A stretch of 64,000 nt of DNA from Verrucomicrobiota bacterium (GTDB lineage Bacteria; Verrucomicrobiota; Verrucomicrobiia; Chthoniobacterales; UBA6821), in the NCBI GenBank assembly GCA_021413925.1, contig JAIOPL010000015.1, positions 41,409-105,408 on the forward strand, given 5' to 3'. The notes under the pieces are model-generated. The model searched no databases. It was not told where the DNA came from and was given only the letters and a program-made list of their open reading frames with translations. Both the position numbers and the translations under genes were made by a program. Shown piece after piece: positions 1 through 64,000 of this stretch (positions are counted from its first letter, which is position 1; the number at the start of each line of letters is the position of its first letter).

Positions 1-421
1 GGAGCAGTCCGCCCAAACCGAGCAGAAGAAGCACGTCTCGCGAGCTCGCGAGTCTGCGACTCCATCCGGCCCGGTGGAGTAGGAAGACACCCCCAAGGAT
101 TGCCGCTGTGGTGCCCAGAGGTGCCATGATGGAAAAGAGAGGGCCTTCACCTCCCATGAGGCAACTGATCCAGAGAGGGAGAGCGATACCAGGAGCAACC
201 CATGGGCCTCTTAGGATCACCGCAGCCAGAGCGATACCGCCGGCCGGCCAGATCAGCGTGAGCGAGTGGCCATCTCCCTTTTGCAGAAGAAAGGTCAGGG
301 CGCCCACTAGGGCGATCGCTCCGGCAACCAAGAGATTCGCTAGACTCAAGGAAGGCAGACTTGCAGGCAGGCTGAATTTCACACGATTGGAGGGCGTGCT
401 GACTTGGGGAGGACGGTTCAT
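1..421 (-). CDS. Integral membrane protein, N-terminal part (gene runs off left edge); MASE1-like sensor membrane domain suspected
   Basis: Absent from the ORF track because it has no in-window stop. Reverse-strand ATG at 421..419 opens a stop-free frame to position 1: MNRPPQVSTPSNRVKFSLPASLPSLSLANLLVAGAIALVGALTFLLQKGDGHSLTLIWPAGGIALAAVILRGPWVAPGIALPLWISCLMGG.... It has several hydrophobic helices and a WPxGGIALAA pattern. This is more plausible than the opposite-strand ORF 108..671. Confidence 0.45.
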   Translation of the reverse strand, partial: MNRPPQVSTPSNRVKFSLPASLPSLSLANLLVAGAIALVGALTFLLQKGDGHSLTLIWPAGGIALAAVILRGPWVAPGIALPLWISCLMGGEGPLFSIMAPLGTTAAILGGVFLLHRAGWSRRLASSRDVLLLLGLGGLL

Positions 422-479
422 CCGGATGGGTGATTTGCGGAGAGGCCTGCGTCGAGAGGACATCGAGGGAGTCGCCAGA

Positions 480-662
480 TTATTCATGACGAGCTCCCTG
501 CTTCTCTCTGCAATAAGAGCCCACGGCCTGTCGGACAAGCTCATCCGGAGCGATTTGCAGATTCCTACAAGTTTCTGTGACGAAGTATTCCAACTCCTCC
601 GGGATTTCGACATCGATTTCGAAGTGGAACGGGGAGGGTTTTTTGAAGTTTTGGTAGGTCAT
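480..662 (-). CDS. Small acidic cytoplasmic protein (60 aa), unknown function
   Basis: Internal ATG (662..660) of track ORF 480..860, 11 nt downstream of the stop of the lipoprotein gene 674..1141. Sequence MTYQNFKKPSPFHFEIDVEIPEELEYF.... No family recognised. Confidence 0.35.
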   Translation of the reverse strand: MTYQNFKKPSPFHFEIDVEIPEELEYFVTETCRNLQIAPDELVRQAVGSYCREKQGARHE

Positions 663-673
663 GATATTTAGGA

Positions 674-1141
674 TTAATTGTTCACCCAGGAGTTCTGACC
701 TGCCGGACGAGAATAGTACGAAGGTCTTGAGTAGGTGGGTACCACCTGGGGAGGTATCGGTGTGGGCGCCATGGTGCTTCTGCATGGTGCTGGCTGCGGC
801 GGGTAGGAGTTCCAAGCCGGGCGGGAGTATGCGCTCCTCTGGCCGTACCCATGGTAGCAACCGGGGCTGGGTGTGTTACAGATAGGCTGTGCAGGAGGAC
901 GACAAGCTCCCCATCTTGGCCAGTTCACCGAGACGAGTGCTGGACTGTATGCGGGGTATTGGTACGTCGGAGCATAATAGCGGGGCACTTCGGGAACATA
1001 AGCAACTGGCTCTCGGTAGTAGGATCCACATGGGGTGTAGCATCCGGAGGTCAGTGCGGAGAGGAGGGCGATTCCGCAGGAGGCAATAAGCGGTTTTGAT
1101 GGGTAATATGGGGACTGCATGGACGCGGTATAAGCCGTCAT
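674..1141 (-). CDS. Tyr/Pro-rich putative lipoprotein
   Basis: N-terminal hydrophobic segment ending in the lipobox-like LTSGC. The remainder is a low-complexity Y/P-rich sequence. Confidence 0.5.
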   Translation of the reverse strand: MTAYTASMQSPYYPSKPLIASCGIALLSALTSGCYTPCGSYYREPVAYVPEVPRYYAPTYQYPAYSPALVSVNWPRWGACRPPAQPICNTPSPGCYHGYGQRSAYSRPAWNSYPPQPAPCRSTMAPTPIPPQVVPTYSRPSYYSRPAGQNSWVNN

Positions 1142-1552
1142 GACTCATCCTTGCAAACTGGTGGCCCCGTTCTATCGCCGCTCGTTATCTGATATCGCCG
1201 TTGCTCATCCCTGCATAACCGTTCATCTGCCCAGTTCGACCATTGGCAGAAAATGCTTCAGGGTGGCTATTTTCCTCGTGAGATTCAGTCTGAGAGAGAC
1301 TGGCTGGTCTCATCGCAGCGCCGAGCTGAGTTGATGTCCCTCATGTATTGAGAATGACCTCGATTCGACACCATGGGTAGCCACCGGAGGCTTTTATCGC
1401 GTAGTCACCATCCCCGCTCACAACGACATTTTTGCCATCCATACGAACCGATTGCCGTTCGACGAAAAACGGCTTTTCAGATGTCATGAAAAAGTCTCTA
1501 CCTGTACGACGAAACAACACTTCACCTCTTAGTCCCACTTAGCCCAAAAACC

Positions 1553-2566
1553 ATGAAAACAATGCTCCCACGCACACTCCTCACCATCCTCGCTCTGAGC
1601 GCTTCGTCGCTCATTGGCACTACTTCCCTCCATGCATTTGTGAAGCCTACCGAAGAGGACGGCCCAAAGCTTCCTCCTATCTGGATGAAGGCAGGCCCTC
1701 AGGAGCGTCTGAAGGCCATCCGCGCCGCAGAGCTTGATGGCGATCGCCTCCTCGCCGAGCGCGTCTATGGCCTCATGGTCGACGCCGACACCAGCGTGCA
1801 GGATCTTGCCCTCCAGAGCGATGCAGTGAAGGGAGCCGTCGAGGCCACCCTCGTTGGCGCGATCACTGAGGGTGAGCCCGAGTTCAAGGATGACGGACAG
1901 GTCCAGGTAGCCCGCGCCGTGAAGATTCAGGAGATCACTCGCACACTCAGCCGTGTTATCCAGAGCAAGAAGCTCGAGGACGGATCGATCGTCACCACCT
2001 CTGACAAATCCAACGTGAATAAGGATGTGAAGGACAAAGTCCTTGATGTCATGGGTAATGCCGCGCTCCCCGGCTCCGAGGGTCAGCAGAAGATCATGGC
2101 CAAGCGTGCCGCCGAGATGGATGCCTACCGCCGCCTCGCAGGTCGCATGATGGGGGTTAAGATCTCCGGCACCACCACCGTCAAGGACATGGCCCTCGAG
2201 AATGACAAGATCCTCGCCAGCCTCTCCCAGACGCTGAAGTCCGCCACCCCTACCGCCATCAAGTACAGCAAGAGCGACGGCACCTGTGCAGTCACCATGG
2301 AGGTGAAGGTCGCCGACGTCATCCGTACTATTCAGCACTACTCCAAGAACGGCGGCGGCAAGACCGAGATCAAAGACGAGATCGAGACCAAGACCTTCTC
2401 AGAGACCGGTAACGGAGCCATGCGCCCCGCAGCCGATCCTAATGCTCCCAAGATCGCCGGCAGCGTCACCTCCGATTCCCCCTCCAGTGGTGGTGGAAGT
2501 GAACCCTTCTACGAGACCAAGGCCGTGCTGAAGGAAGTCGTCCAGACCGGCACCATCGCCCAGTAA
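1553..2566 (+). CDS. Exported protein with repeated LPP20-like modules
   Basis: Signal peptide MKTMLPRTLLTILALSASSLIGTTSLHA. Repeated pattern A-x-R-x-A-E-x-D-x-x-R-x-LAE/AGR-x-x-G-x-x-V/I (RAAELDGDRLLAERVYGLMV; KRAAEMDAYRRLAGRMMGVKI) is typical of LPP20/FlgO-type periplasmic modules. Confidence 0.65.
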   Translation: MKTMLPRTLLTILALSASSLIGTTSLHAFVKPTEEDGPKLPPIWMKAGPQERLKAIRAAELDGDRLLAERVYGLMVDADTSVQDLALQSDAVKGAVEATLVGAITEGEPEFKDDGQVQVARAVKIQEITRTLSRVIQSKKLEDGSIVTTSDKSNVNKDVKDKVLDVMGNAALPGSEGQQKIMAKRAAEMDAYRRLAGRMMGVKISGTTTVKDMALENDKILASLSQTLKSATPTAIKYSKSDGTCAVTMEVKVADVIRTIQHYSKNGGGKTEIKDEIETKTFSETGNGAMRPAADPNAPKIAGSVTSDSPSSGGGSEPFYETKAVLKEVVQTGTIAQ

Positions 2567-2588
2567 GGGGTCCTCTACATTTCAGAAA

Positions 2589-2903
2589 ATGAAGGGAGCA
2601 TATTCCACAGTATCCCTGCTTGCGGCATTGGCCCTCTCGGCTTGTGCCAGCCAGCAGGGCCCTCGCCCAGTGGCAACTATTAAGGGAGCCTATTACGACA
2701 CCCAGGTAGTCTCTAGCGGCCCAGTGCCTGCTGACGATGCCGCAATGAAGCAGAAACCGGGCACCGTTGTCTCGAAGAGGACAGGCTCAGCTACCTCCAA
2801 GACACAGGGCAACGATACCGAGGTGAATTCGACCGAGACCACGACAGTTGTTGGGTCATCCGCTGTGGCCGCTCCGGACAGCGAGGTGAAGATCAGCCAA
2901 TAG
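2589..2903 (+). CDS. Small lipoprotein
   Basis: Signal peptide with lipobox LALSAC, then a Ser/Thr-rich mature part. Lies 22 nt downstream of the previous gene. Confidence 0.6.
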   Translation: MKGAYSTVSLLAALALSACASQQGPRPVATIKGAYYDTQVVSSGPVPADDAAMKQKPGTVVSKRTGSATSKTQGNDTEVNSTETTTVVGSSAVAAPDSEVKISQ

Positions 2904-2997
2904 GCCACCCGTCATGACCCCCTGCAAGCCATTCTCCCGCAGCCGTAACGAATGCCTAGCAACGGCTGGGAAAGCAATCGCGGGGAACGAGGATGCT

Positions 2998-3237
2998 CTA
3001 AAGTTCGGAAAGGATCTCTTCCTTAGAGACGCCCTTGTGGGTGGCGACCAGCCTCAGGATGGAGTTCAGCGTTCCGATGCGCAGAAATCCGTGGGCTGGG
3101 ATCGGCATTCGCTGATGACTCGGATCTTCCGTCTGCAGGATCACATGGCTGCCGACTTGGTGCACGATGGCGTAACCCCAGTGCTTGCACAGGTGTTTTG
3201 CCAGGTCATTCCCAGCAAGATCTCTCGGCAGCTTCAT
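2998..3237 (-). CDS. hicA: HicA-family mRNA interferase toxin
   Basis: 79 aa: MKLPRDLAGNDLAKHLCKHWGYAIVHQVGSHVILQ.... It has the HicA/YcfA pattern including the GSH motif, and sits directly downstream of a HicB-like gene. Confidence 0.8.
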   Translation of the reverse strand: MKLPRDLAGNDLAKHLCKHWGYAIVHQVGSHVILQTEDPSHQRMPIPAHGFLRIGTLNSILRLVATHKGVSKEEILSEL

Positions 3238-3255
3238 CAGCGAGGAGAGGGGAGC

Positions 3256-3471
3256 CTAGGCGAAGGCAAAGCTCTCGTCGCGGACCAGATGCAGCCTGAT
3301 GCGGCTTGGAGCCGAACCGAGAGCATCGAAGAAGTATCCTCGCACGGCCTCATCGACTGCAGCACGCATCGCGGCCCAGTCGTCACCCTGAGTCACGATT
3401 GGTTCCGTCAGGCATTCGGCGACATAGCCGCCATCCGCTTCCTGCGTCACCTCAAAGATCAGCTCCTTCAT
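3256..3471 (-). CDS. hicB: HicB-family antitoxin (UPF0150-like)
   Basis: Start moved to the internal ATG (3471..3469). Sequence MKELIFEVTQEADGGYVAECLTEPIVTQGDDWAAMRAAVDEAV matches the HicB N-terminal fold pattern. 18 nt gap to hicA. Confidence 0.72.
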   Translation of the reverse strand: MKELIFEVTQEADGGYVAECLTEPIVTQGDDWAAMRAAVDEAVRGYFFDALGSAPSRIRLHLVRDESFAFA

Positions 3472-3563
3472 AGGAGATTTCTTAACCCTCTTTCCATACA
3501 ACAGCAACCACTCTTCTTTCCCATCCCTCCTCTGCGTCTTTGCGCGAGTTAAATGTTTTCATC

Positions 3564-4967
3564 ATGATCCCCATGCCCCGCATCTCCAGATCCCCCCGGT
3601 TCCCCATCTTCCAACTGCTAACTCCAATCTTCTTGGGCGCCATCGCTCTCCAAGCAGGAGTGCTGGACGACGACTCCGGCCCTGCCAAGCCATCAGCCCC
3701 CGCATCATCCTCATCTGCTGTATTACCAACAGTCCAACAGCCTAACAGCCCAACAGCCTCGGCCCCTCCTGCCTCCCAGCCTGTTTCTGAAAAGGCCGTC
3801 CCTTCGACTGTCTCCCCCCATAACCTATCACCTAATTCCCATACTCCTGCGAAGCACGCCCCCACCACCGACCTCAGCAGCGTCCCCGACGCCTCCTCAG
3901 TTTCAGCCCCTAACAGCCTTCAGTCTAAACCGCTTCAGCCGGCTCGATCCTCCGGATCGAGCGGCGACCCCTACCTCTCCCTAGCCGAGGCCCTTGCCAA
4001 TGCCGCAGGTGGGAATGGGAAGGTGAATGTCGGCGTCGGGAACTTCCTCTACGAGGACACCGATCTCCTCTCTCCCTACTCGGCCATGTTGAAGGACGAG
4101 CTCTCCATGGGCCTCTCCAAGGAGGGGAAATTCACCGTCATTACCCGCGAGCGCATGGCAGACCTCCAGAACGAGGGCAAGTTCCAGGGCAAGGACATCG
4201 TCGAACCCGGCACCGAGGCTAAGAAGGTCCAGATCGAGGGAGTCCAGGGCATCATCCGTGGCCGCTTCTACTATCAGGCTCCTAACCTTACCATCTACGC
4301 CGAGATCGCCTACCTCGACGGGGGAGAGGTTCATAAGGTTAAGGTCGTCATCCCCTCCTCAGAGGTAGCCGCCCGCATCTGGCCCGCCGATACCGGCAAG
4401 CAATCCCGCCCCGAAGTAGCCATCGCCCCACAGGCCGTCAAGGAGAGCACCGCCTCCATTCAGGACATCGAGAGCAAGGTTCGCAAGGTCGAGAAGAACT
4501 TCCCCCTCGAGATCGCCACCGTTGATGGGAAGCGCGGCTACGCCGAGGGAGAGACCGTCTCCTTCCGCTGCCGCTCCGGACACGACGCCTACATCGCAGT
4601 CATCGACCACCAAATCGACGGCTCCGAGATATTGCTCTTCCCCAATGCCTTCAGCAGCGAGAATTACATCCCCGCAGGGAAGGCCATCGACGTCCCCGGA
4701 ACCGTGAAGCACGGCTTTGAGATCCAGATCTCACCGCCTTTCGGCAGCGATGTCGTTCAGGTCATCGCCTGCACGAAGAAGGAAGATCTTGCGAAAATCA
4801 CCAGTTCCTTCCCTAGCTCCACACAGGCGAATCCCTACGCTGTCCGCACCCGTGGTATGAAGGTCGTTGCCGTGGACGAGGCTCAGAAGAATACCTCCAT
4901 GGAGAGCCAACCTCCACAGTGGTCAGAGGATCACATTGTGGTCAGCACCTATCCGAAGGTGAATTGA
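3564..4967 (+). CDS. Exported CsgG/LpoB-like plus DUF4384 domain protein
   Basis: ATG at 3564 gives a signal peptide (MIPMPRISRSPRFPIFQLLTPIFLGAIALQA), followed by a Pro/Ser-rich linker. The next segment GNFLYEDTDLLSPYSAMLKDELSMGLSKEGKFTVITRERMADLQNE is CsgG/LpoB-like. The C-terminal FRCRSGHDAYIAVIDHQIDGSEILLFPN...FEIQISPPFGSDVVQVIAC matches the DUF4384 pattern, a domain known to co-occur with caspase domains. Confidence 0.7.
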   Translation: MIPMPRISRSPRFPIFQLLTPIFLGAIALQAGVLDDDSGPAKPSAPASSSSAVLPTVQQPNSPTASAPPASQPVSEKAVPSTVSPHNLSPNSHTPAKHAPTTDLSSVPDASSVSAPNSLQSKPLQPARSSGSSGDPYLSLAEALANAAGGNGKVNVGVGNFLYEDTDLLSPYSAMLKDELSMGLSKEGKFTVITRERMADLQNEGKFQGKDIVEPGTEAKKVQIEGVQGIIRGRFYYQAPNLTIYAEIAYLDGGEVHKVKVVIPSSEVAARIWPADTGKQSRPEVAIAPQAVKESTASIQDIESKVRKVEKNFPLEIATVDGKRGYAEGETVSFRCRSGHDAYIAVIDHQIDGSEILLFPNAFSSENYIPAGKAIDVPGTVKHGFEIQISPPFGSDVVQVIACTKKEDLAKITSSFPSSTQANPYAVRTRGMKVVAVDEAQKNTSMESQPPQWSEDHIVVSTYPKVN

Positions 4968-4970
4968 GTC

Positions 4971-5393
4971 ATGGATGGAGAAAATATGAAAATAACGGTT
5001 AAGCTAGATAATAGTGAAACCGTAATGGTCATACTAAGTGCAAGTGATAGTGAGTTAGGTTATTCAGTAGTTGCTAAAACAGAAAAAGGTGAGGAAATAG
5101 GAAAATTTGAATTCAGGCATATAGAAGACGAGCGACATGAATATTTAATGTTATGCTGCATGTTTATTGAAGGATGGGCAGGTGTATTTAAGCGAAAGGG
5201 AATCGGACGAAATATTCTGATTTATGCTAAGGAATTTTATGGTCTCCCAATTGTAGTTGCGCCAAATGATGGAATTAGAAGGGAAGATGGCTGTCATTTA
5301 ACGGGGGATGGCCCAATATTTGTAAACCAAATGATTCGGGAAAGAATTATTTCTCAAGATTTCTCTCCAGAAAGTGATTGCGATGAATGGTAA
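4971..5393 (+). CDS. Small AT-rich cytoplasmic protein, possible minimal GNAT fold
   Basis: 140 aa with no signal peptide. FKRKGIGRNIL resembles the GNAT motif A (R/Q-x-x-G-x-G/A). Stop at 5391..5393 is 4 nt before the ATG of the caspase-like gene. GC content is much lower than in the flanks. Confidence 0.45.
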   Translation: MDGENMKITVKLDNSETVMVILSASDSELGYSVVAKTEKGEEIGKFEFRHIEDERHEYLMLCCMFIEGWAGVFKRKGIGRNILIYAKEFYGLPIVVAPNDGIRREDGCHLTGDGPIFVNQMIRERIISQDFSPESDCDEW

Positions 5394-5397
5394 TAAT

Positions 5398-8300
5398 ATG
5401 AATAAAAACAGTTTATTAATAATTATTGCACTCTTTTTATTGCTAGGCCAGAGCCTAGCGAAAGTCCCCACCCAAGAACAGTGCCGGCAAGAGGCTTCAG
5501 CTATAGTTGATCAGTTGATCAAAACTGAAGTAGCGCGCGATATTGATTCCCAAATCAAACTCTTTGCGCCTGAGGTAACTCAAGATGGAAAGTCCATTAA
5601 GAGAGAACAACTTAGAAAAGAAAATCTATCCTACTACAAACGATGGCCAGTGGCCCAGTGGTTACTACTAAAGCCAGTGGAGGTAAAGCAACTGACTCCG
5701 GATTCATTTGAGGTCATCTATGAAGCGTCCTTTCGGGTTGAAAGTCCAGAGCGGGGAAAGTGGAGCGGGGGAACATTGAAATCCACATTAAAAATAGTTA
5801 AAATTGATGAAAGATACCTGATTCAAGGAACAGAGGATCATGTTTTAGGAAACATCAAGGGCGAATTACAGAGAGATCCGTCCGATCGTGAATTTAAAAC
5901 TACATCCTCAAAGGAAAATCTAAAGCATGATCCAATCGTGGTTTACCAATCAGGTCTCTGTAGAGAACCAACTTTTGCGAAGAATGACTCAAATGGAATA
6001 TATGAGATTTTTGGGAATCAAAATGAATGGTGTCTTGTAGATAAAGTCAGCGGTGTTATAATAGGTAAAGATATAGCAAAAGGTAATGGATATATCGATG
6101 CGAGATTTAGTCCAGATTCTAAAAAACTACTTTTATTTTTATCGGGCCATCATGGCGGCCCCAATTTCTTCGAGCTGCTGGATGTAGATTCTTTCGAGAC
6201 GGATGATTACCTAATGCCTTGTCCTAATATAGAGAATAGGAAAGACTCAAAAGTATTTGGTGAATACAAACTGTCACTTTCAAGTCAAGACGATGGCAAT
6301 TATAGAAGTGTTGCTAAATGGGAAAAGGGAGAACATAAGCTAGGGGTAGATGTTTTCCAGGATGGCAGAAGATCTGCATTAGGAATTACTAATTACCCTA
6401 TAAACACCACTCCCTCTGAACAAAAAATTATTCTATTAGATAGTGTAAAGTATTTAGTAAGCCTTAAAAACAAAAAGACATCTGTTTTTAATGTAGATAA
6501 TATCAGCAAGGTTTTAAGTGTCGATGGAGATGAATTTCGGGTTGACGGAACTACAAAATCAATATCTATACGAAATGGTAGTAGCATAGTCTGTTACAGT
6601 CTGATTACTGGTAATGTCCTGTGGAAAACGGAAATAGAAACATCACCAGAAACTTTTGATTTTCATGATCAATTCGTATTCATAGTAGAAAACAACCAAG
6701 TGTCTTGTCTGAATGTCGTCACGGGGTACAAAGTTTGGATAAAAAAATTAGATGTGGATTCAAACGAAAAAATAAATCAAGTAAAAGTATCTCCTAATAA
6801 AAAGTACATTGTATTATCTTCTGGCGGCTATTTCGGTCATATTTACGTATTAAATTGTCAATCAGGAGATATGCTTTGGAAAGCAGACTCATCAGGAATT
6901 AATGCTTTTAGCAATGATAGTACGCTGCTTTCCTATTCTGTACATGCGGGCTTTACCGATGTTATTATTAAAGTTATTAAGACGTCCGAATGGAAGCCTA
7001 GTGCTGAATATTCTGAAGAAGTAAATGTTCCAGCATATGGTTTCGGTGATATGGTTTTTTCTGATAATTCTAAATCGATTGTTTTCGCGCTTACTGCTTT
7101 TGATAAAATTAGAATTGCTAATCCCAAAATCGGCAATTCTGCTGCATCAAGGTTTCAGGATAAATCTAAATATATTATCAATGATCCTGGTTACTATAAA
7201 AATATCATTTATGACGAAAAATCTAGGCTTCTTGCTGCGTCAGACTCCGAAGGATTCTCAAATATATGGAGCCTATCCTCTGGGCATCTAACTGCGCGAA
7301 TTCTTATAGATGATTTTGCTAATCCATTAAGTTTAACTCCCGAAGGTTATTATCTTACATTAGGAAGTGCTCATAAATGGGTTGGGTTTAGGTTTGATGG
7401 AAGAGGTTATCCTCTCGAGCAATTCGACCTGCGCCTGAATCGTCCTGACATTGTTCTGGAACGATTGGGAGCGCCGAAGGAAGCGGTAGAAACCGCAAAA
7501 TCCCTTCGCGAAAAGCGTCTGAAGCGCATGGGGGTAACTGAGGAAATGCTCAAGCCGGACTTCCATCTCCCTGAGCTTCAGATCGTGGGTGAGGTTCCTG
7601 CCACGACTCCCAAGGATCAGCTCGACCTCCAGATCAAGGCGACGGACGACAAGTATCCCCTTGATCGCCTCCGGGTCTACGTGAACAACGTCCCGGTGAA
7701 TGGCCGCGATGGGGAGCTCCTCCGTGACCAGAAAACGCAATCCCTAGAAAAGACCATCCCGATCAAGCTGGCCGCTGGTCGCAACAAGATCCAGGTCTCC
7801 GTCCTCAACAGCGCCGGTGCGGAATCCCTCTATGCCAATGCCGAGGTGAACTGCACGGCAGAGCGACCGAAGCCCAAGCTCTACGCCGTGGCTCTAGGCG
7901 TCTCCCAGTATGACCGCCCCGAGTGGTGCCTGAAATACGCCGCCAAGGACGCAACTGACCTGATCGGGAAGCTTAAAGCCAAGGCCGGTTCCTCCTACAG
8001 CGAGGTGAAGCCCATGCTCCTGACCGATAAAGAGGTGACCAAGGAAAGCGCCACCAAGATCAAGGAGTTCCTCTCCGGGGCTACCATCGACGATACGGTC
8101 CTGATCTTTATGGCTGGTCACGGCCTCCTAGATGACAAATACGACTACTACTTCGGCACCACCGACATCGATCCGGCCAGACCGTCCGATCGAGGTATGA
8201 CCTACGAGGCGATCGACAACATCCTCGCCTAAGTACCCTCCCTCAAAAAGGCCCTCCTGATGGACACCTGCCACGCCGGAGAACTGGATGACGATGAGAA

Positions 8301-8763
8301 GAAGGAACTCGCCGCATCCGACGGAGCGGCAACCCCCTCCGCAATCCCAGCTTCAGACACCAACTCATCTCCAATGGCAGGCAAAGTCGCCATGCGATCC
8401 ATCGGCACCCGTGGAATGCAGGTGAAAGCCGTGCAAGGAGCCAAAGGGAAGAGCGACTGGTACGAGAAGCTCCAGGACATGTTCGTCGATCTTCGCAGGG
8501 GGAGCGGAGCCACCGTGATCAGCTCCTCTCAAGGAGCCGAGTACGCCTTCGAGAGCAGCGAGCAGTCCAACGGCCTCTTCACCTACTCCCTCATGGAAGC
8601 CCTTGATGGCAAAGCAACACCGAACAAGGAGGGCCAGATCACCATCAGCAGCATCGGCGACTACGTCAAAAAACGCGTCCAGGACCTCACCAAGGGCAAG
8701 CAAAACCCCAACCTCCGAGGAGTGAATTTAGAAGAGGACTTCGCCCTCAGCTCAACGAAATGA
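5398..8763 (+). pseudogene. Exported beta-propeller-like / caspase-like (peptidase C14) protein interrupted by an in-frame TAA at 8230..8232
   Basis: Signal peptide MNKNSLLIIIALFLLLGQSLA, then PQQ/WD40-like repeats (GNVLWKTE, GYKVWIKK, GDMLWKAD), then the constant module. Track ORFs 5374..8232 and 8260..8763 are in the same frame (8260-5374=2886). The intact paralogues read ...ILAEVPSLKK... whereas this copy reads ...ILA*VPSLKK..., i.e. gcc TAA gta versus gcc GAA gta. Confidence 0.7.
7408..8763 (+). repeat. Constant caspase effector module, copy 1 (of 3)
   Basis: Starts at codons YPLEQFDLRLNRPDIVL. Shares long identical nucleotide runs with 16021.. and 22487.. (for example gggtctacgtgaacaacgtccc). 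Confidence 0.9.
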
Positions 8764-11700
8764 AAATTATGAAGAATCCCGTCCTTCTCCTTGGATGTCT
8801 GTTTTTAATCCTTCCGATCGAGAGAGTTCTGTCGCAACAGCCGGATAATGCCGCGGTAACGCGGATAGAAAGCATGATAGCTAGCGGAAAGAATTCAGAG
8901 GCAGAGTCAGCCGCCTCTGAGTTAGAAAAGAAGGGTGCTACTGCGGGTTCCATCAAGGAGCAGGCAGATGCGGCCTACTGTCTTGGGTTGATCGCTTTCC
9001 TGTCAGGGAACAACGACCAAAAAGCCGATCAGGAGCTCAGAAAGGCAATGGCTTTTTATGAGAAATCTTCTACTGCAGATAATGTCGGTGGTTGGAAATG
9101 CCTCTATGTGATGGTGAAACTCTATTTCGACCACAGGAAACAGGACCCTAATGCGTGGACGGCGATCGCCAAAACTCTTTCCCAAGTTGAATCGCTTGCA
9201 AGAAAGCAGTTGTTGGGTGCCTCCCAAGGCGCCAATGGGCCGGCAATCTATTCTGCCATGCTGAGTAATCCAGAACTCATGGCCTTGGATAAGGTCATGC
9301 ATGAACGCCTTGATCAGATCAAGCAGCAGGGTAATGGAGGGGCTGAGCTGATAGACCAGCAGCAGGAGTGGGAAAAGGGTCGGGATCGTGATCTTGAACT
9401 GACCGGATTTGGCAGAAATATGAATTTGCCTAGATCAACCTACTTTAGCGAAGGAATGCAAAAAATCAGTCAGGCGAGGGACGAGACAACCACGCGACTG
9501 AAGACTTCACTCACCAATCGCATCAATGTTCTGTCAAAAATGATTGATGAGTCTCATCTACATTCCGATGCCACGGCAAGCAACACGATTGAAGGCCATG
9601 ATAGCGAGGGGTTCCGGTGGGCTTATGAGTTTCTGTCTGATCAAGGAAGGGGAAAGCCCTCGCTTCTCGACAGCACCACGGCGACCGTCGTCTTTCAGAG
9701 TCCAGAGTGGATCGTTGAAGCCTCCGAGGAGGCAGGGAATGTAGGAAATATGAAGACGGATTTGTGTTTCTATGATGCCAGAACATTGAACCTGATCGCC
9801 ACGGCACGAATTCCTAACAAAGTCATCAGTGTGGGAAGAGTAGGAAATGGGAGTTCTTTTTATGCCGTTACCATTACTCCCAGCAAATATCGCTATGATG
9901 ATGCACCACTTGCTCTGTGTCTGATTGATCCTAAAGCAAAACAGATAGATCGAGTCCGACTGGTTAAAGAAAACTACTGGTTGGCCCTCAATAACCCAAT
10001 TCATATCGAGGCCTCTGGAAATACCGTCAATGTACTGGTTAATCCAAATCCATCGAATAGTGAAGGTAAGGAGGGAGGTTACTCTGTCAGTACCATCTCC
10101 AATCCATACTTCAAAAATATCTCGATCTCTCTCCAACCGGGGGCAGCCGATTACTATCGCAGGAACCCCATCAAGGAGCTTTTCCCAAGGGGGTACTCCA
10201 AGGGCGAGGCTTTGATTCCTTCGGAGAAAGATTTCGATCAACAAGCCAGAAATGAGTCAGCATCGCTTCGGGCATTGGGAATTAAGCCTTCTGGAAATCT
10301 GGATCAGCGCGACGTAGGCGCTAAGGCCGGTGCGGCGCTGCTTTCGAATAATCCTTTGTCGGGAGTGCATATCGTCAGCGCTGACCAGAATGGGACGATT
10401 CAGGACATCAACCTCGATTCACTGACGGCGAAAAGCCTCAAGCTTTCCTCCTCTCGAATCGAGTCACCGGGAATCTTCAGCGACGGGTGTATTCATGGGG
10501 TCAATTCAGGAAATCTCGTTCTTGCGAAAGGAACCACTAACCTGACCATCCCCTTTACCAAAGCCATGGTTCTATTCAATGAATCTGCCGCTTATGCGAT
10601 TCCGCAGGTGCCAGAACAAGTATGGTGGATGAGGCGAGTCGTTTCTGATCCAGAACATTTATCGCTTACCAGCATTACTTCCGCAGGGAAGACAAATCAG
10701 GTGCAAGTTCCCGGCAATCATTCACGGAAAGACGGTGAGATTGCTATCTACCCTGAACAAAACATTTTCTACAGCTACAGAAATGAAGACGGAACAAATG
10801 TCTTCACAAAATACTCAATGAAAAATGGGTCTCAAATCGACGAGCCAATCAGGACGGAGACCGGGAAATCAGGAACAGTCTCTTGTATCCGCGAGGGAAT
10901 CTGTGCAACTGGCCATCGTCTCGTTTGCGTCGTTACGGATTTCTCCACTCAAGGGGCGGGATATTCGATTTTCGCTCGATGTGGTGCTTCAAAACCGCTC
11001 GTGGAGCTAGTTCGTGGCCTTTCCGAGCTAGCTGATCCTCTTGCAATGCGTCCGAAGGGTGATGGGACGATCCAACTTCTCTACTCGTGTGCCGGAGTCA
11101 CCAAGGTTGAAGAGCATGCCCCGGATGGAAAGCTGAAGGAGACGCTTGCCGAATGGCCTTCGCCTCCTCAGGAGGGAAAGCCTCTTCTGCTTAGCGAAAG
11201 GAACCTAGTCTTTATACCCAAGGCAGGAGGGTATGATGCCTATCGAATCTTTGGCGAAGGCAAACCGGAGAAGGCGTTCGAGATCTACTTCCGGGGTAGC
11301 AGTGACTATGTAATCCTTCTTCCCAACGGTTTCTATGCAGGATCTCCAGGATGTGAGCGTCTCATCACTCTGCAGGCTGGGGATGGGAAAGTTGATGCTT
11401 CCGCACTTGCCCCATGGCGAAACAGGCCCGCAGAAGTTATCAAAGCACTCGGAGGCGACCCAAAGAATGCGGACATCCTCGCAAAGGTTACAGAACGCTG
11501 GCTCAAGAGAGCGAAATTCGACCCCTCTCAGCCAGAGCCCAAGGCCTCAGAGATCCCGAAGGTGGACGTCAACCAGATGCCGCCCTTATGGGCACAGGGA
11601 GCGGGAATAACCTTCCCGATCGAGGTGACCGCTGGTGCATCGTCTCTGAAAGAAGTGACCGTCCGGGTGAATGGGATCCCTCAGCAGGCGATCAGCGGAT

Positions 11701-13490
11701 CGGCGCTGAAGATCCCTGTAGGGGGCAAGGGGACCGTTCAGGGTTCCGTGACTCTGGCCCAAGGGCAGAACTGGATCGAGGTGACGGCCACCGATGAGAA
11801 GGGCCGAGTCAGTAATCAAGCCCACTTCCGGAGCATCCTGTCCGAGGCAACGGAAAAGCCAAAACGCTATATCGTGGCGATGGGATGCTCGGTATATGAT
11901 CGACCTGAGCTAAAACTTGAATTTGCGGCTAAGGATGCCGGTGATGTGCTCAAGACCTTCAGTGAGGCTGGGGGAAGAGATTGCAAGACCCTTCTTCTGA
12001 CCAATAACGATGTCAGCCCTGAGGCGCTTGAGAAGATCAAGGCCTTCGTGGGGGAGAGCAAGGAGAGTGACGAGGTGATCCTATTCTGCGCCGGTCACGG
12101 CCTACTCGACGAACATCTCGACTACGTCTACGCGGGACACCAGATCGATCCGGAACATCCGGGTGACACAGGCATCCATCTCGACGCCCTCCTCGATGCC
12201 ATCAAGGCGGGCAAGTCCCTTAAGCGTCTCGTGCTCATGGACACCTGCCAGTCGGGAAGCGTGGGGGAAAAGGAGGAGATGAAGCTGGCATCGGCCTCTA
12301 CAGAACTTCCCCACGGAGTCCGTGCGGTGAAGTCTCGAGCGCTTAAGGTGGTCGGAGTCTCTCCGATGACGGGAGGTGACCAACAACGATTCATCGAGGA
12401 AATGTTCCTCCTGCCGGGCCAGCATCGCGGGATCAATATCATCGGTGCCTCCGGAGGGGCGGAATATGCCATGGAGTCCGACAAGTGGAACAACGGCGTC
12501 TTCACCTCCGCCCTTATCGAGGCCCTGAGGGATCAGAAGGCCGACATGGATCACCGGGGTCGTATCTCCGTGAGCGATCTGAAGACTTATCTGGGTCAGA
12601 GGGTATCGGAGCTTACCGGAGGTGCTCAGAAACCTAGCGTGGTGGCCTTCGAGCAGGATCAGGACTTCGATCTCCTGGGCGATATGCCTCCAATTCCCGA
12701 ATCTGTGAAAAATAGCTCGGGGGCTACTACCCCAACGGAGGCGACACCACCTGCAGCGCCATCACCCGTAGCCAGTGAATCAGGTTCAACGACTCCTCCC
12801 AATCTGGGTCCCCAGTTTGTGAACTCGCTGGGGCAGCGGTTCGTCCCGATTCCCGGTACGCCAACCTATTTCTGCATCTGGAGTACTCGGGTGAGTGATT
12901 ACGGGCAGTTTGTGAAAGAGACGGAAAGGGCTTGGAAACCGGCTGGGTTCCCGCAGAAGCCTGATCACCCTGCCGTGAGGATCAATTACAACGACGCCAC
13001 GGCATTCTGCGATTGGCTGACTAAGAGCGAGCACGTGACAGGAAAGCTCCCGAGCAACGTAGAGTATCGGCTCCCGAAGGATCTGGAATGGAGTGCCGCT
13101 GCCGGGATCACGGATAAAGAGATGGATGGTCCTCCAGCATGGCGAAGTGGAGGAATCCCAAACTGCTATGCGTGGGGATCATCATGGCCTCCACCGAAGG
13201 GATCGGGGAACTACGATCCGAAGATGAAAACGGATTCGTTCCCAAATACTTCGCCTGTGGGAAGCTTCGCGCCTAACAGGTTTGGTCTCTTCGATATGAA
13301 CGGAAACGCCTACCAATGGACTCTCGAGGATTACGACGAAAGCGGACAAGGGTCGCAGAGAGGAGGATCCTGGGCCGATGAAGAAGAAGAGAGTATCAGC
13401 CTCTCAAATCGCTTTACTACACCCAAAGACTCTCAGGGTAAGTGCTACGGATTCCGCTGCGTCATCGCTCCAATTACTCAGAATAAATGA
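8760..13490 (+). CDS. Exported giant caspase-like protein with C-terminal FGE-sulfatase (SUMF1/CLec-fold) domain
   Basis: ATGA overlap with the upstream gene. Signal peptide MKIMKNPVLLLGCLFLILPIERVLS. Caspase core KRYIVAMGCSVYDRPELKLEFAAKDA...ILFCAGHGLLD...LVLMDTCQSGS. C-terminus RINYNDATAFCDWLT...YRLPKDLEWSAAAG...NRFGLFDMNGNAYQWTLEDY...RGGSW...GFRCV is the FGE-sulfatase signature. Confidence 0.85.
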   Translation: MKIMKNPVLLLGCLFLILPIERVLSQQPDNAAVTRIESMIASGKNSEAESAASELEKKGATAGSIKEQADAAYCLGLIAFLSGNNDQKADQELRKAMAFYEKSSTADNVGGWKCLYVMVKLYFDHRKQDPNAWTAIAKTLSQVESLARKQLLGASQGANGPAIYSAMLSNPELMALDKVMHERLDQIKQQGNGGAELIDQQQEWEKGRDRDLELTGFGRNMNLPRSTYFSEGMQKISQARDETTTRLKTSLTNRINVLSKMIDESHLHSDATASNTIEGHDSEGFRWAYEFLSDQGRGKPSLLDSTTATVVFQSPEWIVEASEEAGNVGNMKTDLCFYDARTLNLIATARIPNKVISVGRVGNGSSFYAVTITPSKYRYDDAPLALCLIDPKAKQIDRVRLVKENYWLALNNPIHIEASGNTVNVLVNPNPSNSEGKEGGYSVSTISNPYFKNISISLQPGAADYYRRNPIKELFPRGYSKGEALIPSEKDFDQQARNESASLRALGIKPSGNLDQRDVGAKAGAALLSNNPLSGVHIVSADQNGTIQDINLDSLTAKSLKLSSSRIESPGIFSDGCIHGVNSGNLVLAKGTTNLTIPFTKAMVLFNESAAYAIPQVPEQVWWMRRVVSDPEHLSLTSITSAGKTNQVQVPGNHSRKDGEIAIYPEQNIFYSYRNEDGTNVFTKYSMKNGSQIDEPIRTETGKSGTVSCIREGICATGHRLVCVVTDFSTQGAGYSIFARCGASKPLVELVRGLSELADPLAMRPKGDGTIQLLYSCAGVTKVEEHAPDGKLKETLAEWPSPPQEGKPLLLSERNLVFIPKAGGYDAYRIFGEGKPEKAFEIYFRGSSDYVILLPNGFYAGSPGCERLITLQAGDGKVDASALAPWRNRPAEVIKALGGDPKNADILAKVTERWLKRAKFDPSQPEPKASEIPKVDVNQMPPLWAQGAGITFPIEVTAGASSLKEVTVRVNGIPQQAISGSALKIPVGGKGTVQGSVTLAQGQNWIEVTATDEKGRVSNQAHFRSILSEATEKPKRYIVAMGCSVYDRPELKLEFAAKDAGDVLKTFSEAGGRDCKTLLLTNNDVSPEALEKIKAFVGESKESDEVILFCAGHGLLDEHLDYVYAGHQIDPEHPGDTGIHLDALLDAIKAGKSLKRLVLMDTCQSGSVGEKEEMKLASASTELPHGVRAVKSRALKVVGVSPMTGGDQQRFIEEMFLLPGQHRGINIIGASGGAEYAMESDKWNNGVFTSALIEALRDQKADMDHRGRISVSDLKTYLGQRVSELTGGAQKPSVVAFEQDQDFDLLGDMPPIPESVKNSSGATTPTEATPPAAPSPVASESGSTTPPNLGPQFVNSLGQRFVPIPGTPTYFCIWSTRVSDYGQFVKETERAWKPAGFPQKPDHPAVRINYNDATAFCDWLTKSEHVTGKLPSNVEYRLPKDLEWSAAAGITDKEMDGPPAWRSGGIPNCYAWGSSWPPPKGSGNYDPKMKTDSFPNTSPVGSFAPNRFGLFDMNGNAYQWTLEDYDESGQGSQRGGSWADEEEESISLSNRFTTPKDSQGKCYGFRCVIAPITQNK

Positions 13491-13585
13491 AAAAGGGCGT
13501 CCAGGACCTCACCAAGGGCAAACAAAACCCCAACCTCCAAGGCGGGAACCTCGAAGAAGACTTCACGCTCAGCGCAACGAAATGA
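13490..13585 (+). pseudogene. Orphan 3'-end remnant of a caspase-module gene
   Basis: Reads KGVQDLTKGKQNPNLQGGNLEEDFTLSATK* in its own frame. Homologous to 8668..8763 (KRVQDLTKGKQNPNLRGVNLEEDFALSSTK*). It ends in the same acgaaATGAaaa stop/start junction. Confidence 0.75.
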
Positions 13586-16500
13586 AAAAGCGTCTAATAT
13601 CTTTAATTTTGGGGGTGACCCTTGTAGCCGGTATTGGGATTACTAAACTTGATCTCCAGGCAGCCGATGCACAACCTGCAAATAAAAATGAAGAAAAAAA
13701 CGGCGCGAACAAAAAAATAATATCAGTCGATGATGAACCTATTTGCTATAGGGCCGCATTTGGTGAGGTTAAGCCGCCAGTTGATGAGACTGAAGATAAC
13801 AGCAATAAAAATAAAAAACAAGGATACGAATTGATCCCAAGCTGTGATGTTATATCTGGGAAGTACAAAAAACCAGAGGGTGCAATTGTGGAAATAGGAC
13901 CAATCAATGCAAAAATAATTAGAAAAGGATCTAAAGAATATCAAAAGATAATGGATGGCACACTTGGTAAAACTGTTATTGGAAAAGAAGATATAAATGA
14001 TAATTCAATAGAAGTAGTACCACAACTTATTGATTCACATAAGATTATTAGTGGTTATACTGACAATAAAAACAAGATTGTTGTCACCGGGATCTATGGC
14101 AACAGTAAAGTGATAAGAATATGGAGCTTGGAAACAGGGAAGTTAATTAGAACCATATCCTTGATGGCAGGGATGGACTCACAAGCCGAAAACTATGATT
14201 TTATCAGGAAACAAAACATCGCTAGAGTTTATCCATATGGGGATGGAAAAAGTGCAGTTATTGTAAGATATCAGGAACGTGCAGGAGGGCTTTCAAATGC
14301 ATTAGAATGCACTGTGACTGATTTAAATACAGGAAATCCAACAGTGGAAGCTAGAGGTAGCAGCTTCAGATTTGATGATGATATATCTGATGTTCAAAAG
14401 AAGGCAGGATTTATGAATGTTGACTTTGATAAAAACACAAAGCTACTTGTCTCAGTAGGGGGAGATATGATTAAATATGATATTTTGAAAGATCGGAGTG
14501 AACTAGAAAAAAGACTAGGAAAGTTTTTAGGATCAGCATATCTCGATGAAGTAAAAATTGATCCTCAAAAAATTGGATTTGATGGAGGCATATCATTAGT
14601 TGCAGTAGATATTAAAGGATCTTTTAATGCGAGTGTTTTAGCCAGAAGCAGTCGTGAAAAGTATCTTGTTTTAAATGTGGACTTAAGGAATAAACAGGTT
14701 ATTAGCACGCAAAATATAAATACTTATATTTCCGAAAATAAAAATATCTCTAGCAATATATATTCATTTATTAACAAACATAACGCCTTGTTTTCAGATG
14801 GTGTTCAAACTTTAATAAAAGATGGAAATACCCCATTAATAATTTCAAATAAAAATAAAAAGTCTTTACTTAATATAGCTGGTGAGACTTCTGATTATAA
14901 TTGTATTGTTTCAAATAAGAACGAATCACTAGTAGTTCTATATAACGATAAGAAATCCGATATAATGATTATTGATCAGAAATCATTAATAGTGAAAAAA
15001 ATTAATCTTCCTGAGGGATACACCCACAAGTATGTTTTTTTTAATAAAAGTTGTACTCAATTTTATTTAGCGACGTTCGATTCAGTCTCTGGGGACACAT
15101 CATTTTACTCTTTCAACGATAAATATGAAATTTCAAAAACTGCTCAATACCAATTACAGTCCGGAAATGATTGCATTGAATTAGAAGCAAACGTGAGTAG
15201 TTCCGGACGCTTCTTTTCTTGTAGTTTAGATAATGGAAGAGAAGTATCCAGTTACATTGTTGATTCCAAATCTAATTCATTGTTATTACATAATAATGGG
15301 CCTGTATGTTTTATGAACAATAAAGACGTTGCAATCTGCGCTGAAAAAAATATCTTATCAGAATACGATTGCGCTAATAGTTCTCGTGAAATCTCTTTTA
15401 ACGTTATAAAAGATAAGGTATATAATGTTGCCTTTTTCCCCTTGGATGAATTTCATATTAAAAATGAGAAGTATAAGACATTAGATCTTCAAAAATCCAG
15501 AAATAGTGATTTCAATAATGTTGATTGGAGTCCTTTCAGAATCGATGCTTCTCCCAATGGTGCTGCGTGGTCCGTGTCTTATAAATATCACAAATATAAA
15601 CCTGATGACATCAACAATAGACCTTTTTTAATTCTTAATTATAAGAATAAATTCTATTTTGATGAATTATTTCAAGACAAACTAAATGTATTTATTTCTG
15701 ATGATGGATCAATATGTAGAGCTTCACATGATGTAATAACTCCAAATATGCATTGGCGTTGGGTTTCACCTTACAGAAATCAAGAAGAGAATCCGTTTAA
15801 ATATAATAACATAACTTGGCTTTCAGATATTAATAAGTATTACCATCTATCATCTCTCGGGATGATAACTAAAATTGATTTTAATCAACTCAAACCAAAA
15901 GTAGATTATTCCATATTCCCATCAAATAACGGCAATGTAGTTTTCGTCCTCAAGGATAAAAGCTATATGCTTTTAGGTAAAAATAACTCCACTGTCGCGT
16001 TTGCTGATAAACTAAAATCTTACCCCCTTGAGCAATTTGATTTGCGGCTGAACCGTCCAGATATTGTTCTAGATCGGTTAGGTGCTCCCAAAGAGGCAGT
16101 CGAAGCTGCCAAATCGCTCCGTGAAAAGCGCCTAAAGCGCATGGGGGTAACAGAGGAAATGCTCAAGCCAGACTTCCATCTCCCTGAGCTTCAGATCGTG
16201 GGGGATGTTCCGGCAACCACTTCCAAGGATCTGCTCGATCTCCAAATCAAGGCCACCGATGACAAATACCCCCTCGATCGCCTTCGGGTCTACGTGAACA
16301 ACGTCCCGGTCAATGGCCGTGACGGGGAACTCCTCCGCGACCAGAAGACTCAGAGCTTCGAGAAGACCATCCCCATCAAGCTCGCTGCTGGCCGGAACAA
16401 GATACAACTCTCTGTCCTCAACAGCGCCGGTGCGGAATCTCTCTATGCCAATGCCGAGGTGAACTGCACGGCTGAACGACCCAAGCCGATGCTCTACGCC

Positions 16501-18024
16501 GTAGCCCTGGGAGTCTCCCAGTATGACCGCCCCGAGTGGTGCCTGAAATACGCTGCCAAGGATGCCACCGACCTGATTGGCAAGCTCAAGGCCAAGTCCG
16601 GATCCAGCTACAGCGAGGTGAAGCCCCTGCTCCTGACTGATAAAGAGGTCACCAAGGAAAGCGCCGCCAAGATCAAGGAGTTCCTCTCCGGGGCTACCAT
16701 CGACGATACGGTCCTCATCTTCATGGCCGGCCACGGACTGCTGGATGACAAGTACGACTACTACTTCGGCACGACCGACATCGATCCCGCCAAGCCATCT
16801 GAGAGAGGTATGCCCTACGAGGCGATCGACACCATCCTTGCCGAAGTACCCTCCCTCAAAAAGGCCCTCCTCATGGATACCTGCCATGCTGGAGAACTCG
16901 ACGAAGACGAGAAGAAGGATCTCGCCGCATCAGATGGATCGGCAACACCCGCCGCGATCCCTGCTGCAGACACCAACTCATCTCCAATGGCTGGCAAGGT
17001 CGCCATGCGAGCCATCGGCACCCGAGGGATGAGTGTAAAGGCGCTCCAAGGAGCTAAGGGGAAGAGCGACTGGTACGAGAAGCTCCAGGACATGTTTGTC
17101 GATCTGCGTAGAGGCAGCGGAGCCACGGTGATCTCCTCATCCCAGGGAGCTGAATACGCCTTCGAGAGTAGCGAGCAGTCCAACGGCCTCTTCACCTACT
17201 CGCTCATGGAGGCCCTCGACGGGAAAGCCACCCCGAACAAGGATGGCCAGATCACCATCAGCAGCATCGGCGACTACGTCAAAAAACGCGTCCAAGACCT
17301 CACCAAAGGCAAACAGAACCCCAACCTCCGTGGTGTGAACCTAGAAGAAGACTTCAGTTTGGGCAAAGCCGAGAACTTTTTGCCATCTTCATCCACTTCC
17401 TCATTATCTGATGAGACTTCAAAGCTGTCCGAAGAGATGCTGCCAGACCCTTCGGCTCTTCCCAAAGCGGGTTCCTTAGAAACTGATAGCTCGTTTTCTC
17501 AGTCTGCTACAGGTCACAATAAGGTCCTAGAATTCGACGAGGCTCTGAGCCGTGCCGATGCAGGTGATGCCTACGCACAGGGGGTCCTCTCGATTTACTA
17601 TGGTCTTGGATACAAGACCGAGAAGGAACTTGCCAAGGCCGTCGAGTATGCCTCGAAGTCTGCGGGCCAGAATAATCCGCTAGGTCAGTATCAGCTTGGC
17701 GTCCTGACCGCAGGAGGGGAGGGGGTTGAGAAAGATCCGGAGAAAGGCAAGTCGCTCAAGGTAGAATCCATCGAGGGACTGAACACAATGCCCGATGACC
17801 CCTACGCCCTGGCGTCGCTGGGAGCGATGGCGCTTCGAGGAGAGGGAGTGGCTAAAGACATTAAGATGGCCGCCAAGCTCTACAGAAGTTCAGCAGATCT
17901 CGGATATGCACCCGCCCAGATCCTCTATTCGATGATGCTTGCGAGGGGGGTGGGAGTCCCCCCAGATGCTTCTGCCTCACGGAAATACGCCTCCATGGCC
18001 GAGGCGCAGAACTATCAACCATAG
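13582..18024 (+). CDS. Exported WD40-like / caspase-like protein with C-terminal Sel1 repeats
   Basis: True start is the ATG at 13582 (MKKRLISLILGVTLVAGIGI signal peptide). The track start at 13378 reads through the remnant and is rejected. The N-terminal ~810 aa are extremely AT-rich and N/K/I-rich, with WD40-like VIRIWSLETGKLIRT. The constant module starts at 16021. The C-terminal AGDAYAQGVLSIYYGLGY...PLGQYQLGVL...ALASLGAMALRGEGVAKD...YAPAQILYSMMLARGVGV are Sel1-like repeats. Confidence 0.85.
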   Translation: MKKRLISLILGVTLVAGIGITKLDLQAADAQPANKNEEKNGANKKIISVDDEPICYRAAFGEVKPPVDETEDNSNKNKKQGYELIPSCDVISGKYKKPEGAIVEIGPINAKIIRKGSKEYQKIMDGTLGKTVIGKEDINDNSIEVVPQLIDSHKIISGYTDNKNKIVVTGIYGNSKVIRIWSLETGKLIRTISLMAGMDSQAENYDFIRKQNIARVYPYGDGKSAVIVRYQERAGGLSNALECTVTDLNTGNPTVEARGSSFRFDDDISDVQKKAGFMNVDFDKNTKLLVSVGGDMIKYDILKDRSELEKRLGKFLGSAYLDEVKIDPQKIGFDGGISLVAVDIKGSFNASVLARSSREKYLVLNVDLRNKQVISTQNINTYISENKNISSNIYSFINKHNALFSDGVQTLIKDGNTPLIISNKNKKSLLNIAGETSDYNCIVSNKNESLVVLYNDKKSDIMIIDQKSLIVKKINLPEGYTHKYVFFNKSCTQFYLATFDSVSGDTSFYSFNDKYEISKTAQYQLQSGNDCIELEANVSSSGRFFSCSLDNGREVSSYIVDSKSNSLLLHNNGPVCFMNNKDVAICAEKNILSEYDCANSSREISFNVIKDKVYNVAFFPLDEFHIKNEKYKTLDLQKSRNSDFNNVDWSPFRIDASPNGAAWSVSYKYHKYKPDDINNRPFLILNYKNKFYFDELFQDKLNVFISDDGSICRASHDVITPNMHWRWVSPYRNQEENPFKYNNITWLSDINKYYHLSSLGMITKIDFNQLKPKVDYSIFPSNNGNVVFVLKDKSYMLLGKNNSTVAFADKLKSYPLEQFDLRLNRPDIVLDRLGAPKEAVEAAKSLREKRLKRMGVTEEMLKPDFHLPELQIVGDVPATTSKDLLDLQIKATDDKYPLDRLRVYVNNVPVNGRDGELLRDQKTQSFEKTIPIKLAAGRNKIQLSVLNSAGAESLYANAEVNCTAERPKPMLYAVALGVSQYDRPEWCLKYAAKDATDLIGKLKAKSGSSYSEVKPLLLTDKEVTKESAAKIKEFLSGATIDDTVLIFMAGHGLLDDKYDYYFGTTDIDPAKPSERGMPYEAIDTILAEVPSLKKALLMDTCHAGELDEDEKKDLAASDGSATPAAIPAADTNSSPMAGKVAMRAIGTRGMSVKALQGAKGKSDWYEKLQDMFVDLRRGSGATVISSSQGAEYAFESSEQSNGLFTYSLMEALDGKATPNKDGQITISSIGDYVKKRVQDLTKGKQNPNLRGVNLEEDFSLGKAENFLPSSSTSSLSDETSKLSEEMLPDPSALPKAGSLETDSSFSQSATGHNKVLEFDEALSRADAGDAYAQGVLSIYYGLGYKTEKELAKAVEYASKSAGQNNPLGQYQLGVLTAGGEGVEKDPEKGKSLKVESIEGLNTMPDDPYALASLGAMALRGEGVAKDIKMAAKLYRSSADLGYAPAQILYSMMLARGVGVPPDASASRKYASMAEAQNYQP
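16021..17355 (+). repeat. Constant caspase effector module, copy 2 (of 3)
   Basis: I counted 15 amino-acid substitutions by eye over the 274 residues aligned to copy 1 upstream of its stop. The catalytic motifs FMAGHGLLD and LLMDTCHAGE are intact. Confidence 0.9.
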
Positions 18025-18063
18025 TCAGACAGAAAAAACTCTAACCCCATACCCCTAAAACCC

Positions 18064-18702
18064 ATGAAAACGACGATCACCAAATCCCTACTACTCGCCG
18101 CCCTTATGGGAGGCTTGAATACTCATACCCTCCGCGCCGATGAGACCGCCGATCTGATGCAGACAATCCTGCAGGCCTCCCCAACAGAGAGGGCCAAGGC
18201 ACAAAAGATGGTATCTTCCTCGCCACGTAAATCTTCAGGATCCAAGAAGGCTACGGTTTCTAATTCTTCAATGGTGCCAAACCTAGGTATTCCCGAGAGC
18301 CAGCTCTTAGAGGTGAACTCAAAGTTCCCCAAGGACTTTGTAGGGAAATACGTTTATGGCCCTGTCAGTTTTAAATTAATTAGACAGGAGGGAAATGATG
18401 TCTGCATAGGGTTTACTGCCAAAGGATACCGTATGTTCGATCTCTACACTCGGGATCCTCAAGTCATTCAAGCCTTCAGTAGGTGTGGTTGGGGCGCCAA
18501 GTTTACAATTCCGAAAGATTGCCCTCTACGTGTTTTAACGAAAAATCTTATGACTTATGTGGTGAGATTACCATTTGATCAAGACACTACCACTCATTCA
18601 CTAGGAGAAATCTTTCAACAGGATGGCAGGGATATGCAGAATATTCTTCAAGATACTGCGAATCGCGTTCGTAGTGACATGAATGGAATCCCCAATCAGT
18701 AA
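18064..18702 (+). CDS. Exported hypothetical protein
   Basis: Signal peptide MKTTITKSLLLAALMGGLNTHTLRA. No family recognised. Confidence 0.55.
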   Translation: MKTTITKSLLLAALMGGLNTHTLRADETADLMQTILQASPTERAKAQKMVSSSPRKSSGSKKATVSNSSMVPNLGIPESQLLEVNSKFPKDFVGKYVYGPVSFKLIRQEGNDVCIGFTAKGYRMFDLYTRDPQVIQAFSRCGWGAKFTIPKDCPLRVLTKNLMTYVVRLPFDQDTTTHSLGEIFQQDGRDMQNILQDTANRVRSDMNGIPNQ

Positions 18703-18722
18703 AAAGCAGGCAATTCTCATCA

Positions 18723-19943
18723 ATGAAAACTCACCAATCCATCATCCTTGCCCTTGTTGCCGCTACAGCACTGGGATTCACATCAATACACGCCGCCCCA
18801 GTCACCGCTGAGGGGCGCACCGCTGGGGACTCGACCGCCGCCCGTGAACAAGCTCTCACCGATGCCCTTCGTGAGGCTGTGCGCCTCGGGGCCGGGGTGA
18901 ATATCGCCAGCCAGAGCCAGGCCAGCAACTTCGCCCTCGATTATGACAGGGTCTTTGCTGCCGCATTCGGCTACGTGAAGAGTTATAAGGTGATCGAGTC
19001 CGGCATGGGCAAGGACGGGATCTACCATGTGAAGGTGGAGGCAGAGGTCTCTCCCGGCGATCCGAACATGAACAACACCATGGCCCTGAAGCAACTCGTG
19101 GCCCTGAAGGGCTCTCCCCGTATCGCCCTAGACATCCAGGAGAACATCACAGGCGTCCCTCCGAACTCCGGCTACGCCCAGGCATGGTTCGAGGAGGCGG
19201 CCAAGGACCTCCAGCTGAATATCGTCGATGTGGGCATGGCCCGTAATCAGGAGATGAAGCTCTCCCGCCGCGACGAGGCGCTTGGGAATGCGAACTCCGC
19301 GAACTTCCGCAACAAGGACATCACCCAGAAGGCCGACTTCATCATCCAGGGCAAGGTGACCGGCCGCTACGAGGGCCAGCAGAGCATGTACGGGGGGAAC
19401 CCCCAGCACGTCTTCGGAATGAGCGCCGACCTCCGGGCCGTCCGCCCTGAGACCGGCGAGGTGGTTGCCTCCGCCACCATCCATCCTAACAACAATCTCG
19501 ACAGCGACCAAGGCTCCCCCGAGATGGCCGCCAAAGACATTCTCTTCAAGCTCCTCACCGGCCGCGAGTCCAAGGGCCAACCAGGAGCCATCGGCCTCTT
19601 CCGCAAGATCTTCGCCCGCTGGTCCTCCGAGCTCGACCTAGGCCGCATGGTCCGCGTCGAGATCGTGAAGATCGACCAGCCCACCCTCACCGCGATGGAG
19701 GAGAAGTTGAAGGCCGACCCCCACATCAGCGGCGTCTGGCAGAGGGAGTTCGACGCCCAGGCCAGCACCTTCCTCGACCTTGAGACGCGCTTAAACTCTG
19801 CCGAGCTGACCAAATCTGTGACCGACGCCTCAGGAGGAGCCTACGGCATCGACCACGGAACGGAGAACTACCTCCTCTTCGTGAAGGGCGGCTCCGGATC
19901 AGCCGAGAAGAAAGGCTTCTTCGGGAAAATGTTCGGGAATTGA
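18723..19943 (+). CDS. Exported protein with N-terminal LPP20-like module
   Basis: Signal peptide MKTHQSIILALVAATALGFTSIHA. AREQALTDALREAVRLGAGVNIASQSQ resembles the LPP20/FlgO-type motif also seen in 1553..2566. Confidence 0.6.
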   Translation: MKTHQSIILALVAATALGFTSIHAAPVTAEGRTAGDSTAAREQALTDALREAVRLGAGVNIASQSQASNFALDYDRVFAAAFGYVKSYKVIESGMGKDGIYHVKVEAEVSPGDPNMNNTMALKQLVALKGSPRIALDIQENITGVPPNSGYAQAWFEEAAKDLQLNIVDVGMARNQEMKLSRRDEALGNANSANFRNKDITQKADFIIQGKVTGRYEGQQSMYGGNPQHVFGMSADLRAVRPETGEVVASATIHPNNNLDSDQGSPEMAAKDILFKLLTGRESKGQPGAIGLFRKIFARWSSELDLGRMVRVEIVKIDQPTLTAMEEKLKADPHISGVWQREFDAQASTFLDLETRLNSAELTKSVTDASGGAYGIDHGTENYLLFVKGGSGSAEKKGFFGKMFGN

Positions 19944-19999
19944 GGGAATAGGGGGGGTAGCCACAAGATGCACAAGAGACACAAAACATAATTAAAAAC

Positions 20000-20356
20000 A
20001 TGAACGATTCAATTTTCCCTGATTTTATTGAGAAAAGTTACATCGATGTTTCCATTCCCTTAAAAATTCCTGGTGTCAAAACGGAATTCCATTTAGGCGA
20101 AGGTAGTCCACTTGGTAAGGGAATATTGGTTTTTAATACCCGAGTTACTTATCAGTTCATTAGTGCAAAAAAAGAATCAGAAACACAGACAGAAGTTATT
20201 CTGAAAAGCAATGAACTCGGAAAACTAAAATCTAAAGATGAAACTTTTACGGTAGTTGGTAGAAATGTTCATGAGAGAGCTAGAGATCTTTGTTCGCAGA
20301 TAAGAAAAATACATGGAGATGATAGCATGATCTCCACGCGAACTATAATGAACTAG
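20000..20356 (+). CDS. Small AT-rich cytoplasmic hypothetical protein
   Basis: 118 aa with no signal peptide. Ends 12 nt upstream of the caspase-like gene 20369. Low GC content. Confidence 0.4.
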   Translation: MNDSIFPDFIEKSYIDVSIPLKIPGVKTEFHLGEGSPLGKGILVFNTRVTYQFISAKKESETQTEVILKSNELGKLKSKDETFTVVGRNVHERARDLCSQIRKIHGDDSMISTRTIMN

Positions 20357-20368
20357 TCAATAGTACTA

Positions 20369-23300
20369 ATGATAAAAAGATATTTCAATATCGGATTATT
20401 TATAATAATATTCTTTGTTAATTTTGCCACCGCCCAAGTCCCTACCCAAGAGCAATGCCAGCAGGCCGATGCCCAGCTGAATCAGGTCTATCAGCAGCTC
20501 AGGGGGACTCTGAGTACGGATCAGAAACAGCAGTTGAAGCTAGCCCAGAGGGATTGGATCAAGCAGAGGGATGCATTTGTTGCTGCTAATCCGGGTAATC
20601 CTCAAGGAGCGCTCTATCAAGCAACGATGCAGAGGGCACAACAACTAGGATTAATTCTCGGAAAGACGCCACAAAATGGAATGCCCTCGTCAGCGGAGAG
20701 CATTTCCAAGATGCCACTCGATATTCGAATCGATGAGAAAGCGGTTTATCCGACTCCACAGGTCAATGATCAGAAATGGATAATAAGTACCACTTCCTCT
20801 GATAATGAAAGCCTGATTGCAGTAGCTCATCCAGAACTGGTGAAAATCTGGACAAAAAATTATGAATCGCTCGTAAGAAGTATCAATTGCAGAGCCGATG
20901 CGCTTAGAATTATTCCAGGAACGCATATTCTTCTAACCATTGGAAAACCTTTGGATGCTGAAAATACCACCACGGGCACAGAGATCAATGCAATGTGTCC
21001 CGTTGCGACATACTGGAACATTGAGGATGGATCCAAGTTGGCGAGTTTTACCCTCGTGTGTCCAAAAGGGGTAGATGTTCCCTATATTACGGGAGATTGC
21101 CATCACGTTATCTTTTGCAATAATGAAAGAACGGACTTGGATCGTGTGACCTTCTACGAAACCAAGTTGCCCTTGGTAGACCTTGAAGATCGTTCCTTAA
21201 AATCCTCCGGAGATATCCGTTTTGCTGACCCTCAGAAAAAGTGGGGAGACATATCAATTAATGTGGTGGGAAATCACGATAAGATTAAAAGCCGATTCCC
21301 GGAAATAGACGGTTCTCTCGATAAAAGTGGAAGAATTAGTAGTGATCTCATTAATGAATCCGCAAAAAATCTACGCAATTCTGGAGAGATTCTTATAGAA
21401 AATCTCTCGATCAATCAGGATGGGACAAAATTCTGCATCATGGGAAAGGGGCTCGTTCGTATTGTGGAATTCGAAATTGGAGTAGCAAAAGAAATCAAAA
21501 TTCCCGATCAATGGATTGCTATTAGTGGTGCCTTTTCTTCTGATGGAAGTCATCTTGCTGTGCTGGCATCTCCAGCAGACGCGGGACAACAGCAAGAGGG
21601 AAACATCGTCTTCAAGGGATTCGTTATCGATCTCAACAATCAGACGGTGCTATTTGAGAGTACAATTCCAGCGGGAATTGTTCCCGCTGTGTGTTCAGGC
21701 AAACCTGAAATCCAATGGATCAGAGATAAAATATATATCTCCGATGGTGCAATCTTTGATTCGAAATTCTCACTCCAACAGCAAATCAAGGGGCTTTTTC
21801 TACCAACTTCCCCCTTGAAATCAGAGGTTCTTGTTAAAGCGGTCGAAGCTGGCAAGACGTCACCCCGCGGAAAGCCAACGGTCTTATCACTTGCGCTCTA
21901 CGACCTCAATAATCTTGAGTCTGCTTCAGATTTGAAGCTGAAAGATTCAGAAAATGGTGATGGTGCATTGCCTTTTTACGGAGATCCCACATGCCCAAAC
22001 CTGTCTCCATTTGATATCTCGCCGAATTGCGACGCGATCATCAAGTCTTGGAAGTATTGGAGGGGTGGCGGAGGGCTTTGTTTTGCGAATTCCGCAATCA
22101 ACCAGTCTTTTGAGAACCTGCTATCTGGCAGGATGCCAACATTTGCCTCTTTTCTTCCAAACGGAAATATTCTGTGTGTTGAATTGACCGAAAAAGGTAG
22201 TGAAACACAGATTGTCATTATAGACCCAACTCAACCTCAAAAAGCATTATCAGTTCTCAAAACGCCGATTATCTTTTCATTAAAGATATCTCCTGATCGA
22301 AAGTCATTTTACGGGATTCAGAAGAGCGGATTCGTGGTTCGATATGAGATCCGTGATAATGCTGTGCTGCCCTGCGCGGAGTACCTATCAAACAGTCGTG
22401 ACTCTTTGGTAATTACTCCAGAATTCATTTATCTTTCGCATGGCAACCCCAACAATCTCCTTCGTTTCACCAAAAAAGCAGAGTCCTACCCACTTGAGCA
22501 ATTCGATCTTCGCCTGAACCGCCCCGACATCGTTTTAGAGCGATTGGGGGCTCCGAAGGAGGCCATCGAGACGGCTAAATCCCTCCGCGACAAACGCCTG
22601 AAGCGCATGGGAGTCACCGAGGAAATGCTGAAGCCTGACTTCCATCTCCCTGAGCTCCAAGTCGTGGGCGAGGTACCTGCGACAACTGCTAAGGTTCAGC
22701 TTGATCTCCAGATCAAGGCCACCGATGACAAGTATCCCCTCGATCGTCTGCGGGTCTACGTGAACAACGTCCCTGTGAATGGCCGTGACGGGGAACTCCT
22801 CCGTGATCAGAAGACCCAGACCTTAGAGAAAACCATCCCGATCAAGCTTGCCTCTGGCCGCAATAAGATCCAGGTCTCCGTCCTCAACAGCGCCGGTGCG
22901 GAATCCCTCTATGCCAATGCCGAGTTGAACTGCACGGCTGAACGTCCCAAGCCCAAGCTCTACGCCGTGTCCCTCGGAGTCTCCCAGTACGACCGCCCCG
23001 AGTGGTGCCTCAAGTACGCTGCCAAGGACGCCACTGACCTGATCAACAAGCTCAAGGAGAAGGCCAGCACCTCCTACTCAGAGGTGAAGCCCCTGCTTCT
23101 CACGGACAAGGAGGTCACCAAGGATAGCGTCGCCAAGATCAAGGAGTTCCTCTCGGGGGCAACCATTGATGACACCGTTCTGATCTTCATGGCGGGCCAC
23201 GGCCTCCTCGATGACAAATACGACTACTACTTCGGCACTACTGACATCGACCCGGCCAAGCCATCAGAGCGTGGGATGCCCTACGAGGCGATCGACAACA

Positions 23301-23842
23301 TCCTCGCTGAGGTTCCATCGCTCAAGAAAGCCCTCCTCATGGATACCTGCCACGCCGGAGAACTGGATGACGATGAGAAGAAGGAACTCGCCGCATCCGA
23401 CGGAGCGGCAACCCCCTCCGCAATCCCAGCTTCAGACACCAACTCATCTCCAATGGCTGGCAAAGTCGCCATGCGTTCCATCGGCACACGTGGGATGAGC
23501 GTAAAGGCCGTGGAAGGAGCCAAGGGCAAGAGCGACTGGTACGAGAAGCTCCAGGATATGTTCGTCGATCTTCGCAGGGGAAGCGGAGCCACGGTCATCT
23601 CCTCCTCACAGGGAGCGGAATACGCCTTCGAGAGTAGTGAACAATCCAACGGCCTCTTCACCTACGCCCTCATGGAAGCCCTTGATGGCAAAGCCACCCC
23701 CAACAAAGAGGGCCAAATCAACATCAGCAGCATCGGAGACTACGTCAAAAAACGCGTCCAAGACCTCACCAAGGGAAAACAAAACCCCAACCTCCGAGGA
23801 GTAAATCTAGAAGAAGACTTTGTTCTGGGAACAGCCAAGTGA
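20369..23842 (+). CDS. Exported DUF1311(LprI)-like / WD40-like / caspase-like protein
   Basis: Signal peptide MIKRYFNIGLFIIIFFVNFATA. QCQQADAQLNQVYQQLRG...LKLAQRDWIKQRDAF matches the DUF1311 pattern. A repeat-rich middle region is followed by the intact constant module from 22487, carrying FMAGHGLLD and LLMDTCHAGE. Confidence 0.85.
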   Translation: MIKRYFNIGLFIIIFFVNFATAQVPTQEQCQQADAQLNQVYQQLRGTLSTDQKQQLKLAQRDWIKQRDAFVAANPGNPQGALYQATMQRAQQLGLILGKTPQNGMPSSAESISKMPLDIRIDEKAVYPTPQVNDQKWIISTTSSDNESLIAVAHPELVKIWTKNYESLVRSINCRADALRIIPGTHILLTIGKPLDAENTTTGTEINAMCPVATYWNIEDGSKLASFTLVCPKGVDVPYITGDCHHVIFCNNERTDLDRVTFYETKLPLVDLEDRSLKSSGDIRFADPQKKWGDISINVVGNHDKIKSRFPEIDGSLDKSGRISSDLINESAKNLRNSGEILIENLSINQDGTKFCIMGKGLVRIVEFEIGVAKEIKIPDQWIAISGAFSSDGSHLAVLASPADAGQQQEGNIVFKGFVIDLNNQTVLFESTIPAGIVPAVCSGKPEIQWIRDKIYISDGAIFDSKFSLQQQIKGLFLPTSPLKSEVLVKAVEAGKTSPRGKPTVLSLALYDLNNLESASDLKLKDSENGDGALPFYGDPTCPNLSPFDISPNCDAIIKSWKYWRGGGGLCFANSAINQSFENLLSGRMPTFASFLPNGNILCVELTEKGSETQIVIIDPTQPQKALSVLKTPIIFSLKISPDRKSFYGIQKSGFVVRYEIRDNAVLPCAEYLSNSRDSLVITPEFIYLSHGNPNNLLRFTKKAESYPLEQFDLRLNRPDIVLERLGAPKEAIETAKSLRDKRLKRMGVTEEMLKPDFHLPELQVVGEVPATTAKVQLDLQIKATDDKYPLDRLRVYVNNVPVNGRDGELLRDQKTQTLEKTIPIKLASGRNKIQVSVLNSAGAESLYANAELNCTAERPKPKLYAVSLGVSQYDRPEWCLKYAAKDATDLINKLKEKASTSYSEVKPLLLTDKEVTKDSVAKIKEFLSGATIDDTVLIFMAGHGLLDDKYDYYFGTTDIDPAKPSERGMPYEAIDNILAEVPSLKKALLMDTCHAGELDDDEKKELAASDGAATPSAIPASDTNSSPMAGKVAMRSIGTRGMSVKAVEGAKGKSDWYEKLQDMFVDLRRGSGATVISSSQGAEYAFESSEQSNGLFTYALMEALDGKATPNKEGQINISSIGDYVKKRVQDLTKGKQNPNLRGVNLEEDFVLGTAK
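22487..23842 (+). repeat. Constant caspase effector module, copy 3 (of 3)
   Basis: Colinear with copies 1 and 2 from YPLEQFDLRLNRPDIVLERLG through NLRGVNLEEDF. Confidence 0.9.
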
Positions 23843-23873
23843 CACGGCACTACTTTTCGGTTATTATTTTATC

Positions 23874-24173
23874 ATGGATTTGAACGACGTACCGATGTCT
23901 TCGGATTCCCTGACGAGGGTGGCGCGGCGGTTATTCTGGTGGGTATCACCGACGGAGGCGCTACGCGACAGAAGCCGTTTCCTAGCCCAAGTCATGGCGC
24001 TGGGGACATGGGAGGATGTTGACGCTGTGCAAGAGGAATGTCCTGTGGAGGAGTGGCGCGATGCACTCCGTCGGGCGTCCCCCGGGGTCATCGATCCGAG
24101 AAGTTGGCATTTCTGGCATGTGAGGTTCGGGATGACTCCAATACCTCCGATGCCGGTGCGCCATTTGGGATGA
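23874..24173 (+). CDS. Putative antitoxin partner of the AbiEii-type nucleotidyltransferase
   Basis: ATG at 23874 (MDLNDVPMSSDSL...). ATGA stop/start overlap with the downstream toxin gene. Family not recognised with certainty. Confidence 0.5.
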   Translation: MDLNDVPMSSDSLTRVARRLFWWVSPTEALRDRSRFLAQVMALGTWEDVDAVQEECPVEEWRDALRRASPGVIDPRSWHFWHVRFGMTPIPPMPVRHLG

Positions 24174-24847
24174 ACGGAGAGAGCCTCGCCATCAGCATGG
24201 ATCTTCATCTTTCGACTCTACCCAAGTCCCAGCAGACGCTCTGGGGGGAACTGGATCAGGTGCCGACCGATTTTGTACTCTACGGCGGGACGGCGTTGGC
24301 TCTGCGCATCGGTCACAGAATCTCGGTCGACTTCGACTTCTTCAACGCATCGCCTTTCGAGCCCGATGAGTTGATCGCCCGGATACCCTTCGCCAAGGGA
24401 TCCGAAATTCTCCAGAGCAGCGCCAATGCTCTGACGATCCTGGTGGATCGCGGGGCACCGGTGAAGGTCTCGTTCTTCGGCGGGCTTGGATTCGGCCGCA
24501 TGGAGGATCCTGAGTCCGCCGCCGATAATAATGTGGCGATCGCCTCGGTGATCGATGTCTTCGCCAGCAAGCTCAAGACGATCCTTCAGCGTTCGGAGGC
24601 AAAGGACTACATCGATATCGCAGCGATCCTCGCTTCGGGAGTGTCCCTCGAGAAGGGACTCGGCGCGGCCCGGGCTCTCTATGGTGAGGGGATGAACACG
24701 CTCCTCCCCCTCAAGGCGCTCTGCTACTTCGGGGACGGGGATCTGGAGACTCTCAGCCTAGAGGTTCGGGAGCAACTCGTTGCCGCGGTCGCCGGGTTGG
24801 GAGAGATCCCCGGTATGGTACGCCGTTCAGGAAAATTGATCGGCTGA
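24170..24847 (+). CDS. Nucleotidyltransferase, AbiEii/AbiGii (DUF1814) toxin family
   Basis: ATG at 24170. LYGGTALALRIGHRISVDFDFF contains the GG[ST] and DxD nucleotidyltransferase motifs. Overall length is typical of AbiEii. Confidence 0.72.
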   Translation: MNGESLAISMDLHLSTLPKSQQTLWGELDQVPTDFVLYGGTALALRIGHRISVDFDFFNASPFEPDELIARIPFAKGSEILQSSANALTILVDRGAPVKVSFFGGLGFGRMEDPESAADNNVAIASVIDVFASKLKTILQRSEAKDYIDIAAILASGVSLEKGLGAARALYGEGMNTLLPLKALCYFGDGDLETLSLEVREQLVAAVAGLGEIPGMVRRSGKLIG

Positions 24848-24976
24848 TGATACCCGTCTTGTGCTCCGAGGGGGGGATGTTCTGGGTGGTTATGATCCGG
24901 AAAGGCTACAACTGCGGCCTTTTCGGGAAGTAAAGAATTGACCCTCACTGACTAAGAACCAATATCTAAGGCTCAT

Positions 24977-25432
24977 ATGAAAACCAAAGGCGCAAATATC
25001 GACATCCTCAAGCAATTCGCAGCTCTCGAGAAAAAGGCTTCTAAGCAGGTTCTCTCCGCAAAGGCCGCTATCGAGAAGAAGATCGCCAAGGAGGTAGCCT
25101 CCGTTCACAAGAAGTACGCCAAGGAGCTCGAGCAACTAGAGTCTATGCTTTCCCGTTTCGGTCTTTCAGCCAAAGCGCCGAAAGCGACCAAGGCTGCCAA
25201 GTCTACAACCACCGGAAAGCGCACCCGTCGCACACTTCCCAAGATCAACGATGAGGAAATCAAGACCCAGCTCTCTAAGATCCTCTCTGGAGGTAAAAAA
25301 GTCTCCTCAGCCGTGATTTTCAAAGAAGTCGGTCTGGCACGTCCCCGCTTCACTGCATTCCTCAAAGCCAGCAAAGGCTTCCTCCACATCGAGGGAAACA
25401 AGCGGAGCACCCTCTACTCGCTGAAAGGTTAG
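24977..25432 (+). CDS. Lys/Ala-rich protein, possibly nucleoid-associated (histone H1-like tract plus C-terminal wHTH-like segment)
   Basis: Contains the tract KAPKATKAAKSTTTGKRTRR. A strong terminator follows the gene. Confidence 0.45.
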   Translation: MKTKGANIDILKQFAALEKKASKQVLSAKAAIEKKIAKEVASVHKKYAKELEQLESMLSRFGLSAKAPKATKAAKSTTTGKRTRRTLPKINDEEIKTQLSKILSGGKKVSSAVIFKEVGLARPRFTAFLKASKGFLHIEGNKRSTLYSLKG

Positions 25433-25464
25433 TCTCTTAGAAAGTTTTTCGGTTTGATTGACTG

Positions 25465-25495
25465 GAGCGGCTGGCACATCACCAGCCGCTCTTTT
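25465..25495 (+). terminator. Rho-independent terminator
   Basis: Stem gagcggctgg (25465..25474), 7-nt loop, stem ccagccgctc (25482..25491), then tttt. Confidence 0.8.
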
Positions 25496-25688
25496 CATTG
25501 CTAGGATGGTCGGCATTTGGGCGATAACGCCTCCTCAGGGGTGCCGAAATGGGAATTTCTGCCAATGGTAGAAATTGCCCGATGAACGGTCGGGTCGGAA
25601 GTGTGATCGGCTTTAGAACCCCTTAAACACTCGATTTGAAGGGCTGGGTGGGTTGTCAAGAATCAGCAAATGGGCGTAGAGCTGATCC

Positions 25689-26147
25689 ATGCAAACGACA
25701 TCCCGAATCCCATCCTCCATCCGCAGGAAGTCCACGAAGACTCGAATCGGAAGCATCACCCTGATCCTAACAACCCTGCTTGCCATTGGGGTACCAACCT
25801 CGATTCTTCAAGCTAACCCCTACGGCTCCTACGGGGGCGGGGGAGGCAGAGGTTATTACCAGCCGCAGTGCGGCGGTTGGTCGGAAAACTGTAATCGCGG
25901 TGGCTGGCTAGGCACTGGAGTGCCGAATGGCCTCGGATGGACACTCTTTGGGCTATCTGCCGCCGCCGCGATCTCCCGCCCCACATATGTCGCACCCGCA
26001 CCCGTAATCGTTGAGCAACCGGTCTATGTCCAGCAGCCCGTAGTGGTCACCCGTCCCCAAGTCGTCCAGGCCCCACTCGTTAATTGCAACGGCGTCCCCT
26101 GCTACTACATCAACGGCAACTACTACCCCGCAACTGCGATGCAGTAG
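25689..26147 (+). CDS. Membrane/exported Gly-Tyr-Pro-Val-rich protein
   Basis: Hydrophobic N-terminal segment ITLILTTLLAIGVPTSILQA, followed by low-complexity sequence. Confidence 0.45.
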   Translation: MQTTSRIPSSIRRKSTKTRIGSITLILTTLLAIGVPTSILQANPYGSYGGGGGRGYYQPQCGGWSENCNRGGWLGTGVPNGLGWTLFGLSAAAAISRPTYVAPAPVIVEQPVYVQQPVVVTRPQVVQAPLVNCNGVPCYYINGNYYPATAMQ

Positions 26148-26170
26148 TGGCAACAAAACGATCTTCAATC

Positions 26171-27301
26171 ATGACAATGACATCACCACTCCCAACAAAC
26201 AGCTTCTCTCGTAGACCCCTAACAGACTTGAGTCCTAATGACCCGATCGCCAGAAAAGAGGCCCAGCTACGGACCAAAATAGCGAAGCTTCAGGCTCAAC
26301 AACGCCGCCAGAAACTCATTGAGGATCTGGAGGTGCCCAAGTGCTCCAAACCCAGGGGTTTTCGTTTCATCCATGCCTTCCTAGTTGTCCTGGGTCTCCA
26401 TGTCGCAGCCGTTGGAGGCTTCTTCGGACTCTCTGCGCTGAGAAAGATGCACACCTCAGACAAAATGGCCCTGACTGAGAAAGCCCCAGCCTATGCAGGC
26501 GTGCCAAATCCTGAGCCTCAATCTGTCACTAGTTCAGCCCCAAATCATACTCCCAAACGCTCTGAAGGAAGCAACTCCAAGCACTACGCGAGCCTCGCCA
26601 AGAAAAAGAATACCGAGGATGCCGTAGCTGCCTCATCACCAGTGAGGGCATCGGCACCAGTAACCGAAAGCCCCAAGAAGGAGCAAGATCCAGTGCAGCA
26701 ATCCGTCCAAAAGATCACCCCTGCAATCAAGGCACTCTTCACGCACCAGCCTGCACTGAAATCAACACCATCATCTAAGACCTCTGGTGTGGCTGATGCC
26801 CTTGCAACCATGGGAAGTCATGATTCTGCGGATGCATCCACCTCATCTGTGGTAGCCCCTTCTCATCCCCGTCCCCCAAACCCTTCGAGCTACGTCGTGG
26901 GGCCTGGAGACACCCTCTCCAAGGTAGCCTCCATGATGGGTATCCCCGCCGCGAAAATCAGAGAAGCAAATGGCCTGGAATCCGGCAACAGCCTGCGAGT
27001 CGGGCAAAAGCTAGCCATCCCTAGCCTGGACAAGACTCCACCTCCGCTCCAACTCGTGGAGAAAGAGCCCGAGAGCACTCCTAAAAAATCGGATCCCCCT
27101 GAAACCTTCACCCCGAAGCTAGAGCGCATAGCTCCCAACGGGGTCTACACAGTCCAACGTGGGGACAACTCCTACTCAATCGCCCATCGCCTCGGTGTCT
27201 CATTCACCGACCTGATGACTGCGAACAACATCACCAACCCAGCTGATGTGACGATCGGCATGCATCTCAAGGTGCCCAGCGGTGCTCTGGCCTCTAACTG
27301 A
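26171..27301 (+). CDS. Membrane-anchored protein with two C-terminal LysM domains
   Basis: ATG at 26171. TM segment FIHAFLVVLGLHVAAVGGFFGL. LysM motifs YVVGPGDTLSKVASMMGIPAAKIREANGL...GQKLAIP and YTVQRGDNSYSIAHRLGVSFTDLMTANNI...GMHLKVP. Confidence 0.8.
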   Translation: MTMTSPLPTNSFSRRPLTDLSPNDPIARKEAQLRTKIAKLQAQQRRQKLIEDLEVPKCSKPRGFRFIHAFLVVLGLHVAAVGGFFGLSALRKMHTSDKMALTEKAPAYAGVPNPEPQSVTSSAPNHTPKRSEGSNSKHYASLAKKKNTEDAVAASSPVRASAPVTESPKKEQDPVQQSVQKITPAIKALFTHQPALKSTPSSKTSGVADALATMGSHDSADASTSSVVAPSHPRPPNPSSYVVGPGDTLSKVASMMGIPAAKIREANGLESGNSLRVGQKLAIPSLDKTPPPLQLVEKEPESTPKKSDPPETFTPKLERIAPNGVYTVQRGDNSYSIAHRLGVSFTDLMTANNITNPADVTIGMHLKVPSGALASN

Positions 27302-27321
27302 AACTCCACAAGACACACTTC

Positions 27322-27690
27322 GTGAACACAAAGAAAAAGCCCATCTATGACCCATCCTGCGACGAGGAGATAATGTCCATCGGAGGAAGTCTCAATCCCA
27401 AAGGCTATCTCATGGACATTAACGAGACCCTTTATCTATCTGCCACAAACGGCTTTTACCTACAGCGTCAGATTCGCCAAATCCGCAAGGGGAGAACATG
27501 GGAAACGTCCGAATTGGGAGAGTGCGATGAGTGCCCGGCATCCGGGAACATCAGGATTCTCAAAGTGCTGCGACCCATGAGCCGCACCCAGGTGATTCGG
27601 TATGTCGTCGATGCCTACATGCCGAGGCATGGAGGAGTTCATCTCGCTACTCACCTTGCTCTGGATAGCGCAGGCATTCCATCGAACTAA
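27322..27690 (+). CDS. Hypothetical protein (GTG start)
   Basis: Open frame only. No motif recognised. Confidence 0.35.
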   Translation: MNTKKKPIYDPSCDEEIMSIGGSLNPKGYLMDINETLYLSATNGFYLQRQIRQIRKGRTWETSELGECDECPASGNIRILKVLRPMSRTQVIRYVVDAYMPRHGGVHLATHLALDSAGIPSN

Positions 27691-27749
27691 CCCAAGTTCG
27701 TCATGCCCACCTCGCATCTATCGAATCCAACCAGCCGCACTCTCACATC

Positions 27750-28358
27750 ATGACAACTGATATGCTGAGGATCGGGATCCTAGGGATCATGTGCCTTTTC
27801 GGCCTCTTCTCATGCCAGTCGCAGGGTGAGGAAGCAAATCGCGCAATTGAGCAAACAACTCTCGTCGTTAGCGTACGGGATCAGAAGATGGCGCTCATCA
27901 AGGAAGGTCGTCCACTTGTGATGTATCCCGTCTCGACATCCCGATTCGGAACCGGAGACAGACCGGGAAGCTACGCCACCCCACTGGGTCAACTGGTGGT
28001 ACGTAAGAAGATAGGGAAGGGTTGCCGGTTGGGCACCGTCTTTAAGACAAGGATACCCACGGGCGAGGTGCTGCCTCCGAATGCACCAGGACGGGATCCC
28101 ATCGTGAGTAGGATTCTTTGGCTTGATGGTCTGGAACCTCAGAACCGTCATGCCTTTGCCCGGTGCATCTATATTCATGGCACCCCACAGGAGAACCTAC
28201 TTGGTAAACCCGTCAGCTACGGCTGTATCCGGATGCGCTCCAAGGATGTTGTATCCCTAGCCGATTCACTACCTACAGGGACACAAGTTATAATCACTTC
28301 CGACCATTTGCCAAAAGAGCACGCTGCTCATCAGAGACTTCTGGCGGCTGTGTTCTAA
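27750..28358 (+). CDS. L,D-transpeptidase (YkuD domain) lipoprotein
   Basis: IYIHGTPQENLLGKPVSYGCIRMRSKDV is the YkuD catalytic His/Cys signature. Paralogous to 62026..62589 and 62643..63299. Confidence 0.85.
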   Translation: MTTDMLRIGILGIMCLFGLFSCQSQGEEANRAIEQTTLVVSVRDQKMALIKEGRPLVMYPVSTSRFGTGDRPGSYATPLGQLVVRKKIGKGCRLGTVFKTRIPTGEVLPPNAPGRDPIVSRILWLDGLEPQNRHAFARCIYIHGTPQENLLGKPVSYGCIRMRSKDVVSLADSLPTGTQVIITSDHLPKEHAAHQRLLAAVF

Positions 28359-28392
28359 TTATTTCCGTACTATCGAACTGGGCGGATTCTAT

Positions 28393-28782
28393 GTGGTTTG
28401 CACGAGCAATATCGGCTCCCAGCAGCTGATGAGACCCACTCGGCTACCATTTGCAACACTGGAGAGGGCAGTACTGGCAGAGCTTCACCGGCACTTCAGG
28501 CCAGAACTGATTGGGAGGTTCGATGAGAAGATCGTTTTTAAGCCCCTCTCACCGGAGACCCGGAGGGAGATCGCGATGATCGTGATCGGCGAAGAAATCG
28601 AGCGTTATCGCAAGATGGGACTCGATCTCGCAGTGGATGCAGAAACCGTTGAAATGCTCGTCCGGAAGGGAATTACCAAGGGCTTAGGTGCCCGTCCCAT
28701 GAAACGTACAGTTCAGAAGTTTTTGGGGGATGTTGTTAGGGAGAGGATTAAGAACTTAGGGGGCGTAGACTCGGCCATGTAG
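28393..28782 (+). pseudogene. 5'-truncated Clp/Hsp100 AAA+ ATPase fragment (C-terminal D2-small domain only)
   Basis: Begins at VCTSNIGS (the sensor-1 TSN region). Continues FRPELIGRFDEKIVFKPLS...GARPMKRTVQKFL, matching the last ~130 aa of ClpA/ClpB-type proteins. Nothing upstream encodes the remaining ~700 aa. Confidence 0.7.
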
Positions 28783-29299
28783 TTAGAAGAATCTCAGTAA
28801 ATCCATGGGAGTCGAATGCTTCGAGATGAGTAATGGGAATTTGAAGACTCGTCGCGATAAGATTGGCATGATGCAATTCATTTTCTTGATGATGTTTGAT
28901 ATGAGCCTCATCAACATACACACCATCACGCTCTCTTAGGCGAAGGCTGATTAAATGAGGTAAATCATGGAAAACTACGATTGCATCGAGAGAAAGACGA
29001 TTGAAAAACTCAATCGAGATTTCAACGATCTCATTGATGTCATTCAAAAGAGTAAAATGACCATCTAGAATAAGTTTTTGACCAATTAACACTAGTTTCC
29101 TGTGAACTCCATGAATTAGGATTTCCTGATTTGCGTTAGTGTTTTTTTGTAAATTCGAATCGACTAAAGCATTCTCTAAAGATTCGTTCTTGATAATCTC
29201 ACTAGCGGTGAAATGTGGTATAAACAATTCTTTTCCGACCCGACTGCATATGGTCGTCTTACCAACACCATGTACCCCAGCTACAAATAATATACCCAT
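28748..29299 (-). CDS. P-loop NTPase / small kinase-like protein
   Basis: Walker A motif GVHGVGKTT at the N-terminus. 183 aa, AT-rich. Starts 2 nt after the upstream ASCH gene. Confidence 0.65.
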   Translation of the reverse strand: MGILFVAGVHGVGKTTICSRVGKELFIPHFTASEIIKNESLENALVDSNLQKNTNANQEILIHGVHRKLVLIGQKLILDGHFTLLNDINEIVEISIEFFNRLSLDAIVVFHDLPHLISLRLRERDGVYVDEAHIKHHQENELHHANLIATSLQIPITHLEAFDSHGFTEILLTTWPSLRPLSS

Positions 29300-29301
29300 C
29301 G

Positions 29302-29724
29302 TTAATTGAGATGTTTTTCCAAGCGGATCATGTCTTTTTTATTAACGTAACTAAAAGATTGAGGAGCCCGGAATCTCTTCCCAAAGATATTTATAGGCAG
29401 CAAAGGTTTTTTAAACGGGCGTACGGTGGTTAGCTCGATGCCGTAGGCCTTTTTCTTGCCATGAAGGTATGCGGTAAGTTTGTTTTTGGAGATTCCTCCG
29501 CCGACTTTAGCTGAAAGTTCGCATAATTTATTTGGTGAGGCTATCGTAACTTTTTTGACGCGAGCAACAGCAACTATATGTTGAACCGGGCTCGTAGCGT
29601 AAATCACGATTTTGTCGACAGGATACGCTGCCCAACAGCGCCTAAATTCAATACGCTTTTTACCTGAAAGAATCTGGTCAGTATAACACGGATGAATGGA
29701 TATCAGAATTGATCTACTTTCCAT
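29302..29724 (-). CDS. ASCH domain protein
   Basis: ILISIHPCYTDQILSGKKRIEFRR...KIVIYATSPVQHIVAVARVKKV is the classic ASCH (PUA-like) pattern. Confidence 0.78.
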   Translation of the reverse strand: MESRSILISIHPCYTDQILSGKKRIEFRRCWAAYPVDKIVIYATSPVQHIVAVARVKKVTIASPNKLCELSAKVGGGISKNKLTAYLHGKKKAYGIELTTVRPFKKPLLPINIFGKRFRAPQSFSYVNKKDMIRLEKHLN

Positions 29725-31189
29725 ATTTCATTATTAGATTAAGTGATTCATCTGAGATTTTAGTGATGCTTTGAGGGGACTTCTTTAAAACACAATTGCT
29801 TATGAGCCAATCGAGTGGTGCTTGATGTTCGAAGTGCTGAATTAAACGGAAAAGCATAACTCTTGTCTCTTTACATGCCATTAACTTTATTTCTTCCATC
29901 TTATAGACAGTCCGTCGCCTTACTTTGCTGGCGATTGCATCTGCGTCTTGAAGCGTATTATACGTTTCGACTACACCTAGACTTGTTACTGCTTGTTCAT
30001 CTTTAGAGCGATAAAACAATACGATATCTCCAGGAGACATTGTCTTTGTTGGAGAATTGCATAAATAAGCTAACTTAATTGCATTTCCTGCAGAATTATC
30101 TTGAGTGAAGAAATCTAATTGTTGATTTTTCTGATTATAGTCTGGGAACAGTATATTGTGAAATCTAGGTAGTATAGGTACGATAAATTTTCCTATAGAT
30201 GCATCTGATCGGAAATGCGGGAAGTATTTCTTTAGGTAAATGAAAGCATCGATCGCTTCACTAGGTGGCAGCACCGGATGCTGCTTTATATAAACTGCGT
30301 CTCTCCCATTAGAACCGGCATGGCTTCCAACTCGAGAAAAGCCGAAATCTTGCAGCATTTCAAAAAGGAAGTGATGTTGTTCGACATCTCCATGGATGAA
30401 GATATTTTGTATCTTATTAGCAGTTGCATAACGAAACGCTGCCTTTAAAAATAGCTCCCCGATCTTCCGTCCTCGCACTGATTCTCCCACTTTGAAGGTA
30501 CATAACTTGAGAGCTGCACCCGGCAACCTCATTCCCTCAGCTGTAATGACCTCATCGTCCTGCTGTGCATAAATACAAAGCGCTCCAATACGACCTGAGT
30601 CCTCCCACGAAACCCAGGCCCTATTCCCATCTTTGGCTTTGGCATGAAACCAGTTGTCAAATGTTGGGTATCCTGCTCTTAAGCTAGTAAAGAAATCCGT
30701 TTCAAGGAGTGGAGTAAGCGAATAAAGAGGGACTTCCTCAATGTTTGGAAGCTCGACAGCGACTTTTGAGTGTAGACGCCGAAGTAAATCCTCCGCCGTC
30801 TGGATAGTGTAAACCTGTTCGACCAGCCCATATTTTTTGGCCTTCTCGTGAATTCCCTGATCCTCTGTTACCAGGGCATGAACTGCAGAGCATTTTAAGG
30901 CGTAGAGTATCTCATTGTCCGCTGCATCGTTTGGATTTGTCTCTGGTGTATTCCAGGGAGAGGCGGGGGCACGGTCAAGCCGAGGGTATTGTTTGATGCG
31001 ATCCAGATTCTGCTTCAGCCGCTTCGGATCAGTATCGCGTCTAAAATCAGTTTCAGATGCAGGGTGATGGACTAGTTGATGCCCATTTTCGTTTGCCAAA
31101 CGCACAAAGTTAGCCAGACCTGTTTTCAACACATGACTCGAGTCCTCAAGGGGAATAAGTATATTCGTATCGAGAAGAAAGCGCATCAT
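29714..31189 (-). CDS. Three-domain protein: PIN-like nuclease, GNAT acetyltransferase, C-terminal PUA-like (EVE/ASCH-like) domain
   Basis: N-terminus MMRFLLDTNILIPLED...LVTEDQG carries PIN-type acidic residues. Middle section FKVGESVRGRKIGELFLKAAFRYA is GNAT motif A. C-terminus MSPGDIVLFYRSKDEQAVTSLGVVE is PUA-like. 11-nt overlap with the ASCH gene. Confidence 0.65.
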   Translation of the reverse strand: MMRFLLDTNILIPLEDSSHVLKTGLANFVRLANENGHQLVHHPASETDFRRDTDPKRLKQNLDRIKQYPRLDRAPASPWNTPETNPNDAADNEILYALKCSAVHALVTEDQGIHEKAKKYGLVEQVYTIQTAEDLLRRLHSKVAVELPNIEEVPLYSLTPLLETDFFTSLRAGYPTFDNWFHAKAKDGNRAWVSWEDSGRIGALCIYAQQDDEVITAEGMRLPGAALKLCTFKVGESVRGRKIGELFLKAAFRYATANKIQNIFIHGDVEQHHFLFEMLQDFGFSRVGSHAGSNGRDAVYIKQHPVLPPSEAIDAFIYLKKYFPHFRSDASIGKFIVPILPRFHNILFPDYNQKNQQLDFFTQDNSAGNAIKLAYLCNSPTKTMSPGDIVLFYRSKDEQAVTSLGVVETYNTLQDADAIASKVRRRTVYKMEEIKLMACKETRVMLFRLIQHFEHQAPLDWLISNCVLKKSPQSITKISDESLNLIMKYGK

Positions 31190-31362
31190 GCGGTGAGATG
31201 TGTGACTTTTTTTCTAAGAGAATAAACGCAAGTCAAGATCAAGCAGTCGGATCTACTCGAGGACCTAGAGGTATCTATTCCGAAGGGGTTCTAGGTCGCT
31301 TGGCTGCCATGGATTATACATCAAGTCGCGATGCTGACGCATTTATTTTTCAAACCAATGAC

Positions 31363-32637
31363 TTACGCTTTCACCATGGGTAGCTCCCCCCAGCTTGTCG
31401 TGTAGTGCGGGGAATGACGTTCGGCTTTCATCCTCCAGCCTTTACCTGATCGTTCTGTCCCCTGGGAGGCGCGGGTGATCACGGGGTTCTTGGGATCACC
31501 CATGCGGCGGTTGATCTCATCCACGATCTTGTCCACATCGATCCTGCCTGCTTGTGGCTGATCAAAGAGACTGGGTTGGTACTCATCCTCGGCAACGAGG
31601 TTGACCAGCTGAACCCCGGTCTTCTTGTAGCGGTAGCCTGGACGATAGATCTGACGGAGAAACTCCCTGGCAATAGTCATCAACTCCGCTGCTGAAGAGG
31701 TGGGTCTATCCAGCGTGATGGCAATCCCACGGGAATACTGGGGCTCATCCTTCTTGAAGCGGTTGGTCTGGAGGAAGACTTCCATCCTGGTAGCCAGTAG
31801 TCCGTATCGGCGGATCTTCTCGCTGGCGCGGGCAACATGGTTGGCAAGGGACTCTTCCAACTCCTCTAGGCCCTCTACAGGTCTTCCGAATGAGCGGCTG
31901 GCCATCACCCCCTTGCGATCAGGTGGCATCTCTTCCAGTTCCATGCAGGGAATGCCATTTAGTTCCCGGAGCATCCGCTCGCCTATCACCCCCATGCTCT
32001 TCCGGATTGCAGCTGGGTCAGCCTGTTTGAATTCCAAGGCGGTCTTGACGCCCATTCCCCTCAGCCGTTGAGCGAGGTTCTTCCCAACGCCCCAGAGGTC
32101 GCCGGTTTCCATTCCGGAGAGAATCCCATCCGGATCCCAGTAGCTGGTCAGATCAAAGACGCCCCCAGTGACAGCCTTGTTCTTCTTGGCGTGGCGGTTG
32201 GCTGCTTTGGCCAGCAGCTTGGTGGAACCAATTCCAATGCAGACGGGAATGCCAGTCCACTGCAGCACCTTGGCTCTGAGTGCTCGGGCCTGCTCCTCGG
32301 TGAATCCTGCTGAAACCTGAAGGAAAGCCTCGTCGATGGAGTAGACTTCGATGGCGGGAACCTCGTCCCTGAGGATGCTCATCACCCTGGCGCTCATGTC
32401 CCCGTAGAGTGTGTAATTGCTGCTGAAAACGTGGACCCCGTATTTTCGGATCACCGCCTGCGGTTCATGGAGGGGCGCACCCATGGGAATACCCAAGGCC
32501 TTGGCCTCGTCGCTGCGGGAGATGATGCAGCCATCGTTGTTGGAAAGCACCACCACCGGCTTCCCCATGAGCGCGGGGTTAAAGACCCGCTCGCAGGAGC
32601 AGAAGAAGTTGTTGCAATCGACGAGGGCAACTTTCAC
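31363..32637 (-). CDS. umuC: Y-family translesion DNA polymerase V catalytic subunit (UmuC-like)
   Basis: MKVALVDCNNFFCSCERVFNPALMGKPVVVLSNNDGCIISRSDEAKALGI is the canonical UmuC/ImpB N-terminus. 424 aa. Confidence 0.9.
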   Translation of the reverse strand: MKVALVDCNNFFCSCERVFNPALMGKPVVVLSNNDGCIISRSDEAKALGIPMGAPLHEPQAVIRKYGVHVFSSNYTLYGDMSARVMSILRDEVPAIEVYSIDEAFLQVSAGFTEEQARALRAKVLQWTGIPVCIGIGSTKLLAKAANRHAKKNKAVTGGVFDLTSYWDPDGILSGMETGDLWGVGKNLAQRLRGMGVKTALEFKQADPAAIRKSMGVIGERMLRELNGIPCMELEEMPPDRKGVMASRSFGRPVEGLEELEESLANHVARASEKIRRYGLLATRMEVFLQTNRFKKDEPQYSRGIAITLDRPTSSAAELMTIAREFLRQIYRPGYRYKKTGVQLVNLVAEDEYQPSLFDQPQAGRIDVDKIVDEINRRMGDPKNPVITRASQGTERSGKGWRMKAERHSPHYTTSWGELPMVKA

Positions 32638-32649
32638 GAAATTAAATCA

Positions 32650-33399
32650 CTAACTAACTGGCTTTTTTGCTTTGTTAATCCTTTTAGCAAGTTTTCCAAG
32701 ATGGATCCGGTTTTTCAAAAACAACTCTTCAAGTGCATGTTCCATCAGTTTGAATGAACTGATAACATCCTTCCTGGCAGAAATAGAATGTGCTCCATCA
32801 TTTCCTATCCACTTAATTGCTCTGAGCTTTTCTGCAACATCAGGCTTCTTTTCACTAAAAAAAGAAATTCTTTTATCAAGACATATTCTAACCCTCTTTT
32901 GTTTTTTATTTATAGCATACTTTTTAACCTTATAGTGATCCATTAATCTTTCCACAGCAATACGAACAGAATTAGCTGAAGATGATGGGCTTTTCCAAAA
33001 TTGAGAAAAGGCCTCAAGTAAAGCCAGAGAAACATCTTCTGGATATACTTTATGTAATTTAAAGATGTGTATTGGAGGAGTGAAATATTCCGGAAATAAT
33101 AAAGATGTGTATTGTTGTTGATTGGACAAGGTATTAATTTCCTCTTTAGTGTTAAAGTTTCCGACACAATATATATTTTCATTACATTCTTTATTTGGAC
33201 ATACAAGTCGTAAAAAAAATACTCCCGAATAATACTCAGGACTGCTATCAGCATACTCCATGCAAAACCAAGAATCAGCGGATTGAGCAAAATCAGGTTT
33301 TTTATTGTTAGCCCTAAGCTGAAAATCACACTTTGGGCATACAAATAAATTAAAATCATCGATGCTTAAGCTAGCCTTTAGTAATTGTGATTTTATCAT
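32650..33399 (-). CDS. Zinc-ribbon plus DUF4145-like protein inserted between umuD and umuC
   Basis: AT-rich. Cys pairs CPKCDFQL...CPNKECNENIYC. C-terminal IKWIGNDGAHS resembles the DUF4145 (R/K)xxGNxxxH motif. ATGA-type 4-nt overlap with the umuD stop. Confidence 0.6.
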   Translation of the reverse strand: MIKSQLLKASLSIDDFNLFVCPKCDFQLRANNKKPDFAQSADSWFCMEYADSSPEYYSGVFFLRLVCPNKECNENIYCVGNFNTKEEINTLSNQQQYTSLLFPEYFTPPIHIFKLHKVYPEDVSLALLEAFSQFWKSPSSSANSVRIAVERLMDHYKVKKYAINKKQKRVRICLDKRISFFSEKKPDVAEKLRAIKWIGNDGAHSISARKDVISSFKLMEHALEELFLKNRIHLGKLAKRINKAKKPVS

Positions 33400-33824
33400 T
33401 TAGCCTGATGGATGATGTAGGTAACAGATCCCCAGATCGTTAGTTCCTGATTCTCACCGACCTCAATGGGGGCGAAGGAATCATTGGCAGCCTCCAAGGT
33501 GATTCTGCCATTTACCTTGCGGAACCGTTTCACGGTGAATTCCCCGTCGATCATGGCCACCACGATCTGACGGTCAGTTGGGGTGACTGACTTATCGACG
33601 ATCAGGGTATCTCCTGTATGGATTCCAGCATCACGCATCGATTCCCCTTTGACACGGACAAGGAAAGTTGCGGCAGGATTGCGGATCAGTTCCTCGTTAA
33701 GGTCGATCCCCCGCTCGAGGTGGTCGTCTGCTGGGGATGGAAAGCCTGCCTCCACGGACGCAGAAACCAGCGGGAGCTTCAGGCTTGTGCGCTTTTCAAA
33801 AGGGACGGGTGTGGAGAGAGACAT
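33396..33824 (-). CDS. umuD: UmuD-like S24 peptidase (polymerase V accessory subunit)
   Basis: VEAGFPSPA contains the Ala-Gly self-cleavage site. GESM provides the Ser nucleophile and the Lys lies in FTVKRF. 142 aa. Confidence 0.9.
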   Translation of the reverse strand: MSLSTPVPFEKRTSLKLPLVSASVEAGFPSPADDHLERGIDLNEELIRNPAATFLVRVKGESMRDAGIHTGDTLIVDKSVTPTDRQIVVAMIDGEFTVKRFRKVNGRITLEAANDSFAPIEVGENQELTIWGSVTYIIHQAK

Positions 33825-33845
33825 GATCGTAAGGGCGAACGCTCA

Positions 33846-36230
33846 TCAGATCTGTGAGAGCGATTCAATAGTTGCCGTCACATCTGCAAAAGTGTCTTTC
33901 CATTCTGATTCTACATCATAGTGGTGGGATACGAATCTCACACCGTCAGATTCCACACGGCTGAAAAAGTAGCAGGCATTTTTTGCACTACGAGGCGAAG
34001 GCCCAACCTGAATAAGAGGGAGAAGTTTTAAAGCTCCAGGGGAGCCCTTCTTATACAGATAAAGGCGCTCTACATCGAGCCAGATAGACATTGATCGATT
34101 CTCCTTCAGGAACTCGCTATTGCTCCCCATCTGAATTGAAACCTCATTTTCAAAGAGACCCCGTCTAGGGGTGCATGTTTGGGAGTGAATCAACTGCGTT
34201 TCTACCCATACATCCTCGAAGACCTCACGAAGCTTTTGGAGTTCTGCTAGAAGCATTTCATTCCTGTACCTTGCTTCCTCTGGGCTTACCAAGCCCCCGT
34301 GTCCTTTCCAGTCATTCCTCATTTTATTTGTGGCTGCAAAGATAGGTGAGAGCTCGGGACGGCTTAACATTCTTGGAAGAACCAGGGAGCGATCAGAGAA
34401 TAACTCAGCACAAAGGTCTCTACTGTTGGCGGTTTCCTCAGGGTCCTTCTTCTCTGCTAAGAGTTCTCTTGTTCTAGCGCCAAGAAACTCGCTGACGCAC
34501 TTCCATGTTCCAAATGTAGCGCGCCTGAATGTCAGGTTTTGCTTTTGCATGGCGTTATTGAGCCTTTCTTTGATGGGCGTGAAAATAGGCTCGTTAGAGC
34601 TATAGGCGCTCAGAAGAATAACGCTCAGAAACTCTGCTGTGCCCTCGAAGAAGTCGATCAGATGCTCGTATTTTGATTTGTAATCGTTACTCGGTGTGGC
34701 CTGCCATGCCCTCAGAATAGACGCCATTGGAAATGGAAGGGTCTCGAACCACTGATCGAGTCTCTCCGCTGCATGTTCTTTGACCCCGGTTCCAAGTCTC
34801 TTTGAAAGGACAGCTAGCTTTTTCTCAGCATCGGATGATGAGCTGGGATTTCCCCAAAGATCCCGGCGGATTTCACTCAACTCGCCTTGCAGCGCAAGCA
34901 TCGTGTTTTGCTCCTCAGCAATACGGGCTTCTACATCAAGAACCAGTTGTTGTGTTTTTAGATCAGGAACAAAAACTCCTATGTACTGTAGCGACTCCTT
35001 GTTGAGTCTCGGAATAGTTGATCCCTTTTGGTTGCTGTATCGCAGCTCTTTGCCGAGGTCTGAATTCAGGAACCTTGCTACAAAAGCCGCGCTTGATCGG
35101 CTGGGGTCAATTGTAACCTGAGCATAGTTGTGTGTCTTGATGGCAAGCTCATCAATCGATGTAACGACATCACGGCTTCCGATTAGGGGGATGTAGAGCG
35201 AGTTCTCTCTATCCTCGAAAGCAAAGTCCTTGTCGATTCGTCCAAGTGTAATGGATGTCGAGAGATCGCACAGGGGGATAGCTGCCCCCCCAAATCTAGC
35301 TTCTGCCTCCTTGAGGCGTTCTTCTGCCCTTATTGATGCAAGCCCTCTATATGTGGTCGGTTCAACAAAGCGGCCCATTTCGAGAGAGCCGCCCTCTTTA
35401 CGCAGGGTCATGTTCTCTAGGATCTGTGAGTTCATTTTTTGATCATTGGAGAGTTGACCCACAAACATTGGGCCGCTTTCAGAGCGCGTTATGATCACAA
35501 GAACAGTTGAAATCTCTGTATAGGGAGAAAAAGTCCCCTGAGGGAGGGTCAATGCCGCCTCTGCTTTCAGCCCTATTAACCCGAAATGTCTGAATACCGA
35601 ACGGTTGCTGTTAAAAAACTGGGGTGTAACGATAAATGCACCTATTCCGGTTTCCGGTATCTGTCGCATGGTGTGAACCATCAACAGATGTGCAAAGTCA
35701 TCACGAAGGGTGATTACCCCCTCCTCACCAGCATCTACCTCCAATGGTGAAGAATGCCGAAGACCAAATGGGAGAGATGAGATGATCAGGTCGTATTGTT
35801 TGAAATCCGACTCAAGCAATTGGTGTGTCCCCACACAATGCCACTCGATTTCAGGAAAGAGGATTTTTCCGAGGGAGTATTCACTCTGATTGACAGTAAA
35901 TGCGGAAGCGCTCCTCGCTTCACATAGAAGATTCACATGCCCAATTAGGGATCCGTTACCTGCCCAAGGATCGCAAATTGCTTTCGCATTTCTGATTTTT
36001 GCGAATTCTCCGATGAAAGTAGCTAGCCAGCTTGGGGGTTGGCAGACTCCAGCACCTCGTCCTATACGGCTAGAGAATAGCATTCTGAACTGTTGCACCT
36101 GATCCTCGGGTAATGAGGACATCTTCCTTTTAATAAATCTCGCGAGTTCCTCCGCCCCGAGGAACTCGATCCCTTTCATTTCATCCAGCATAGCTTTCTG
36201 GCTTGGAGTAAGTCTTCTATCAGGGTTCAT
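33846..36230 (-). CDS. Fusion protein: N6-adenine-type DNA methylase core, HsdS-like target-recognition segment, ~330-aa uncharacterised C-terminal domain with Rx5H motif
   Basis: Motif I is ICDPWAGNGSL. Motif IV is the variant DLIISSLPFGL. The TRD-like tail is GSTIPRLNKESLQYIGVFVPDLKTQQLVLDVEARI. The C-terminal domain contains NKMRNDWKGHGG. Confidence 0.7.
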   Translation of the reverse strand: MNPDRRLTPSQKAMLDEMKGIEFLGAEELARFIKRKMSSLPEDQVQQFRMLFSSRIGRGAGVCQPPSWLATFIGEFAKIRNAKAICDPWAGNGSLIGHVNLLCEARSASAFTVNQSEYSLGKILFPEIEWHCVGTHQLLESDFKQYDLIISSLPFGLRHSSPLEVDAGEEGVITLRDDFAHLLMVHTMRQIPETGIGAFIVTPQFFNSNRSVFRHFGLIGLKAEAALTLPQGTFSPYTEISTVLVIITRSESGPMFVGQLSNDQKMNSQILENMTLRKEGGSLEMGRFVEPTTYRGLASIRAEERLKEAEARFGGAAIPLCDLSTSITLGRIDKDFAFEDRENSLYIPLIGSRDVVTSIDELAIKTHNYAQVTIDPSRSSAAFVARFLNSDLGKELRYSNQKGSTIPRLNKESLQYIGVFVPDLKTQQLVLDVEARIAEEQNTMLALQGELSEIRRDLWGNPSSSSDAEKKLAVLSKRLGTGVKEHAAERLDQWFETLPFPMASILRAWQATPSNDYKSKYEHLIDFFEGTAEFLSVILLSAYSSNEPIFTPIKERLNNAMQKQNLTFRRATFGTWKCVSEFLGARTRELLAEKKDPEETANSRDLCAELFSDRSLVLPRMLSRPELSPIFAATNKMRNDWKGHGGLVSPEEARYRNEMLLAELQKLREVFEDVWVETQLIHSQTCTPRRGLFENEVSIQMGSNSEFLKENRSMSIWLDVERLYLYKKGSPGALKLLPLIQVGPSPRSAKNACYFFSRVESDGVRFVSHHYDVESEWKDTFADVTATIESLSQI

Positions 36231-36251
36231 GGTTATCTATGTTTGATGGGA

Positions 36252-39200
36252 TTATCCGACAGCCCGTGTTTTTACGTCATCAAGGATTGAAATAATCTGG
36301 TCAACCTGTGCTGGTTGAAAAACTCCATCCACGCCAAGGGGATTAAAATCAGTATAAGGTGATTCATACAGGCGACCTGCATCCATGATTCCATGTTCAG
36401 TCAGGTGATTCACTATCTCATCCAGAAACTCGATCTGGTTGGCCGTAAGGGCCTGCGTTGAGACAAAGGAATCCAATGCCCCTTTTGCCGCCTCACGATC
36501 CATGCCGACCAGTGAGCGAACAAAAATGCCGAGGCCATGGTTTTCCGCTTTGGCCTTCGCTACATCGGCAGCAGTCCCAATTCCATTCTCGGTCAAGATG
36601 CGCTCCAGCTCACAAAGATCAGAGGCCGTGAGCGGTTCATTGGTCCTCAGCTTGTGGATGGTAATGTGATCCTCATGCTCTCTCAGGAATCGCCTGGCCT
36701 TTTCACGGAAGCGTTCAAAATCCTGCCCCCCGACGACCCCTGGCAGCTCAATCGGCTTCTCTTCGCCCTTCTCATCCTCGAAGTCCGTATAGATCGGCTT
36801 CCGGTTCTTCTTTTCGATGAGCTTAATGAGCAACCGAAGGCGCTTCCTGACATTTTCCAGCAAAGGCACGGTGACATGCTCCCAGTATTCCTCCGTCTGG
36901 ATCTGTTCGATCAGGACCATATGATCCCGTACCATCGGGATGCTTTCCTTCTCTTCAAGTAGCCCCGCTATGGCGATGACTTGATCTCGAAGACGTATAA
37001 AGCCTGGCCCCGTCGTGAGAACCGCCAGCTGGAGATTCAGGATCAACAGATCAAAGCGTTTGGCCTCCTCCTCGTCTGTTTCGATTTCTGATGGAAGTCC
37101 CGCAACCTGACGAGCCAGTTCCTCACCCTGTTCATTCGTGAGGACATCCCAGGAGCTAGGTTCCACATACTTCTCGATCAACCTCCGCTTGGGCCGCACC
37201 ACAAAATTCTCCAGATTCATTCCACTCACCTCCTCATGGAGCAGACCAGCGGTTTCCTTCCGCAGTTCCTCCAGGGCGGTGTTACCCTCCTTGCCGCGAA
37301 CCTCGGCACCGATCTTTTCATCGAGCTCAGCAATTATCTGAAGGCGCTTCACAAAGAGTTTCTTACCGAGCGAAGGAGCAACATTGCCCTCGGTGGCTTC
37401 AGGATTCTGACTGAAGAACTCTAGGTTCTGGCAAAAGTCGAAGATGTAGAAGAACTCCTTGTTCTGCCCGGGTCCGAAAAGATCAGGGCAGAGTCGCGTT
37501 CCTCGACCAATCATCTGCCAGAATTTCGTCTTCGAGCGCACGAGCTTGAAGAAAACGACATTTAGCACTTCTGGGACATCGATTCCGGTGTCGAGCATGT
37601 CTACCGAGATAGCGATATGGGGTGCGCCATCTTTGACGGAGAAGTCCTCGATCAGATCCTGAGCATACTCCGTCTTAAAGGTAATCACCCTGGCGAACTC
37701 TCCCCTGTAGTGTGGGTAGTTGGCATTAAAGCGCTCCCCGATGAACTCAGCATGGGCCTGATTCTTGGCAAAGATGATCGTTTTCCCTAGCCGGTCGCCA
37801 CCAGCCACCTTCTGACCATGGGTCATCAGGTGCTCCAGCACTTTATCGACTGTGTCCTTGTTGAAGAGCCACTTGTTCACCATCTCAGCCTCCACTCGGG
37901 CTGGAGTGTTCCCCTCCTCATCCCACTCTAGGGCATCCCATGCCTCCTTCTCCTCCTCAGAGAGATCATCGTAGGAGATTCCCTCTCTTTGGAACTTCAG
38001 CGGCACTGAGACCGCCTTGGGCGGCACCAAATAGCCATCCTTCACTGCTTCCTCGAGAGGGTAGGCATCCGTGGGAACTCCATTCTCCAACTCAAACAGA
38101 CTGTAGGTATTCCGATCCACCTCATCCTTTGGCGTCGCAGTCAGTCCGACCAAAAGAGAGTCAAAGTAGTCGAAGATCGCCCTGTATTTCTGGAAGACCG
38201 AGCGATGCGCCTCATCGATGATGATCAGGTCAAAGTGCCCTGGGCCAAATCGTCGCTGACCATCCTTCGTCTCATCTATCAGACCCATCATCGTCGGATA
38301 GGTCGACACATAGACGCGGCCCTCCGTCTCCTTCTCGGTCACGAGATTCACGGGCGCAGAGTCGGGCAGATATGCCTTGAAGGCATTCACAGCCTGCTTC
38401 ACCAGAGCGATACGATCGGCTAGGAAGAGAACCCTTTTCGCCCAGTTGCAGCGCATCAGGAGATCCGAAAGAGCAATCACTGTACGAGTCTTGCCTGCCC
38501 CAGTGGCCATAACGATAAGGGCCTTGCGATCATGATCCTTTTGGAAGGCATCACCGATACGTCGGATGGCCCTCTCCTGATAGTAGCGCTCGACGATCCC
38601 CTTGTTAATCTCGGTCCCAGCAAGCGGCTTCCTTGAGGATCGGCGCTGAATCATCAGCTCCAGCTCATCCTTCTTGTAAAAGCCCTGCACAGGTCTCGGA
38701 GGATAGCTCGTGTCATCCCAGATCCAGTGTTCATAGCCATTGGTGTAGAAAATGACCGGCCTGCGCCCATACATCGCCTCCAGACAGTCGGCATAGAGCT
38801 TCGCCTGTTGCTGGCCGACACGGGGATCGCGCTTCGTCCGCTTGGCCTCTACGACGGCGAGAGGGAGCCCGTCATCTCCCCAGAGGACATAATCGACGAA
38901 TCCCTCACTCTTCTCATTGGGCATCCCTGTCACAGGAAACTCCCGATCACGCTCCTGATCGAGAGCCCATCCGGATTCCTTCAGCAGCAGATCGATGAAG
39001 TAGTCCCGAGTCTCTGCTTCCGAGTAGTCGTGATCATCCTCCTGTTTGGCATTTGCCCTCCTGGCTTCCGCGACCTCAGCCCGGAGACGCTTGAGTTCAT
39101 CATCGAGCCCTGCACGCTCCTCCAAGAGGGTTGAGAGTTTCTCATCCTTTTGCTTCAGATCCGATTCCAGCTTCTGAAGTTGTTCAGGATTCTGGGGCTC

Positions 39201-39647
39201 AGCTCCTGAGACTGCGGCAGCCTTCGGTAGCAGCTCCGGATTGAATGCAAGATCCGCAGCAGGCTTCGATCCCTTCCCATATGTCTGGACCAGCCAGTAG
39301 CTCAGATGAAAGAGTTCCTTCACCGCCATCAGGGCATCGTACTGCCGGATTGGTTTATGGCTGTGGACTGCTAGGTTGCCGACTTCCCTGATCAGTTGCA
39401 CCTTGGCAAAGATCATTGGGCCAACTGTATTCCGGAAGCTCGGCTCATGAATCAGAGCGCTGAGATTTTCCTGATAGGGCAGCTTCAGATCCCCATCGTT
39501 CTTGTAGATCCAGTGGACTGCGAGTTCCAGTGACCTCCTCGCATAGAAGCAGGCCGCCCTCGGGTCGGGATAGACCAATGACTCTGACTTAGACGCTGCG
39601 TCCTGCAGAGCAGTCCATTCTGTGGCTAGGAAGGAGAATTGGCTCAT
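36252..39647 (-). CDS. hsdR: Type I restriction enzyme R subunit (N-terminal DUF4145-like, HSDR_N, SF2 helicase, EcoEI-type C-terminus)
   Basis: IREVGNLAVHS is DUF4145-like. EAETRDYFIDLLLKESGW is HSDR_N. Helicase motifs MATGAGKT and IIIDEAHRS. C-terminal LTANQIEFLDEIVNHLTEHG. Confidence 0.9.
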   Translation of the reverse strand: MSQFSFLATEWTALQDAASKSESLVYPDPRAACFYARRSLELAVHWIYKNDGDLKLPYQENLSALIHEPSFRNTVGPMIFAKVQLIREVGNLAVHSHKPIRQYDALMAVKELFHLSYWLVQTYGKGSKPAADLAFNPELLPKAAAVSGAEPQNPEQLQKLESDLKQKDEKLSTLLEERAGLDDELKRLRAEVAEARRANAKQEDDHDYSEAETRDYFIDLLLKESGWALDQERDREFPVTGMPNEKSEGFVDYVLWGDDGLPLAVVEAKRTKRDPRVGQQQAKLYADCLEAMYGRRPVIFYTNGYEHWIWDDTSYPPRPVQGFYKKDELELMIQRRSSRKPLAGTEINKGIVERYYQERAIRRIGDAFQKDHDRKALIVMATGAGKTRTVIALSDLLMRCNWAKRVLFLADRIALVKQAVNAFKAYLPDSAPVNLVTEKETEGRVYVSTYPTMMGLIDETKDGQRRFGPGHFDLIIIDEAHRSVFQKYRAIFDYFDSLLVGLTATPKDEVDRNTYSLFELENGVPTDAYPLEEAVKDGYLVPPKAVSVPLKFQREGISYDDLSEEEKEAWDALEWDEEGNTPARVEAEMVNKWLFNKDTVDKVLEHLMTHGQKVAGGDRLGKTIIFAKNQAHAEFIGERFNANYPHYRGEFARVITFKTEYAQDLIEDFSVKDGAPHIAISVDMLDTGIDVPEVLNVVFFKLVRSKTKFWQMIGRGTRLCPDLFGPGQNKEFFYIFDFCQNLEFFSQNPEATEGNVAPSLGKKLFVKRLQIIAELDEKIGAEVRGKEGNTALEELRKETAGLLHEEVSGMNLENFVVRPKRRLIEKYVEPSSWDVLTNEQGEELARQVAGLPSEIETDEEEAKRFDLLILNLQLAVLTTGPGFIRLRDQVIAIAGLLEEKESIPMVRDHMVLIEQIQTEEYWEHVTVPLLENVRKRLRLLIKLIEKKNRKPIYTDFEDEKGEEKPIELPGVVGGQDFERFREKARRFLREHEDHITIHKLRTNEPLTASDLCELERILTENGIGTAADVAKAKAENHGLGIFVRSLVGMDREAAKGALDSFVSTQALTANQIEFLDEIVNHLTEHGIMDAGRLYESPYTDFNPLGVDGVFQPAQVDQIISILDDVKTRAVG

Positions 39648-39662
39648 GGGAAGGGTCTTTTT

Positions 39663-40466
39663 CTAGGTCCTAATTTTGGGAACTTTTACAACGACATCCA
39701 GCTTTCTGTGGATGAGGGATATCAGCGATAGGTAATCAGCCGCATCATCCTCACCCTCCCAAAGTATCTTTGGCTCATGAGCCAAAGGGTTTCTTACTGC
39801 GGCAAAACAGCCTTTAATTAAAGCGGCAAAACCCTTGTGTTCCGATTGTTCCGTCTCAGTCCGAAGGGAATTGATTGCTAAAATCGGGGAGTCAATGGAG
39901 AAGACGACATCAATGAGCTTGGCCCCGTCATAATGGAATCCTGAAAGGTCTCTGATACGCTGAGCGAGCCCCTTTGACGCCTCAAAAACGGCATGAAAAT
40001 AGTTCTCTTGCAAAAGTTCTGCCTGACAGTACTTCAGCACCTCTGCATGGATCTTTCTTCCTTCAAACTTTGTGCGTATCGTGCGAGCTCTTTTCTCGGC
40101 TTCATCAAGGGTGCGTGCAGTGTCGCATTTCCTCATCTTTCCATCTTTCCCATATTCTAACCCAGAGAAGGAAAGAAGTGCGTTTAGCTGCTGCCGATGG
40201 GATTCAAACTCTTCATTGCGCCCAATAAACCGCGCAGGGATTAGGAAGGATTGGATAAAATCGATAATCTTGTTGGCGCAGGCATGCTGATGCTGGGTTT
40301 TAAGAAATACCCAATAAATCCTACGCCATTTTGTTGATTCACCCGACAAGTCTTCAAGACTGCGATCCTGGAAAACACGGGTGATGTCGGTTCCTGAACC
40401 ACAATTACCGAGTAGTTTGGCAAGGCCCTCAATCTGGCCTTCGGGAAATGGCGGGATCTTACTCAT
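39663..40466 (-). CDS. TIGR02391/Abi_C-like protein with Rx4H (HEPN-type) motif
   Basis: The C-terminal half FHAVFEASKGLAQRIRDL...GFAALIKGCFAAVRNPLAHEP matches the TIGR02391 pattern. That family is documented as associating with restriction loci. Confidence 0.65.
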   Translation of the reverse strand: MSKIPPFPEGQIEGLAKLLGNCGSGTDITRVFQDRSLEDLSGESTKWRRIYWVFLKTQHQHACANKIIDFIQSFLIPARFIGRNEEFESHRQQLNALLSFSGLEYGKDGKMRKCDTARTLDEAEKRARTIRTKFEGRKIHAEVLKYCQAELLQENYFHAVFEASKGLAQRIRDLSGFHYDGAKLIDVVFSIDSPILAINSLRTETEQSEHKGFAALIKGCFAAVRNPLAHEPKILWEGEDDAADYLSLISLIHRKLDVVVKVPKIRT

Positions 40467-40566
40467 GATAACGCCTTTGATTTAGGAAATCGGTGGTGAC
40501 GAGCTTGGATTTCTTGTTTTGGGACATAGAGGGAGAATCAATCAATTGTGAACAGAGGATGGTCAA

Positions 40567-43500
40567 TCAACCAAGCTCTCCAGAATCGCCCGGCTTGGGA
40601 TCAAGATTCTGGAACTCGAATCGCGCTAGGTTGATTAACACGGATTGTACCTCCACGGCCTGCTTTTTGGCATCCTCACTAGAAGCGAGACCATTGCGTA
40701 GAATCATTTTGATCTCCTCATCCATTCCCCACCAGTAAGGGATCTCTTTTTCTCTATTCTTGTCTGGAAAGACAATTCTATGGAAGCAGTCCATAGCCAC
40801 CTCCGGATAGTTGGCTGAGTATTCGGCCAGCGGCTTGATCACCATGAAGTCATGGCCATCGCCGATGAACGGGCGCAAAATCAGAACTCTTTGAAGAATC
40901 TTCACCGTCCACTCGGCATCCAGCTGCTGGGCGTCCACCCAGGTCCAGAAGCCCTCCAACTCTACAAGTTGGTCGCTTTTGATTCCGGATTGTTCCAGTT
41001 CTCTCAACCGCCACTCCATGAGATTACAAAAACGCTCTTGGACATCATTAGGGACCCCCTCTTTGGTGGTTCTCATACTCCTGCCGATAAAAGTGAGCAG
41101 GTGAGCCTTAAGAGCGACCGTCCCATTCTTGTAGAACCGATCTAGTAGATTGCCTGATGCATCTGGTTGATCAGGAAGGGGAAGATTTCCCCACCAGTAG
41201 TAAGCGGCCAGATGGTGGACGAGACCCTCGCCGGGATCCCACTGACGGGAATCCTTTTCACGAGGATCCTGAGAGATCGATCTGATTGCTCTGACATACT
41301 CTTTCCCAAGAGCCTCAAACGCAGTTTTCGTGGCCCCCTGCATCGTGACGAAGCAGCTCCAGACAGCATTCCTCTCTGCTACACGATCAGCAGGGAAGAG
41401 ATCATCGAGGTGCGTCTCCACCCATTCACGATGGAAATGGAGGAGCATGCCCATCTTTTCTCCGTAGATTCCACGGCCAGCCAGCGTCGGCTCCGCCCTG
41501 AGACGCGCTTCCAGAAGCTCAAGCACGCGCTTCTTCAAGTCATCCCTCTGTGCCCCATCCTCAGAATGAAGAACTCGATCCAGGTCAAAGAGAGCACGCA
41601 TAGCCACCAACCGCGTTGTATTCAGCGATGTCATGGCCAGCTCTCCTGGTGACTCCGTATCCTTTCCATCCTTCTCGGGATCCGGATGTTGTAGGAGCAG
41701 GGCGATACAGCCCAGCAACTGATCCCATGCAGTGCTTGGGAAGTTGACCTCCTTCTTGGAGATCGCTCCTTCCAGACCTCTGGCAATCTCGATTCCCAGG
41801 TTGCGATTCTCAGAGCCAGCCAGCTTCAGGATCACCCCATGGATGGCCCATGCAGTTTCTGTGAGCAGTGAAGACCAATCCAGCGGAGTGCCAGCGAAGG
41901 CTGCCTCGAAGCATCCTTGCAAGATGCTCAGATACCGATCAACAGAGAGACGCTCGTGATCGGATAGGATACGATACTTTTGAATGTCTTTGAGAAAAAA
42001 CTCAGGCTGCTTGAGAGCAGCACTTTTCAGAGCCCCCTGCAGACCCCACTCATCAACCTCATCAAGGTGCTGTTTCTGCTTCCATGCCCTGATTTCAGAA
42101 AGGACCCAATCGTTCGGCTCAGTGAGAATGGTTTCTACCGTAAACGGACTTTCATTCGGCATGATTTGCACATCGCTCTTCCAAGACCTAAAGGCTGGAT
42201 GCCCTGGAGTCTTGAAATGCTCATGCAATTCATTGAATCGTTCCTGCCATTGTTCGGGCAGTTTCCCATTCAGGAGAGAGAGTTGCTGATATTGCCAGTA
42301 ACGTTTCCAGATATCGAGAGTTTCCTCGTCGGGAGGGGCTCCCTCGTGGTCCTGCATGTAATATTCAATGCGAGTAGAGAGATCAGGCCCTCCCTCGATC
42401 CATCCTAAAATCCTATTTTTGTCTTCTTCGACGAGACTGTCGAATTTCTCCTCGAGCATGACGAACCACTCGTGAGGGTTATCCGCTCCCAAAACAGCAC
42501 CTGCATCCAATTCATTGTTAACCTGTTGGATTGCCCCAAATTCCCGAATTAGATGGAGATTCAATCGCTTAAAAATCAGCCAAGGGAAGGCCTTTAATAT
42601 TTCAACTGCTTCATTTAATCGCGCAGGCCGTCCTGATATAACTCTTTCAGATAAGTCGCGGATTCCTATTACGAGATATTCCCTGTGGTCGTAGTCTCGA
42701 AGCTGATCACTAGGCTCTACGGAACCCATCCATATTTCTGAGTAATCATCCCACTTTCTGTCTTCAGAACCTTTATTTACGCCTGAATGAGTGATCGCAT
42801 CCGATAAGAGATCACAGTAAATCTTCAGGAGATTCAGTACATCATCAGGCTGAACCTTCAGAGTTATTTCAGAAACTAAAGATTTGTAATCATATAGATC
42901 CCATATCGAATCGGTTTTTGATATTCTAACAAGTTGATCGAGATCACTTTGAGTATCTGAATCAGAATTTTCCTCTAATTCAAAGTCGAGACGTAGTACT
43001 GCGAGAATTAGATCCGCGACATCTTTGGTGAGACCACTTGAGATCAGATGAGCAATAAAGTTTTGGTATGATAAATGGGATCGCCCAGGATTTCTTTCTT
43101 TCAACCATGCTTTTGCATAGGAGATAAAGTCCGTAGCTAGATTGATTGGAAGTTGGCTTGCAATACCTAGCAGCCTCTGCTGGATGAATGGCGTTGCCCT
43201 CGTTGCTAGCTTCAGAGCAGCTTTCTGTGCTGGATCAGGCGTTTCGACTACAAACTTTTCCAAGAAAAAAACTTCGGGAAGTAGTGGGTTTGGTGAATCT
43301 GGATTAGGACCATATCTTTCCCCAACATCAAACCACCCGTTTTCCAAGAGAATATGAACCCACTTACTATCAGTAATGCATTCAAAGAAGAATACGCGCT
43401 CTGCCCATTGATCAAAAAGAAGATAGATTGCCTCTAATGTATCCCTTGATGGCAGAAATGTTAGTTCTACAATAGTTTTTATCTCATTAAACTTAGCAGG

Positions 43501-44118
43501 TTCATTGGGCCGAAGATATTTTAGAAGAATATTTTCAAGGCTCTCAATTTGTTTATTTAGTGGAAACCTAGATGCCCTAGACTTATGATGAGCATAATCA
43601 GTAAACCGATCATAGAGCTCCTTCCAACTGTTTATATCATCCTCAAACGAGGCTGGCTTAGGACGACTTTTCTGTAGTTTCCTGAGAGTTTTTTCAGCTT
43701 TGGCCAACTTCGGCCCTCGTTCGTTATCAATCCACGTACAAAAATCAAGGAATGAAGAAATAAAGCCTGATAGTATATTGCTATCTAAGTCTTTAAATGA
43801 AGGTTTCTTTTCAAGAAAATAGCTTTCATATTCACTTCGCAGGTTGTTTTCAACATATTGCCCCATGCTAATTCCTCCGCCTTCTCTTCCGATCCAGAAG
43901 TTAGCTTTCTCTATGACTTCCCGAAATCCATGGGCTGATAATGCTTCAAAATCAGAGCATTTGCTAAAACTAACCTCCAATGCCCCTCGATATATATGTG
44001 CTATTCTATTATCATGGTGACTCAATAAATTGAAAACTAATAGAGTTTTCCCTTCTAGTGAAAATTTTCTGGCTCCATCAGTATTACTATCTCCAAAGTC
44101 TGAGGGTTCAAAACTCAT
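40567..44118 (-). CDS. Large (1183 aa) predominantly alpha-helical protein of unknown function embedded in the type I R-M operon
   Basis: Uninterrupted ORF with a 4-nt overlap onto the hsdS stop. No Walker, nuclease or other catalytic motif is recognisable. The Trp/Leu-rich periodic sequence suggests a helical-repeat architecture. The 5' third is more AT-rich. Confidence 0.7.
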   Translation of the reverse strand: MSFEPSDFGDSNTDGARKFSLEGKTLLVFNLLSHHDNRIAHIYRGALEVSFSKCSDFEALSAHGFREVIEKANFWIGREGGGISMGQYVENNLRSEYESYFLEKKPSFKDLDSNILSGFISSFLDFCTWIDNERGPKLAKAEKTLRKLQKSRPKPASFEDDINSWKELYDRFTDYAHHKSRASRFPLNKQIESLENILLKYLRPNEPAKFNEIKTIVELTFLPSRDTLEAIYLLFDQWAERVFFFECITDSKWVHILLENGWFDVGERYGPNPDSPNPLLPEVFFLEKFVVETPDPAQKAALKLATRATPFIQQRLLGIASQLPINLATDFISYAKAWLKERNPGRSHLSYQNFIAHLISSGLTKDVADLILAVLRLDFELEENSDSDTQSDLDQLVRISKTDSIWDLYDYKSLVSEITLKVQPDDVLNLLKIYCDLLSDAITHSGVNKGSEDRKWDDYSEIWMGSVEPSDQLRDYDHREYLVIGIRDLSERVISGRPARLNEAVEILKAFPWLIFKRLNLHLIREFGAIQQVNNELDAGAVLGADNPHEWFVMLEEKFDSLVEEDKNRILGWIEGGPDLSTRIEYYMQDHEGAPPDEETLDIWKRYWQYQQLSLLNGKLPEQWQERFNELHEHFKTPGHPAFRSWKSDVQIMPNESPFTVETILTEPNDWVLSEIRAWKQKQHLDEVDEWGLQGALKSAALKQPEFFLKDIQKYRILSDHERLSVDRYLSILQGCFEAAFAGTPLDWSSLLTETAWAIHGVILKLAGSENRNLGIEIARGLEGAISKKEVNFPSTAWDQLLGCIALLLQHPDPEKDGKDTESPGELAMTSLNTTRLVAMRALFDLDRVLHSEDGAQRDDLKKRVLELLEARLRAEPTLAGRGIYGEKMGMLLHFHREWVETHLDDLFPADRVAERNAVWSCFVTMQGATKTAFEALGKEYVRAIRSISQDPREKDSRQWDPGEGLVHHLAAYYWWGNLPLPDQPDASGNLLDRFYKNGTVALKAHLLTFIGRSMRTTKEGVPNDVQERFCNLMEWRLRELEQSGIKSDQLVELEGFWTWVDAQQLDAEWTVKILQRVLILRPFIGDGHDFMVIKPLAEYSANYPEVAMDCFHRIVFPDKNREKEIPYWWGMDEEIKMILRNGLASSEDAKKQAVEVQSVLINLARFEFQNLDPKPGDSGELG

Positions 44119-45311
44119 AACTTCCCTGAGAAAGCCCTGTGCTGAAGTGAGGCGAAGAGGGTGTCGAGTTCAACCAGGGAGGCGCGTTGGGTAGATTTGA
44201 GCTTTTTAACGGTAGTAACTCGATTGGCGAATTTGCGCTGCAACTCGATTGGTGGAACTGGAATAAGAAACGACCGAATATCGTCAAAGTTCAATCCAGC
44301 TTTCACTGCATGCCGATTCCTCCCAAATACTTGACGCTCACCAGCGGGAGAAGCGAAGTATGCAGAGAGAAATCGTGGAACGAGTGCTTTGCTTCTCAGA
44401 ATCGAAAGATGCTGATTGATGTATGCAGTTCCAAGACCTTCAGGAACGACTGCCGTGCGGCCTAAATCAGCGGTGATGCTTAAAAGAACGTCTCCAGTCT
44501 GAACTCTGGTCCGTTTTGCTTCGGCAGTATCAGGTGCTTTGACAAAGGCAATGTCATCTAGAAGGAGATGATCTCTCCGGACATTTTGGATGCGAAGAAA
44601 TAGATCGCCGGACTCAGAATAGTATTCTGCCCATCCACGAGAACCGCTCGTTAGAAATTCAAGTAACTCCCCCAACTTCTTGGTTGGCCATTTCTCTAAA
44701 ATCGAGGAGGGATCCCCAAACATCTCCAGAAAGATGGATTGGGTTAGGGTGTCGAGTTGGGCGAGAGCGGCGCGGCGCTTGGCTCGAACTTCCTCAGCCT
44801 TATCTAGCACCTCGGCAATACGCTTCTGCTCTTCCAACGGAGGCAGGGGGATTAGCAGTTTCAGGCAACGGTCAAAATTGAGATTTGATATGTTGGTAGT
44901 CTTTTGACCAAAGCTTCTCAAAAGAGCCTGAATCTTTCCCGAAGCAAACCAATGATAGAGATATCGGTTGAATACTTTTCCTTTCTTTCCCCTAAGGACA
45001 GAAATGAAACCTCCAAAGCTAGCACGGTAAGGCAACTGAGGTATCCAGCAGCATTTCCCGACTAGGTTCCAACTGTTTGCACTCGACACAAGAATGTCGC
45101 CGCACTGAAGCATTTGCTCCTCTCTTCTCACAAAAACCTCCCCCACTGCCCATACGTCCGAGAGATGTATTTCCGTCTGAACATTTTTTGTGCGCATACA
45201 CGCCACAGACCCTGGAGTATCCAAGGACACAACATCATCCGGCTTGAAATTGATACCTCGAATGAAGTCAGCAACCTCACCAAGCGCCACCATGGAGGGG
45301 GCTTTTGTCAT
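44115..45311 (-). CDS. hsdS: Type I restriction-modification specificity subunit
   Basis: Two TRD halves, each followed by the conserved helix IPLPPLEEQKRIAEVLDKAEE or IPVPPIELQRKFANRV. 4-nt overlap with hsdM. Confidence 0.9.
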   Translation of the reverse strand: MTKAPSMVALGEVADFIRGINFKPDDVVSLDTPGSVACMRTKNVQTEIHLSDVWAVGEVFVRREEQMLQCGDILVSSANSWNLVGKCCWIPQLPYRASFGGFISVLRGKKGKVFNRYLYHWFASGKIQALLRSFGQKTTNISNLNFDRCLKLLIPLPPLEEQKRIAEVLDKAEEVRAKRRAALAQLDTLTQSIFLEMFGDPSSILEKWPTKKLGELLEFLTSGSRGWAEYYSESGDLFLRIQNVRRDHLLLDDIAFVKAPDTAEAKRTRVQTGDVLLSITADLGRTAVVPEGLGTAYINQHLSILRSKALVPRFLSAYFASPAGERQVFGRNRHAVKAGLNFDDIRSFLIPVPPIELQRKFANRVTTVKKLKSTQRASLVELDTLFASLQHRAFSGKL

Positions 45312-46849
45312 GAGCCAATCATCTCCTCCAGTTCCTTCATCCCGAGGACGATTTCTTTCTCCAGCTCGGCGAGGCTGGCGATGATCTCCTTGGGTGGCTT
45401 GTGGGCCACCAACTCGTGGACGACTTCCTTGTAACGATTCAGCGAGAGGTCGTAGCCCTGGGCCGCGATGTCACCCTTTGGCACGCAGAAGCTCTGGGCC
45501 GTCCGGGGATTTCCTTTCTCTGATCCATCACGCTGGCTCCATCGGGTCAGGAGATCGGGGAGATTATTCTTGGGATGTTCCTCGGTGGAGAGCTGTTCCC
45601 GAGTGACGGAACCGAGCTTCTCAGAGGAGAGTAGTGGGGTGCGCTTGTCATCCAGGCTCCACCCATCAGCGGAGACATCATAGAACCAGACATGATCTGT
45701 GCCTCCGGAGTTTGTCTTGGTGAAGAGCAGGATCGCCGTGGAGACTCCGGCATAGGGCTTGAAAACACCTCCGGGGAGGGAGATGACGGCATCGAGCTTC
45801 TGCTCCTCGACCAGTAGGCGGCGGAGTTCTTTGTGGGCCTTCGACGAGCCGAAGAGGACTCCATCAGGAACGATGACGGCTGCGCGGCCTCCCGGCTTCA
45901 GCAGTCGGAGGAAGAGGATCATGAAGAGGAGCTCGGTCTTCTTGGTTTTGACAACTTGGAGGAGGTCTTTGGCACAGTTCTCGTAGTCGAGGGATCCGGC
46001 GAAAGGAGGATTAGCCAGAACGAGGGTGTATTTCTCCTCTTCCCCAGCATGATCCTGTCCGAGGGAGTCGCGGTAGCGGATGTCGGGATTCTCCACTCCG
46101 TGGAGCTGCATATTCATGCTGCCGATACGGAGCATGGTGTTGTCGAAATCGAACCCATGAAACATCCCCTCGTGAAAGTGCTTCCTTAGCGCGGTATCCC
46201 GCAGGATCTCGGGGTGGTGGTCACGGAGGTGCTCTCCCGCGGCCACGAGGAAGCCGCAGGTGCCGCTGGCTGGGTCGCAGATGACATCCTTCGCTGTAGG
46301 GGCCGTCAGCTCGACCATGAGCTGAATGATGTGGCGGGGTGTCCGGAACTGACCATTCCTGCCGGCCGAGGCGATCTTTCCGAGCATGTACTCGTAGAGA
46401 TCTCCCTTGGTATCCCGGTCCTCCATGGGGATGTGGTCGATCATGTCGACGACCTTGGCCAGTAGGGAGGCCTTCGGGATGGTGAAGCGGGCATCCTTCA
46501 TATGATGCGCGTAGGTGGAGCCATCTCCGCCGAGGTTGCGGAGGAAGGGGAAGACATGCTCACCGATCACCGCAAACATTTCTGCAGGGGCGAAGTTCCT
46601 GAACCGTGACCAACGCAGATCCTCATAGGAGCGTCCTTTGGGATCTTTCCCCTCGGGGAAAATACGTCTCTCAATCGACTTACCCAGGCGAGCCGCCTTG
46701 CTCTCCTCCAAAGTCTGAAGATCATCCAAGCGCTTCAGAAAGAGCAGGTAGGTGATCTGCTCGATGACCTCCAGGGGATTGGAGAGCCCACCTGTGGCAA
46801 ACTCATTCCAGATACGATCAACTTGATTGCGAATTTCCCCGGTCAGCAT
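45308..46849 (-). CDS. hsdM: Type I restriction-modification methylase subunit
   Basis: HsdM N-terminal pattern ITYLLFLKRLDD. Motif I is DPASGTCGFL. Motif IV is LANPPFAG. Confidence 0.92.
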   Translation of the reverse strand: MLTGEIRNQVDRIWNEFATGGLSNPLEVIEQITYLLFLKRLDDLQTLEESKAARLGKSIERRIFPEGKDPKGRSYEDLRWSRFRNFAPAEMFAVIGEHVFPFLRNLGGDGSTYAHHMKDARFTIPKASLLAKVVDMIDHIPMEDRDTKGDLYEYMLGKIASAGRNGQFRTPRHIIQLMVELTAPTAKDVICDPASGTCGFLVAAGEHLRDHHPEILRDTALRKHFHEGMFHGFDFDNTMLRIGSMNMQLHGVENPDIRYRDSLGQDHAGEEEKYTLVLANPPFAGSLDYENCAKDLLQVVKTKKTELLFMILFLRLLKPGGRAAVIVPDGVLFGSSKAHKELRRLLVEEQKLDAVISLPGGVFKPYAGVSTAILLFTKTNSGGTDHVWFYDVSADGWSLDDKRTPLLSSEKLGSVTREQLSTEEHPKNNLPDLLTRWSQRDGSEKGNPRTAQSFCVPKGDIAAQGYDLSLNRYKEVVHELVAHKPPKEIIASLAELEKEIVLGMKELEEMIGS

Positions 46850-46899
46850 GGTGTATGACAGATAGCGGTCAGAGTGGTAGGTGGCGAGGAGGGAATGGG

Positions 46900-47550
46900 C
46901 TAGTTAGTAAGGCGCTTTTGCCGGGCAACTGCCCTCTTTAGAAAGTCCGTGTCGGCCAAGGGGATGGTGGTCGTGAGGTCATTCATCCGGACCTCCACGC
47001 TCTGATGATCCTCGGAGAGGTGAGCTGGGAGGATGGTACCGGCAGAGACTGTACTTCGCACAGTACCTCCTGAAACGGAACCCGTGAACTCGACCGGCTT
47101 GAGCAATCTCACTTTCTTGGGCCAATAAGGGCTCTCAGGGAAGGGCAGAGGAGTCGCAGTAGGTGCCGGGGTAGGCTGGGGCGTGGGTGTGGCCGAGGCC
47201 TGCGGGGTTGCCGTTGGCTTTGCCGCGGGTTTCTTATCGGCGGGTGACTCTTTACCGCTGTTTACGCACATGCTGATGCCACCCAGAACGAGTAACAGCA
47301 CGATGATCTGCCCAAGGCATCCGGCACATCCTGAGCTTTCTGTTGTTGAAGGAGAGGAGGAGTGACCTGAGGTCTCGGTGTAGGAAAGACCAGTGCCAGG
47401 AATTCCCACGGTGGTGCGACTGCCTCTGGGACCACCTACCGTGTAGTGGGCACCTTTGCCTCCAAAGCTGAGTGACGAGCTCTTCTTGCCAATGTTCCAA
47501 AGAACCCCGGGGAAGAGCTTGATGCTGCGGCGGAAGCGGAAGAAACCCAT
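46900..47550 (-). CDS. DUF4236 domain membrane protein
   Basis: MGFFRFRRSIKLFPGVLWNIGKKSSSLSFGGKGAHYTVGGPRGSRTTVGIPGTGLSYT is the DUF4236 signature. A TM helix and a Pro/Thr-rich linker follow. Confidence 0.72.
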   Translation of the reverse strand: MGFFRFRRSIKLFPGVLWNIGKKSSSLSFGGKGAHYTVGGPRGSRTTVGIPGTGLSYTETSGHSSSPSTTESSGCAGCLGQIIVLLLVLGGISMCVNSGKESPADKKPAAKPTATPQASATPTPQPTPAPTATPLPFPESPYWPKKVRLLKPVEFTGSVSGGTVRSTVSAGTILPAHLSEDHQSVEVRMNDLTTTIPLADTDFLKRAVARQKRLTN

Positions 47551-47746
47551 GGGAGGTCAACAAGATGTATCACGCCGCATGATGTGATCAATGGTCTGGG
47601 CGGAGGTATTCATTACGGCAGAGTACCAGGTAGACCCGACACAGAGTGTCCTAGGCACAGAAAATATTCTTTCTGTTTCTAAAATCTACCGGGGGTAGAA
47701 AACCCCCGTTGGGGGAGCCTTTTTGAGAAAAAGGGGCCAAGTGCAA

Positions 47747-47770
47747 GTTGCTCCCGATCGGGAGCACCAG
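47747..47770. promoter_or_regulatory. Palindromic 24-nt motif, copy 1 (gttGCTCCCgatcGGGAGCaccag)
   Basis: Perfect inverted repeat TGCTCCC/GGGAGCA, ~130 nt upstream of the XRE-family gene. Confidence 0.6.
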
Positions 47771-47899
47771 ATCCAATAGGAAATGCATTATCTGGGGGGT
47801 GAAGGAAAGAAGGACCTTCCAGATCAGCTATCAAGTTAAAGGCCTCAGCGCGGATTCAAAAAAGCGTGAAAGCCTCGGGGTGGCGTTTGCTGACGCCCC

Positions 47900-48193
47900 A
47901 TGAATGCACTCAATATCATAGGTCCTAAAGTAAGTTGGCATCGCAACCGCATTGGCTGGTCCCAGGACATGCTGGCGGCAAAGTTACAAATCCTCGGGAT
48001 GGAGAAGGTCAGCCGGGCAAAGGTCTCCAAGATCGAGGCGCAGATCATCTGGGTCTCGGATTCCGATATCTACTACCTGGCGGAGGTTCTCAATGTCGGC
48101 CTGCACGACCTCTTTCCCGAGGCTCTTAGCGACCCGAAGGTACTCGCGAACAACATGCGGGAACTGAGGAAGCGACGTGTCTTTAAAAAATGA
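47900..48193 (+). CDS. XRE-family helix-turn-helix transcriptional regulator
   Basis: IGWSQDMLAAKLQILGMEKVSRAKVSKIEAQ is a typical HTH_3 pattern. 97 aa. Confidence 0.78.
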   Translation: MNALNIIGPKVSWHRNRIGWSQDMLAAKLQILGMEKVSRAKVSKIEAQIIWVSDSDIYYLAEVLNVGLHDLFPEALSDPKVLANNMRELRKRRVFKK

Positions 48194-48205
48194 GGATTTT
48201 GAAAT

Positions 48206-48229
48206 GTTGCTCCCAACCGGGAGCACCAA
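48206..48229. promoter_or_regulatory. Palindromic 24-nt motif, copy 2 (gttGCTCCCaaccGGGAGCaccaa)
   Basis: Lies between the XRE gene stop and the pilin-like gene. The first 23 nt are identical to copy 3. Confidence 0.6.
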
Positions 48230-48260
48230 ACGCATTTTTCCCGTCTATGGTGCCGCTCCT

Positions 48261-48512
48261 ATGCACCACTTCATCCTCGCTCAATCCACATCACTCGACG
48301 GCGCTTTATCCCAAGGACTAGGGATCATTGCAAAGTTCCTCTACATCATCGCAGTCATTGTCATCGCCCATGGCGGATGGCAGGTCCGCAGTGGCAATGC
48401 CGACATGGGCAAGATGTCGATTGTGGGAGGACTTCTCCTTGGTCTCTCGGTCCTGATCGCCCAGGCGCTATTCAATGCGGGCGGCATGCCCACCATCAGC
48501 GTGGGACAATGA
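48261..48512 (+). CDS. VirB2/TrbC-like pilin candidate
   Basis: ATG at 48261. 83 aa with two hydrophobic helices (GLGIIAKFLYIIAVIVIA; IVGGLLLGLSVLIAQALF). Position is directly upstream of the VirB3/VirB4-like genes. Confidence 0.5.
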   Translation: MHHFILAQSTSLDGALSQGLGIIAKFLYIIAVIVIAHGGWQVRSGNADMGKMSIVGGLLLGLSVLIAQALFNAGGMPTISVGQ

Positions 48513-48838
48513 GCCGGGGCGTGATTCCCACCCATGCGGGTGATGACAGCGACGGGAAAATCTGGGGTGTCGAAGGGATCAACATCCTCTTCCTGCTCGG
48601 AAGCGGGATGATCGGCCTCGGGCTCGCGCTGATGCTCTCGCACAGTCATGACCCGGCAAGCTGCGTAGTGATCGGAGCCATGCCGTTTGCGGTAACGGCT
48701 CTCTACATCTTCACCCTCCGTCAGGGGAAGCCGAAGTCCTTCGACACGGACCTGCTCGAAAGCCTCCTCTGCGGGAGCGGATGGACGGCCCCGCGTAAGC
48801 AACACCGCAACCCCCTCCATACCCATGCAGGCTCCTAA
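48509..48838 (+). CDS. VirB3/TrbD-like small membrane protein
   Basis: ATGA overlap with the pilin-like gene. Two TM helices. Overlaps the start of the VirB4-like gene. Confidence 0.5.
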   Translation: MSRGVIPTHAGDDSDGKIWGVEGINILFLLGSGMIGLGLALMLSHSHDPASCVVIGAMPFAVTALYIFTLRQGKPKSFDTDLLESLLCGSGWTAPRKQHRNPLHTHAGS

Positions 48839-51527
48839 CGGCTGGATCTCCCACGATCTGCTGATCTGGAACGAACTCGATAGCCGTGGAGCCGTCTCCA
48901 AGGGGTATGTAATCGACGCACCAGATCTGCGGCACGCAAGCGAACATACGCTCGATGGCTTCTACGAGTCTGTTCGGCAGTTCCTTCATTCGCTCGATGA
49001 ATCAACCAGATGCCAAATCCGATGGTCGGTCGATTCCGATTACCGAGATGAGCTGATCGCCTACAAGGAAGTGACCGACGAGCGGTGTGATCCTGCGTCT
49101 TGGTCAGCAATCACACGCAACGAGCGCTTCAATCGCTACTGGAAGGCAATGCAGTCCGGGGGACTGCGCCGAGAAAAGCTCCTGCTCTTCTTATCCAAGA
49201 AGATCGATGCCGATCCTCCATCGTCCCCTTCCAGGAAGGGCCTGGAGGAGCACTACAACCGACTCCTCTTCCAATATAACGAGGCCTTCTCCCAGCACGG
49301 GAGGGTGATTGCCTCTCTCTTTGATGGGCATGGCTGCCGGGTGACAGCGATGGGGACGGAGGATCTCTATCGGCATTACGCGACCTTCTTCAATCCCTCC
49401 TACCTACGCCGGGATGGCTATGATCCGATCGGGCAGTTCCGTGAGGAGGAAACCATCCACCAGAACTGCTGGCACCAAGGGGTACAGGCTGGGAAGAACT
49501 TCGGGTTCTACTCGGATGGCTTCTACCACAATCTTGTAATCCTCAAACGCCGTCCGCAGAAGACGAGGAGGGGCATCTTTTGGGCACTGACCTCGCTTCC
49601 TTTCCTCGACTACGCGATCACGGTCAATCTTTACCCCCAGAACGTCCGCAGGGAGATCGACAAAGCGGAGAAGTCGCTTGAACGGGTACGAGGGGACTAC
49701 GCGGCGGAGGGAAAACATTCGCTTTTAACTTCCAAGGGAGTGAAGGAGGAGCGCATCCGCAACCTCGCCCAAGGCGATACGGTTCCCTTCCTCTATGATT
49801 ACGTGGTTCATGTATGGGACGCGACCGAGGAGGGTCTCGTCTCCAAGACACGGCAAATCGAAACCGCCTTCGGCCAGATGGAGGATGCCCAATGTTGGAC
49901 GAGCAATCTCTCCTCGGCGGCAACGACAAAGAACATCTGGTATCAAACGTGGCCGGGATGGCTCTGGGGGAAATACACCCACCATGCTGACAGCGGCCTC
50001 GATGAATGGCTGGCTGACCTACTTCCTTTCTCCTCCACCTTCACAGGGCATCTGGAGGGAGCGGAGGCACTTTACGACGGCTCCAATCGGAACCTTGTGG
50101 GGGTAAGGAACTTTGTTTCAGGAACGCCGCAACTTGCGGTTCTGCTTGGGATGACGAGGGCCGGGAAGTCGGCCTTCATGTGCGATCTGTTATCGCAGAC
50201 GGATCCCTACTACGACTTCACACTGATCGTGGAGGAGGGCCTCTCTTACGGGATCTGGACTCAGGCCCAAGGTTTGGGGAGTACCCCGATCATCATTCAG
50301 CCCGATGGGGATCTCTGCCTGAATTACCTCGATACCCAGGGAGCCCCGCTAACCAATCTACAGATCACGACCGCTGCGGCACTGGTGGCCAAGATGGCAG
50401 GCAATCCAGCCGATGAAGATCGTAGGAACCTGCGACTTGCTCAGATCACCCAGTACATCGAGCAGCTCTACACGGATCGCTTCGAGGAGTGGATCTCTGA
50501 GGATGGTACCCGGCTCGACATGGTGGCCCGCCATGCCATGGCGGTCCTGGAGTACAAATCCCGCCACATGCCGCTCTCGGCTACTTTTCTAGAGGCCTGG
50601 ACGGAACTGAAGCACACGGCGACCGATGAAGAACGGCAGGACCTTCTAGTGGCGCCCAAGGGGGAGGATGTGTCGCGCTTCATTAAGTCGCATGACATGG
50701 AGCGCCATGTCCGCAACACGGCATTCGCGTTCTTCGGGCCTACGGACTACCCAACCCATGACATGCTCCAGCAGATGATGCTGGTGGCTCCCTTTGCGGA
50801 GCATAATCGGGATGAGATCAATCATCTGGCGACACTCCTCGCACCTTGGAACGAGCAACGGCTGCTCTGCGGTCACTCGACGCTCTCCATGACCGGACGG
50901 GTGGCTCACTTCGATCTGACCTACATCCCTGAGTCTAACAAGCAGCTCAAGGAGTTGGCGGGGTTCCTCATCGCCAACTACGGACGCCAACACATCATCA
51001 CGCTCCCCCGAGGAGCTCGTAAGCGGGTGATCTTCGAGGAGGTGGCAAGAACCTTGGACGTGCCGGGTGGTGAGCAGCTAGTGAGCGAGTTCTATGCCCA
51101 GCTCTCGAAGTTCTCCACATGGATCATCTCGATTGTCCAGCAGTACAGCCGCTTCCAGAACTCGGGGATCCGTCCGATCGTCTTCGGTAACGCCAAGCAG
51201 TTCTTCTTCACCCGCATGAATGATCGCAGGGACATCGAGGATGTCGCACGGGATATCGACCTCTCGGATGCGACCAAGGAAGCGGTCTCCCGCTATCCGC
51301 TGCCGGAGCATTTGCCGGAGCACAACAAGTACGCAGCTCTCACCTACTACCACCTCGATGTGCAACAGGCGCGGTGCGGAACGATCCACAACCGGGTCTC
51401 TCCCGAGATGCTCTTCTGCTCCTCCTCAACGGGACAGGACTTTGATGAGCGCAGCAGAAAGCTCCGCAGTCACGACGACATCGTGGCTGGCATCCTCCAA
51501 GAAACCACCCAACCCCAACACAAATGA
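48825..51527 (+). CDS. virB4: VirB4/TrbE/TraC-family type IV secretion ATPase
   Basis: 900 aa. Walker A is GMTRAGKS. The Walker B-like region is KRVIFEEVARTL. Size and operon position fit the family. Confidence 0.88.
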   Translation: MQAPNGWISHDLLIWNELDSRGAVSKGYVIDAPDLRHASEHTLDGFYESVRQFLHSLDESTRCQIRWSVDSDYRDELIAYKEVTDERCDPASWSAITRNERFNRYWKAMQSGGLRREKLLLFLSKKIDADPPSSPSRKGLEEHYNRLLFQYNEAFSQHGRVIASLFDGHGCRVTAMGTEDLYRHYATFFNPSYLRRDGYDPIGQFREEETIHQNCWHQGVQAGKNFGFYSDGFYHNLVILKRRPQKTRRGIFWALTSLPFLDYAITVNLYPQNVRREIDKAEKSLERVRGDYAAEGKHSLLTSKGVKEERIRNLAQGDTVPFLYDYVVHVWDATEEGLVSKTRQIETAFGQMEDAQCWTSNLSSAATTKNIWYQTWPGWLWGKYTHHADSGLDEWLADLLPFSSTFTGHLEGAEALYDGSNRNLVGVRNFVSGTPQLAVLLGMTRAGKSAFMCDLLSQTDPYYDFTLIVEEGLSYGIWTQAQGLGSTPIIIQPDGDLCLNYLDTQGAPLTNLQITTAAALVAKMAGNPADEDRRNLRLAQITQYIEQLYTDRFEEWISEDGTRLDMVARHAMAVLEYKSRHMPLSATFLEAWTELKHTATDEERQDLLVAPKGEDVSRFIKSHDMERHVRNTAFAFFGPTDYPTHDMLQQMMLVAPFAEHNRDEINHLATLLAPWNEQRLLCGHSTLSMTGRVAHFDLTYIPESNKQLKELAGFLIANYGRQHIITLPRGARKRVIFEEVARTLDVPGGEQLVSEFYAQLSKFSTWIISIVQQYSRFQNSGIRPIVFGNAKQFFFTRMNDRRDIEDVARDIDLSDATKEAVSRYPLPEHLPEHNKYAALTYYHLDVQQARCGTIHNRVSPEMLFCSSSTGQDFDERSRKLRSHDDIVAGILQETTQPQHK

Positions 51528-51775
51528 AACAACCAATCCTTCTGATCGGCCTCTGTGCCCTTGCGGGCTGTGCCAGTCGATCCCAATTCCAGAAAGGCTA
51601 CGAGAAAGGAGCCGCCGATGCGGTGAAACGCCAGTACTGGATCGAGCAGAGCCTGCAAAAGCCTGGGAAGAACCCGGAGCGCCATCTCTCGGTTTACAAG
51701 CTGACTGTCCCTCCCGATCCCGATGCCAAGGTGAAGATAGTCCCCTATGAGATCGCGATTCCGATCTGCAACTAG
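51524..51775 (+). CDS. Small lipoprotein (VirB7-like position)
   Basis: Lipobox LAGC within MKQPILLIGLCALAGCAS. Confidence 0.55.
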   Translation: MKQPILLIGLCALAGCASRSQFQKGYEKGAADAVKRQYWIEQSLQKPGKNPERHLSVYKLTVPPDPDAKVKIVPYEIAIPICN

Positions 51776-51777
51776 CC

Positions 51778-52638
51778 ATGAAAAAGAAGTACCTACTCCT
51801 TCTATCCCTGTTGGTAACTCTGCCCGCCAATGCGCAATGGGTTGTGAGCGATCCCGTGGTCGAACAAGCGACCGTGGCGAAGAACGCCTTCGACCAGTTG
51901 AAGTATGCCTGGGAGCAGACACAATGGGCTCAGCAGCTTTCGAGCCTTGCCCAGACGCTCGACACAGTGAAGAGCCAACTGGAGGTGGCCCAGCAGGTGA
52001 AGCAGGCCATCGGTAATCCGGCGGCGATTTCGGGTATGATCCAGAGCGGGCTTTTCTCGTCGTATTTGAGGAACTCGGGGATCACCGACACGCTGAGCGA
52101 CCTCTCCAAAATCACCCAGCAGGGAGCCAAGCAGTCGGTGGCGATTCAGCAGATGTACCGGCCGATCGATATGAATGCCTACAAGCGGATCGAGACGCCG
52201 TTTGAGGGGACGGCCTCCTTCCGAGATGAGGGAGATCCCCTCAAGCAGTTCCGGGCGGTGGAGAACGCTTACGCCAACTTCCAGGACATGCTGAAGCAGG
52301 CGCAGGGAAAGAGGAAGGAACTCAACATCAAGATCGCGGCGCTGAACGATCAGCTCAAGAACGCGCAAGACGATGCCGAGGTGCAGAAACTTCAGGGATC
52401 GCTTACCACGGCCCAGACCTCGCTGAAGGATCTCGACGGGATCATGGATGGTGCAGAGCACCAGGTGAAGTTGCTCCACATGCTCAATGAGAACCGGGCA
52501 GCTACCGAGGCGATCGCTGCCGAGGAAATCAGTCGGGCACGCAACCGGGAGAGTGCCCAGATGGGCGCCGATGCGGAATCGTCTGCCACCAAGTCTGGCT
52601 CCCAGGGCAACGAGGGCTCTTTGCCTCCGGGATTTTGA
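51778..52638 (+). CDS. TrbJ/VirB5-like exported coiled-coil protein
   Basis: Signal peptide MKKKYLLLLSLLVTLPANA. Gln-rich helical sequence. Position between the VirB4-like and VirB6-like genes. Confidence 0.55.
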   Translation: MKKKYLLLLSLLVTLPANAQWVVSDPVVEQATVAKNAFDQLKYAWEQTQWAQQLSSLAQTLDTVKSQLEVAQQVKQAIGNPAAISGMIQSGLFSSYLRNSGITDTLSDLSKITQQGAKQSVAIQQMYRPIDMNAYKRIETPFEGTASFRDEGDPLKQFRAVENAYANFQDMLKQAQGKRKELNIKIAALNDQLKNAQDDAEVQKLQGSLTTAQTSLKDLDGIMDGAEHQVKLLHMLNENRAATEAIAAEEISRARNRESAQMGADAESSATKSGSQGNEGSLPPGF

Positions 52639-52641
52639 TCC

Positions 52642-53853
52642 ATGATGCCGGCCCTCTCCAATCTGTTCGATTCGGCCAATCAGATCCGGATGCTGATGAT
52701 GCCTTTTGCCTTCGTGCTCTGCATCTTGGGGATCGGGGAAATGGGCTTGAAGGCTGGATCGGATCCCAGAGCCCTCCTCGGAACGATCCTTAAGGTGACG
52801 ATCATCGTAGCCCTAATCGCTGGGTATCCGACGATCATGAACAAAGGGATGGAAGCTTTTCAGGACATGCGTCAGAAGTTCACGAATGCGCAGGATGCCA
52901 AGTTCATCCAGTTGCTGACTTCGAGGATTCAGAACCAGCCGTCCGATTCGTGGACGGATCTTGGGAAGATCGTCCCGGCGGCGGTCGGGTACTTCTTTCA
53001 GGGTATCGGGCGCTTCATGATGGTGGTGCTCAACTTTTTTCAGCAGTTCGCGATCGCCGGGATGATTGCTATCTCACCGCTTCTGCTGGGGTTCCTCTTC
53101 TTCTCACCGACTCAATCGTTCGGGGTTCACTTCGGGGTGACCTCCTTCACTGTGATGCTCTGGTATCTAGGGATTTGCCTGGTCGACATCGTGATTGTCG
53201 CGATCAGCGACACCCTTTTCATCCCGATCACCTCGGGAGGGATCGTCCAAGTGGCTCAGAACGCGATCGTGGTTCAGAACTGGCTCCTCTTCCCGTTCAT
53301 CATGGCCTTTGCCTCGATCATCACGGTCTTCTTCTATCTCTCGGTGCCCTTTGTGGCGGGGGCGATCATGAAGGGAGCCAGTGGCACGACCTCGGCCCTG
53401 ACTGCCGGTATCAGCAATACGCTCCAAGCAGCCGGACTGGCGGCTGGAGCAGGAGCCTCCGTTGCAGGAGCTGCAGCTACCTTCGGAGGATCGGCGGCGG
53501 CACAGGCAGCAGTTGCCTCTGGAAAAGCTGCGGCAGGTGCCGCAAATGCCTCTTCCCGTATCGCCAATGACCTTGGAGGAGGTGCTGCGGAAAGCGCAGG
53601 AGGGAGTGTCCCAGCTCCGCCGGAATCAGAAAGCAGTGGAGGCATGGTCTTTAACCCTGCAAATCCGTCCATGGTGGCCCAGCAGACTTCTCCAGAGTCT
53701 TTCTCCGTAACCGATCAGTCCAAGGGGACGGTTTCCAATCATAAGGGGAGCCTTTCGACCCCTCAGGCTGCCCAAGCGGCATTCAACTCCCATGCCTCGA
53801 AGGCAAAACCCTCTTCGTCCCCTTCTTCCAAACCCGACAACACCAACCCATGA
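52642..53853 (+). CDS. TrbL/VirB6-like polytopic membrane protein
   Basis: At least five hydrophobic helices, followed by an Ala/Gly-rich tail. Operon position fits. Confidence 0.65.
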   Translation: MMPALSNLFDSANQIRMLMMPFAFVLCILGIGEMGLKAGSDPRALLGTILKVTIIVALIAGYPTIMNKGMEAFQDMRQKFTNAQDAKFIQLLTSRIQNQPSDSWTDLGKIVPAAVGYFFQGIGRFMMVVLNFFQQFAIAGMIAISPLLLGFLFFSPTQSFGVHFGVTSFTVMLWYLGICLVDIVIVAISDTLFIPITSGGIVQVAQNAIVVQNWLLFPFIMAFASIITVFFYLSVPFVAGAIMKGASGTTSALTAGISNTLQAAGLAAGAGASVAGAAATFGGSAAAQAAVASGKAAAGAANASSRIANDLGGGAAESAGGSVPAPPESESSGGMVFNPANPSMVAQQTSPESFSVTDQSKGTVSNHKGSLSTPQAAQAAFNSHASKAKPSSSPSSKPDNTNP

Positions 53854-54482
53854 AGCTCACCGCTGTCACCTCCATCACCAACAACATCGTCGCCGCCAGA
53901 TTCTGGATGGCGATTGCCCTCATCTGTGCGGCTCTGGCCGTCACCTCTCCCTACTTGACCATCAAGGCCATGAAACAGAAGGAGAAGGTCGTCATCCTCG
54001 ATCAGGGAGGTACCCTGATCTATTCGCCGCTCTTGGGTTTTGAAGAAGCGGGGGAGCTTCATGCTTACCATGTTCGGCTAGCTTGTCTGGCGCTACTACA
54101 GCGCAATCCGATCGGGCCCGATCTGCCCGACCTGCTCAAGCGGATGTATCTGGAAGACCCCGCTCGCAAGAAAGCGATCGCCCTCTACAAAAAGCAGAAC
54201 CCTGAATTTAAGGAGAAGGAGATCCACCAGAAGGTGGAGGTTTCCAAGCTCGATATCCTGGACACCCGCAAAATGAAGGATGGGTCCGGAGCCTCCTATG
54301 AGGCAGTTGATGTTGAGGCCGAGGGAAACCTCGTCCGAACTGGGACGGTCAACAAGATCGAGTTCCGCGAGGTGGCAAAGTTCAAGATCACCTTCTTCTT
54401 CGTCCGTAACCCCGACCTCATGGGAAACGGGCGTCTACCCCTCGTCGTTCAAGACTTCAAGTACGAGGAGCACCCTCTGTAG
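53850..54482 (+). CDS. VirB8/TrbF-like bitopic membrane protein
   Basis: Single N-terminal TM helix FWMAIALICAALAVTSPYL, plus a ~170-aa periplasmic domain. ATGA overlap with the upstream gene. Confidence 0.5.
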   Translation: MKLTAVTSITNNIVAARFWMAIALICAALAVTSPYLTIKAMKQKEKVVILDQGGTLIYSPLLGFEEAGELHAYHVRLACLALLQRNPIGPDLPDLLKRMYLEDPARKKAIALYKKQNPEFKEKEIHQKVEVSKLDILDTRKMKDGSGASYEAVDVEAEGNLVRTGTVNKIEFREVAKFKITFFFVRNPDLMGNGRLPLVVQDFKYEEHPL

Positions 54483-54488
54483 GAAGGT

Positions 54489-54569
54489 TTGCGGAGAAAA
54501 GCAGGGTTATTTACCGCAAAACTGCGGAGATTCTTGATTTGCGGAGATTGCGGACGATAATCTCCGCAA
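54489..54569. promoter_or_regulatory. Cluster of TTGCGG/CCGCAA half-sites including an 11-bp perfect inverted repeat, upstream of fic
   Basis: ttgcggaga (54489), ccgcaaaactgcggaga (54514..54530), and TTGCGGAGATT (54539..54549) facing AATCTCCGCAA (54559..54569). Confidence 0.6.
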
Positions 54570-54588
54570 AGATACGGCGAATATCCCC

Positions 54589-55722
54589 ATGACCTATATC
54601 CATCAGCGTAAAGAGTGGCCCGAGTTCCGATGGAACGAGGCGAGGCTGCTGCCACTTTTGGCAAAGGTCCGGCACCAGCAGGGTCGGCTGCTTGGACAAA
54701 TGGAGGGACTCGGTTTCCATCTCCGTGGTGAGGCCAACCTTGAAAGCCTGACCAGCGAGGTGATCGGGTCCAGCGCGATCGAGGGGGAAAAACTCGATGA
54801 GGAGGAGGTGCGCTCCTCGATTGCGAGACGCCTGGGGATTGTTGATGCGGGGGTGGCTCCTGTGAATCGTCACGTCGAGGGGGTTGTTGAGATGATGCTC
54901 GATGCTACTCGCAAGTTCGGCGAAGCACTCACAGCCGAGAGACTCTTTTCATGGCATGCGGCTTTATTTCCAAGCGGGCGTAGTGGGATGAGACGCATCA
55001 CCACGGGAGCATGGCGTACCGGGGAGGATGGCCCCATGCAGGTGGTCTCCGGAGCGATGGGGCGGGAAAATGTTCATTTTGAGGCCCCGGATGCAGACCT
55101 CCTTGATGAGGAGGTCTGCCGCTTCCTGGAATGGTTCGAGGGAAGCACGACGATTGATCCTGTTCTCAAGGCTGGCATTGCACATTTCTGGTTTGTGACG
55201 ATCCACCCGTTTGAAGACGGCAATGGCCGTATTGCCAGGGCCATTGCAGAGTTGGCGCTCGCAAGGGCGGACGGCGTGGCGGAGCGTTTTTACAGCATGT
55301 CCACGCAGATCGAGAAGGAGAGGAAGCAGTATTACGATTCGCTGGAAAGCAGCCAGCGCGGAACCATCGACATCACCCTGTGGTTGGAGTGGTTTCTGGA
55401 CTGTCTGGACAGAGCGCTTGAAGAGGCGCAGATAAGCCTTCGGGGAATCCTGCATAAGGCGAGGGTCTGGGAGCGCATCAACCAAGACGGCCCGGTGAAT
55501 GAACGCCAGCATGCGGTGATCAACCGTCTGCTCGACGGGTTTGAGGGAAAACTTTCCACCTCCAAGTATGCAAAGATTGCGAAGTGCTCTGCGGACACTG
55601 CGCTTCGCGACATCAACGACCTGCTGACACGAGGCCTGATGCTTCGGGAAGATGGGGCAGGGAGAAGCACCGGCTATCGTCTCGCGGAGCCAGTTGCCGA
55701 GAAGACTCGAAATGAAACGTAG
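54589..55722 (+). CDS. fic: Fic/DOC family protein (DUF4172 N-terminus, Fic core, C-terminal wHTH-like)
   Basis: Canonical Fic motif HPFEDGNGRIARA. N-terminal MTYIHQRKEWPEFRWNEARLLPLL is DUF4172-like. Confidence 0.88.
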   Translation: MTYIHQRKEWPEFRWNEARLLPLLAKVRHQQGRLLGQMEGLGFHLRGEANLESLTSEVIGSSAIEGEKLDEEEVRSSIARRLGIVDAGVAPVNRHVEGVVEMMLDATRKFGEALTAERLFSWHAALFPSGRSGMRRITTGAWRTGEDGPMQVVSGAMGRENVHFEAPDADLLDEEVCRFLEWFEGSTTIDPVLKAGIAHFWFVTIHPFEDGNGRIARAIAELALARADGVAERFYSMSTQIEKERKQYYDSLESSQRGTIDITLWLEWFLDCLDRALEEAQISLRGILHKARVWERINQDGPVNERQHAVINRLLDGFEGKLSTSKYAKIAKCSADTALRDINDLLTRGLMLREDGAGRSTGYRLAEPVAEKTRNET

Positions 55723-55780
55723 ATCGAATCGTTTCTACAGACGGTCCGCCTCAGATCAGCTCTAAGTAAAAAATCATTAA

Positions 55781-55804
55781 GTTGCTCCCAACCGGGAGCA
55801 CCAG
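55781..55804. promoter_or_regulatory. Palindromic 24-nt motif, copy 3 (gttGCTCCCaaccGGGAGCaccag)
   Basis: 30 nt upstream of the VirB9-like gene start. Confidence 0.6.
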
Positions 55805-55833
55805 AGGTGTGATTTTCTGAAAGTCTCGGGGGC

Positions 55834-56703
55834 ATGAAGCTCCCAATCCTCGCTGCAATCCTATGCATGGGCTCGCTCGCCCACGCCGGATCCATTGTCC
55901 AGAAGCCACTCGATGAGTTCGTCATCTACGACATCCCGGTGGCCTCGAAGACGGGAACCACGACCGTCATGTTTCCCTCGGAAATCTCCGGGCTCTATGC
56001 CAAGTCGATTGCCGTTCAGGATCAGGAGAACGCAGGATTCCTGATCTCGTTCACTCCAGGGAACTTCTACTTCACGATCCGGGCGCTGAAGAAGGATGCG
56101 GAGGATCACCTGACCGTGATCTTCAACCGGAAGGCTTACGTGTTCCACCTAACGGCTTCGGATCATCCCTTCTACAATGTGACCCTCTACCAGGAGGAAC
56201 GGAGTGGTAAGGAGGGGAAGATCAATGTCGTGCCCGAGCGGATCCTCTCGCTCATGGATAAGGCCAAGGCCTACCCGCTGCTGCTGAAGGCGGAGCATGA
56301 TGCCTTGGCCGGGGTGCTCCATGCCTCGCCGGGGATCACCAATTACTACAAGGACTTCACGATCCGGATCCTCGATGTCTGGAGATTCGAGAAGGAGGAC
56401 ACACTCGTTTTTCGCCTGGAGCTGGAGAACGACTCCAACGAGGCGATCTACTACAAGCCGCAGGATCTGGCTGTTCGGCTGGATGAGCGGATCTACACGG
56501 AGTCCCTTGCCGATGCCTCCGGGGTGATGCCGCCGAAGTCGGTGACCACTGCATTCTTTGCCATCACGGGGAATGGGCAGGGTGGCCGTAATCACCTCGC
56601 CCCCGACAACAAATGGAATGTCCTCGTGGTTAGGGCAGAACCTCATCAAGCGGTGAGGAGTGCCAGTGCTAGTGGTACCTCCAACAAGAACGTCGTCCGA
56701 TGA
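55834..56703 (+). CDS. TrbG/VirB9-like exported protein
   Basis: Signal peptide MKLPILAAILCMGSLAHA. Beta-rich sequence. 4-nt overlap with the VirB10-like gene. Confidence 0.62.
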   Translation: MKLPILAAILCMGSLAHAGSIVQKPLDEFVIYDIPVASKTGTTTVMFPSEISGLYAKSIAVQDQENAGFLISFTPGNFYFTIRALKKDAEDHLTVIFNRKAYVFHLTASDHPFYNVTLYQEERSGKEGKINVVPERILSLMDKAKAYPLLLKAEHDALAGVLHASPGITNYYKDFTIRILDVWRFEKEDTLVFRLELENDSNEAIYYKPQDLAVRLDERIYTESLADASGVMPPKSVTTAFFAITGNGQGGRNHLAPDNKWNVLVVRAEPHQAVRSASASGTSNKNVVR

Positions 56704-57689
56704 ACCTCCGCGATTTCAAGACGGAGCTACTCAACAAGCCGACCGGGCGGCTGATCCTCTTCCTGTTTGCAGGAGGGGTGATTCTGGCCTTCATCCTGTT
56801 GCATCGAGGCGAAGGGAAGGTGAGCAAGGTAACCCCGGACATTCCGGTGCAGGCCACAGCAGCCAAGGGGTACACGATTGACGAGGGGATCCCTGACATC
56901 CAACCGGTGAGGCCGACGCCCACCCCGAAGCCTGCTGCCGTGCAGACTGATGGAAGACCCCTTGCGGTGAAGACCCCACCACCGATTCCGCAGGCGATCT
57001 TTGCCATGAAGGAGAACTCACTGAGTGAGAACTACCTTCCCTATGGACGACTCCTGAAATGCGAGTTGGTAAATACGGTGGACTCCATCAACCTGGATAC
57101 ACCGATCATCGGCCTGATTACTGAGGATGTCTGGAGGGATGGACGACTCATCATCCCGGCAGGGACGGAGGTTCACGGGGTTGCCAAGACCAGTGCCGCT
57201 AGAGATCGGGTAGGCTCCGAGCATCAGTGGATGCTCGTCTTCCAGAACGGGAAGCAACTCCCCCTAGCTGGCACGGTGCTGGACTACGCGCCTGATGAGA
57301 AGGAGCCAGGGCGCTGGAAAGATACTGATGGATCGGCGGGACTACGGGGCTATCAGATCGCCTCCGACAAGTATGCGGAGGCGAAGGCGATGTTAGCCTC
57401 GATGGTTGCCGCAGGGGCGGGAGCTTTCCCAGGGGTGACCAACATTATTTCCCCGCTGACGGGGGGAGCCACGCAGCTTCAGGGAGGAGGAATGACACAG
57501 GCCCTATCTGCAGGAATCCAAGCCGGTGGACAGCTCTATGCCCAGCGGCTCCTCGATGGGCTGCAGAAGAACCCCTACTACATCCGCGTTCCGGGCGGGA
57601 CGCTCTTCTACCTCTACGTCACCCAGACGGTCGATCTCGACAAGGCCGCTCGCGGGCTTGCCGCAAATAACAACCCATCCGCCAAATGA
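56700..57689 (+). CDS. TrbI/VirB10-like protein
   Basis: N-terminal TM helix, a Pro-rich linker (PVRPTPTPKPAAV), and a C-terminal region with VirB10-like GTEVHG...GSAGLRG. Confidence 0.7.
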   Translation: MNLRDFKTELLNKPTGRLILFLFAGGVILAFILLHRGEGKVSKVTPDIPVQATAAKGYTIDEGIPDIQPVRPTPTPKPAAVQTDGRPLAVKTPPPIPQAIFAMKENSLSENYLPYGRLLKCELVNTVDSINLDTPIIGLITEDVWRDGRLIIPAGTEVHGVAKTSAARDRVGSEHQWMLVFQNGKQLPLAGTVLDYAPDEKEPGRWKDTDGSAGLRGYQIASDKYAEAKAMLASMVAAGAGAFPGVTNIISPLTGGATQLQGGGMTQALSAGIQAGGQLYAQRLLDGLQKNPYYIRVPGGTLFYLYVTQTVDLDKAARGLAANNNPSAK

Positions 57690-58366
57690 AGTACCTCCTC
57701 TGCATTCCACTGATCTGCGCCGTCTCGGGCTGCGCCACACACAAAACCGTGAATCCCGAAAACTATCCTGCTGTTGCCGGAACCAGCGTTCCGCGGAGCA
57801 CTCTTTCAAGAGTCCGCACTTCTGAAGTCGTGAAATCCTATCCGACGGGAAGGTACACCGATCCTGACTTCCCGGACGATATGCATGAGCGGCACACACT
57901 CTACCGCAAGGAGCAGTCTGCCGATTGGAACTACAGGCCGGGAGGGCCGTATGCCTACCCGCTGGTCGTTTCTGATCCGACCCCCTCTTATTACGTCAAG
58001 ACGGATGGGGATCAGCGTAACTCCCAGCAGAAGGCCTATGCGGCGGCTCTGGAGGAACAGAACACCGCCATGAAGAAGCGGATCGAGTCCCTTCAGAAGG
58101 ATTCGGACAAGGTGCCGATCCTTGAAAACCAGGTGAAGGATCTGAAGGAGCAGCTCGATGCCGAGCCCCTCGCATCACCTGCTCCCAAGAAACAGGACCC
58201 TTCGGAGGAAAAGCCCACAGGGTTTTCGGAGGCAGAGGATCCGCAGGGCGATCTTATTGCCGAGATGAAGCTCAACGATGAGCTCAACGGGGAACTTGAT
58301 GCGCTGGAGGGAAGGCGGCGCTTGGTTCTGATGGACCTAGCCTTCCTTAACACACTTACACCATGA
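57686..58366 (+). CDS. Lipoprotein with coiled-coil C-terminus
   Basis: Lipobox VSGC within MKYLLCIPLICAVSGCAT. ATGA overlap with the upstream gene. Confidence 0.55.
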   Translation: MKYLLCIPLICAVSGCATHKTVNPENYPAVAGTSVPRSTLSRVRTSEVVKSYPTGRYTDPDFPDDMHERHTLYRKEQSADWNYRPGGPYAYPLVVSDPTPSYYVKTDGDQRNSQQKAYAAALEEQNTAMKKRIESLQKDSDKVPILENQVKDLKEQLDAEPLASPAPKKQDPSEEKPTGFSEAEDPQGDLIAEMKLNDELNGELDALEGRRRLVLMDLAFLNTLTP

Positions 58367-58605
58367 GCAAACCCACCACTGTCGCCATCAATCTGGATCC
58401 CGCGAGCTACGCGATTTTTCAAGAGGCTGTCTCCCTGACCGAGAGTGCCGGAGCAAAGGTCACGGTCAGCCAGCTCCTCCAACACCATCTTCATGACGAA
58501 ATCCGGAAACAGAACCCCCGGAGAATCGCCCAGCGTTTCCTCAAGTCGGTCGTTCAGCAGATCAGGGTGACCCCTTTCGGGGAAACCCTTGGACGAAAGG
58601 TCTGA
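58363..58605 (+). CDS. Small hypothetical protein
   Basis: 80 aa. ATGA overlap with the upstream gene. Confidence 0.4.
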   Translation: MSKPTTVAINLDPASYAIFQEAVSLTESAGAKVTVSQLLQHHLHDEIRKQNPRRIAQRFLKSVVQQIRVTPFGETLGRKV

Positions 58606-58667
58606 GGATTACCCGTCAACTTGCACGGCTACGGGAATCTAAACGCCGTGCGCCACAACTGAGATAT

Positions 58668-59027
58668 ATGGCCATCACATCACCGAAACAGAAAGAGGAA
58701 CTGATGCAGCAGTTCAAAATCAACCCCGAGGTCAACGCGAAGCTGGAAGCCTTCATGAAGTCCGAGCCCGGACTTGTGGAGTTCGTAAAGCAACTCCCCA
58801 GGGAGCAACTGGAGCGTAAGTTCCTCCTGCGCAAGATGCAGGATTTAGATCAGCGGGAGGGCTACACAACCAAGGTGAAAGCCTGGTTGGAGAAGCCGGA
58901 ACAAGCAGAAGTCCTGAAAGCCATCCGCTCCATGGTGAGCCCGCTTATGAAGCCTGAACGTCAGGAGCAGGTCATCGTCAACCAAGCCAAGAACTTCATC
59001 AAAAACACTGGAGTGAAGCTCAGCTGA
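58668..59027 (+). CDS. Hypothetical helical protein
   Basis: 119 aa. A strong terminator follows. Confidence 0.45.
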   Translation: MAITSPKQKEELMQQFKINPEVNAKLEAFMKSEPGLVEFVKQLPREQLERKFLLRKMQDLDQREGYTTKVKAWLEKPEQAEVLKAIRSMVSPLMKPERQEQVIVNQAKNFIKNTGVKLS

Positions 59028-59050
59028 GTTTGATCCGAAGTCTCAAGAGA

Positions 59051-59080
59051 GCCCCTGCCTGAAAGGGCAGGGGCTTTTTT
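59051..59080 (+). terminator. Rho-independent terminator
   Basis: Stem gcccctgcc (59051..59059), 6-nt loop, stem ggcaggggc (59066..59074), then tttttt. Confidence 0.85.
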
Positions 59081-59084
59081 GCCC

Positions 59085-59390
59085 ATGCATGAAGTAACCC
59101 AAGAGAAGGATAGTGACGCCTTTGAGGGGGCTGCTCAGGCGGTCGTAATGATCAGTACATCTGAAGTCCCGAAAGGGGATCCGCCAGGTGTTCATCCTAG
59201 CGCAGAGTTCATCAGTTCAAAGGTCGCTGCGGCCTGGATGGGCCTGCCGCTCCGATCATTCCTTCAGTACGTCCAAATGGGTGAGCTTCCAAGTTATAAG
59301 ATTGGTAAACACCGGCTATTTCGGCGCAGCGAGCTTCTTAAGGCGATAGGAGCGACTCGAAGAGCTACCTGGGACGAGATCCTTCGGTGA
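59085..59390 (+). CDS. Excisionase-type helix-turn-helix DNA-binding protein
   Basis: ATG at 59085. AAWMGLPLRSFLQYVQMGELPSYKIGKHRLFRRSELLKAI matches the MerR/excisionase HTH_17 pattern. Adjacent to the integrase. Confidence 0.6.
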   Translation: MHEVTQEKDSDAFEGAAQAVVMISTSEVPKGDPPGVHPSAEFISSKVAAAWMGLPLRSFLQYVQMGELPSYKIGKHRLFRRSELLKAIGATRRATWDEILR

Positions 59391-60728
59391 TGCCTTTTTC
59401 TTGGGTTTCTTGGCAGATCCCTTCTTCTCGGGCTTTTTACCTGAATCATCTACCTGCCCGTTACCGGGTTTTTTCCTGATGCCCGGCATGATGCCGAACC
59501 ACTCCTCTGCATCCTCCGGAGTGACCAACTCACGGTAGTTCTCAAAAAGCTTCCTGGGACTGTTTCCCATTTCCAAGGCCACCTGAGCCGCATTCTGGGT
59601 TTGAGCGAGCCTGTAGGAGGCAAAGGAATGGCGGAATCCATTGTGGACCCGGGCGAACCCCACGAGATCTGCTGATTGGCTGAACTTAGACATCAGGGTC
59701 GAGTCATGGGCAAACCGGGGACAGGGAGTCTCTCCCGTCTTGTCCTTGTATCGGGTGAGCCACGCTTTGAGGTTCGGCAATATCGGAACCAGCCTTCTGC
59801 TGGCTGTTTTGGCCTTCTGGGCAGCCACCTCGATGTAACCCTTTTCCAGCCATACATCTTTCCAATCCAGCCGGTGTAGTTCGGCTGACCTCATTCCCGT
59901 GAATGCAGCAATCGACACAAAGGGAACCCACCTGTCGTCGATTGATGAGAGGAGATTTTTGATCTCCTTCGGGGTGTAAATGCCCGGGGCCTTGTTCGCG
60001 GTCGCTTTGACTTTCTTGACCCTCTCGACAGCTGTCCTTTCATTTTCAGGCAAATAGCCCTGATTTCGGGCATAGGTGAAGAGACTGGCTAGAGACGTGC
60101 GGTAGTTATTTCTTGTCCTTCCCCTGGCCTTTATTGAATCCAACCACTCATCAATCTTGGTCGTTGTTATGTCTTGGACATCCGTTGAAAACGACTTCAC
60201 TGCGAGTCTCAGGCGCGCCTGTGTATCCTGCTTGTAACGATAGGAGTTGTCCGTGATGGAGAGCAGGTACTTGTCCATCAGTTCCTTGAATTTTATCTGC
60301 GGGATTTTCCGCTTCTTGTCCTCCCGGACAAAGAACTGTGCCGCCTCGGAAAGGGTGCCTTGCCCTTTCAGAATTCTGAGGGCTTCAACATACTCACGCA
60401 CGGCTCTTGAGATAGGTACGTCGAATGCCTTCAGAGATTCACCTACGTCTTTAAGGACTGCTGCCTGGGCAGCTGAAAATGTCACCCCTCCATGCGCCTT
60501 ACCGCTGGCGAGTTCTTCAATGAGTTCCCTGGCCCTTTTTCTTGCCGACTCGATTGAGGAGGTTCTCTCCCTGTCGCGCTTACCTTCCTTGTAATAGGAG
60601 AGCTGAAAACTCGTCACCCCACGCACAGGGCTGCTATAGATAGGCACCTTGATACCCTTGCCTTCGATGACCTCAATCGGACCTCTCTTCTTTTTCAGTG
60701 ATTTGGATGTCATGGGGGTACAACTCAA
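59316..60728 (-). CDS. int: Tyrosine recombinase / phage-type integrase
   Basis: Catalytic pattern: AFTGMRSAELHRL (Arg), HNGFRHSFASY (His-x-x-Arg), and FENYRELV (Tyr). The C-terminus has a Lys-rich tail. Confidence 0.9.
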   Translation of the reverse strand: MSCTPMTSKSLKKKRGPIEVIEGKGIKVPIYSSPVRGVTSFQLSYYKEGKRDRERTSSIESARKRARELIEELASGKAHGGVTFSAAQAAVLKDVGESLKAFDVPISRAVREYVEALRILKGQGTLSEAAQFFVREDKKRKIPQIKFKELMDKYLLSITDNSYRYKQDTQARLRLAVKSFSTDVQDITTTKIDEWLDSIKARGRTRNNYRTSLASLFTYARNQGYLPENERTAVERVKKVKATANKAPGIYTPKEIKNLLSSIDDRWVPFVSIAAFTGMRSAELHRLDWKDVWLEKGYIEVAAQKAKTASRRLVPILPNLKAWLTRYKDKTGETPCPRFAHDSTLMSKFSQSADLVGFARVHNGFRHSFASYRLAQTQNAAQVALEMGNSPRKLFENYRELVTPEDAEEWFGIMPGIRKKPGNGQVDDSGKKPEKKGSAKKPKKKASPKDLVPGSSSSRSYRLKKLAAPK

Positions 60729-60793
60729 AGCTTATTTGTCCTGCATCTGTCCTGCAAGCCACTTTTTGAGGTTTTCCCTCTGTAGACCGAACG

Positions 60794-60818
60794 TGTTCGA
60801 ATCCCGTTAGGGTGGCCA
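60794..60818 (+). repeat. tRNA 3'-end-like fragment (T-loop ttcgaat, T-stem, acceptor, CCA) containing copy A of an 18-bp direct repeat
   Basis: gtgTTCGAATcccgttagggtggCCA. The 18-mer atcccgttagggtggcca (60801..60818) recurs at 60937..60954. No complementary 5' acceptor strand (caccCta) lies upstream, so this is not an intact tRNA. Confidence 0.55.
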
Positions 60819-60936
60819 ACTTTGTTGGCAATCGCCGTAAGGCGAATTCGAACTCGTAGGGTTTGACTGCCATGCTGCGATCAGCAGCAATTCTCTTTTC
60901 CGCAGGGAAACTGCAGAGCCTGCCATTGGCAGGATC

Positions 60937-60954
60937 ATCCCGTTAGGGTGGCCA
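60937..60954 (+). repeat. Copy B of the 18-bp direct repeat atcccgttagggtggcca
   Basis: Exact match to 60801..60818. It lacks the T-loop. Confidence 0.6.
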
Positions 60955-61015
60955 GCTTCTCGGTTAGATGGCGCGAGTGCCTTGACTCGCGGCTTACGTC
61001 GGGGAAGATACATGG

Positions 61016-62029
61016 ATGAGCACGACCCGATCCGGACTTGATCTCCTACGCAGGATGCGGCGCAACCGCGCCACACCCGCCGTGCGTGCCCTGGTCCGGG
61101 AGACTGTTCTACGTCCGGAGGACCTGATTCAACCCCTGTTTGTCCGTGCGGGTGAGGGAGTTCCCGAGCTTGTGGAGTCGATGCCCGGAGTGGTCCGGCA
61201 TACAGTGGATTCTCTGGTCGAGACGTGCCGTCACTTGGAGCAGGTCGGAATCAGGGCGATGGCGATTTTTCCCTGCATCGAGGGCTCGAAGAAGAACCCC
61301 GAAGGCTCCCATGCCCATGCCTCGGAGAATGTTCTTTTTTTAGCGATTCGAGCGTTGAAGGAGGCTTGCCCCGGCTTAGCCATCATCGCTGATGTGGCTC
61401 TCGATCCCTACACCGACCATGGTCATGATGGATTGCTGGATGTCCGTGGTGAAGTAGAGAATGATTCCACGGTGGAGGCGCTGAAGAGGCTGGCCGTAGC
61501 GCAGGCGGAAGCTGGAGCGGATATCGTCGCACCCTCTGACATGATGGATGGGCGGGTTAAGGCGATCCGCATGGCGCTGGATGCCGCCGGTTTTCAAGGG
61601 ACTGGGATTCTGGCCTATGCCGCCAAATATGCCTCCGCTTACTACGGACCGTTCCGGGATGCGCTGAAGAGCGGCTCCGGTCAATCGACCCCCAAGCTCG
61701 ATAAGCGCGGCTACCAGATGGATCCGGGCAATGTGCGTGAGGCTCTGCATGAGGTACAGCTCGACGAGGAGGAGGGGGCCGACATGGTGATGGTGAAGCC
61801 CGCTGGTCCCTACCTCGATATTATCCGTGCGGTGCGTGGGCACACGCTGCTTCCGGTCGCGGCCTATCAGGTCTCCGGCGAATATGCCCAGATCCATGCA
61901 GCCGCCCGGTTGGGATGGCTCGACTACCAGGCGACGCGGGATGAATCGCTGCTTGCCATCAAGCGAGCTGGAGCTGACATGATCCTGACCTATTTTGCGG
62001 CCGAGGTCGCGGCATCGCTGAAAGTATGA
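61016..62029 (+). CDS. hemB: Porphobilinogen synthase (delta-aminolevulinate dehydratase)
   Basis: 337 aa. N-terminus RRMRRNRATPAVRALVRETVLRPEDLIQPLFV. Motifs APSDMMDGRV and KPAGPYLDII are characteristic of the family. Confidence 0.93.
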   Translation: MSTTRSGLDLLRRMRRNRATPAVRALVRETVLRPEDLIQPLFVRAGEGVPELVESMPGVVRHTVDSLVETCRHLEQVGIRAMAIFPCIEGSKKNPEGSHAHASENVLFLAIRALKEACPGLAIIADVALDPYTDHGHDGLLDVRGEVENDSTVEALKRLAVAQAEAGADIVAPSDMMDGRVKAIRMALDAAGFQGTGILAYAAKYASAYYGPFRDALKSGSGQSTPKLDKRGYQMDPGNVREALHEVQLDEEEGADMVMVKPAGPYLDIIRAVRGHTLLPVAAYQVSGEYAQIHAAARLGWLDYQATRDESLLAIKRAGADMILTYFAAEVAASLKV

Positions 62030-62589
62030 TCAGGATCCGGAGTCTTCATTTGGTATCGTTTTCGGCGTTGCTTTGCGGAGTGGTGCTTTTTCTCTCGGGT
62101 TGCGCGGACACCCATCATTGCCTGATCGTGAGCGTTCCCGATCAGAAGATGCTCGTGCTGACCGATGGGAAGCCCGTGGCTCTTTACAAGGTCTCGACTT
62201 CGAAATACGGGACGGGTGACCACGAGGGAAGCTATGCCACGCCGGTCGGTCATCTTTGTATCCGTAAGAAGATAGGTGAAGGCTCTCCTCTGGGGTCTGT
62301 TTTTCATTCGCGCAAACCGACGGGGGAGGTTCTTCCGCCGGATGCTCCGGGACGTGATCCCATTGTGACGCGGATTCTTTGGCTTGATGGTCTGGAAGCG
62401 CACAACCGCAATGCCTTCAGCCGCTGCATCTACATCCATGGCACACCTCAGGAGTCACTACTCGGCACACCGGTCAGTTATGGCTGCATCCGGATGCGTT
62501 CAATCGATGTCAAAACACTCTATGAACTCGTCGGGACGGGAGCCCAAGTCGTAGTCACCGAAGGGCATCTGAAAGAGACGGGACTTTAA
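62026..62589 (+). CDS. L,D-transpeptidase (YkuD) lipoprotein
   Basis: Lipobox LSGC. IYIHGTPQESLLGTPVSYGCIRMRSIDV. ATGA overlap with hemB. Confidence 0.85.
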   Translation: MIRIRSLHLVSFSALLCGVVLFLSGCADTHHCLIVSVPDQKMLVLTDGKPVALYKVSTSKYGTGDHEGSYATPVGHLCIRKKIGEGSPLGSVFHSRKPTGEVLPPDAPGRDPIVTRILWLDGLEAHNRNAFSRCIYIHGTPQESLLGTPVSYGCIRMRSIDVKTLYELVGTGAQVVVTEGHLKETGL

Positions 62590-62642
62590 AAAAACCACCG
62601 GACCGAGTTGACGAGCTGCTCTTATAAGGCCAGCTTATCGGC

Positions 62643-63299
62643 TTGAGATATTTTTCCTATCTGTCCGCCACTTTTTTCCTGATCAGAGCCCTTCAGGCTG
62701 AAGGAGTTCAGCCTGTGGTGCCCATCCCTTCTGGCGATCCTCATCATGAGATCATTGTGAGCGTGAAGGATCAGCAATTACAACTGAGGATCGATGGCAA
62801 ATCACAGGCCATCTATCCCGTCTCAACGTCCCGGTTCGGGGTCGGCGACCGCATAGGGAGCTATGCCACCCCTTTGGGTAAGTTCCTTGTCCGCATGAAA
62901 ATCGGTATGGGACAACCACTTGGGGAAGTCTTCCGCTCACGCACACCCACCGGGGAGGTTCTCAAGCCGAACGCCCCGGGTAGGGATCCCATCGTCACGC
63001 GGATCCTCTGGCTGGAAGGGATGGAGGCAGGAAATAGGAACGCCTTCAACCGCGGGATCTACATCCACGGAACCCCGCAGGAGAGTGCCCTGGGGCGGCC
63101 GGCCAGCTACGGATGCATCCGGATGCGCTCCAAGGATGTCGCCACGCTCTGTGATCGTGTCGGTACCGGCGTGACGGTTCGCATTATCAACGACCACCTT
63201 CCCGAGCGGTCGGGTTGGGGTGGATTCCTAAATGCCAACCGCCTCGTAGCGGCGAATACCCGCACTCCAGAGTCCTCGGGCGAGAAGGAAGCAGAGTAG
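62643..63299 (+). CDS. L,D-transpeptidase (YkuD), TTG start
   Basis: IYIHGTPQESALGRPASYGCIRMRSKDV. Has a signal peptide. Confidence 0.78.
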   Translation: MRYFSYLSATFFLIRALQAEGVQPVVPIPSGDPHHEIIVSVKDQQLQLRIDGKSQAIYPVSTSRFGVGDRIGSYATPLGKFLVRMKIGMGQPLGEVFRSRTPTGEVLKPNAPGRDPIVTRILWLEGMEAGNRNAFNRGIYIHGTPQESALGRPASYGCIRMRSKDVATLCDRVGTGVTVRIINDHLPERSGWGGFLNANRLVAANTRTPESSGEKEAE

Positions 63300-64000
63300 C
63301 ACCCAGGTCGCCTGGATGATCAGGCCCTCCAAGAGCCTAGGGCCCTGGATCTTCTCCATCAGGACGGCCACGGGAAAGTAGAGCTCGTAGGGAAAGGGAA
63401 GCAGTCGCAACACCGTTCCGGCAACTCCCGGGACGGTATCGAGCGGGAAGAGCTTGCCGCTGAGGAAGTATTCGAACGAGTAGAGGATGAAGACGACGGT
63501 CGAGATCTCGAGGATCCAGAAGGCGAGCATCGCGAGCGAGTAGGCGATCAGGAACTGGATGGCGCCGGCCATTACCAGGCTGATGAGGAACCATGCCCAG
63601 GTAGAGGCATGAGCCGGCCACTGCAGATATTGCCCGTACCACCAAAAGACGCCGATCACGGGGAGTAGGGTGACGGCGGTGTAGAGAAGCCTGGAGCCAA
63701 CAAAGATGCAGGAGCGATAGGCAAGGAAATCAAACGGCTTGAGCAGGAAGGAGCTGAGTTGGCCTTCTCGAATCTCCGCCGCGATCTGCCACTCGTCCTC
63801 CGTGGGGGTGATCAGGTTGTCGACCAGCAGGACAATCAGGAAGTAGAAGACCATCTCGCTGAAGTCGTATCCGGCGATCGATCCCGAGGTGCCGTCGAAG
63901 ATGGCCCTCCAGACGAAGACAGTCCCGAAGAGCGGGATCAGGGCGAAGAGGGAGCGAAGCAGGAAATTCCAGCGGTAGACAAATGTGTTCTGCAGGCCGA
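63228..64000 (-). CDS. ABC-2-type transporter permease (gene start lies beyond right edge)
   Basis: Polytopic membrane sequence. The frame stays open upstream of the track ATG (63854) to the window end (...GLQNTFVYRWNFLLRSLFALIPLFGTVFVWRAIF...). Confidence 0.65.
   Translation of the reverse strand, partial: GLQNTFVYRWNFLLRSLFALIPLFGTVFVWRAIFDGTSGSIAGYDFSEMVFYFLIVLLVDNLITPTEDEWQIAAEIREGQLSSFLLKPFDFLAYRSCIFVGSRLLYTAVTLLPVIGVFWWYGQYLQWPAHASTWAWFLISLVMAGAIQFLIAYSLAMLAFWILEISTVVFILYSFEYFLSGKLFPLDTVPGVAGTVLRLLPFPYELYFPVAVLMEKIQGPRLLEGLIIQATWVLLCFLLARGLWSAGIRRYEAVGI

Follow-up and report, generated by a model that had tools for sequence, protein, structure and literature searches.

The 794-aa protein encoded next to hsdR in the window (by which is meant the whole 64,000-nucleotide stretch analysed here) is, we believe with moderate confidence, a sensor and effector in one chain, of the "restriction guardian or decoy" type. 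Residues 1 to ~490 would represent an inactivated, fused type I methyltransferase core, comprising an HsdM fold, one HsdS target-recognition domain (TRD) and a coiled-coil spacer, that has lost methylation and may have kept a shape able to bind DNA or DNA-mimic anti-restriction proteins. The last ~305 residues would form an autonomous and very conserved effector domain, hereafter the C-terminal domain (CTD). In the uninfected cell the N-terminal module would keep the CTD inactive, and phage attack on type I restriction, or foreign DNA engaging the pseudo-M/S module, would cause the CTD to be released or assembled and the cell to arrest, that is, to undergo abortive infection. The toxicity of the CTD, its RNase activity and the trigger are the parts of this model that we infer. 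A preliminary description of the locus had raised a modification-dependent sensor/effector or a decoy, and had not recognised the architecture as a described system; literature searches likewise found no prior description, and nothing in the analysis supports sensing that depends on modification.

The gene is an ATG-to-stop ORF at positions 33846-36230, present as first described and lying on the minus strand. All of the peptides quoted in that description were found in the protein and mapped to coordinates, with GSTIPRLNKESL...VPDLKTQQLVLDVEARI corresponding to aa 403-436 and NKMRNDWKGHGG to aa 635-646 (nt 34293-34328, minus strand). The ORF is a real gene and not a chance ORF, because the protein has 242 homologues at E<=1e-5, most of them full-length and about 50-55% identical, and the CTD alone has 1,295 representatives at E<=1e-3 (50% clustering; the best 150 are listed). 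The family spans Verrucomicrobiota, Planctomycetota, Acidobacteriota, Proteobacteria, Bacteroidota, Cyanobacteria, Chloroflexota and Actinomycetota, and a search of phage genomes did not find the CTD. The AF2 model of the full-length protein has a pLDDT of 82. The features of the locus, and the evidence on which they were delimited, are as follows.

33846..36230, minus strand: whole 794-aa ORF (pseudo-HsdM, TRD, helical hairpin, CTD), with its stop codon at 33846-33848
35991..36230, minus strand: variable N-terminal helical region, aa 1-80 (AF2 model, conservation)
35331..35990, minus strand: HsdM-like Rossmann fold of the gamma-class N6A methyltransferase (MTase) type, aa 81-300 (Foldseek, PADLOC, motif analysis)
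35946..35975, minus strand: motif I loop CDPWAGNGSL, aa 86-95 (motif statistics)
35763..35780, minus strand: degenerate motif IV SSLPFG, aa 151-156, in place of (N/D)PP(F/Y/W)
34962..35330, minus strand: single HsdS-like target-recognition domain, aa 301-423 (PADLOC, Foldseek, divergence test)
34767..34961, minus strand: HsdS-type coiled-coil spacer hairpin, aa 424-488, of two long helices, 424-460 and 462-487 (AF2 model)
34200..34766, minus strand: helical half of the CTD, aa 489-677 (AF2 model, conservation)
34293..34328, minus strand: Rx5H motif NKMRNDWKGHGG, with invariant R-N-x4-H-x-G, at the end of helix 627-641 and in loop 642-649
33849..34199, minus strand: beta-rich half of the CTD, aa 678-794 (AF2 model, conservation)
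36252..39647, minus strand: hsdR, EcoAI/EcoEI-like with an N-terminal DUF4145 (Pfam ResIII/EcoEI_R_C/HSDR_N)
44115..46849, minus strand: hsdM and hsdS of the same co-directional array, hsdM with a canonical NPPF and hsdS with two TRDs

That the protein begins with a gamma-class N6-adenine MTase fold, in which motif I is kept and motif IV is degenerate, had been proposed from the motifs and is borne out by structure comparison. The best Foldseek match of the full-length model, whose list is saturated by MTases, is 7eew_A (E=1.6e-15 over 556 columns), and other matches include HsdMs, M.TaqI and CamA at about 1e-8 and 3ufb, 2okc, 3lkd and 5ybb at 1e-9 to 1e-7. Profile matches to the MTase part are PADLOC mad2 (9e-9) and MTase_I (4e-5), while Pfam N6_Mtase scores 14.6 bits, under its 20.4 cutoff. 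Residues 1-80, the least conserved part of the protein, are shorter than HsdM_N and have no Pfam match, and HsdM_N was not detected by Pfam in the protein. In the 102 diverse relatives used for conservation statistics (at 23-47% identity), the motif I residues D87, P88 and G93 of the DPxxGxG pattern are kept in 93-99%, and a canonical (N/D)PP(F/Y/W) motif IV occurs in 2. The catalytic position of motif IV is occupied by C, D, V, I, M or N across these relatives and by S in the protein itself; the motif II acid is T112 here and acidic in about 27% of the family, and the GD of motif III has become GT. The methylase part looks catalytically inactive, because motif IV reads SLPF and the acids of motifs II and III are missing, and some SAM binding may persist, motif I being kept. 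A reading of the protein as a sensor of SAM depletion was set aside, as it lacks the SAM-contacting acids of motifs II and III, though family members that keep these acids may sense in this way. Membership of the MADS system was also rejected, the mad2 and MAD5 matches being weak and reflecting generic MTase and S-subunit similarities.

The preliminary description placed an HsdS-like recognition segment after the methylase part, and PADLOC Specificity_I does match aa 350-453 (8.8e-8), with Pfam Methylase_S at E=0.048. The Foldseek alignments to 7eew, M.TaqI and CamA cover the MTase plus the TRD, and in the AF2 model the TRD leads into the two helices of the spacer. There is a single TRD in the protein compared with two in the HsdS of the same array. 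Divergence of the protein was compared with that of the neighbouring Hsd proteins over 11 operons (55 pairs), and the median pairwise identity of its TRD comes to 56%, whereas the HsdS TRDs reach 15-16%. Over the same operons median identity is 27% for HsdM and 21% for HsdR, and the protein is 45-66% conserved. Being conserved where the HsdS TRDs diverge, this TRD is not a specificity determinant.

These observations weigh on whether the protein might be an active DNA methyltransferase with an unusual SLPF motif, adding a second methylation motif and using the CTD as a DNA-binding extension, a reading that we regard as highly improbable. Its appeal lies in the retention of motif I as DPWAGNG, in the common occurrence of P154 and of an aromatic or hydrophobic residue at 155, and in the closest solved relative, 7eew_A, which also has a non-canonical motif (GVPF) and whose PDB title records SAH in the crystal; furthermore, NCBI labels the actinobacterial relatives "N-6 DNA methylase". 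Yet S stands here where N/D would contact the target amino group, and the family has an unconserved C, V, I or M at this position, the SAM-contacting acids of motifs II and III are missing in the protein, the TRD is not diversifying as specificity domains do, and purifying selection is concentrated on the CTD and not on the MTase. The family is unnamed, and its annotated members carry the labels "hypothetical" or "N-6 DNA methylase"; the latter is an annotation problem, the catalytic motif being gone, and it matters for REBASE-style methylome predictions.

The CTD (~305 aa) is the most conserved part of the protein and contains 40 of the 52 positions conserved at >=90% in the 102 relatives. 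It had been described as an uncharacterised helical-plus-beta domain, and the AF2 model agrees, with helices at 491-677 and strands at 678-779. Conserved residues of the helical half are W494, LPFPxASIL, FFE529, FGxW576, R588, R638-N639, H644, G646 and R668, and those of the beta half are G702, F707, P738, P746, ACYF 752-755 and SYH 768-770; E529 is the sole invariant acidic residue in the CTD. Conservation of the Rx5H residues was a point on which the preliminary description could have failed, and R638 and H644, together with N639 and G646, are invariant in 102/102 diverse relatives. Nor does the CTD match any known non-catalytic family, and it is without a Pfam, PDB-sequence or Foldseek match of any kind. 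Pfam, NCBIfam, PADLOC and PHROGs found nothing in the CTD, the only matches being weak ones of MTase or HsdS type within the N-terminal 465 aa, and PDB searches with the single sequence, a profile of close homologues and a diverse profile returned nothing significant for it. Foldseek of a CTD-only model against PDB and BFVD gave a best E of about 0.16-0.2 and no HEPN match; in that model the beta half is poor (pLDDT about 30), being good only in the full-length model. The CTD would define a novel effector domain, strongly conserved and represented in neither Pfam nor PADLOC.

Assignment of the motif to the HEPN type, as was originally suggested, agrees with the motif sequence and the secondary structure predicted around it, but is not confirmed by fold and profile searches. 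A survey of HEPN domains describes an Rx4-6H motif with a polar residue (N, D or H) after the R, located where a helix ends and the next loop starts (PMC3710099). By that description the motif is present in the CTD, reading R638-N639-D-W-K-G-H644 in the protein with polar N directly after R; the spacer is 5 residues, or 4 (Rx4H) in some members, such as RNYHAHSG, and the AF2 model places RN at the close of helix 627-641 and H644 in the loop between it and helix 650-671. Two sub-significant matches fall on the motif: in Pfam at E<=10 the protein itself had none, and 1 of 26 diverse members matched HEPN_Swt1 (E=0.014), and a PDB profile search reached the CRISPR-associated protein 8y7f (RNSVAHGG, E about 1). 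The member that matches HEPN_Swt1 was not found among six candidates scanned, and hhalign of the CTD profile against the Ymh protein, the DUF4145 protein and the HsdR N-terminus of the window gave a probability of about 1%, which is uninformative given single-sequence targets. Membership of the CTD in HEPN is thus unproven, and the conserved residues suggest a candidate active site of R638, N639 and H644 with E529, capable of metal-independent, HEPN-like RNase chemistry.

The CTD is also found on other proteins. One of these (P0178) is a retron-type reverse transcriptase (RT) with YADD followed by the full CTD signature; it matches PADLOC RT-Protease_XI (8e-137), RT-TIR_XII (1e-130) and RT-Toprim_I-C (5e-127), with the RT part alone aligned, and the CTD occupies the effector slot of this RT fusion. 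An Rfam search for a retron msr RNA beside the RT-CTD gene gave no match, which is uninformative because retron ncRNAs are diverse. Other carriers are Sel1 repeats plus CTD (P0194), DUF5655 plus CTD on 5 contigs (P0122), and three HsdMs with an intact NPPF or NPPW, followed by a TRD and the CTD (P0150, P0155 and P0206), one of which adjoins an Mrr gene. The intact HsdM variants are apparently active; the CTD is thus compatible with a functional methylase, and its role need not be confined to that of a suicide toxin. By its distribution across these proteins the CTD is an autonomous, swappable module, and its position behind a retron-type RT and other sensor-like domains strengthens the original idea of a sensor/effector or decoy.

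The same proteins bear on a direct, type IIG or type IV-style restriction enzyme, in which the pseudo-MTase/TRD would bind DNA, perhaps by taking up a modified base in the dead adenine pocket. The CTD would then cut foreign DNA as a nuclease of a novel kind, giving a defence that spares the host. The MTase-TRD-extra-domain layout resembles fused restriction-modification (R-M) enzymes, Foldseek recovers M.TaqI and CamA and sequence searches BsaXI, and relatives with an intact NPPF/NPPW HsdM share the CTD, including the one beside an Mrr nuclease. Furthermore, type IV enzymes are common neighbours of type I loci. The Ronin paper is likewise cited for this adjacency (bioRxiv 10.1101/2023.04.06.535777). 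Such an enzyme is nevertheless an unlikely explanation: the CTD has one invariant acid (E529) and, by Pfam and conservation, no PD-(D/E)xK, HNH, GIY-YIG or PLD signature, and no nuclease family match was found anywhere in the 794-aa protein. The invariant R/N/H set fits metal-independent RNases better, a conserved TRD would imply a single, unchanging target against which the host has no cognate methylase as protection, and replacement of a protease, TIR or Toprim by the CTD behind a retron-type RT points to an effector of abortive infection.

Placement of the gene directly downstream of hsdR, given prominence in the preliminary description, is correct at this locus, where the hsdR ORF ends 21 nt before the ATG, but is a minority arrangement and not a family trait. 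The complete hsdMS said to share the operon is also present (hsdM at 45308-46849, hsdS at 44115-45311), both genes being upstream and on the same strand. Most related loci have the gene between hsdS and hsdR, and the order hsdM-hsdS-gene-hsdR was found at three distinct metagenome loci; a Gordonia plasmid has the M-S-R-gene order of the window. Of the 34 reference-genome loci, 24 carry hsd genes no more than 6 kb away; hsdR is the next gene downstream in 12, and hsdS the next gene upstream in 7. Iterative HMMs were used for related loci, tblastn with the Hsd proteins of the window being too insensitive. In at least three loci whose flanks are complete, hsd genes are missing from the neighbourhood. 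The gene is therefore strongly but not obligately tied to type I operons, and, given the solo loci, any guarding of a type I enzyme encoded in cis would be optional.

Close association with hsd genes could also mean that the protein is an accessory or regulatory subunit, an alternative M/S-like partner of HsdR or HsdM that modulates restriction (alleviation, assembly or targeting) through a CTD acting as a protein-interaction domain. Tight placement between hsdS and hsdR, with junctions of 4-nt overlaps or 8-21-nt gaps, fits this possibility, as does the retention of the HsdM fold and the HsdS coiled-coil spacer, both of which mediate type I assembly. We nonetheless give it little credence: with the protein 45-66% conserved and its HsdM and HsdR neighbours at 21-27%, co-evolving interfaces are unlikely, HsdM_N is missing and some loci are solo, the CTD is fused to a retron RT, Sel1 repeats and DUF5655 in proteins unrelated to R-M, and the invariant R-N...H-x-G looks catalytic and not interface-like. 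Within the guardian or decoy reading, a decoy fits better than a guard, because the Hsd proteins encoded alongside vary far more than the protein itself does, which argues against a specific complex of the PrrC-EcoprrI kind.

Few guardians of R-M systems are known, and most count as curiosities of E. coli: PrrC, PARIS, Ronin and retron Ec48. We tentatively suggest, as a possibility that may well prove wrong, that there are widespread and unrecognised one-protein "decoy guardians", in which a dead HsdM-HsdS mimic would bait phage DNA-mimic anti-restriction proteins or report restriction failure, and so unleash a divergent HEPN-like RNase plus beta domain that is reused behind retron RTs, Sel1 repeats and active methylases. 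If so, this would be a common, single-gene and genetically tractable guardian, with bait and effector in one polypeptide.

Compared to known systems, the protein differs from type IIG and other fused R-M enzymes, which combine an active MTase with an endonuclease domain of known type (such as PD-(D/E)xK or Mrr), in that its motif IV is degenerate and no nuclease family was matched in it. HEPN RNases (RAZR/DUF4145, Ymh/TIGR02391, Swt1-like, Csm6/Csx1) share with the CTD an invariant Rx4-5H with N after R at a predicted helix-end/loop site, a predicted helical build with an insert, a single conserved acidic residue, occurrence in R-M loci and fusion to varied sensors. In contrast, the CTD has a larger helical domain (~190 aa) that is always coupled to a conserved beta domain of ~115 aa, its LPFPLASIL, FFE, FGxW and ACYFF motifs are unlike those of any described HEPN family, and a significant profile or fold match to HEPN is absent. 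The single-gene retrons RT-Protease_XI, RT-TIR_XII and RT-Toprim_I-C have the same retron-type RT as P0178, in which the CTD replaces the protease, TIR or Toprim. No known profile of a retron or Abi effector matches the CTD, and its occurrence here appears to indicate single-gene retrons of a new type. Pairing of an RT with HEPN has a precedent in AbiA, an RT with a C-terminal HEPN found with R-M operons (PMC3710099); unlike AbiA and the single-gene retrons, the protein of the window has no RT.

PrrC, the anticodon nuclease encoded by the EcoprrI type IC locus, is a precedent for the guardian logic, stepping in as a back-up once type I restriction comes under attack (PMC3710099, PMC12707154). 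Both PrrC and the present protein are encoded by extra genes in an hsdMSR operon, and both join a sensor part to a C-terminal effector, putative in the present protein, with an R...H motif, which in PrrC belongs to HEPN. The sensor of PrrC is an ABC-ATPase silenced by binding EcoprrI, whereas that of the present protein would be a pseudo-HsdM/HsdS fusion; Pfam, NCBIfam and PADLOC found no ABC/AAA or PrrC match in it, its CTD has no detectable similarity to PrrC, and the Hsd proteins it would partner diverge too strongly to allow a specific complex.

The best match in both structure and sequence (profile E=1.5e-6) is 7eew_A, the "intact MTase" of V. vulnificus YJ016, an M-TRD fusion crystallised with the DNA mimic Ocr and SAH. 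Although it is 638 aa, lacks the CTD and is only distantly similar, it too is a single chain of HsdM fold and TRD in which motif I is present and motif IV is non-canonical (GVPF). Precedent for decoy logic comes from Ronin, an HsdMS decoy with the RonA toxin, whose M/S-like proteins bait Ocr and ArdA with no need for methyltransferase activity (Silas et al., bioRxiv 10.1101/2023.04.06.535777). Going by its description, Ronin has separate and canonical hsdM and hsdS, a 61-aa membrane toxin and usually no hsdR, whereas in the present protein M and S are fused, degenerate and joined to a soluble CTD of ~305 aa, and the gene normally lies inside a complete hsdMSR operon. What Ronin, which is often linked to other restriction systems, shares with the proposed model is the coupling of an M/S-like bait to a cell-killing effector.

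The 794-codon ORF that directly follows hsdR occupies positions 33846-36230, as the preliminary description had placed it, with an ATG at 36230 and a stop at 33846-33848. It lies on the minus strand, which had gone unstated, and the gap to hsdR is exactly 21 nt. The ORF is a real gene, with 242 homologues at E<=1e-5; the majority are full-length (~790 aa) and share about 50-55% identity, and all those that bear a name are labelled 'hypothetical'. As was also claimed earlier, the operon already holds a complete hsdMS, co-directional with the ORF, in an array that runs in a single orientation through to umuC. The umuD-like gene starts 21 nt past the ORF, and no minus-strand terminator-like site was found between hsdR and umuD.

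Genes of the co-directional array, in order of transcription
45308-46849 (-), hsdM, with a canonical NPPF
44115-45311 (-), hsdS
within 39663-44118 (-), 1183-aa protein resembling the Dsr1 C-terminal region, without a SIR2 domain (PADLOC 3e-21)
within 39663-44118 (-), 267-aa Hypoth_Ymh/TIGR02391 protein (PD-Lambda-3_B, E=4e-78)
36252-39647 (-), hsdR, matching ResIII, EcoEI_R_C and HSDR_N, with an N-terminal DUF4145
33846-36230 (-), the 794-aa protein
33396-33824 (-), umuD, overlapping the next gene by 4 nt
32650-33399 (-), 249-aa Zn-ribbon/DUF4145 protein (Cys4 CPKC...CPNKEC; DUF4145 Pfam 1.7e-14; weak PADLOC PD-T7-4 5e-5)
31363-32637 (-), umuC, last gene of the array

Two genes are thus inserted between hsdS and hsdR, and the Ymh gene recurs elsewhere, between hsdS and hsdR at locus L025 and directly upstream of the homologue at L026. 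The umuDC pair is unusually split by the 249-aa gene, whose Zn-ribbon and DUF4145 architecture is like that of RAZR, a ring-activated zinc-finger HEPN RNase (PMC13017515). The DUF4145 fusion of HsdR (aa 2-211; Pfam 1.8e-10, PADLOC PDC-M16A 2.5e-21) is likewise of HEPN type; together with Ymh, the RAZR-like gene and the C-terminal domain (CTD) of the 794-aa protein, itself only a candidate, it brings the array to as many as four modules that are of HEPN type or resemble it. Nearby content resembles that of a defence island, with an AbiEii toxin gene at 24038-24847 (+) and a co-directional trio at 28748-31189 (-) encoding a 183-aa AAA_17 kinase-like, a 140-aa ASCH and a 491-aa GNAT+EVE protein. 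A 900-aa ORF at 48825-51527 (+) had no Pfam match at E<=1e-3.

The anatomy of the 794-aa protein was taken from an AlphaFold2 model (30-sequence alignment, mean pLDDT 82, pTM 0.49), and all of the peptides quoted in the preliminary description are found in the translation.

Domains and peptides of the 794-aa protein
aa 1-80, variable helical N-terminus
~aa 81-300, alpha/beta Rossmann domain
aa 86-95, CDPWAGNGSL
aa 151-156, SSLPFG
~aa 301-423, TRD-like alpha/beta domain
aa 403-436, HsdS-like stretch GSTIPRLNKESL...VPDLKTQQLVLDVEARI
aa 424-460 and 462-487, two long helices
aa 491-677, helical domain
aa 635-646, NKMRNDWKGHGG
aa 678-779, beta-rich domain with a final helix

The proposed fusion of an HsdM fold to a TRD holds for the first ~490 residues, because Foldseek matches the full-length model best to 7eew_A (E=1.6e-15 over 556 columns), and further to HsdM subunits, M.TaqI and CamA (1e-9 to 1e-7). 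Support from sequence is weak but consistent: the family profile matches the 7eew_A sequence at E=1.5e-6, PADLOC returns mad2 (9e-9), MTase_I (4e-5) and Specificity_I (9e-8), and Pfam N6_Mtase and Methylase_S are both sub-threshold. The entry 7eew_A shows the 'intact MTase' of V. vulnificus in a crystal with Ocr and SAH; its motif IV position reads 'ISGVPFG', so that the canonical NPPF is likewise absent there.

The methylase module has decayed. Among 102 diverse full-length representatives, 23-47% identical to the 794-aa protein, motif I (D87-P88-x-x-G-x-G93) survives in 93-99%, and the catalytic N/D position of motif IV is occupied by C (22), D (14), V (12), I (12), M (8) or N (7). Only P154 of that motif is conserved (95%), and a canonical (N/D)PP(F/Y/W) occurs in 2 of the 102; the 794-aa protein has at this site the SSLPFG noticed earlier in place of NPPF/Y. 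Measured against three family members whose HsdM domains are genuine, it also has T112 in motif II, where the acidic residue is lacking, and GT instead of GD in motif III. Gamma-class N6-adenine MTases become inactive once the N/D of motif IV is lost, and for this reason we infer that the module is a pseudo-enzyme.

The protein and its Hsd neighbours have diverged to very different degrees. Across 11 operons with intact hsdM, hsdS, hsdR and the gene (55 pairs), median pairwise identity is 56% for its TRD, 66% and 65% for the helical and beta parts of the CTD and 45% for the MTase-like domain, versus 15-16% for the adjacent HsdS TRDs, 27% for HsdM and 21% for HsdR. These values mark the gene as a conserved cassette set among widely diverging type I systems; the TRD, in this respect unlike a specificity domain, presumably recognises something constant rather than the DNA target of the host system. 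The same mismatch speaks against the rival reading of a type I accessory subunit, as do solo loci and the fusion of the CTD to proteins outside R-M.

Association with hsd genes is frequent. Three separate long contigs from metagenomes have the order hsdM-hsdS-gene-hsdR, with neighbouring genes overlapping by 4 nt or lying 8 nt apart. Among 34 reference-genome loci that contain an ORF of the family, several of which have flanks too short to be informative for hsd absence, hsd genes lie within 6 kb at 24; hsdR is immediately downstream at 12, hsdS immediately upstream at 7, and hsdR immediately upstream at one (L025, Acidobacteriota), in the order M-S-Ymh-R-gene seen in the window. At 3 of the 34, whose flanks reach 6 kb or more in either direction, no hsd genes were found. 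A cultured Gordonia plasmid carries hsdM-hsdS-hsdR and then, as in the window, the CTD-bearing gene, here split into two CDSs, with a SIR2 gene after it. On Streptomyces plasmids a 943-aa version stands alone (motif IV AEIPY, CTD RRNTWSGHSG), beside a Pycsar effector. The Streptomyces and Gordonia genes (L051 7507-10338; L052 7801-10320) are annotated 'N-6 DNA methylase', probably a functional mis-annotation, as motif IV is degenerate. Members occur in eight phyla or more, and the phage collection contained none.

Selection is concentrated on the CTD: in 102 diverse proteins 52 positions reach a conservation of >=90%, and 40 of these fall within it; this, together with the unconserved catalytic position, disfavours an active methylase of an unusual kind. 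At E<=1e-3 a CTD profile (aa 466-794) matched 1,295 representatives of 50% clusters, and 635 of them also at E<=1e-30; among the matches listed the domain is C-terminal in a ~760-800-aa protein for most full-length members. The domain had been called uncharacterised, and remains so: no Pfam family matched at E<=10, sequence profiles gave nothing significant in the PDB, PHROGs and PADLOC gave no match, and a CTD-only model, weaker than the full-length one, reached E ~0.2 at best in Foldseek against the PDB and BFVD.

The suggestion that the CTD is of HEPN type fared unevenly, its motif being borne out and its fold and profile tests being negative. R638 and H644 of the Rx5H motif are invariant in the 102 homologues, contrary to the refuting condition set earlier, and so are W494, W576, N639 and G646. 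The motif reads R-N-x4-H, with a few relatives Rx4H (for example RNYHAHSG); in the model, R638-N639 end helix 627-641, H644 lies in the loop 642-649, and helix 650-671 follows. Two sub-significant matches are leads rather than proof: Pfam HEPN_Swt1 on the motif in one of 26 diverse CTDs (E=0.014), and the profile RNdwkGHgG with RNSV-AHGG of the CRISPR-associated protein 8y7f (E ~1). Aligned by hhalign with the window's HEPN-type domains (Ymh, the DUF4145 protein and the HsdR N-terminus), the CTD profile gave a probability of about 1%, a value that tells little with single-sequence targets. HEPN-like RNase chemistry is given just short of an even chance. With E529 the only near-invariant acidic residue and no DNase signature, the residue inventory makes metal-independent chemistry likelier than a DNA nuclease.

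The most informative result was a set of further architectures among the best 150 of the 1,295 CTD representatives. The first half of P0178 (663 aa) is a retron-type reverse transcriptase with intact YADD, and its best PADLOC matches, RT-Protease_XI (8e-137), RT-TIR_XII (1e-130) and RT-Toprim_I-C (5e-127), align over the RT part alone (aa 14-362) and are single-gene retron types that combine an RT with a fused effector. In the C-terminal half the full CTD signature is present (PFPLASIL, HFFEA, RNKWTGHGG, CYFYNR, VSYHF). The gene (L049 8001-9992, on a 34-kb contig) adjoins a YoeB/Phd toxin-antitoxin pair, and an Rfam msr search of the locus gave no match. The fusion looks like a kind of single-gene retron effector not described before. 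The CTD also follows Sel1/TPR repeats (P0194), DUF5655 (P0122, seen on five contigs, none with hsd genes close by) and unrelated N-terminal regions (P0127, P0130, P0137). Because it is conserved behind varied sensor-like N-termini, including in the retron effector slot, the CTD is read as a swappable effector-type module, the pattern of HEPN, TIR and Toprim defence effectors; the argument is one of architectural association and falls short of a demonstration.

P0150, P0155 and P0206, of 956-981 aa, begin with a true HsdM (HsdM_N; N6_Mtase with E as low as 3e-83; NPPF/NPPW; DPxCGxG) and continue with a TRD and the CTD; they may be the ancestral, still-methylating form. Such active variants, and the Mrr_N + Mrr_cat restriction endonuclease gene preceding P0150 (L045 1-3897), would suit a direct restriction enzyme with the CTD as a novel nuclease, a rival reading against which the residues of the CTD, the conservation of the TRD and the fusion to a retron RT all speak.

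In the sensor-effector mechanism favoured here, which like the other functional readings is computational, the N-terminal pseudo-M/S module would be the sensor, retaining the type I methyltransferase core shape that is the target of the DNA mimics Ocr and ArdA; 7eew_A, the nearest relative of solved structure, shared its crystal with Ocr. On activation the CTD, the predicted toxic effector, would be released or would dimerise and then probably cleave RNA, in an abortive-infection type of response backing up type I restriction. Alternative triggers would be foreign or unmethylated DNA or, for members retaining SAM-binding motifs, SAM depletion, which a 2025 review lists as a signal without a known sensor. 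Because the TRD is constant, catalysis is lost and the adjacent Hsd proteins differ too much to form a dedicated protein complex with it, the protein would fit a Ronin-like decoy better than a PrrC-like guard bound to its cognate enzyme.

By the membership tests applied, the protein is neither an active HsdM, nor an HsdS, nor a type IIG enzyme. No published description, or Pfam, NCBIfam or PADLOC model, of the architecture or the CTD was found. A putative pseudo-enzyme bait fused to an effector, the apparent reuse of the CTD in a retron and the size of the family make it more than a routine member. The protein would work like PrrC and Ronin but belongs to neither family; RM-linked sensor-effector guardians are known, and the putative effector domain is new.

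Follow-up and report, generated by a model that had tools for sequence, protein, structure and literature searches.

Dsr1 (defence-associated sirtuin 1) was reportedly described by Garb et al. in 2022. Dsr1 and Avs7 have one sensor in common, and its trigger is the phage major capsid protein (PMC13581612, a 2026 Nature article), with triggering of both by this protein reported to be independent of restriction-modification (R-M). The sensor is a bilobed, sharply bent solenoid that envelops the HK97-fold capsid protein, and 9,097 proteins carrying it have been described, including non-STAND fusions to other effectors (PMC13581612). The Avs7 sensor has 20 or more alternative N-terminal effectors as partners, effector-associated domains are among the N-termini fused to the sensor, and both split and non-STAND versions have been catalogued, including a Streptomyces 'HEPN-like' fusion (PMC13581612). 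SeAvs7 is a STAND NTPase that senses the major capsid protein plus EF-Tu (PMC13581612). R-M operons, in turn, carry HEPN, DOC and RhuM second-line toxins (PMC3710099), and PD-lambda-3 is a two-gene abortive-infection system whose component PD-Lambda-3_A has been reported to be a PD-(D/E)XK nuclease (PMC13190303, PMC10952713).

Here, we analysed a 1183-aa ORF within a type I R-M operon of a Verrucomicrobiota bacterium, using a stretch of 64,000 nucleotides (the window). In NCBI, a Verrucomicrobia MAG protein (MCE9588142.1) has the same sequence as the ORF product (100% identity). Gene order is hsdM, hsdS, the ORF, a 100-nt gap, a Ymh/TIGR02391 gene and hsdR, the product of which carries its DUF4145 (HEPN) domain at the N-terminus (Table 1). 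Along its entire length, the Ymh/TIGR02391 gene product matches PADLOC PD-Lambda-3_B (E 4e-78); it also matches TIGR02391 (2e-34), whereas the 1183-aa protein matches no PD-Lambda-3 model, including PD-Lambda-3_A. The original prediction had described a large ORF between hsdS and hsdR, with an ATG overlapping the hsdS stop by 4 nt and a Leu/Trp/Glu-rich, helical product; we found both the ORF and the ATGA junction, a composition of 12.0% L, 8.7% E and 2.9% W, and an all-alpha AlphaFold2 model. It had also called the 5′ third AT-rich, and the AT-richness is indeed present but reaches further, covering the first ~1500 nt or about the 5′ half of the ORF (GC 0.37-0.42 and GC3 ~0.30, versus GC 0.52-0.56 and GC3 0.53-0.65 in the 3′ part). 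As the AT-rich 5′ part is common to the whole close clade (four members, with full-length homologues at 64-73% identity), the pattern dates back to the ancestor of the clade and did not arise recently here. Judging by such full-length homologues and by 4548 representative relatives, the ORF is a genuine gene. The window adjoins T4SS and umuDC genes, which are typical of mobile elements.

Table 1. Coordinates of the operon, the 1183-aa ORF and its parts (positions within the window).
Feature	Coordinates	Strand	Remarks
hsdM, 513 aa	45308..46849	minus	N6_Mtase + HsdM_N; PADLOC MTase_I E 1e-188
hsdS, 398 aa	44115..45311	minus	Pfam Methylase_S; PADLOC Specificity_I E 9e-88
ATGA overlap, ORF start / hsdS stop	44115..44118	minus	hsdS end reads ...gttATGAgt; 4 nt
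1183-aa ORF	40567..44118	minus	ATG start; N-terminal helical module + Dsr1/Avs7-type sensor (by homology)
N-terminal module, aa 1-225	43444..44118	minus	helical bundle, putative effector, weakly pP_pnuc_1-like
R66-E67 codons	43918..43923	minus	invariant across N-module family
H177-H178 codons (AHH motif)	43585..43590	minus	invariant across N-module family
Sensor, aa ~226-1176	40591..43443	minus	predicted alpha-solenoid homologous to Dsr1 C-terminal sensor
Ymh/TIGR02391 HEPN gene, 267 aa, PD-Lambda-3_B-like	39663..40466	minus	Pfam Hypoth_Ymh 6e-43
hsdR, 1131 aa	36252..39647	minus	ResIII, HSDR_N, EcoEI_R_C, DUF4145; PADLOC REase_I E 3.5e-178

The idea of a sensor, one of the roles initially proposed, proved apt for ~80% of the protein. 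Residues 316-948 aligned with positions 424-1022 of the 1227-position PADLOC Dsr1 profile (PDLC04166; E 3.1e-21), an alignment of ~630 aa that lies wholly outside the SIR2 part of the profile, and the NCBIfam Dsr1 model matched the 1183-aa protein at E 4.4e-7, scoring 28 bits where the cutoff is 1400. The Dsr1 model was likewise matched by 33 of 35 diverse relatives, at best with 7.5e-58. AlphaFold2 modelled the full-length protein as an all-alpha solenoid (pLDDT 76, pTM 0.51), with a pLDDT of 75-95 for the majority of 10-residue blocks in the sensor. Foldseek searches with this model returned only HEAT/ARM solenoids at a TM of ~0.2 (for example CAND1 and importins), and no DSR2, Avs or Dsr1 matches in the PDB to 2026-04-08, a version without any Avs7 or Dsr1 structure; searching the PDB by sequence gave nothing, either with the single sequence or with a 35-sequence profile. 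Sequence comparison establishes homology between aa ~226-1176 and the Dsr1 C-terminal sensor. The matches to the PADLOC and NCBIfam Dsr1 models contradict the earlier view that the protein fits no class of backup effector, and its sensor is not undescribed either, as it belongs to the Dsr1/Avs7 superfamily with its 9,097 proteins in PMC13581612.

Like Dsr1, the protein has a single chain with an N-terminal effector, putative in our case, and a ~900-aa C-terminal alpha-solenoid sensor, homologous to that of Dsr1 by sequence, and it has no STAND NTPase. Unlike Dsr1, it has no SIR2 NADase domain according to Pfam, PADLOC and NCBIfam, the alignment starting at profile position 424; its N-terminus consists of 225 aa that form a helical module marked by an R-E...H-H signature, and its gene sits within an R-M operon, to which it is translationally coupled. 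Unlike Avs7, it shows neither a Walker A motif nor an NTPase family match, so that its activation cannot run via STAND tetramerisation. The likeness to Avs7 is drawn from the comparison with Dsr1. Both capsid sensing and the link to Avs7 would therefore be transitive (from our protein to Dsr1, and from Dsr1 to Avs7), with PMC13581612 as their single source, and ligand specificity may differ in the divergent clade to which the protein belongs (~20% identical to other members).

The N-terminal module could be delimited because sensor-only relatives begin at query position ~220, in agreement with HMM splitting. The protein had been called motif-less, a description that holds in so far as Pfam gave no family match for any of three sub-fragments, even at E 10, and no Walker A or DPPY motif is present, but that fails in this module, where R66, E67, H177 and H178 are invariant among 31-35 aligned relatives that share 15-27% identity. 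R66 stayed invariant when stand-alone N-module genes were added, as did H177 in a 54-sequence alignment. AlphaFold2 modelling of the module, with database-derived fragments as input, reached a pLDDT of 75.7 (above 90 in the core helices), and Foldseek searches of PDB and BFVD turned up no related structure for it (best E 0.5-1). Twenty-three of 35 relatives matched pP_pnuc_1 (PF18165) at E≤0.01 (best 4.3e-7), with scores below or near the threshold, the matches spanning only profile positions ~10-41 of 133, a helix pair carrying the Y-x-G-A ... R-E motif; one relative (P0013) scored 24.8 bits against a gathering cutoff of 26.3, and our protein itself gave no match to this family. pP_pnuc_1 is itself only a predicted pPIWI-associating nuclease, the loci studied here have no Argonaute context, and no paper on the family was found in the literature library searched. 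A HEPN identity was rejected: R171-x5-H177 is present in our protein, but R171 is replaced by Q, E, K, S or D in relatives, hhalign against the DUF4145 and Ymh domains of the same locus gave a probability below 1%, and no HEPN structure was among the Foldseek matches. A weak PADLOC Csx1 match of the protein (E 1.5e-4) was discarded, as no other test reproduced it. Residues 1-225 form an autonomous module with four invariant polar residues, a putative effector.

Word-indexed homology searches gave only 8-9 proteins, and it was the exhaustive search of representatives that revealed the family, with 4548 representatives (50% identity) at E≤1e-3 and 1667 at E≤1e-30. Among the top 150, ~45 carry this N-module, ~70 are sensor-only (~960 aa) and ~25 have other N-termini. 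PIN_12 was detected in four of seven tested sister proteins with other N-termini (E 1e-14 to 6e-23), and Thioredox_DsbH is another N-terminus joined to the same sensor. Upstream of the sensor-only genes lies an overlapping ~210-aa gene matching the N-module HMM, and L012, L045, L049 and L052 are among the loci in which the module has a gene of its own. Besides occurring alone, the same sensor can be joined to the N-module, PIN_12 or Thioredox_DsbH, or be accompanied by a split-off N-module gene. Phage records contained no homologue of the 1183-aa protein.

We consider it unlikely that the N-module is a non-enzymatic adaptor through which the sensor recruits or releases a toxin in trans, here the Ymh HEPN RNase and elsewhere AbiEii, PIN, HNH or Fic. 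The module does lack a recognisable enzyme fold, effector-associated domains are listed among sensor N-termini (PMC13581612), and a toxin-like small gene often lies directly downstream, namely Ymh here, DUF6088 plus AbiEii in the variable slot before hsdR in L001 and L006, PIN in L022, HNH in L059 and Fic in L030. However, what follows the gene varies between loci and often has a housekeeping role (deformylase, enoyl-CoA hydratase, transposase), with no consistent partner, which rules out a conserved downstream effector, and the slot is empty in L003-L005, where nothing lies between the gene and hsdR. Moreover, an invariant R-E...H-H set is not expected while partners change, and the position of the module is taken in sister proteins by PIN_12, a bona fide nuclease domain. 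Co-occurrence with the TIGR02391-like gene, raised in the original prediction, was not borne out: the Ymh gene was seen only in this window and is absent from the other 92 loci, which eliminates it as an obligate partner. The Ymh HEPN gene is an independent insert that can give way to others and has no conserved partnership with the ORF; Fic/DOC, RhuM, PIN and Ymh genes fill the same slots around homologues.

To place the gene in its wider context, we tabulated genomes from a 13-sequence seed sub-clade, so that the P0008-like clade with its neighbours is covered, not the whole superfamily. In the close clade, the order is always hsdM-hsdS-X-(variable)-hsdR (four of four distinct contexts), X being the homologue. 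As had been pointed out, the gene thereby occupies a slot that in R-M operons is used by second-line effectors. Across 76 GTDB representative loci, type I, type III or Eco57I-like R-M genes were present within 10 kb in 34, and on the same strand within 3 kb in 30; the other 42 had no R-M gene within 10 kb that was detectable with the limited seed set. The 4-nt overlap with an upstream hsdS, mod or Eco57I-like gene recurs in L006, L022-25, L045, L050, L060 and L065, while more distant members were found downstream of hsdR or of FokI, or flanked by type III mod and res. Split or frameshifted GTDB copies were also seen (L066, L068, L070, L073, L078). The close clade thus fits the proposed placement between hsdS and hsdR, but a dedicated partnership with type I R-M does not fit the relatives found with type III mod, Eco57I-like genes or FokI, nor the 42 of 76 loci without detected R-M genes.

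This tight and recurrent placement right after hsdS, mod and Eco57I-like genes, with all four close-clade contexts between hsdS and hsdR, could also be read as the mark of a guard, whose solenoid docks on the methylase/specificity complex or binds Ocr/ArdA and whose N-module fires upon attack on the R-M system. PrrC with EcoprrI is a precedent for a guard in an R-M locus, and PARIS senses Ocr. We nevertheless regard this explanation as improbable. A specific protein-protein interface is argued against by the attachment of one family to three mechanistically unrelated R-M types and two different hsdR families. Within the limits of the seeds used, 42 loci have no R-M gene within 10 kb. In addition, the homologous Dsr1/Avs7 sensors are reported to be capsid-triggered independently of R-M (PMC13581612), and R-M operons are general carriers of unrelated toxins (PMC3710099). 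Quite improbable, too, is a related form in which the solenoid is not, or not only, a capsid sensor and guards methyltransferase/specificity modules, with anti-restriction attack releasing the R-E/H-H module; if so, the 4-nt coupling to hsdS, mod and Eco57I-like genes would mirror co-assembly, and the family would represent a generalised PrrC-like 'guarded R-M' across three R-M types with a new helical toxin fold. An anti-anti-restriction role, as originally suggested, is at most possible.

In its genomic logic, that of a latent toxin gene placed within an R-M operon as a second line, the gene would resemble PrrC/RloC and the Ymh/DOC/RhuM inserts. Unlike PrrC/RloC, however, the protein has no ABC-type ATPase or HEPN anticodon-nuclease domain in Pfam, NCBIfam or PADLOC, its sensing would be carried out by a large solenoid, and there is no sign that R-M proteins restrain it. 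That the ORF encodes a HEAT-like housekeeping or mobile-element protein, a non-defence scaffold or decaying cargo hitch-hiking in defence islands, as the generic Foldseek solenoids, the broken copies and the adjoining T4SS and umuDC genes might suggest, is hardly credible in view of the specific and highly significant Dsr1 sensor homology, the PIN_12 fusions, the strong R-M/defence neighbourhood and the full-length ORF kept in the close clade.

Overall, the ORF product is probably an anti-phage protein of the Dsr1/Avs7-sensor superfamily that combines effector and sensor in a single chain, and its gene the cargo of a type I R-M operon; this reading is supported because the sensor matches Dsr1, the N-module swaps with PIN_12 and the placement at R-M genes recurs. 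Rather than a novel type of restriction partner, it is most likely a backup module against phages that is complete in itself. It does not form a new category either, as both the sensor family and effector swapping were published in 2026 (PMC13581612). By analogy with EcDsr1 and SeAvs7, the solenoid would bind a conserved, late-made phage structural protein, most likely the HK97-fold major capsid protein, and ligand binding would relieve autoinhibition of the N-terminal module or oligomerise it, so that the freed module, a nuclease or other toxic enzyme, would abort infection. Restriction of unmodified DNA by the hsdMS-linked R-M system would then form the first line and protein sensing the second, catching phages that are modified or armed with anti-restriction, with both lines supplied by one mobile unit through co-transcription and translational coupling with hsdMS.

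If this effector-sensor assignment is correct, Dsr1/Avs7-type protein sensors would join PrrC/RloC, Ymh, DOC and RhuM as second-line cargo of R-M operons, spanning type I, type III and Eco57I-like systems and often translationally coupled to them, and would provide a concrete case of layered immunity, at the DNA level and then at the protein level, inherited as one unit. The N-module would constitute a new ~225-aa helical effector with an invariant R-E...H-H set and no structural relative in PDB or BFVD, and one receptor could be compared directly in its fused, split, sensor-only and PIN-swapped forms. These receptor forms occur in poorly studied phyla, including Verrucomicrobiota, Poribacteria, Latescibacterota and Dehalococcoidia, in which defence systems have rarely been characterised.

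The PADLOC model of Dsr1 (defence-associated sirtuin 1, an N-terminal SIR2 domain followed by a solenoid sensor) matched residues 316-948 of the 1183-aa protein encoded between hsdS and hsdR (E 3.1e-21), covering only positions 424-1022 of the 1227-position profile, that is, its non-sirtuin part. The NCBIfam Dsr1 equivalog gave a weak local match (E 4.4e-7, 28 bits against a cutoff of 1400). Searching a word-indexed database gave no more than seven close relatives at 64-73% identity, each of metagenomic origin or from metagenome-assembled genomes (MAGs), and one at 22%. When 1.84 billion cluster representatives were searched exhaustively with a profile, 4548 relatives emerged at E<=1e-3, of which 1667 reached E<=1e-30. 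PADLOC Dsr1 was matched by 33 of 35 diverse full-length relatives, with a best E-value of 7.5e-58. The full-length AlphaFold2 model, built from a 35-sequence alignment, is an alpha-solenoid (pLDDT 76.4, pTM 0.51) for which Foldseek retrieved only generic HEAT/ARM solenoids from the PDB (CAND1, importin-beta; TM ~0.2), and no solved structure matched the protein by sequence.

On this sequence homology, the protein is a member of the wider Dsr1/Avs7-sensor superfamily of effector-sensor fusions described in 2026, as laid out in the main text of PMC13581612 (Nature, July 2026). That text catalogues 9,097 such sensor proteins, split ones included. It reports the sensor to be common to Avs7 and Dsr1 and to respond to phage major capsid protein, an HK97-fold protein enveloped by the solenoid, which is bilobed and sharply bent. 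The original prediction had proposed the protein as a candidate for an undescribed partner; its sensor, at least, belongs to a described superfamily. The link to Avs7, a STAND NTPase with the same sensor type, and to capsid sensing is transitive. By analogy the protein may work like Dsr1, but it lacks the defining SIR2 domain and is thus not Dsr1; lacking the NTPase of Avs7, it is not Avs7 either. Compared with the main-text description in PMC13581612, what appears to be new is the N-terminal module (aa 1-225, hereafter N-module), which has no structural relative, and the systematic embedding in restriction-modification (R-M) operons; the term restriction-modification occurs 0 times in that main text. 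The same sensor also forms the C-terminal part of a 1483-aa protein on the Haloferax mediterranei plasmid pHM100 (locus L094, 5267-9718), which shows a weak nSTAND_NTPase5 match at aa 187-316 (E 9e-4) and is possibly an archaeal Avs7-like STAND receptor.

The protein is identical (100%) to MCE9588142.1 from a Verrucomicrobia MAG. Three sub-fragments gave no Pfam family even at E 10, and neither a Walker A nor a DPPY motif was found. Its composition (L 12.0%, E 8.7%, W 2.9%), this motif check and an AlphaFold2 model that is helical throughout all agree with the predicted helical, Leu/Trp/Glu-rich protein devoid of Walker A. The proposed AT-rich 5' region is present, but extends over ~45% of the gene rather than a third: GC3 is ~0.30 across the first ~1500 nt and 0.53-0.65 thereafter. 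As the same step occurs in the other three members of the close clade (L001/L002, L003-L005 and L006, the loci grouping with the window), it reflects an old mosaic rather than a recent insertion. In the window (42600-44118) and in the corresponding stretch of L001, L003 and L006, the step (~0.30 to ~0.58) lies near codon 500, within the sensor and not at the domain boundary. Clade members are least alike in protein sequence over their first 200 aa and again around aa 500-600, a pattern suggestive of an ancestral recombination in which the N-module was exchanged together with the first sensor lobe.

We then compared architectures among the best 150 representatives of the profile search, using the match table and HMM splitting. 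About 45 carried the same N-module, about 70 were sensor-only proteins of ~960 aa starting at about query position 220, and about 25 had a different N-terminus of 180-240 aa. Seven of the latter were scanned and contained PIN_12 (four proteins, E 1e-14 to 6e-23), a DsbH-like thioredoxin domain (one) or no Pfam match (two). In addition, a ~210-aa gene matching the N-module HMM overlaps the start of sensor-only genes at L012/L014, L045, L048, L049, L052, L053, L055, L069, L072 and other loci carrying homologues. It follows that the module is autonomous and can be exchanged for a known nuclease domain. Among 31-35 sequences with 15-27% identity to the target, Y43, R66, E67, H177 and H178 are invariant, embedded in the motifs 'A-A-H-S-L-R-E-L-x-E-K' and 'A-H-H', and R66 and H177 remain so after adding the stand-alone N-module genes. 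The earlier statement that the protein has no catalytic signature thus overlooked a polar signature (R66, E67, H177, H178) conserved among relatives, whose catalytic role is putative.

PF18165 (pP_pnuc_1, 'predicted pPIWI-associating nuclease') was weakly matched by 23 of the 35 relatives at sub-threshold level (best E 4.3e-7), over only the first ~30 profile positions; the target protein itself gave no match. A separate AlphaFold2 model of the N-module (pLDDT 75.7, pTM 0.62, helices 23-72 and 158-202 above 90) had no structural relative better than E 0.5 in the PDB or BFVD. A HEPN identity was not supported: the Rx5H arginine is not conserved, and comparison by hhalign with the DUF4145 and Ymh (Hypoth_Ymh/TIGR02391) domains of the locus itself gave a probability below 1%. 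On a Streptomyces NBC_00212 plasmid, a 1090-aa homologue begins with a shorter N-terminus in which a comparable W-Y...H-L-F-R-E-L...Y-A-H-R pattern occurs (hhalign, P 0.003 over 66 columns); N-termini of this type may be the class named 'HEPN-like' in PMC13581612.

Genes at the R-M operon in the window, in minus-strand order
Feature	Length (aa)	Position	Strand	Remarks
DUF4236 gene	216	46900-47550	minus	directly upstream of hsdM; Pro/Thr/Ala-rich low-complexity middle
hsdM	513	45308-46849	minus	PADLOC MTase_I, E 1e-188
hsdS	398	44115-45311	minus	
Sensor gene (ORF under study)	1183	40567-44118	minus	between hsdS and the Ymh gene
Hypoth_Ymh/TIGR02391 gene	267	39663-40466	minus	100-nt gap after the sensor gene
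hsdR	1131	36252-39647	minus	REase_I, E 3.5e-178; N-terminal DUF4145

The sequence around 44118 (...ggaagttATGAgt) bears out the overlap noted in the original prediction, as the ATG of the ORF shares 4 nt with the hsdS TGA. A pattern scan of the coding strand from hsdM to hsdR revealed no strong terminator-like site, consistent with a single transcript. DUF4145 (HEPN clan) occupies aa 27-110 of hsdR, fused to the nuclease-helicase, and every close-clade operon (L001, L003, L006 and L059) retains the fusion. Up to three HEPN-type modules occur in the operon: the hsdR N-terminus, Ymh and a nearby 249-aa gene (32650-33399, minus, 32% GC, C-terminal DUF4145). On the minus strand, the latter overlaps a umuD-like S24 peptidase gene (33396-33824) by 4 nt and is bordered on its other side by a umuC-like IMS polymerase gene (31363-32637); it looks like a HEPN toxin-like insert within a umuDC operon. 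A 794-aa ORF without Pfam family (33846-36230, minus) begins 22 nt 3' of hsdR and is missing from the homologous operons of L001, L003 and L006. PADLOC gave weak matches to a MADS mad2 methyltransferase at aa 41-263 (E 9e-9) and, at aa ~340-460, to type I specificity subunits; the C-terminal ~330 aa contain an 'RNDWKGHG' motif and gave no match. A methylase/specificity-like fusion with an additional, unassigned C-terminal domain is one possibility. Beside the operon, the plus strand (48825-52638) encodes a 900-aa ORF without Pfam family and a 286-aa protein matching Pfam T4SS (E 3.7e-5). Together with umuDC, this stretch suggests that a conjugative or integrative element carries the R-M/defence cluster.

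All four close-clade contexts read hsdM-hsdS-gene-...-hsdR, with the same DUF4145-bearing hsdR and the gene starting either in a 4-nt overlap with hsdS or 9 nt after it. Placement between hsdS and hsdR, a check proposed at the outset, thus held in four of four close-clade contexts, but not for distant members. These lie 40-600 nt 3' of a different hsdR type (L008, L009, L012), after a FokI gene (L011) or next to a Mod-like methylase fragment with a DPPYN motif read from the translation (L007). L003-L005 carry a 247-aa ORF at the position of the window's DUF4236 gene. The second insert varies: the window has Ymh, L001 and L006 have DUF6088 plus AbiEii, and L003 has none, so the TIGR02391 gene is not a partner; the suggested co-occurrence was seen in the window only, with Ymh in none of the other 92 loci. 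We consider it improbable that the N-module is an adaptor that would use trans effectors such as the adjacent Ymh.

To survey the wider context, GTDB representative genomes were scanned with a 13-sequence sub-clade. The 78 loci obtained, 76 of them tabulated, came from Poribacteria, Latescibacterota, Dehalococcoidia, Binatia, Nitrospirales, Verrucomicrobiota, Gammaproteobacteria, cyanobacteria and others; the tabulation is skewed towards one sub-clade and towards MAGs from symbionts rich in defence genes. At least 34 of 76 loci had R-M genes within 10 kb, as detected by jackhmmer with type I, type III and Eco57I-like seeds (20 type I, 8 type III and 7 Eco57I-like, one locus falling under two types), a lower bound because the seed set cannot detect every R-M type; in 30 of 76, R-M genes lay on the same strand within 3 kb. 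At L022-25, L045, L050, L060 and L065 the homologue starts in a 4-nt overlap with the hsdS, mod or Eco57I-like gene before it, L022 reading mod-gene-PIN-res. Among 43 upstream neighbours at loci without type I genes, a Pfam scan identified N6_N4_Mtase (6), TypeIII_RM_meth (5), Eco57I (5), AAA_21 (4), MmeI_Mtase (3) and BsuBI/PstI (1). Downstream neighbours were mixed (Fic 4, PIN 3, RhuM 2, HNH 2, the rest housekeeping or transposase genes).

Individual loci showed further arrangements. In the poribacterial L032 (10001-16585), a full-length N-module-sensor gene is directly followed by a 961-aa sensor-only paralogue, both downstream of a type III mod. L009 (1-11558) is an extreme example of an R-M operon carrying defence genes, with KwaA (Kiwa), a 303-aa ORF, a TIR_2 protein and an AAA_14/DUF4143 ATPase between hsdS and hsdR of a type I system, and the sensor homologue 40 nt 3' of hsdR. 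A recurrent order at L030, L043, L048, L051 and L079 (~8000-10000) is hsdR-hsdM-hsdS, a 626-aa AAA_15/AAA_21 ATPase gene overlapping or abutting the sensor-gene start, and the sensor gene, followed in L030 by Fic and AEP-TOTE primase-helicase genes; the ATPase may act together with the sensor in this sub-clade.

The tight coupling to R-M genes leaves some room for a protein that guards the R-M complex in the manner of PrrC, or for a sensor of anti-restriction. Attachment to three unrelated R-M types, together with the 42 of 76 loci at which no R-M genes were detected, speaks against a specific interface and makes this reading unlikely. A non-defence scaffold is highly improbable. Directly supported are the homology of the sensor, an N-terminus built as a module, the polar signature conserved within it and repeated coupling to methylase/specificity genes of R-M systems. 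Beyond these, we think it reasonably likely, by analogy, that the ORF encodes a single-chain effector-sensor anti-phage protein carried by the R-M operon as a second layer. The solenoid would bind a structural protein conserved among phages, with the major capsid protein, as in EcDsr1 and SeAvs7, the most likely candidate, and ligand binding would switch on the N-module, which would damage nucleic acid or another essential target and abort infection. Such a layer, co-expressed with hsdMS and directed at phages escaping restriction, would agree with the long-standing view of R-M operons as carriers of latent toxins, exemplified by PrrC and RloC. Ymh, DOC and RhuM have been described as latent toxins of this kind (PMC3710099), and the Fic, RhuM, PIN and Ymh genes around the homologues represent the same cast as the known R-M-operon toxins.
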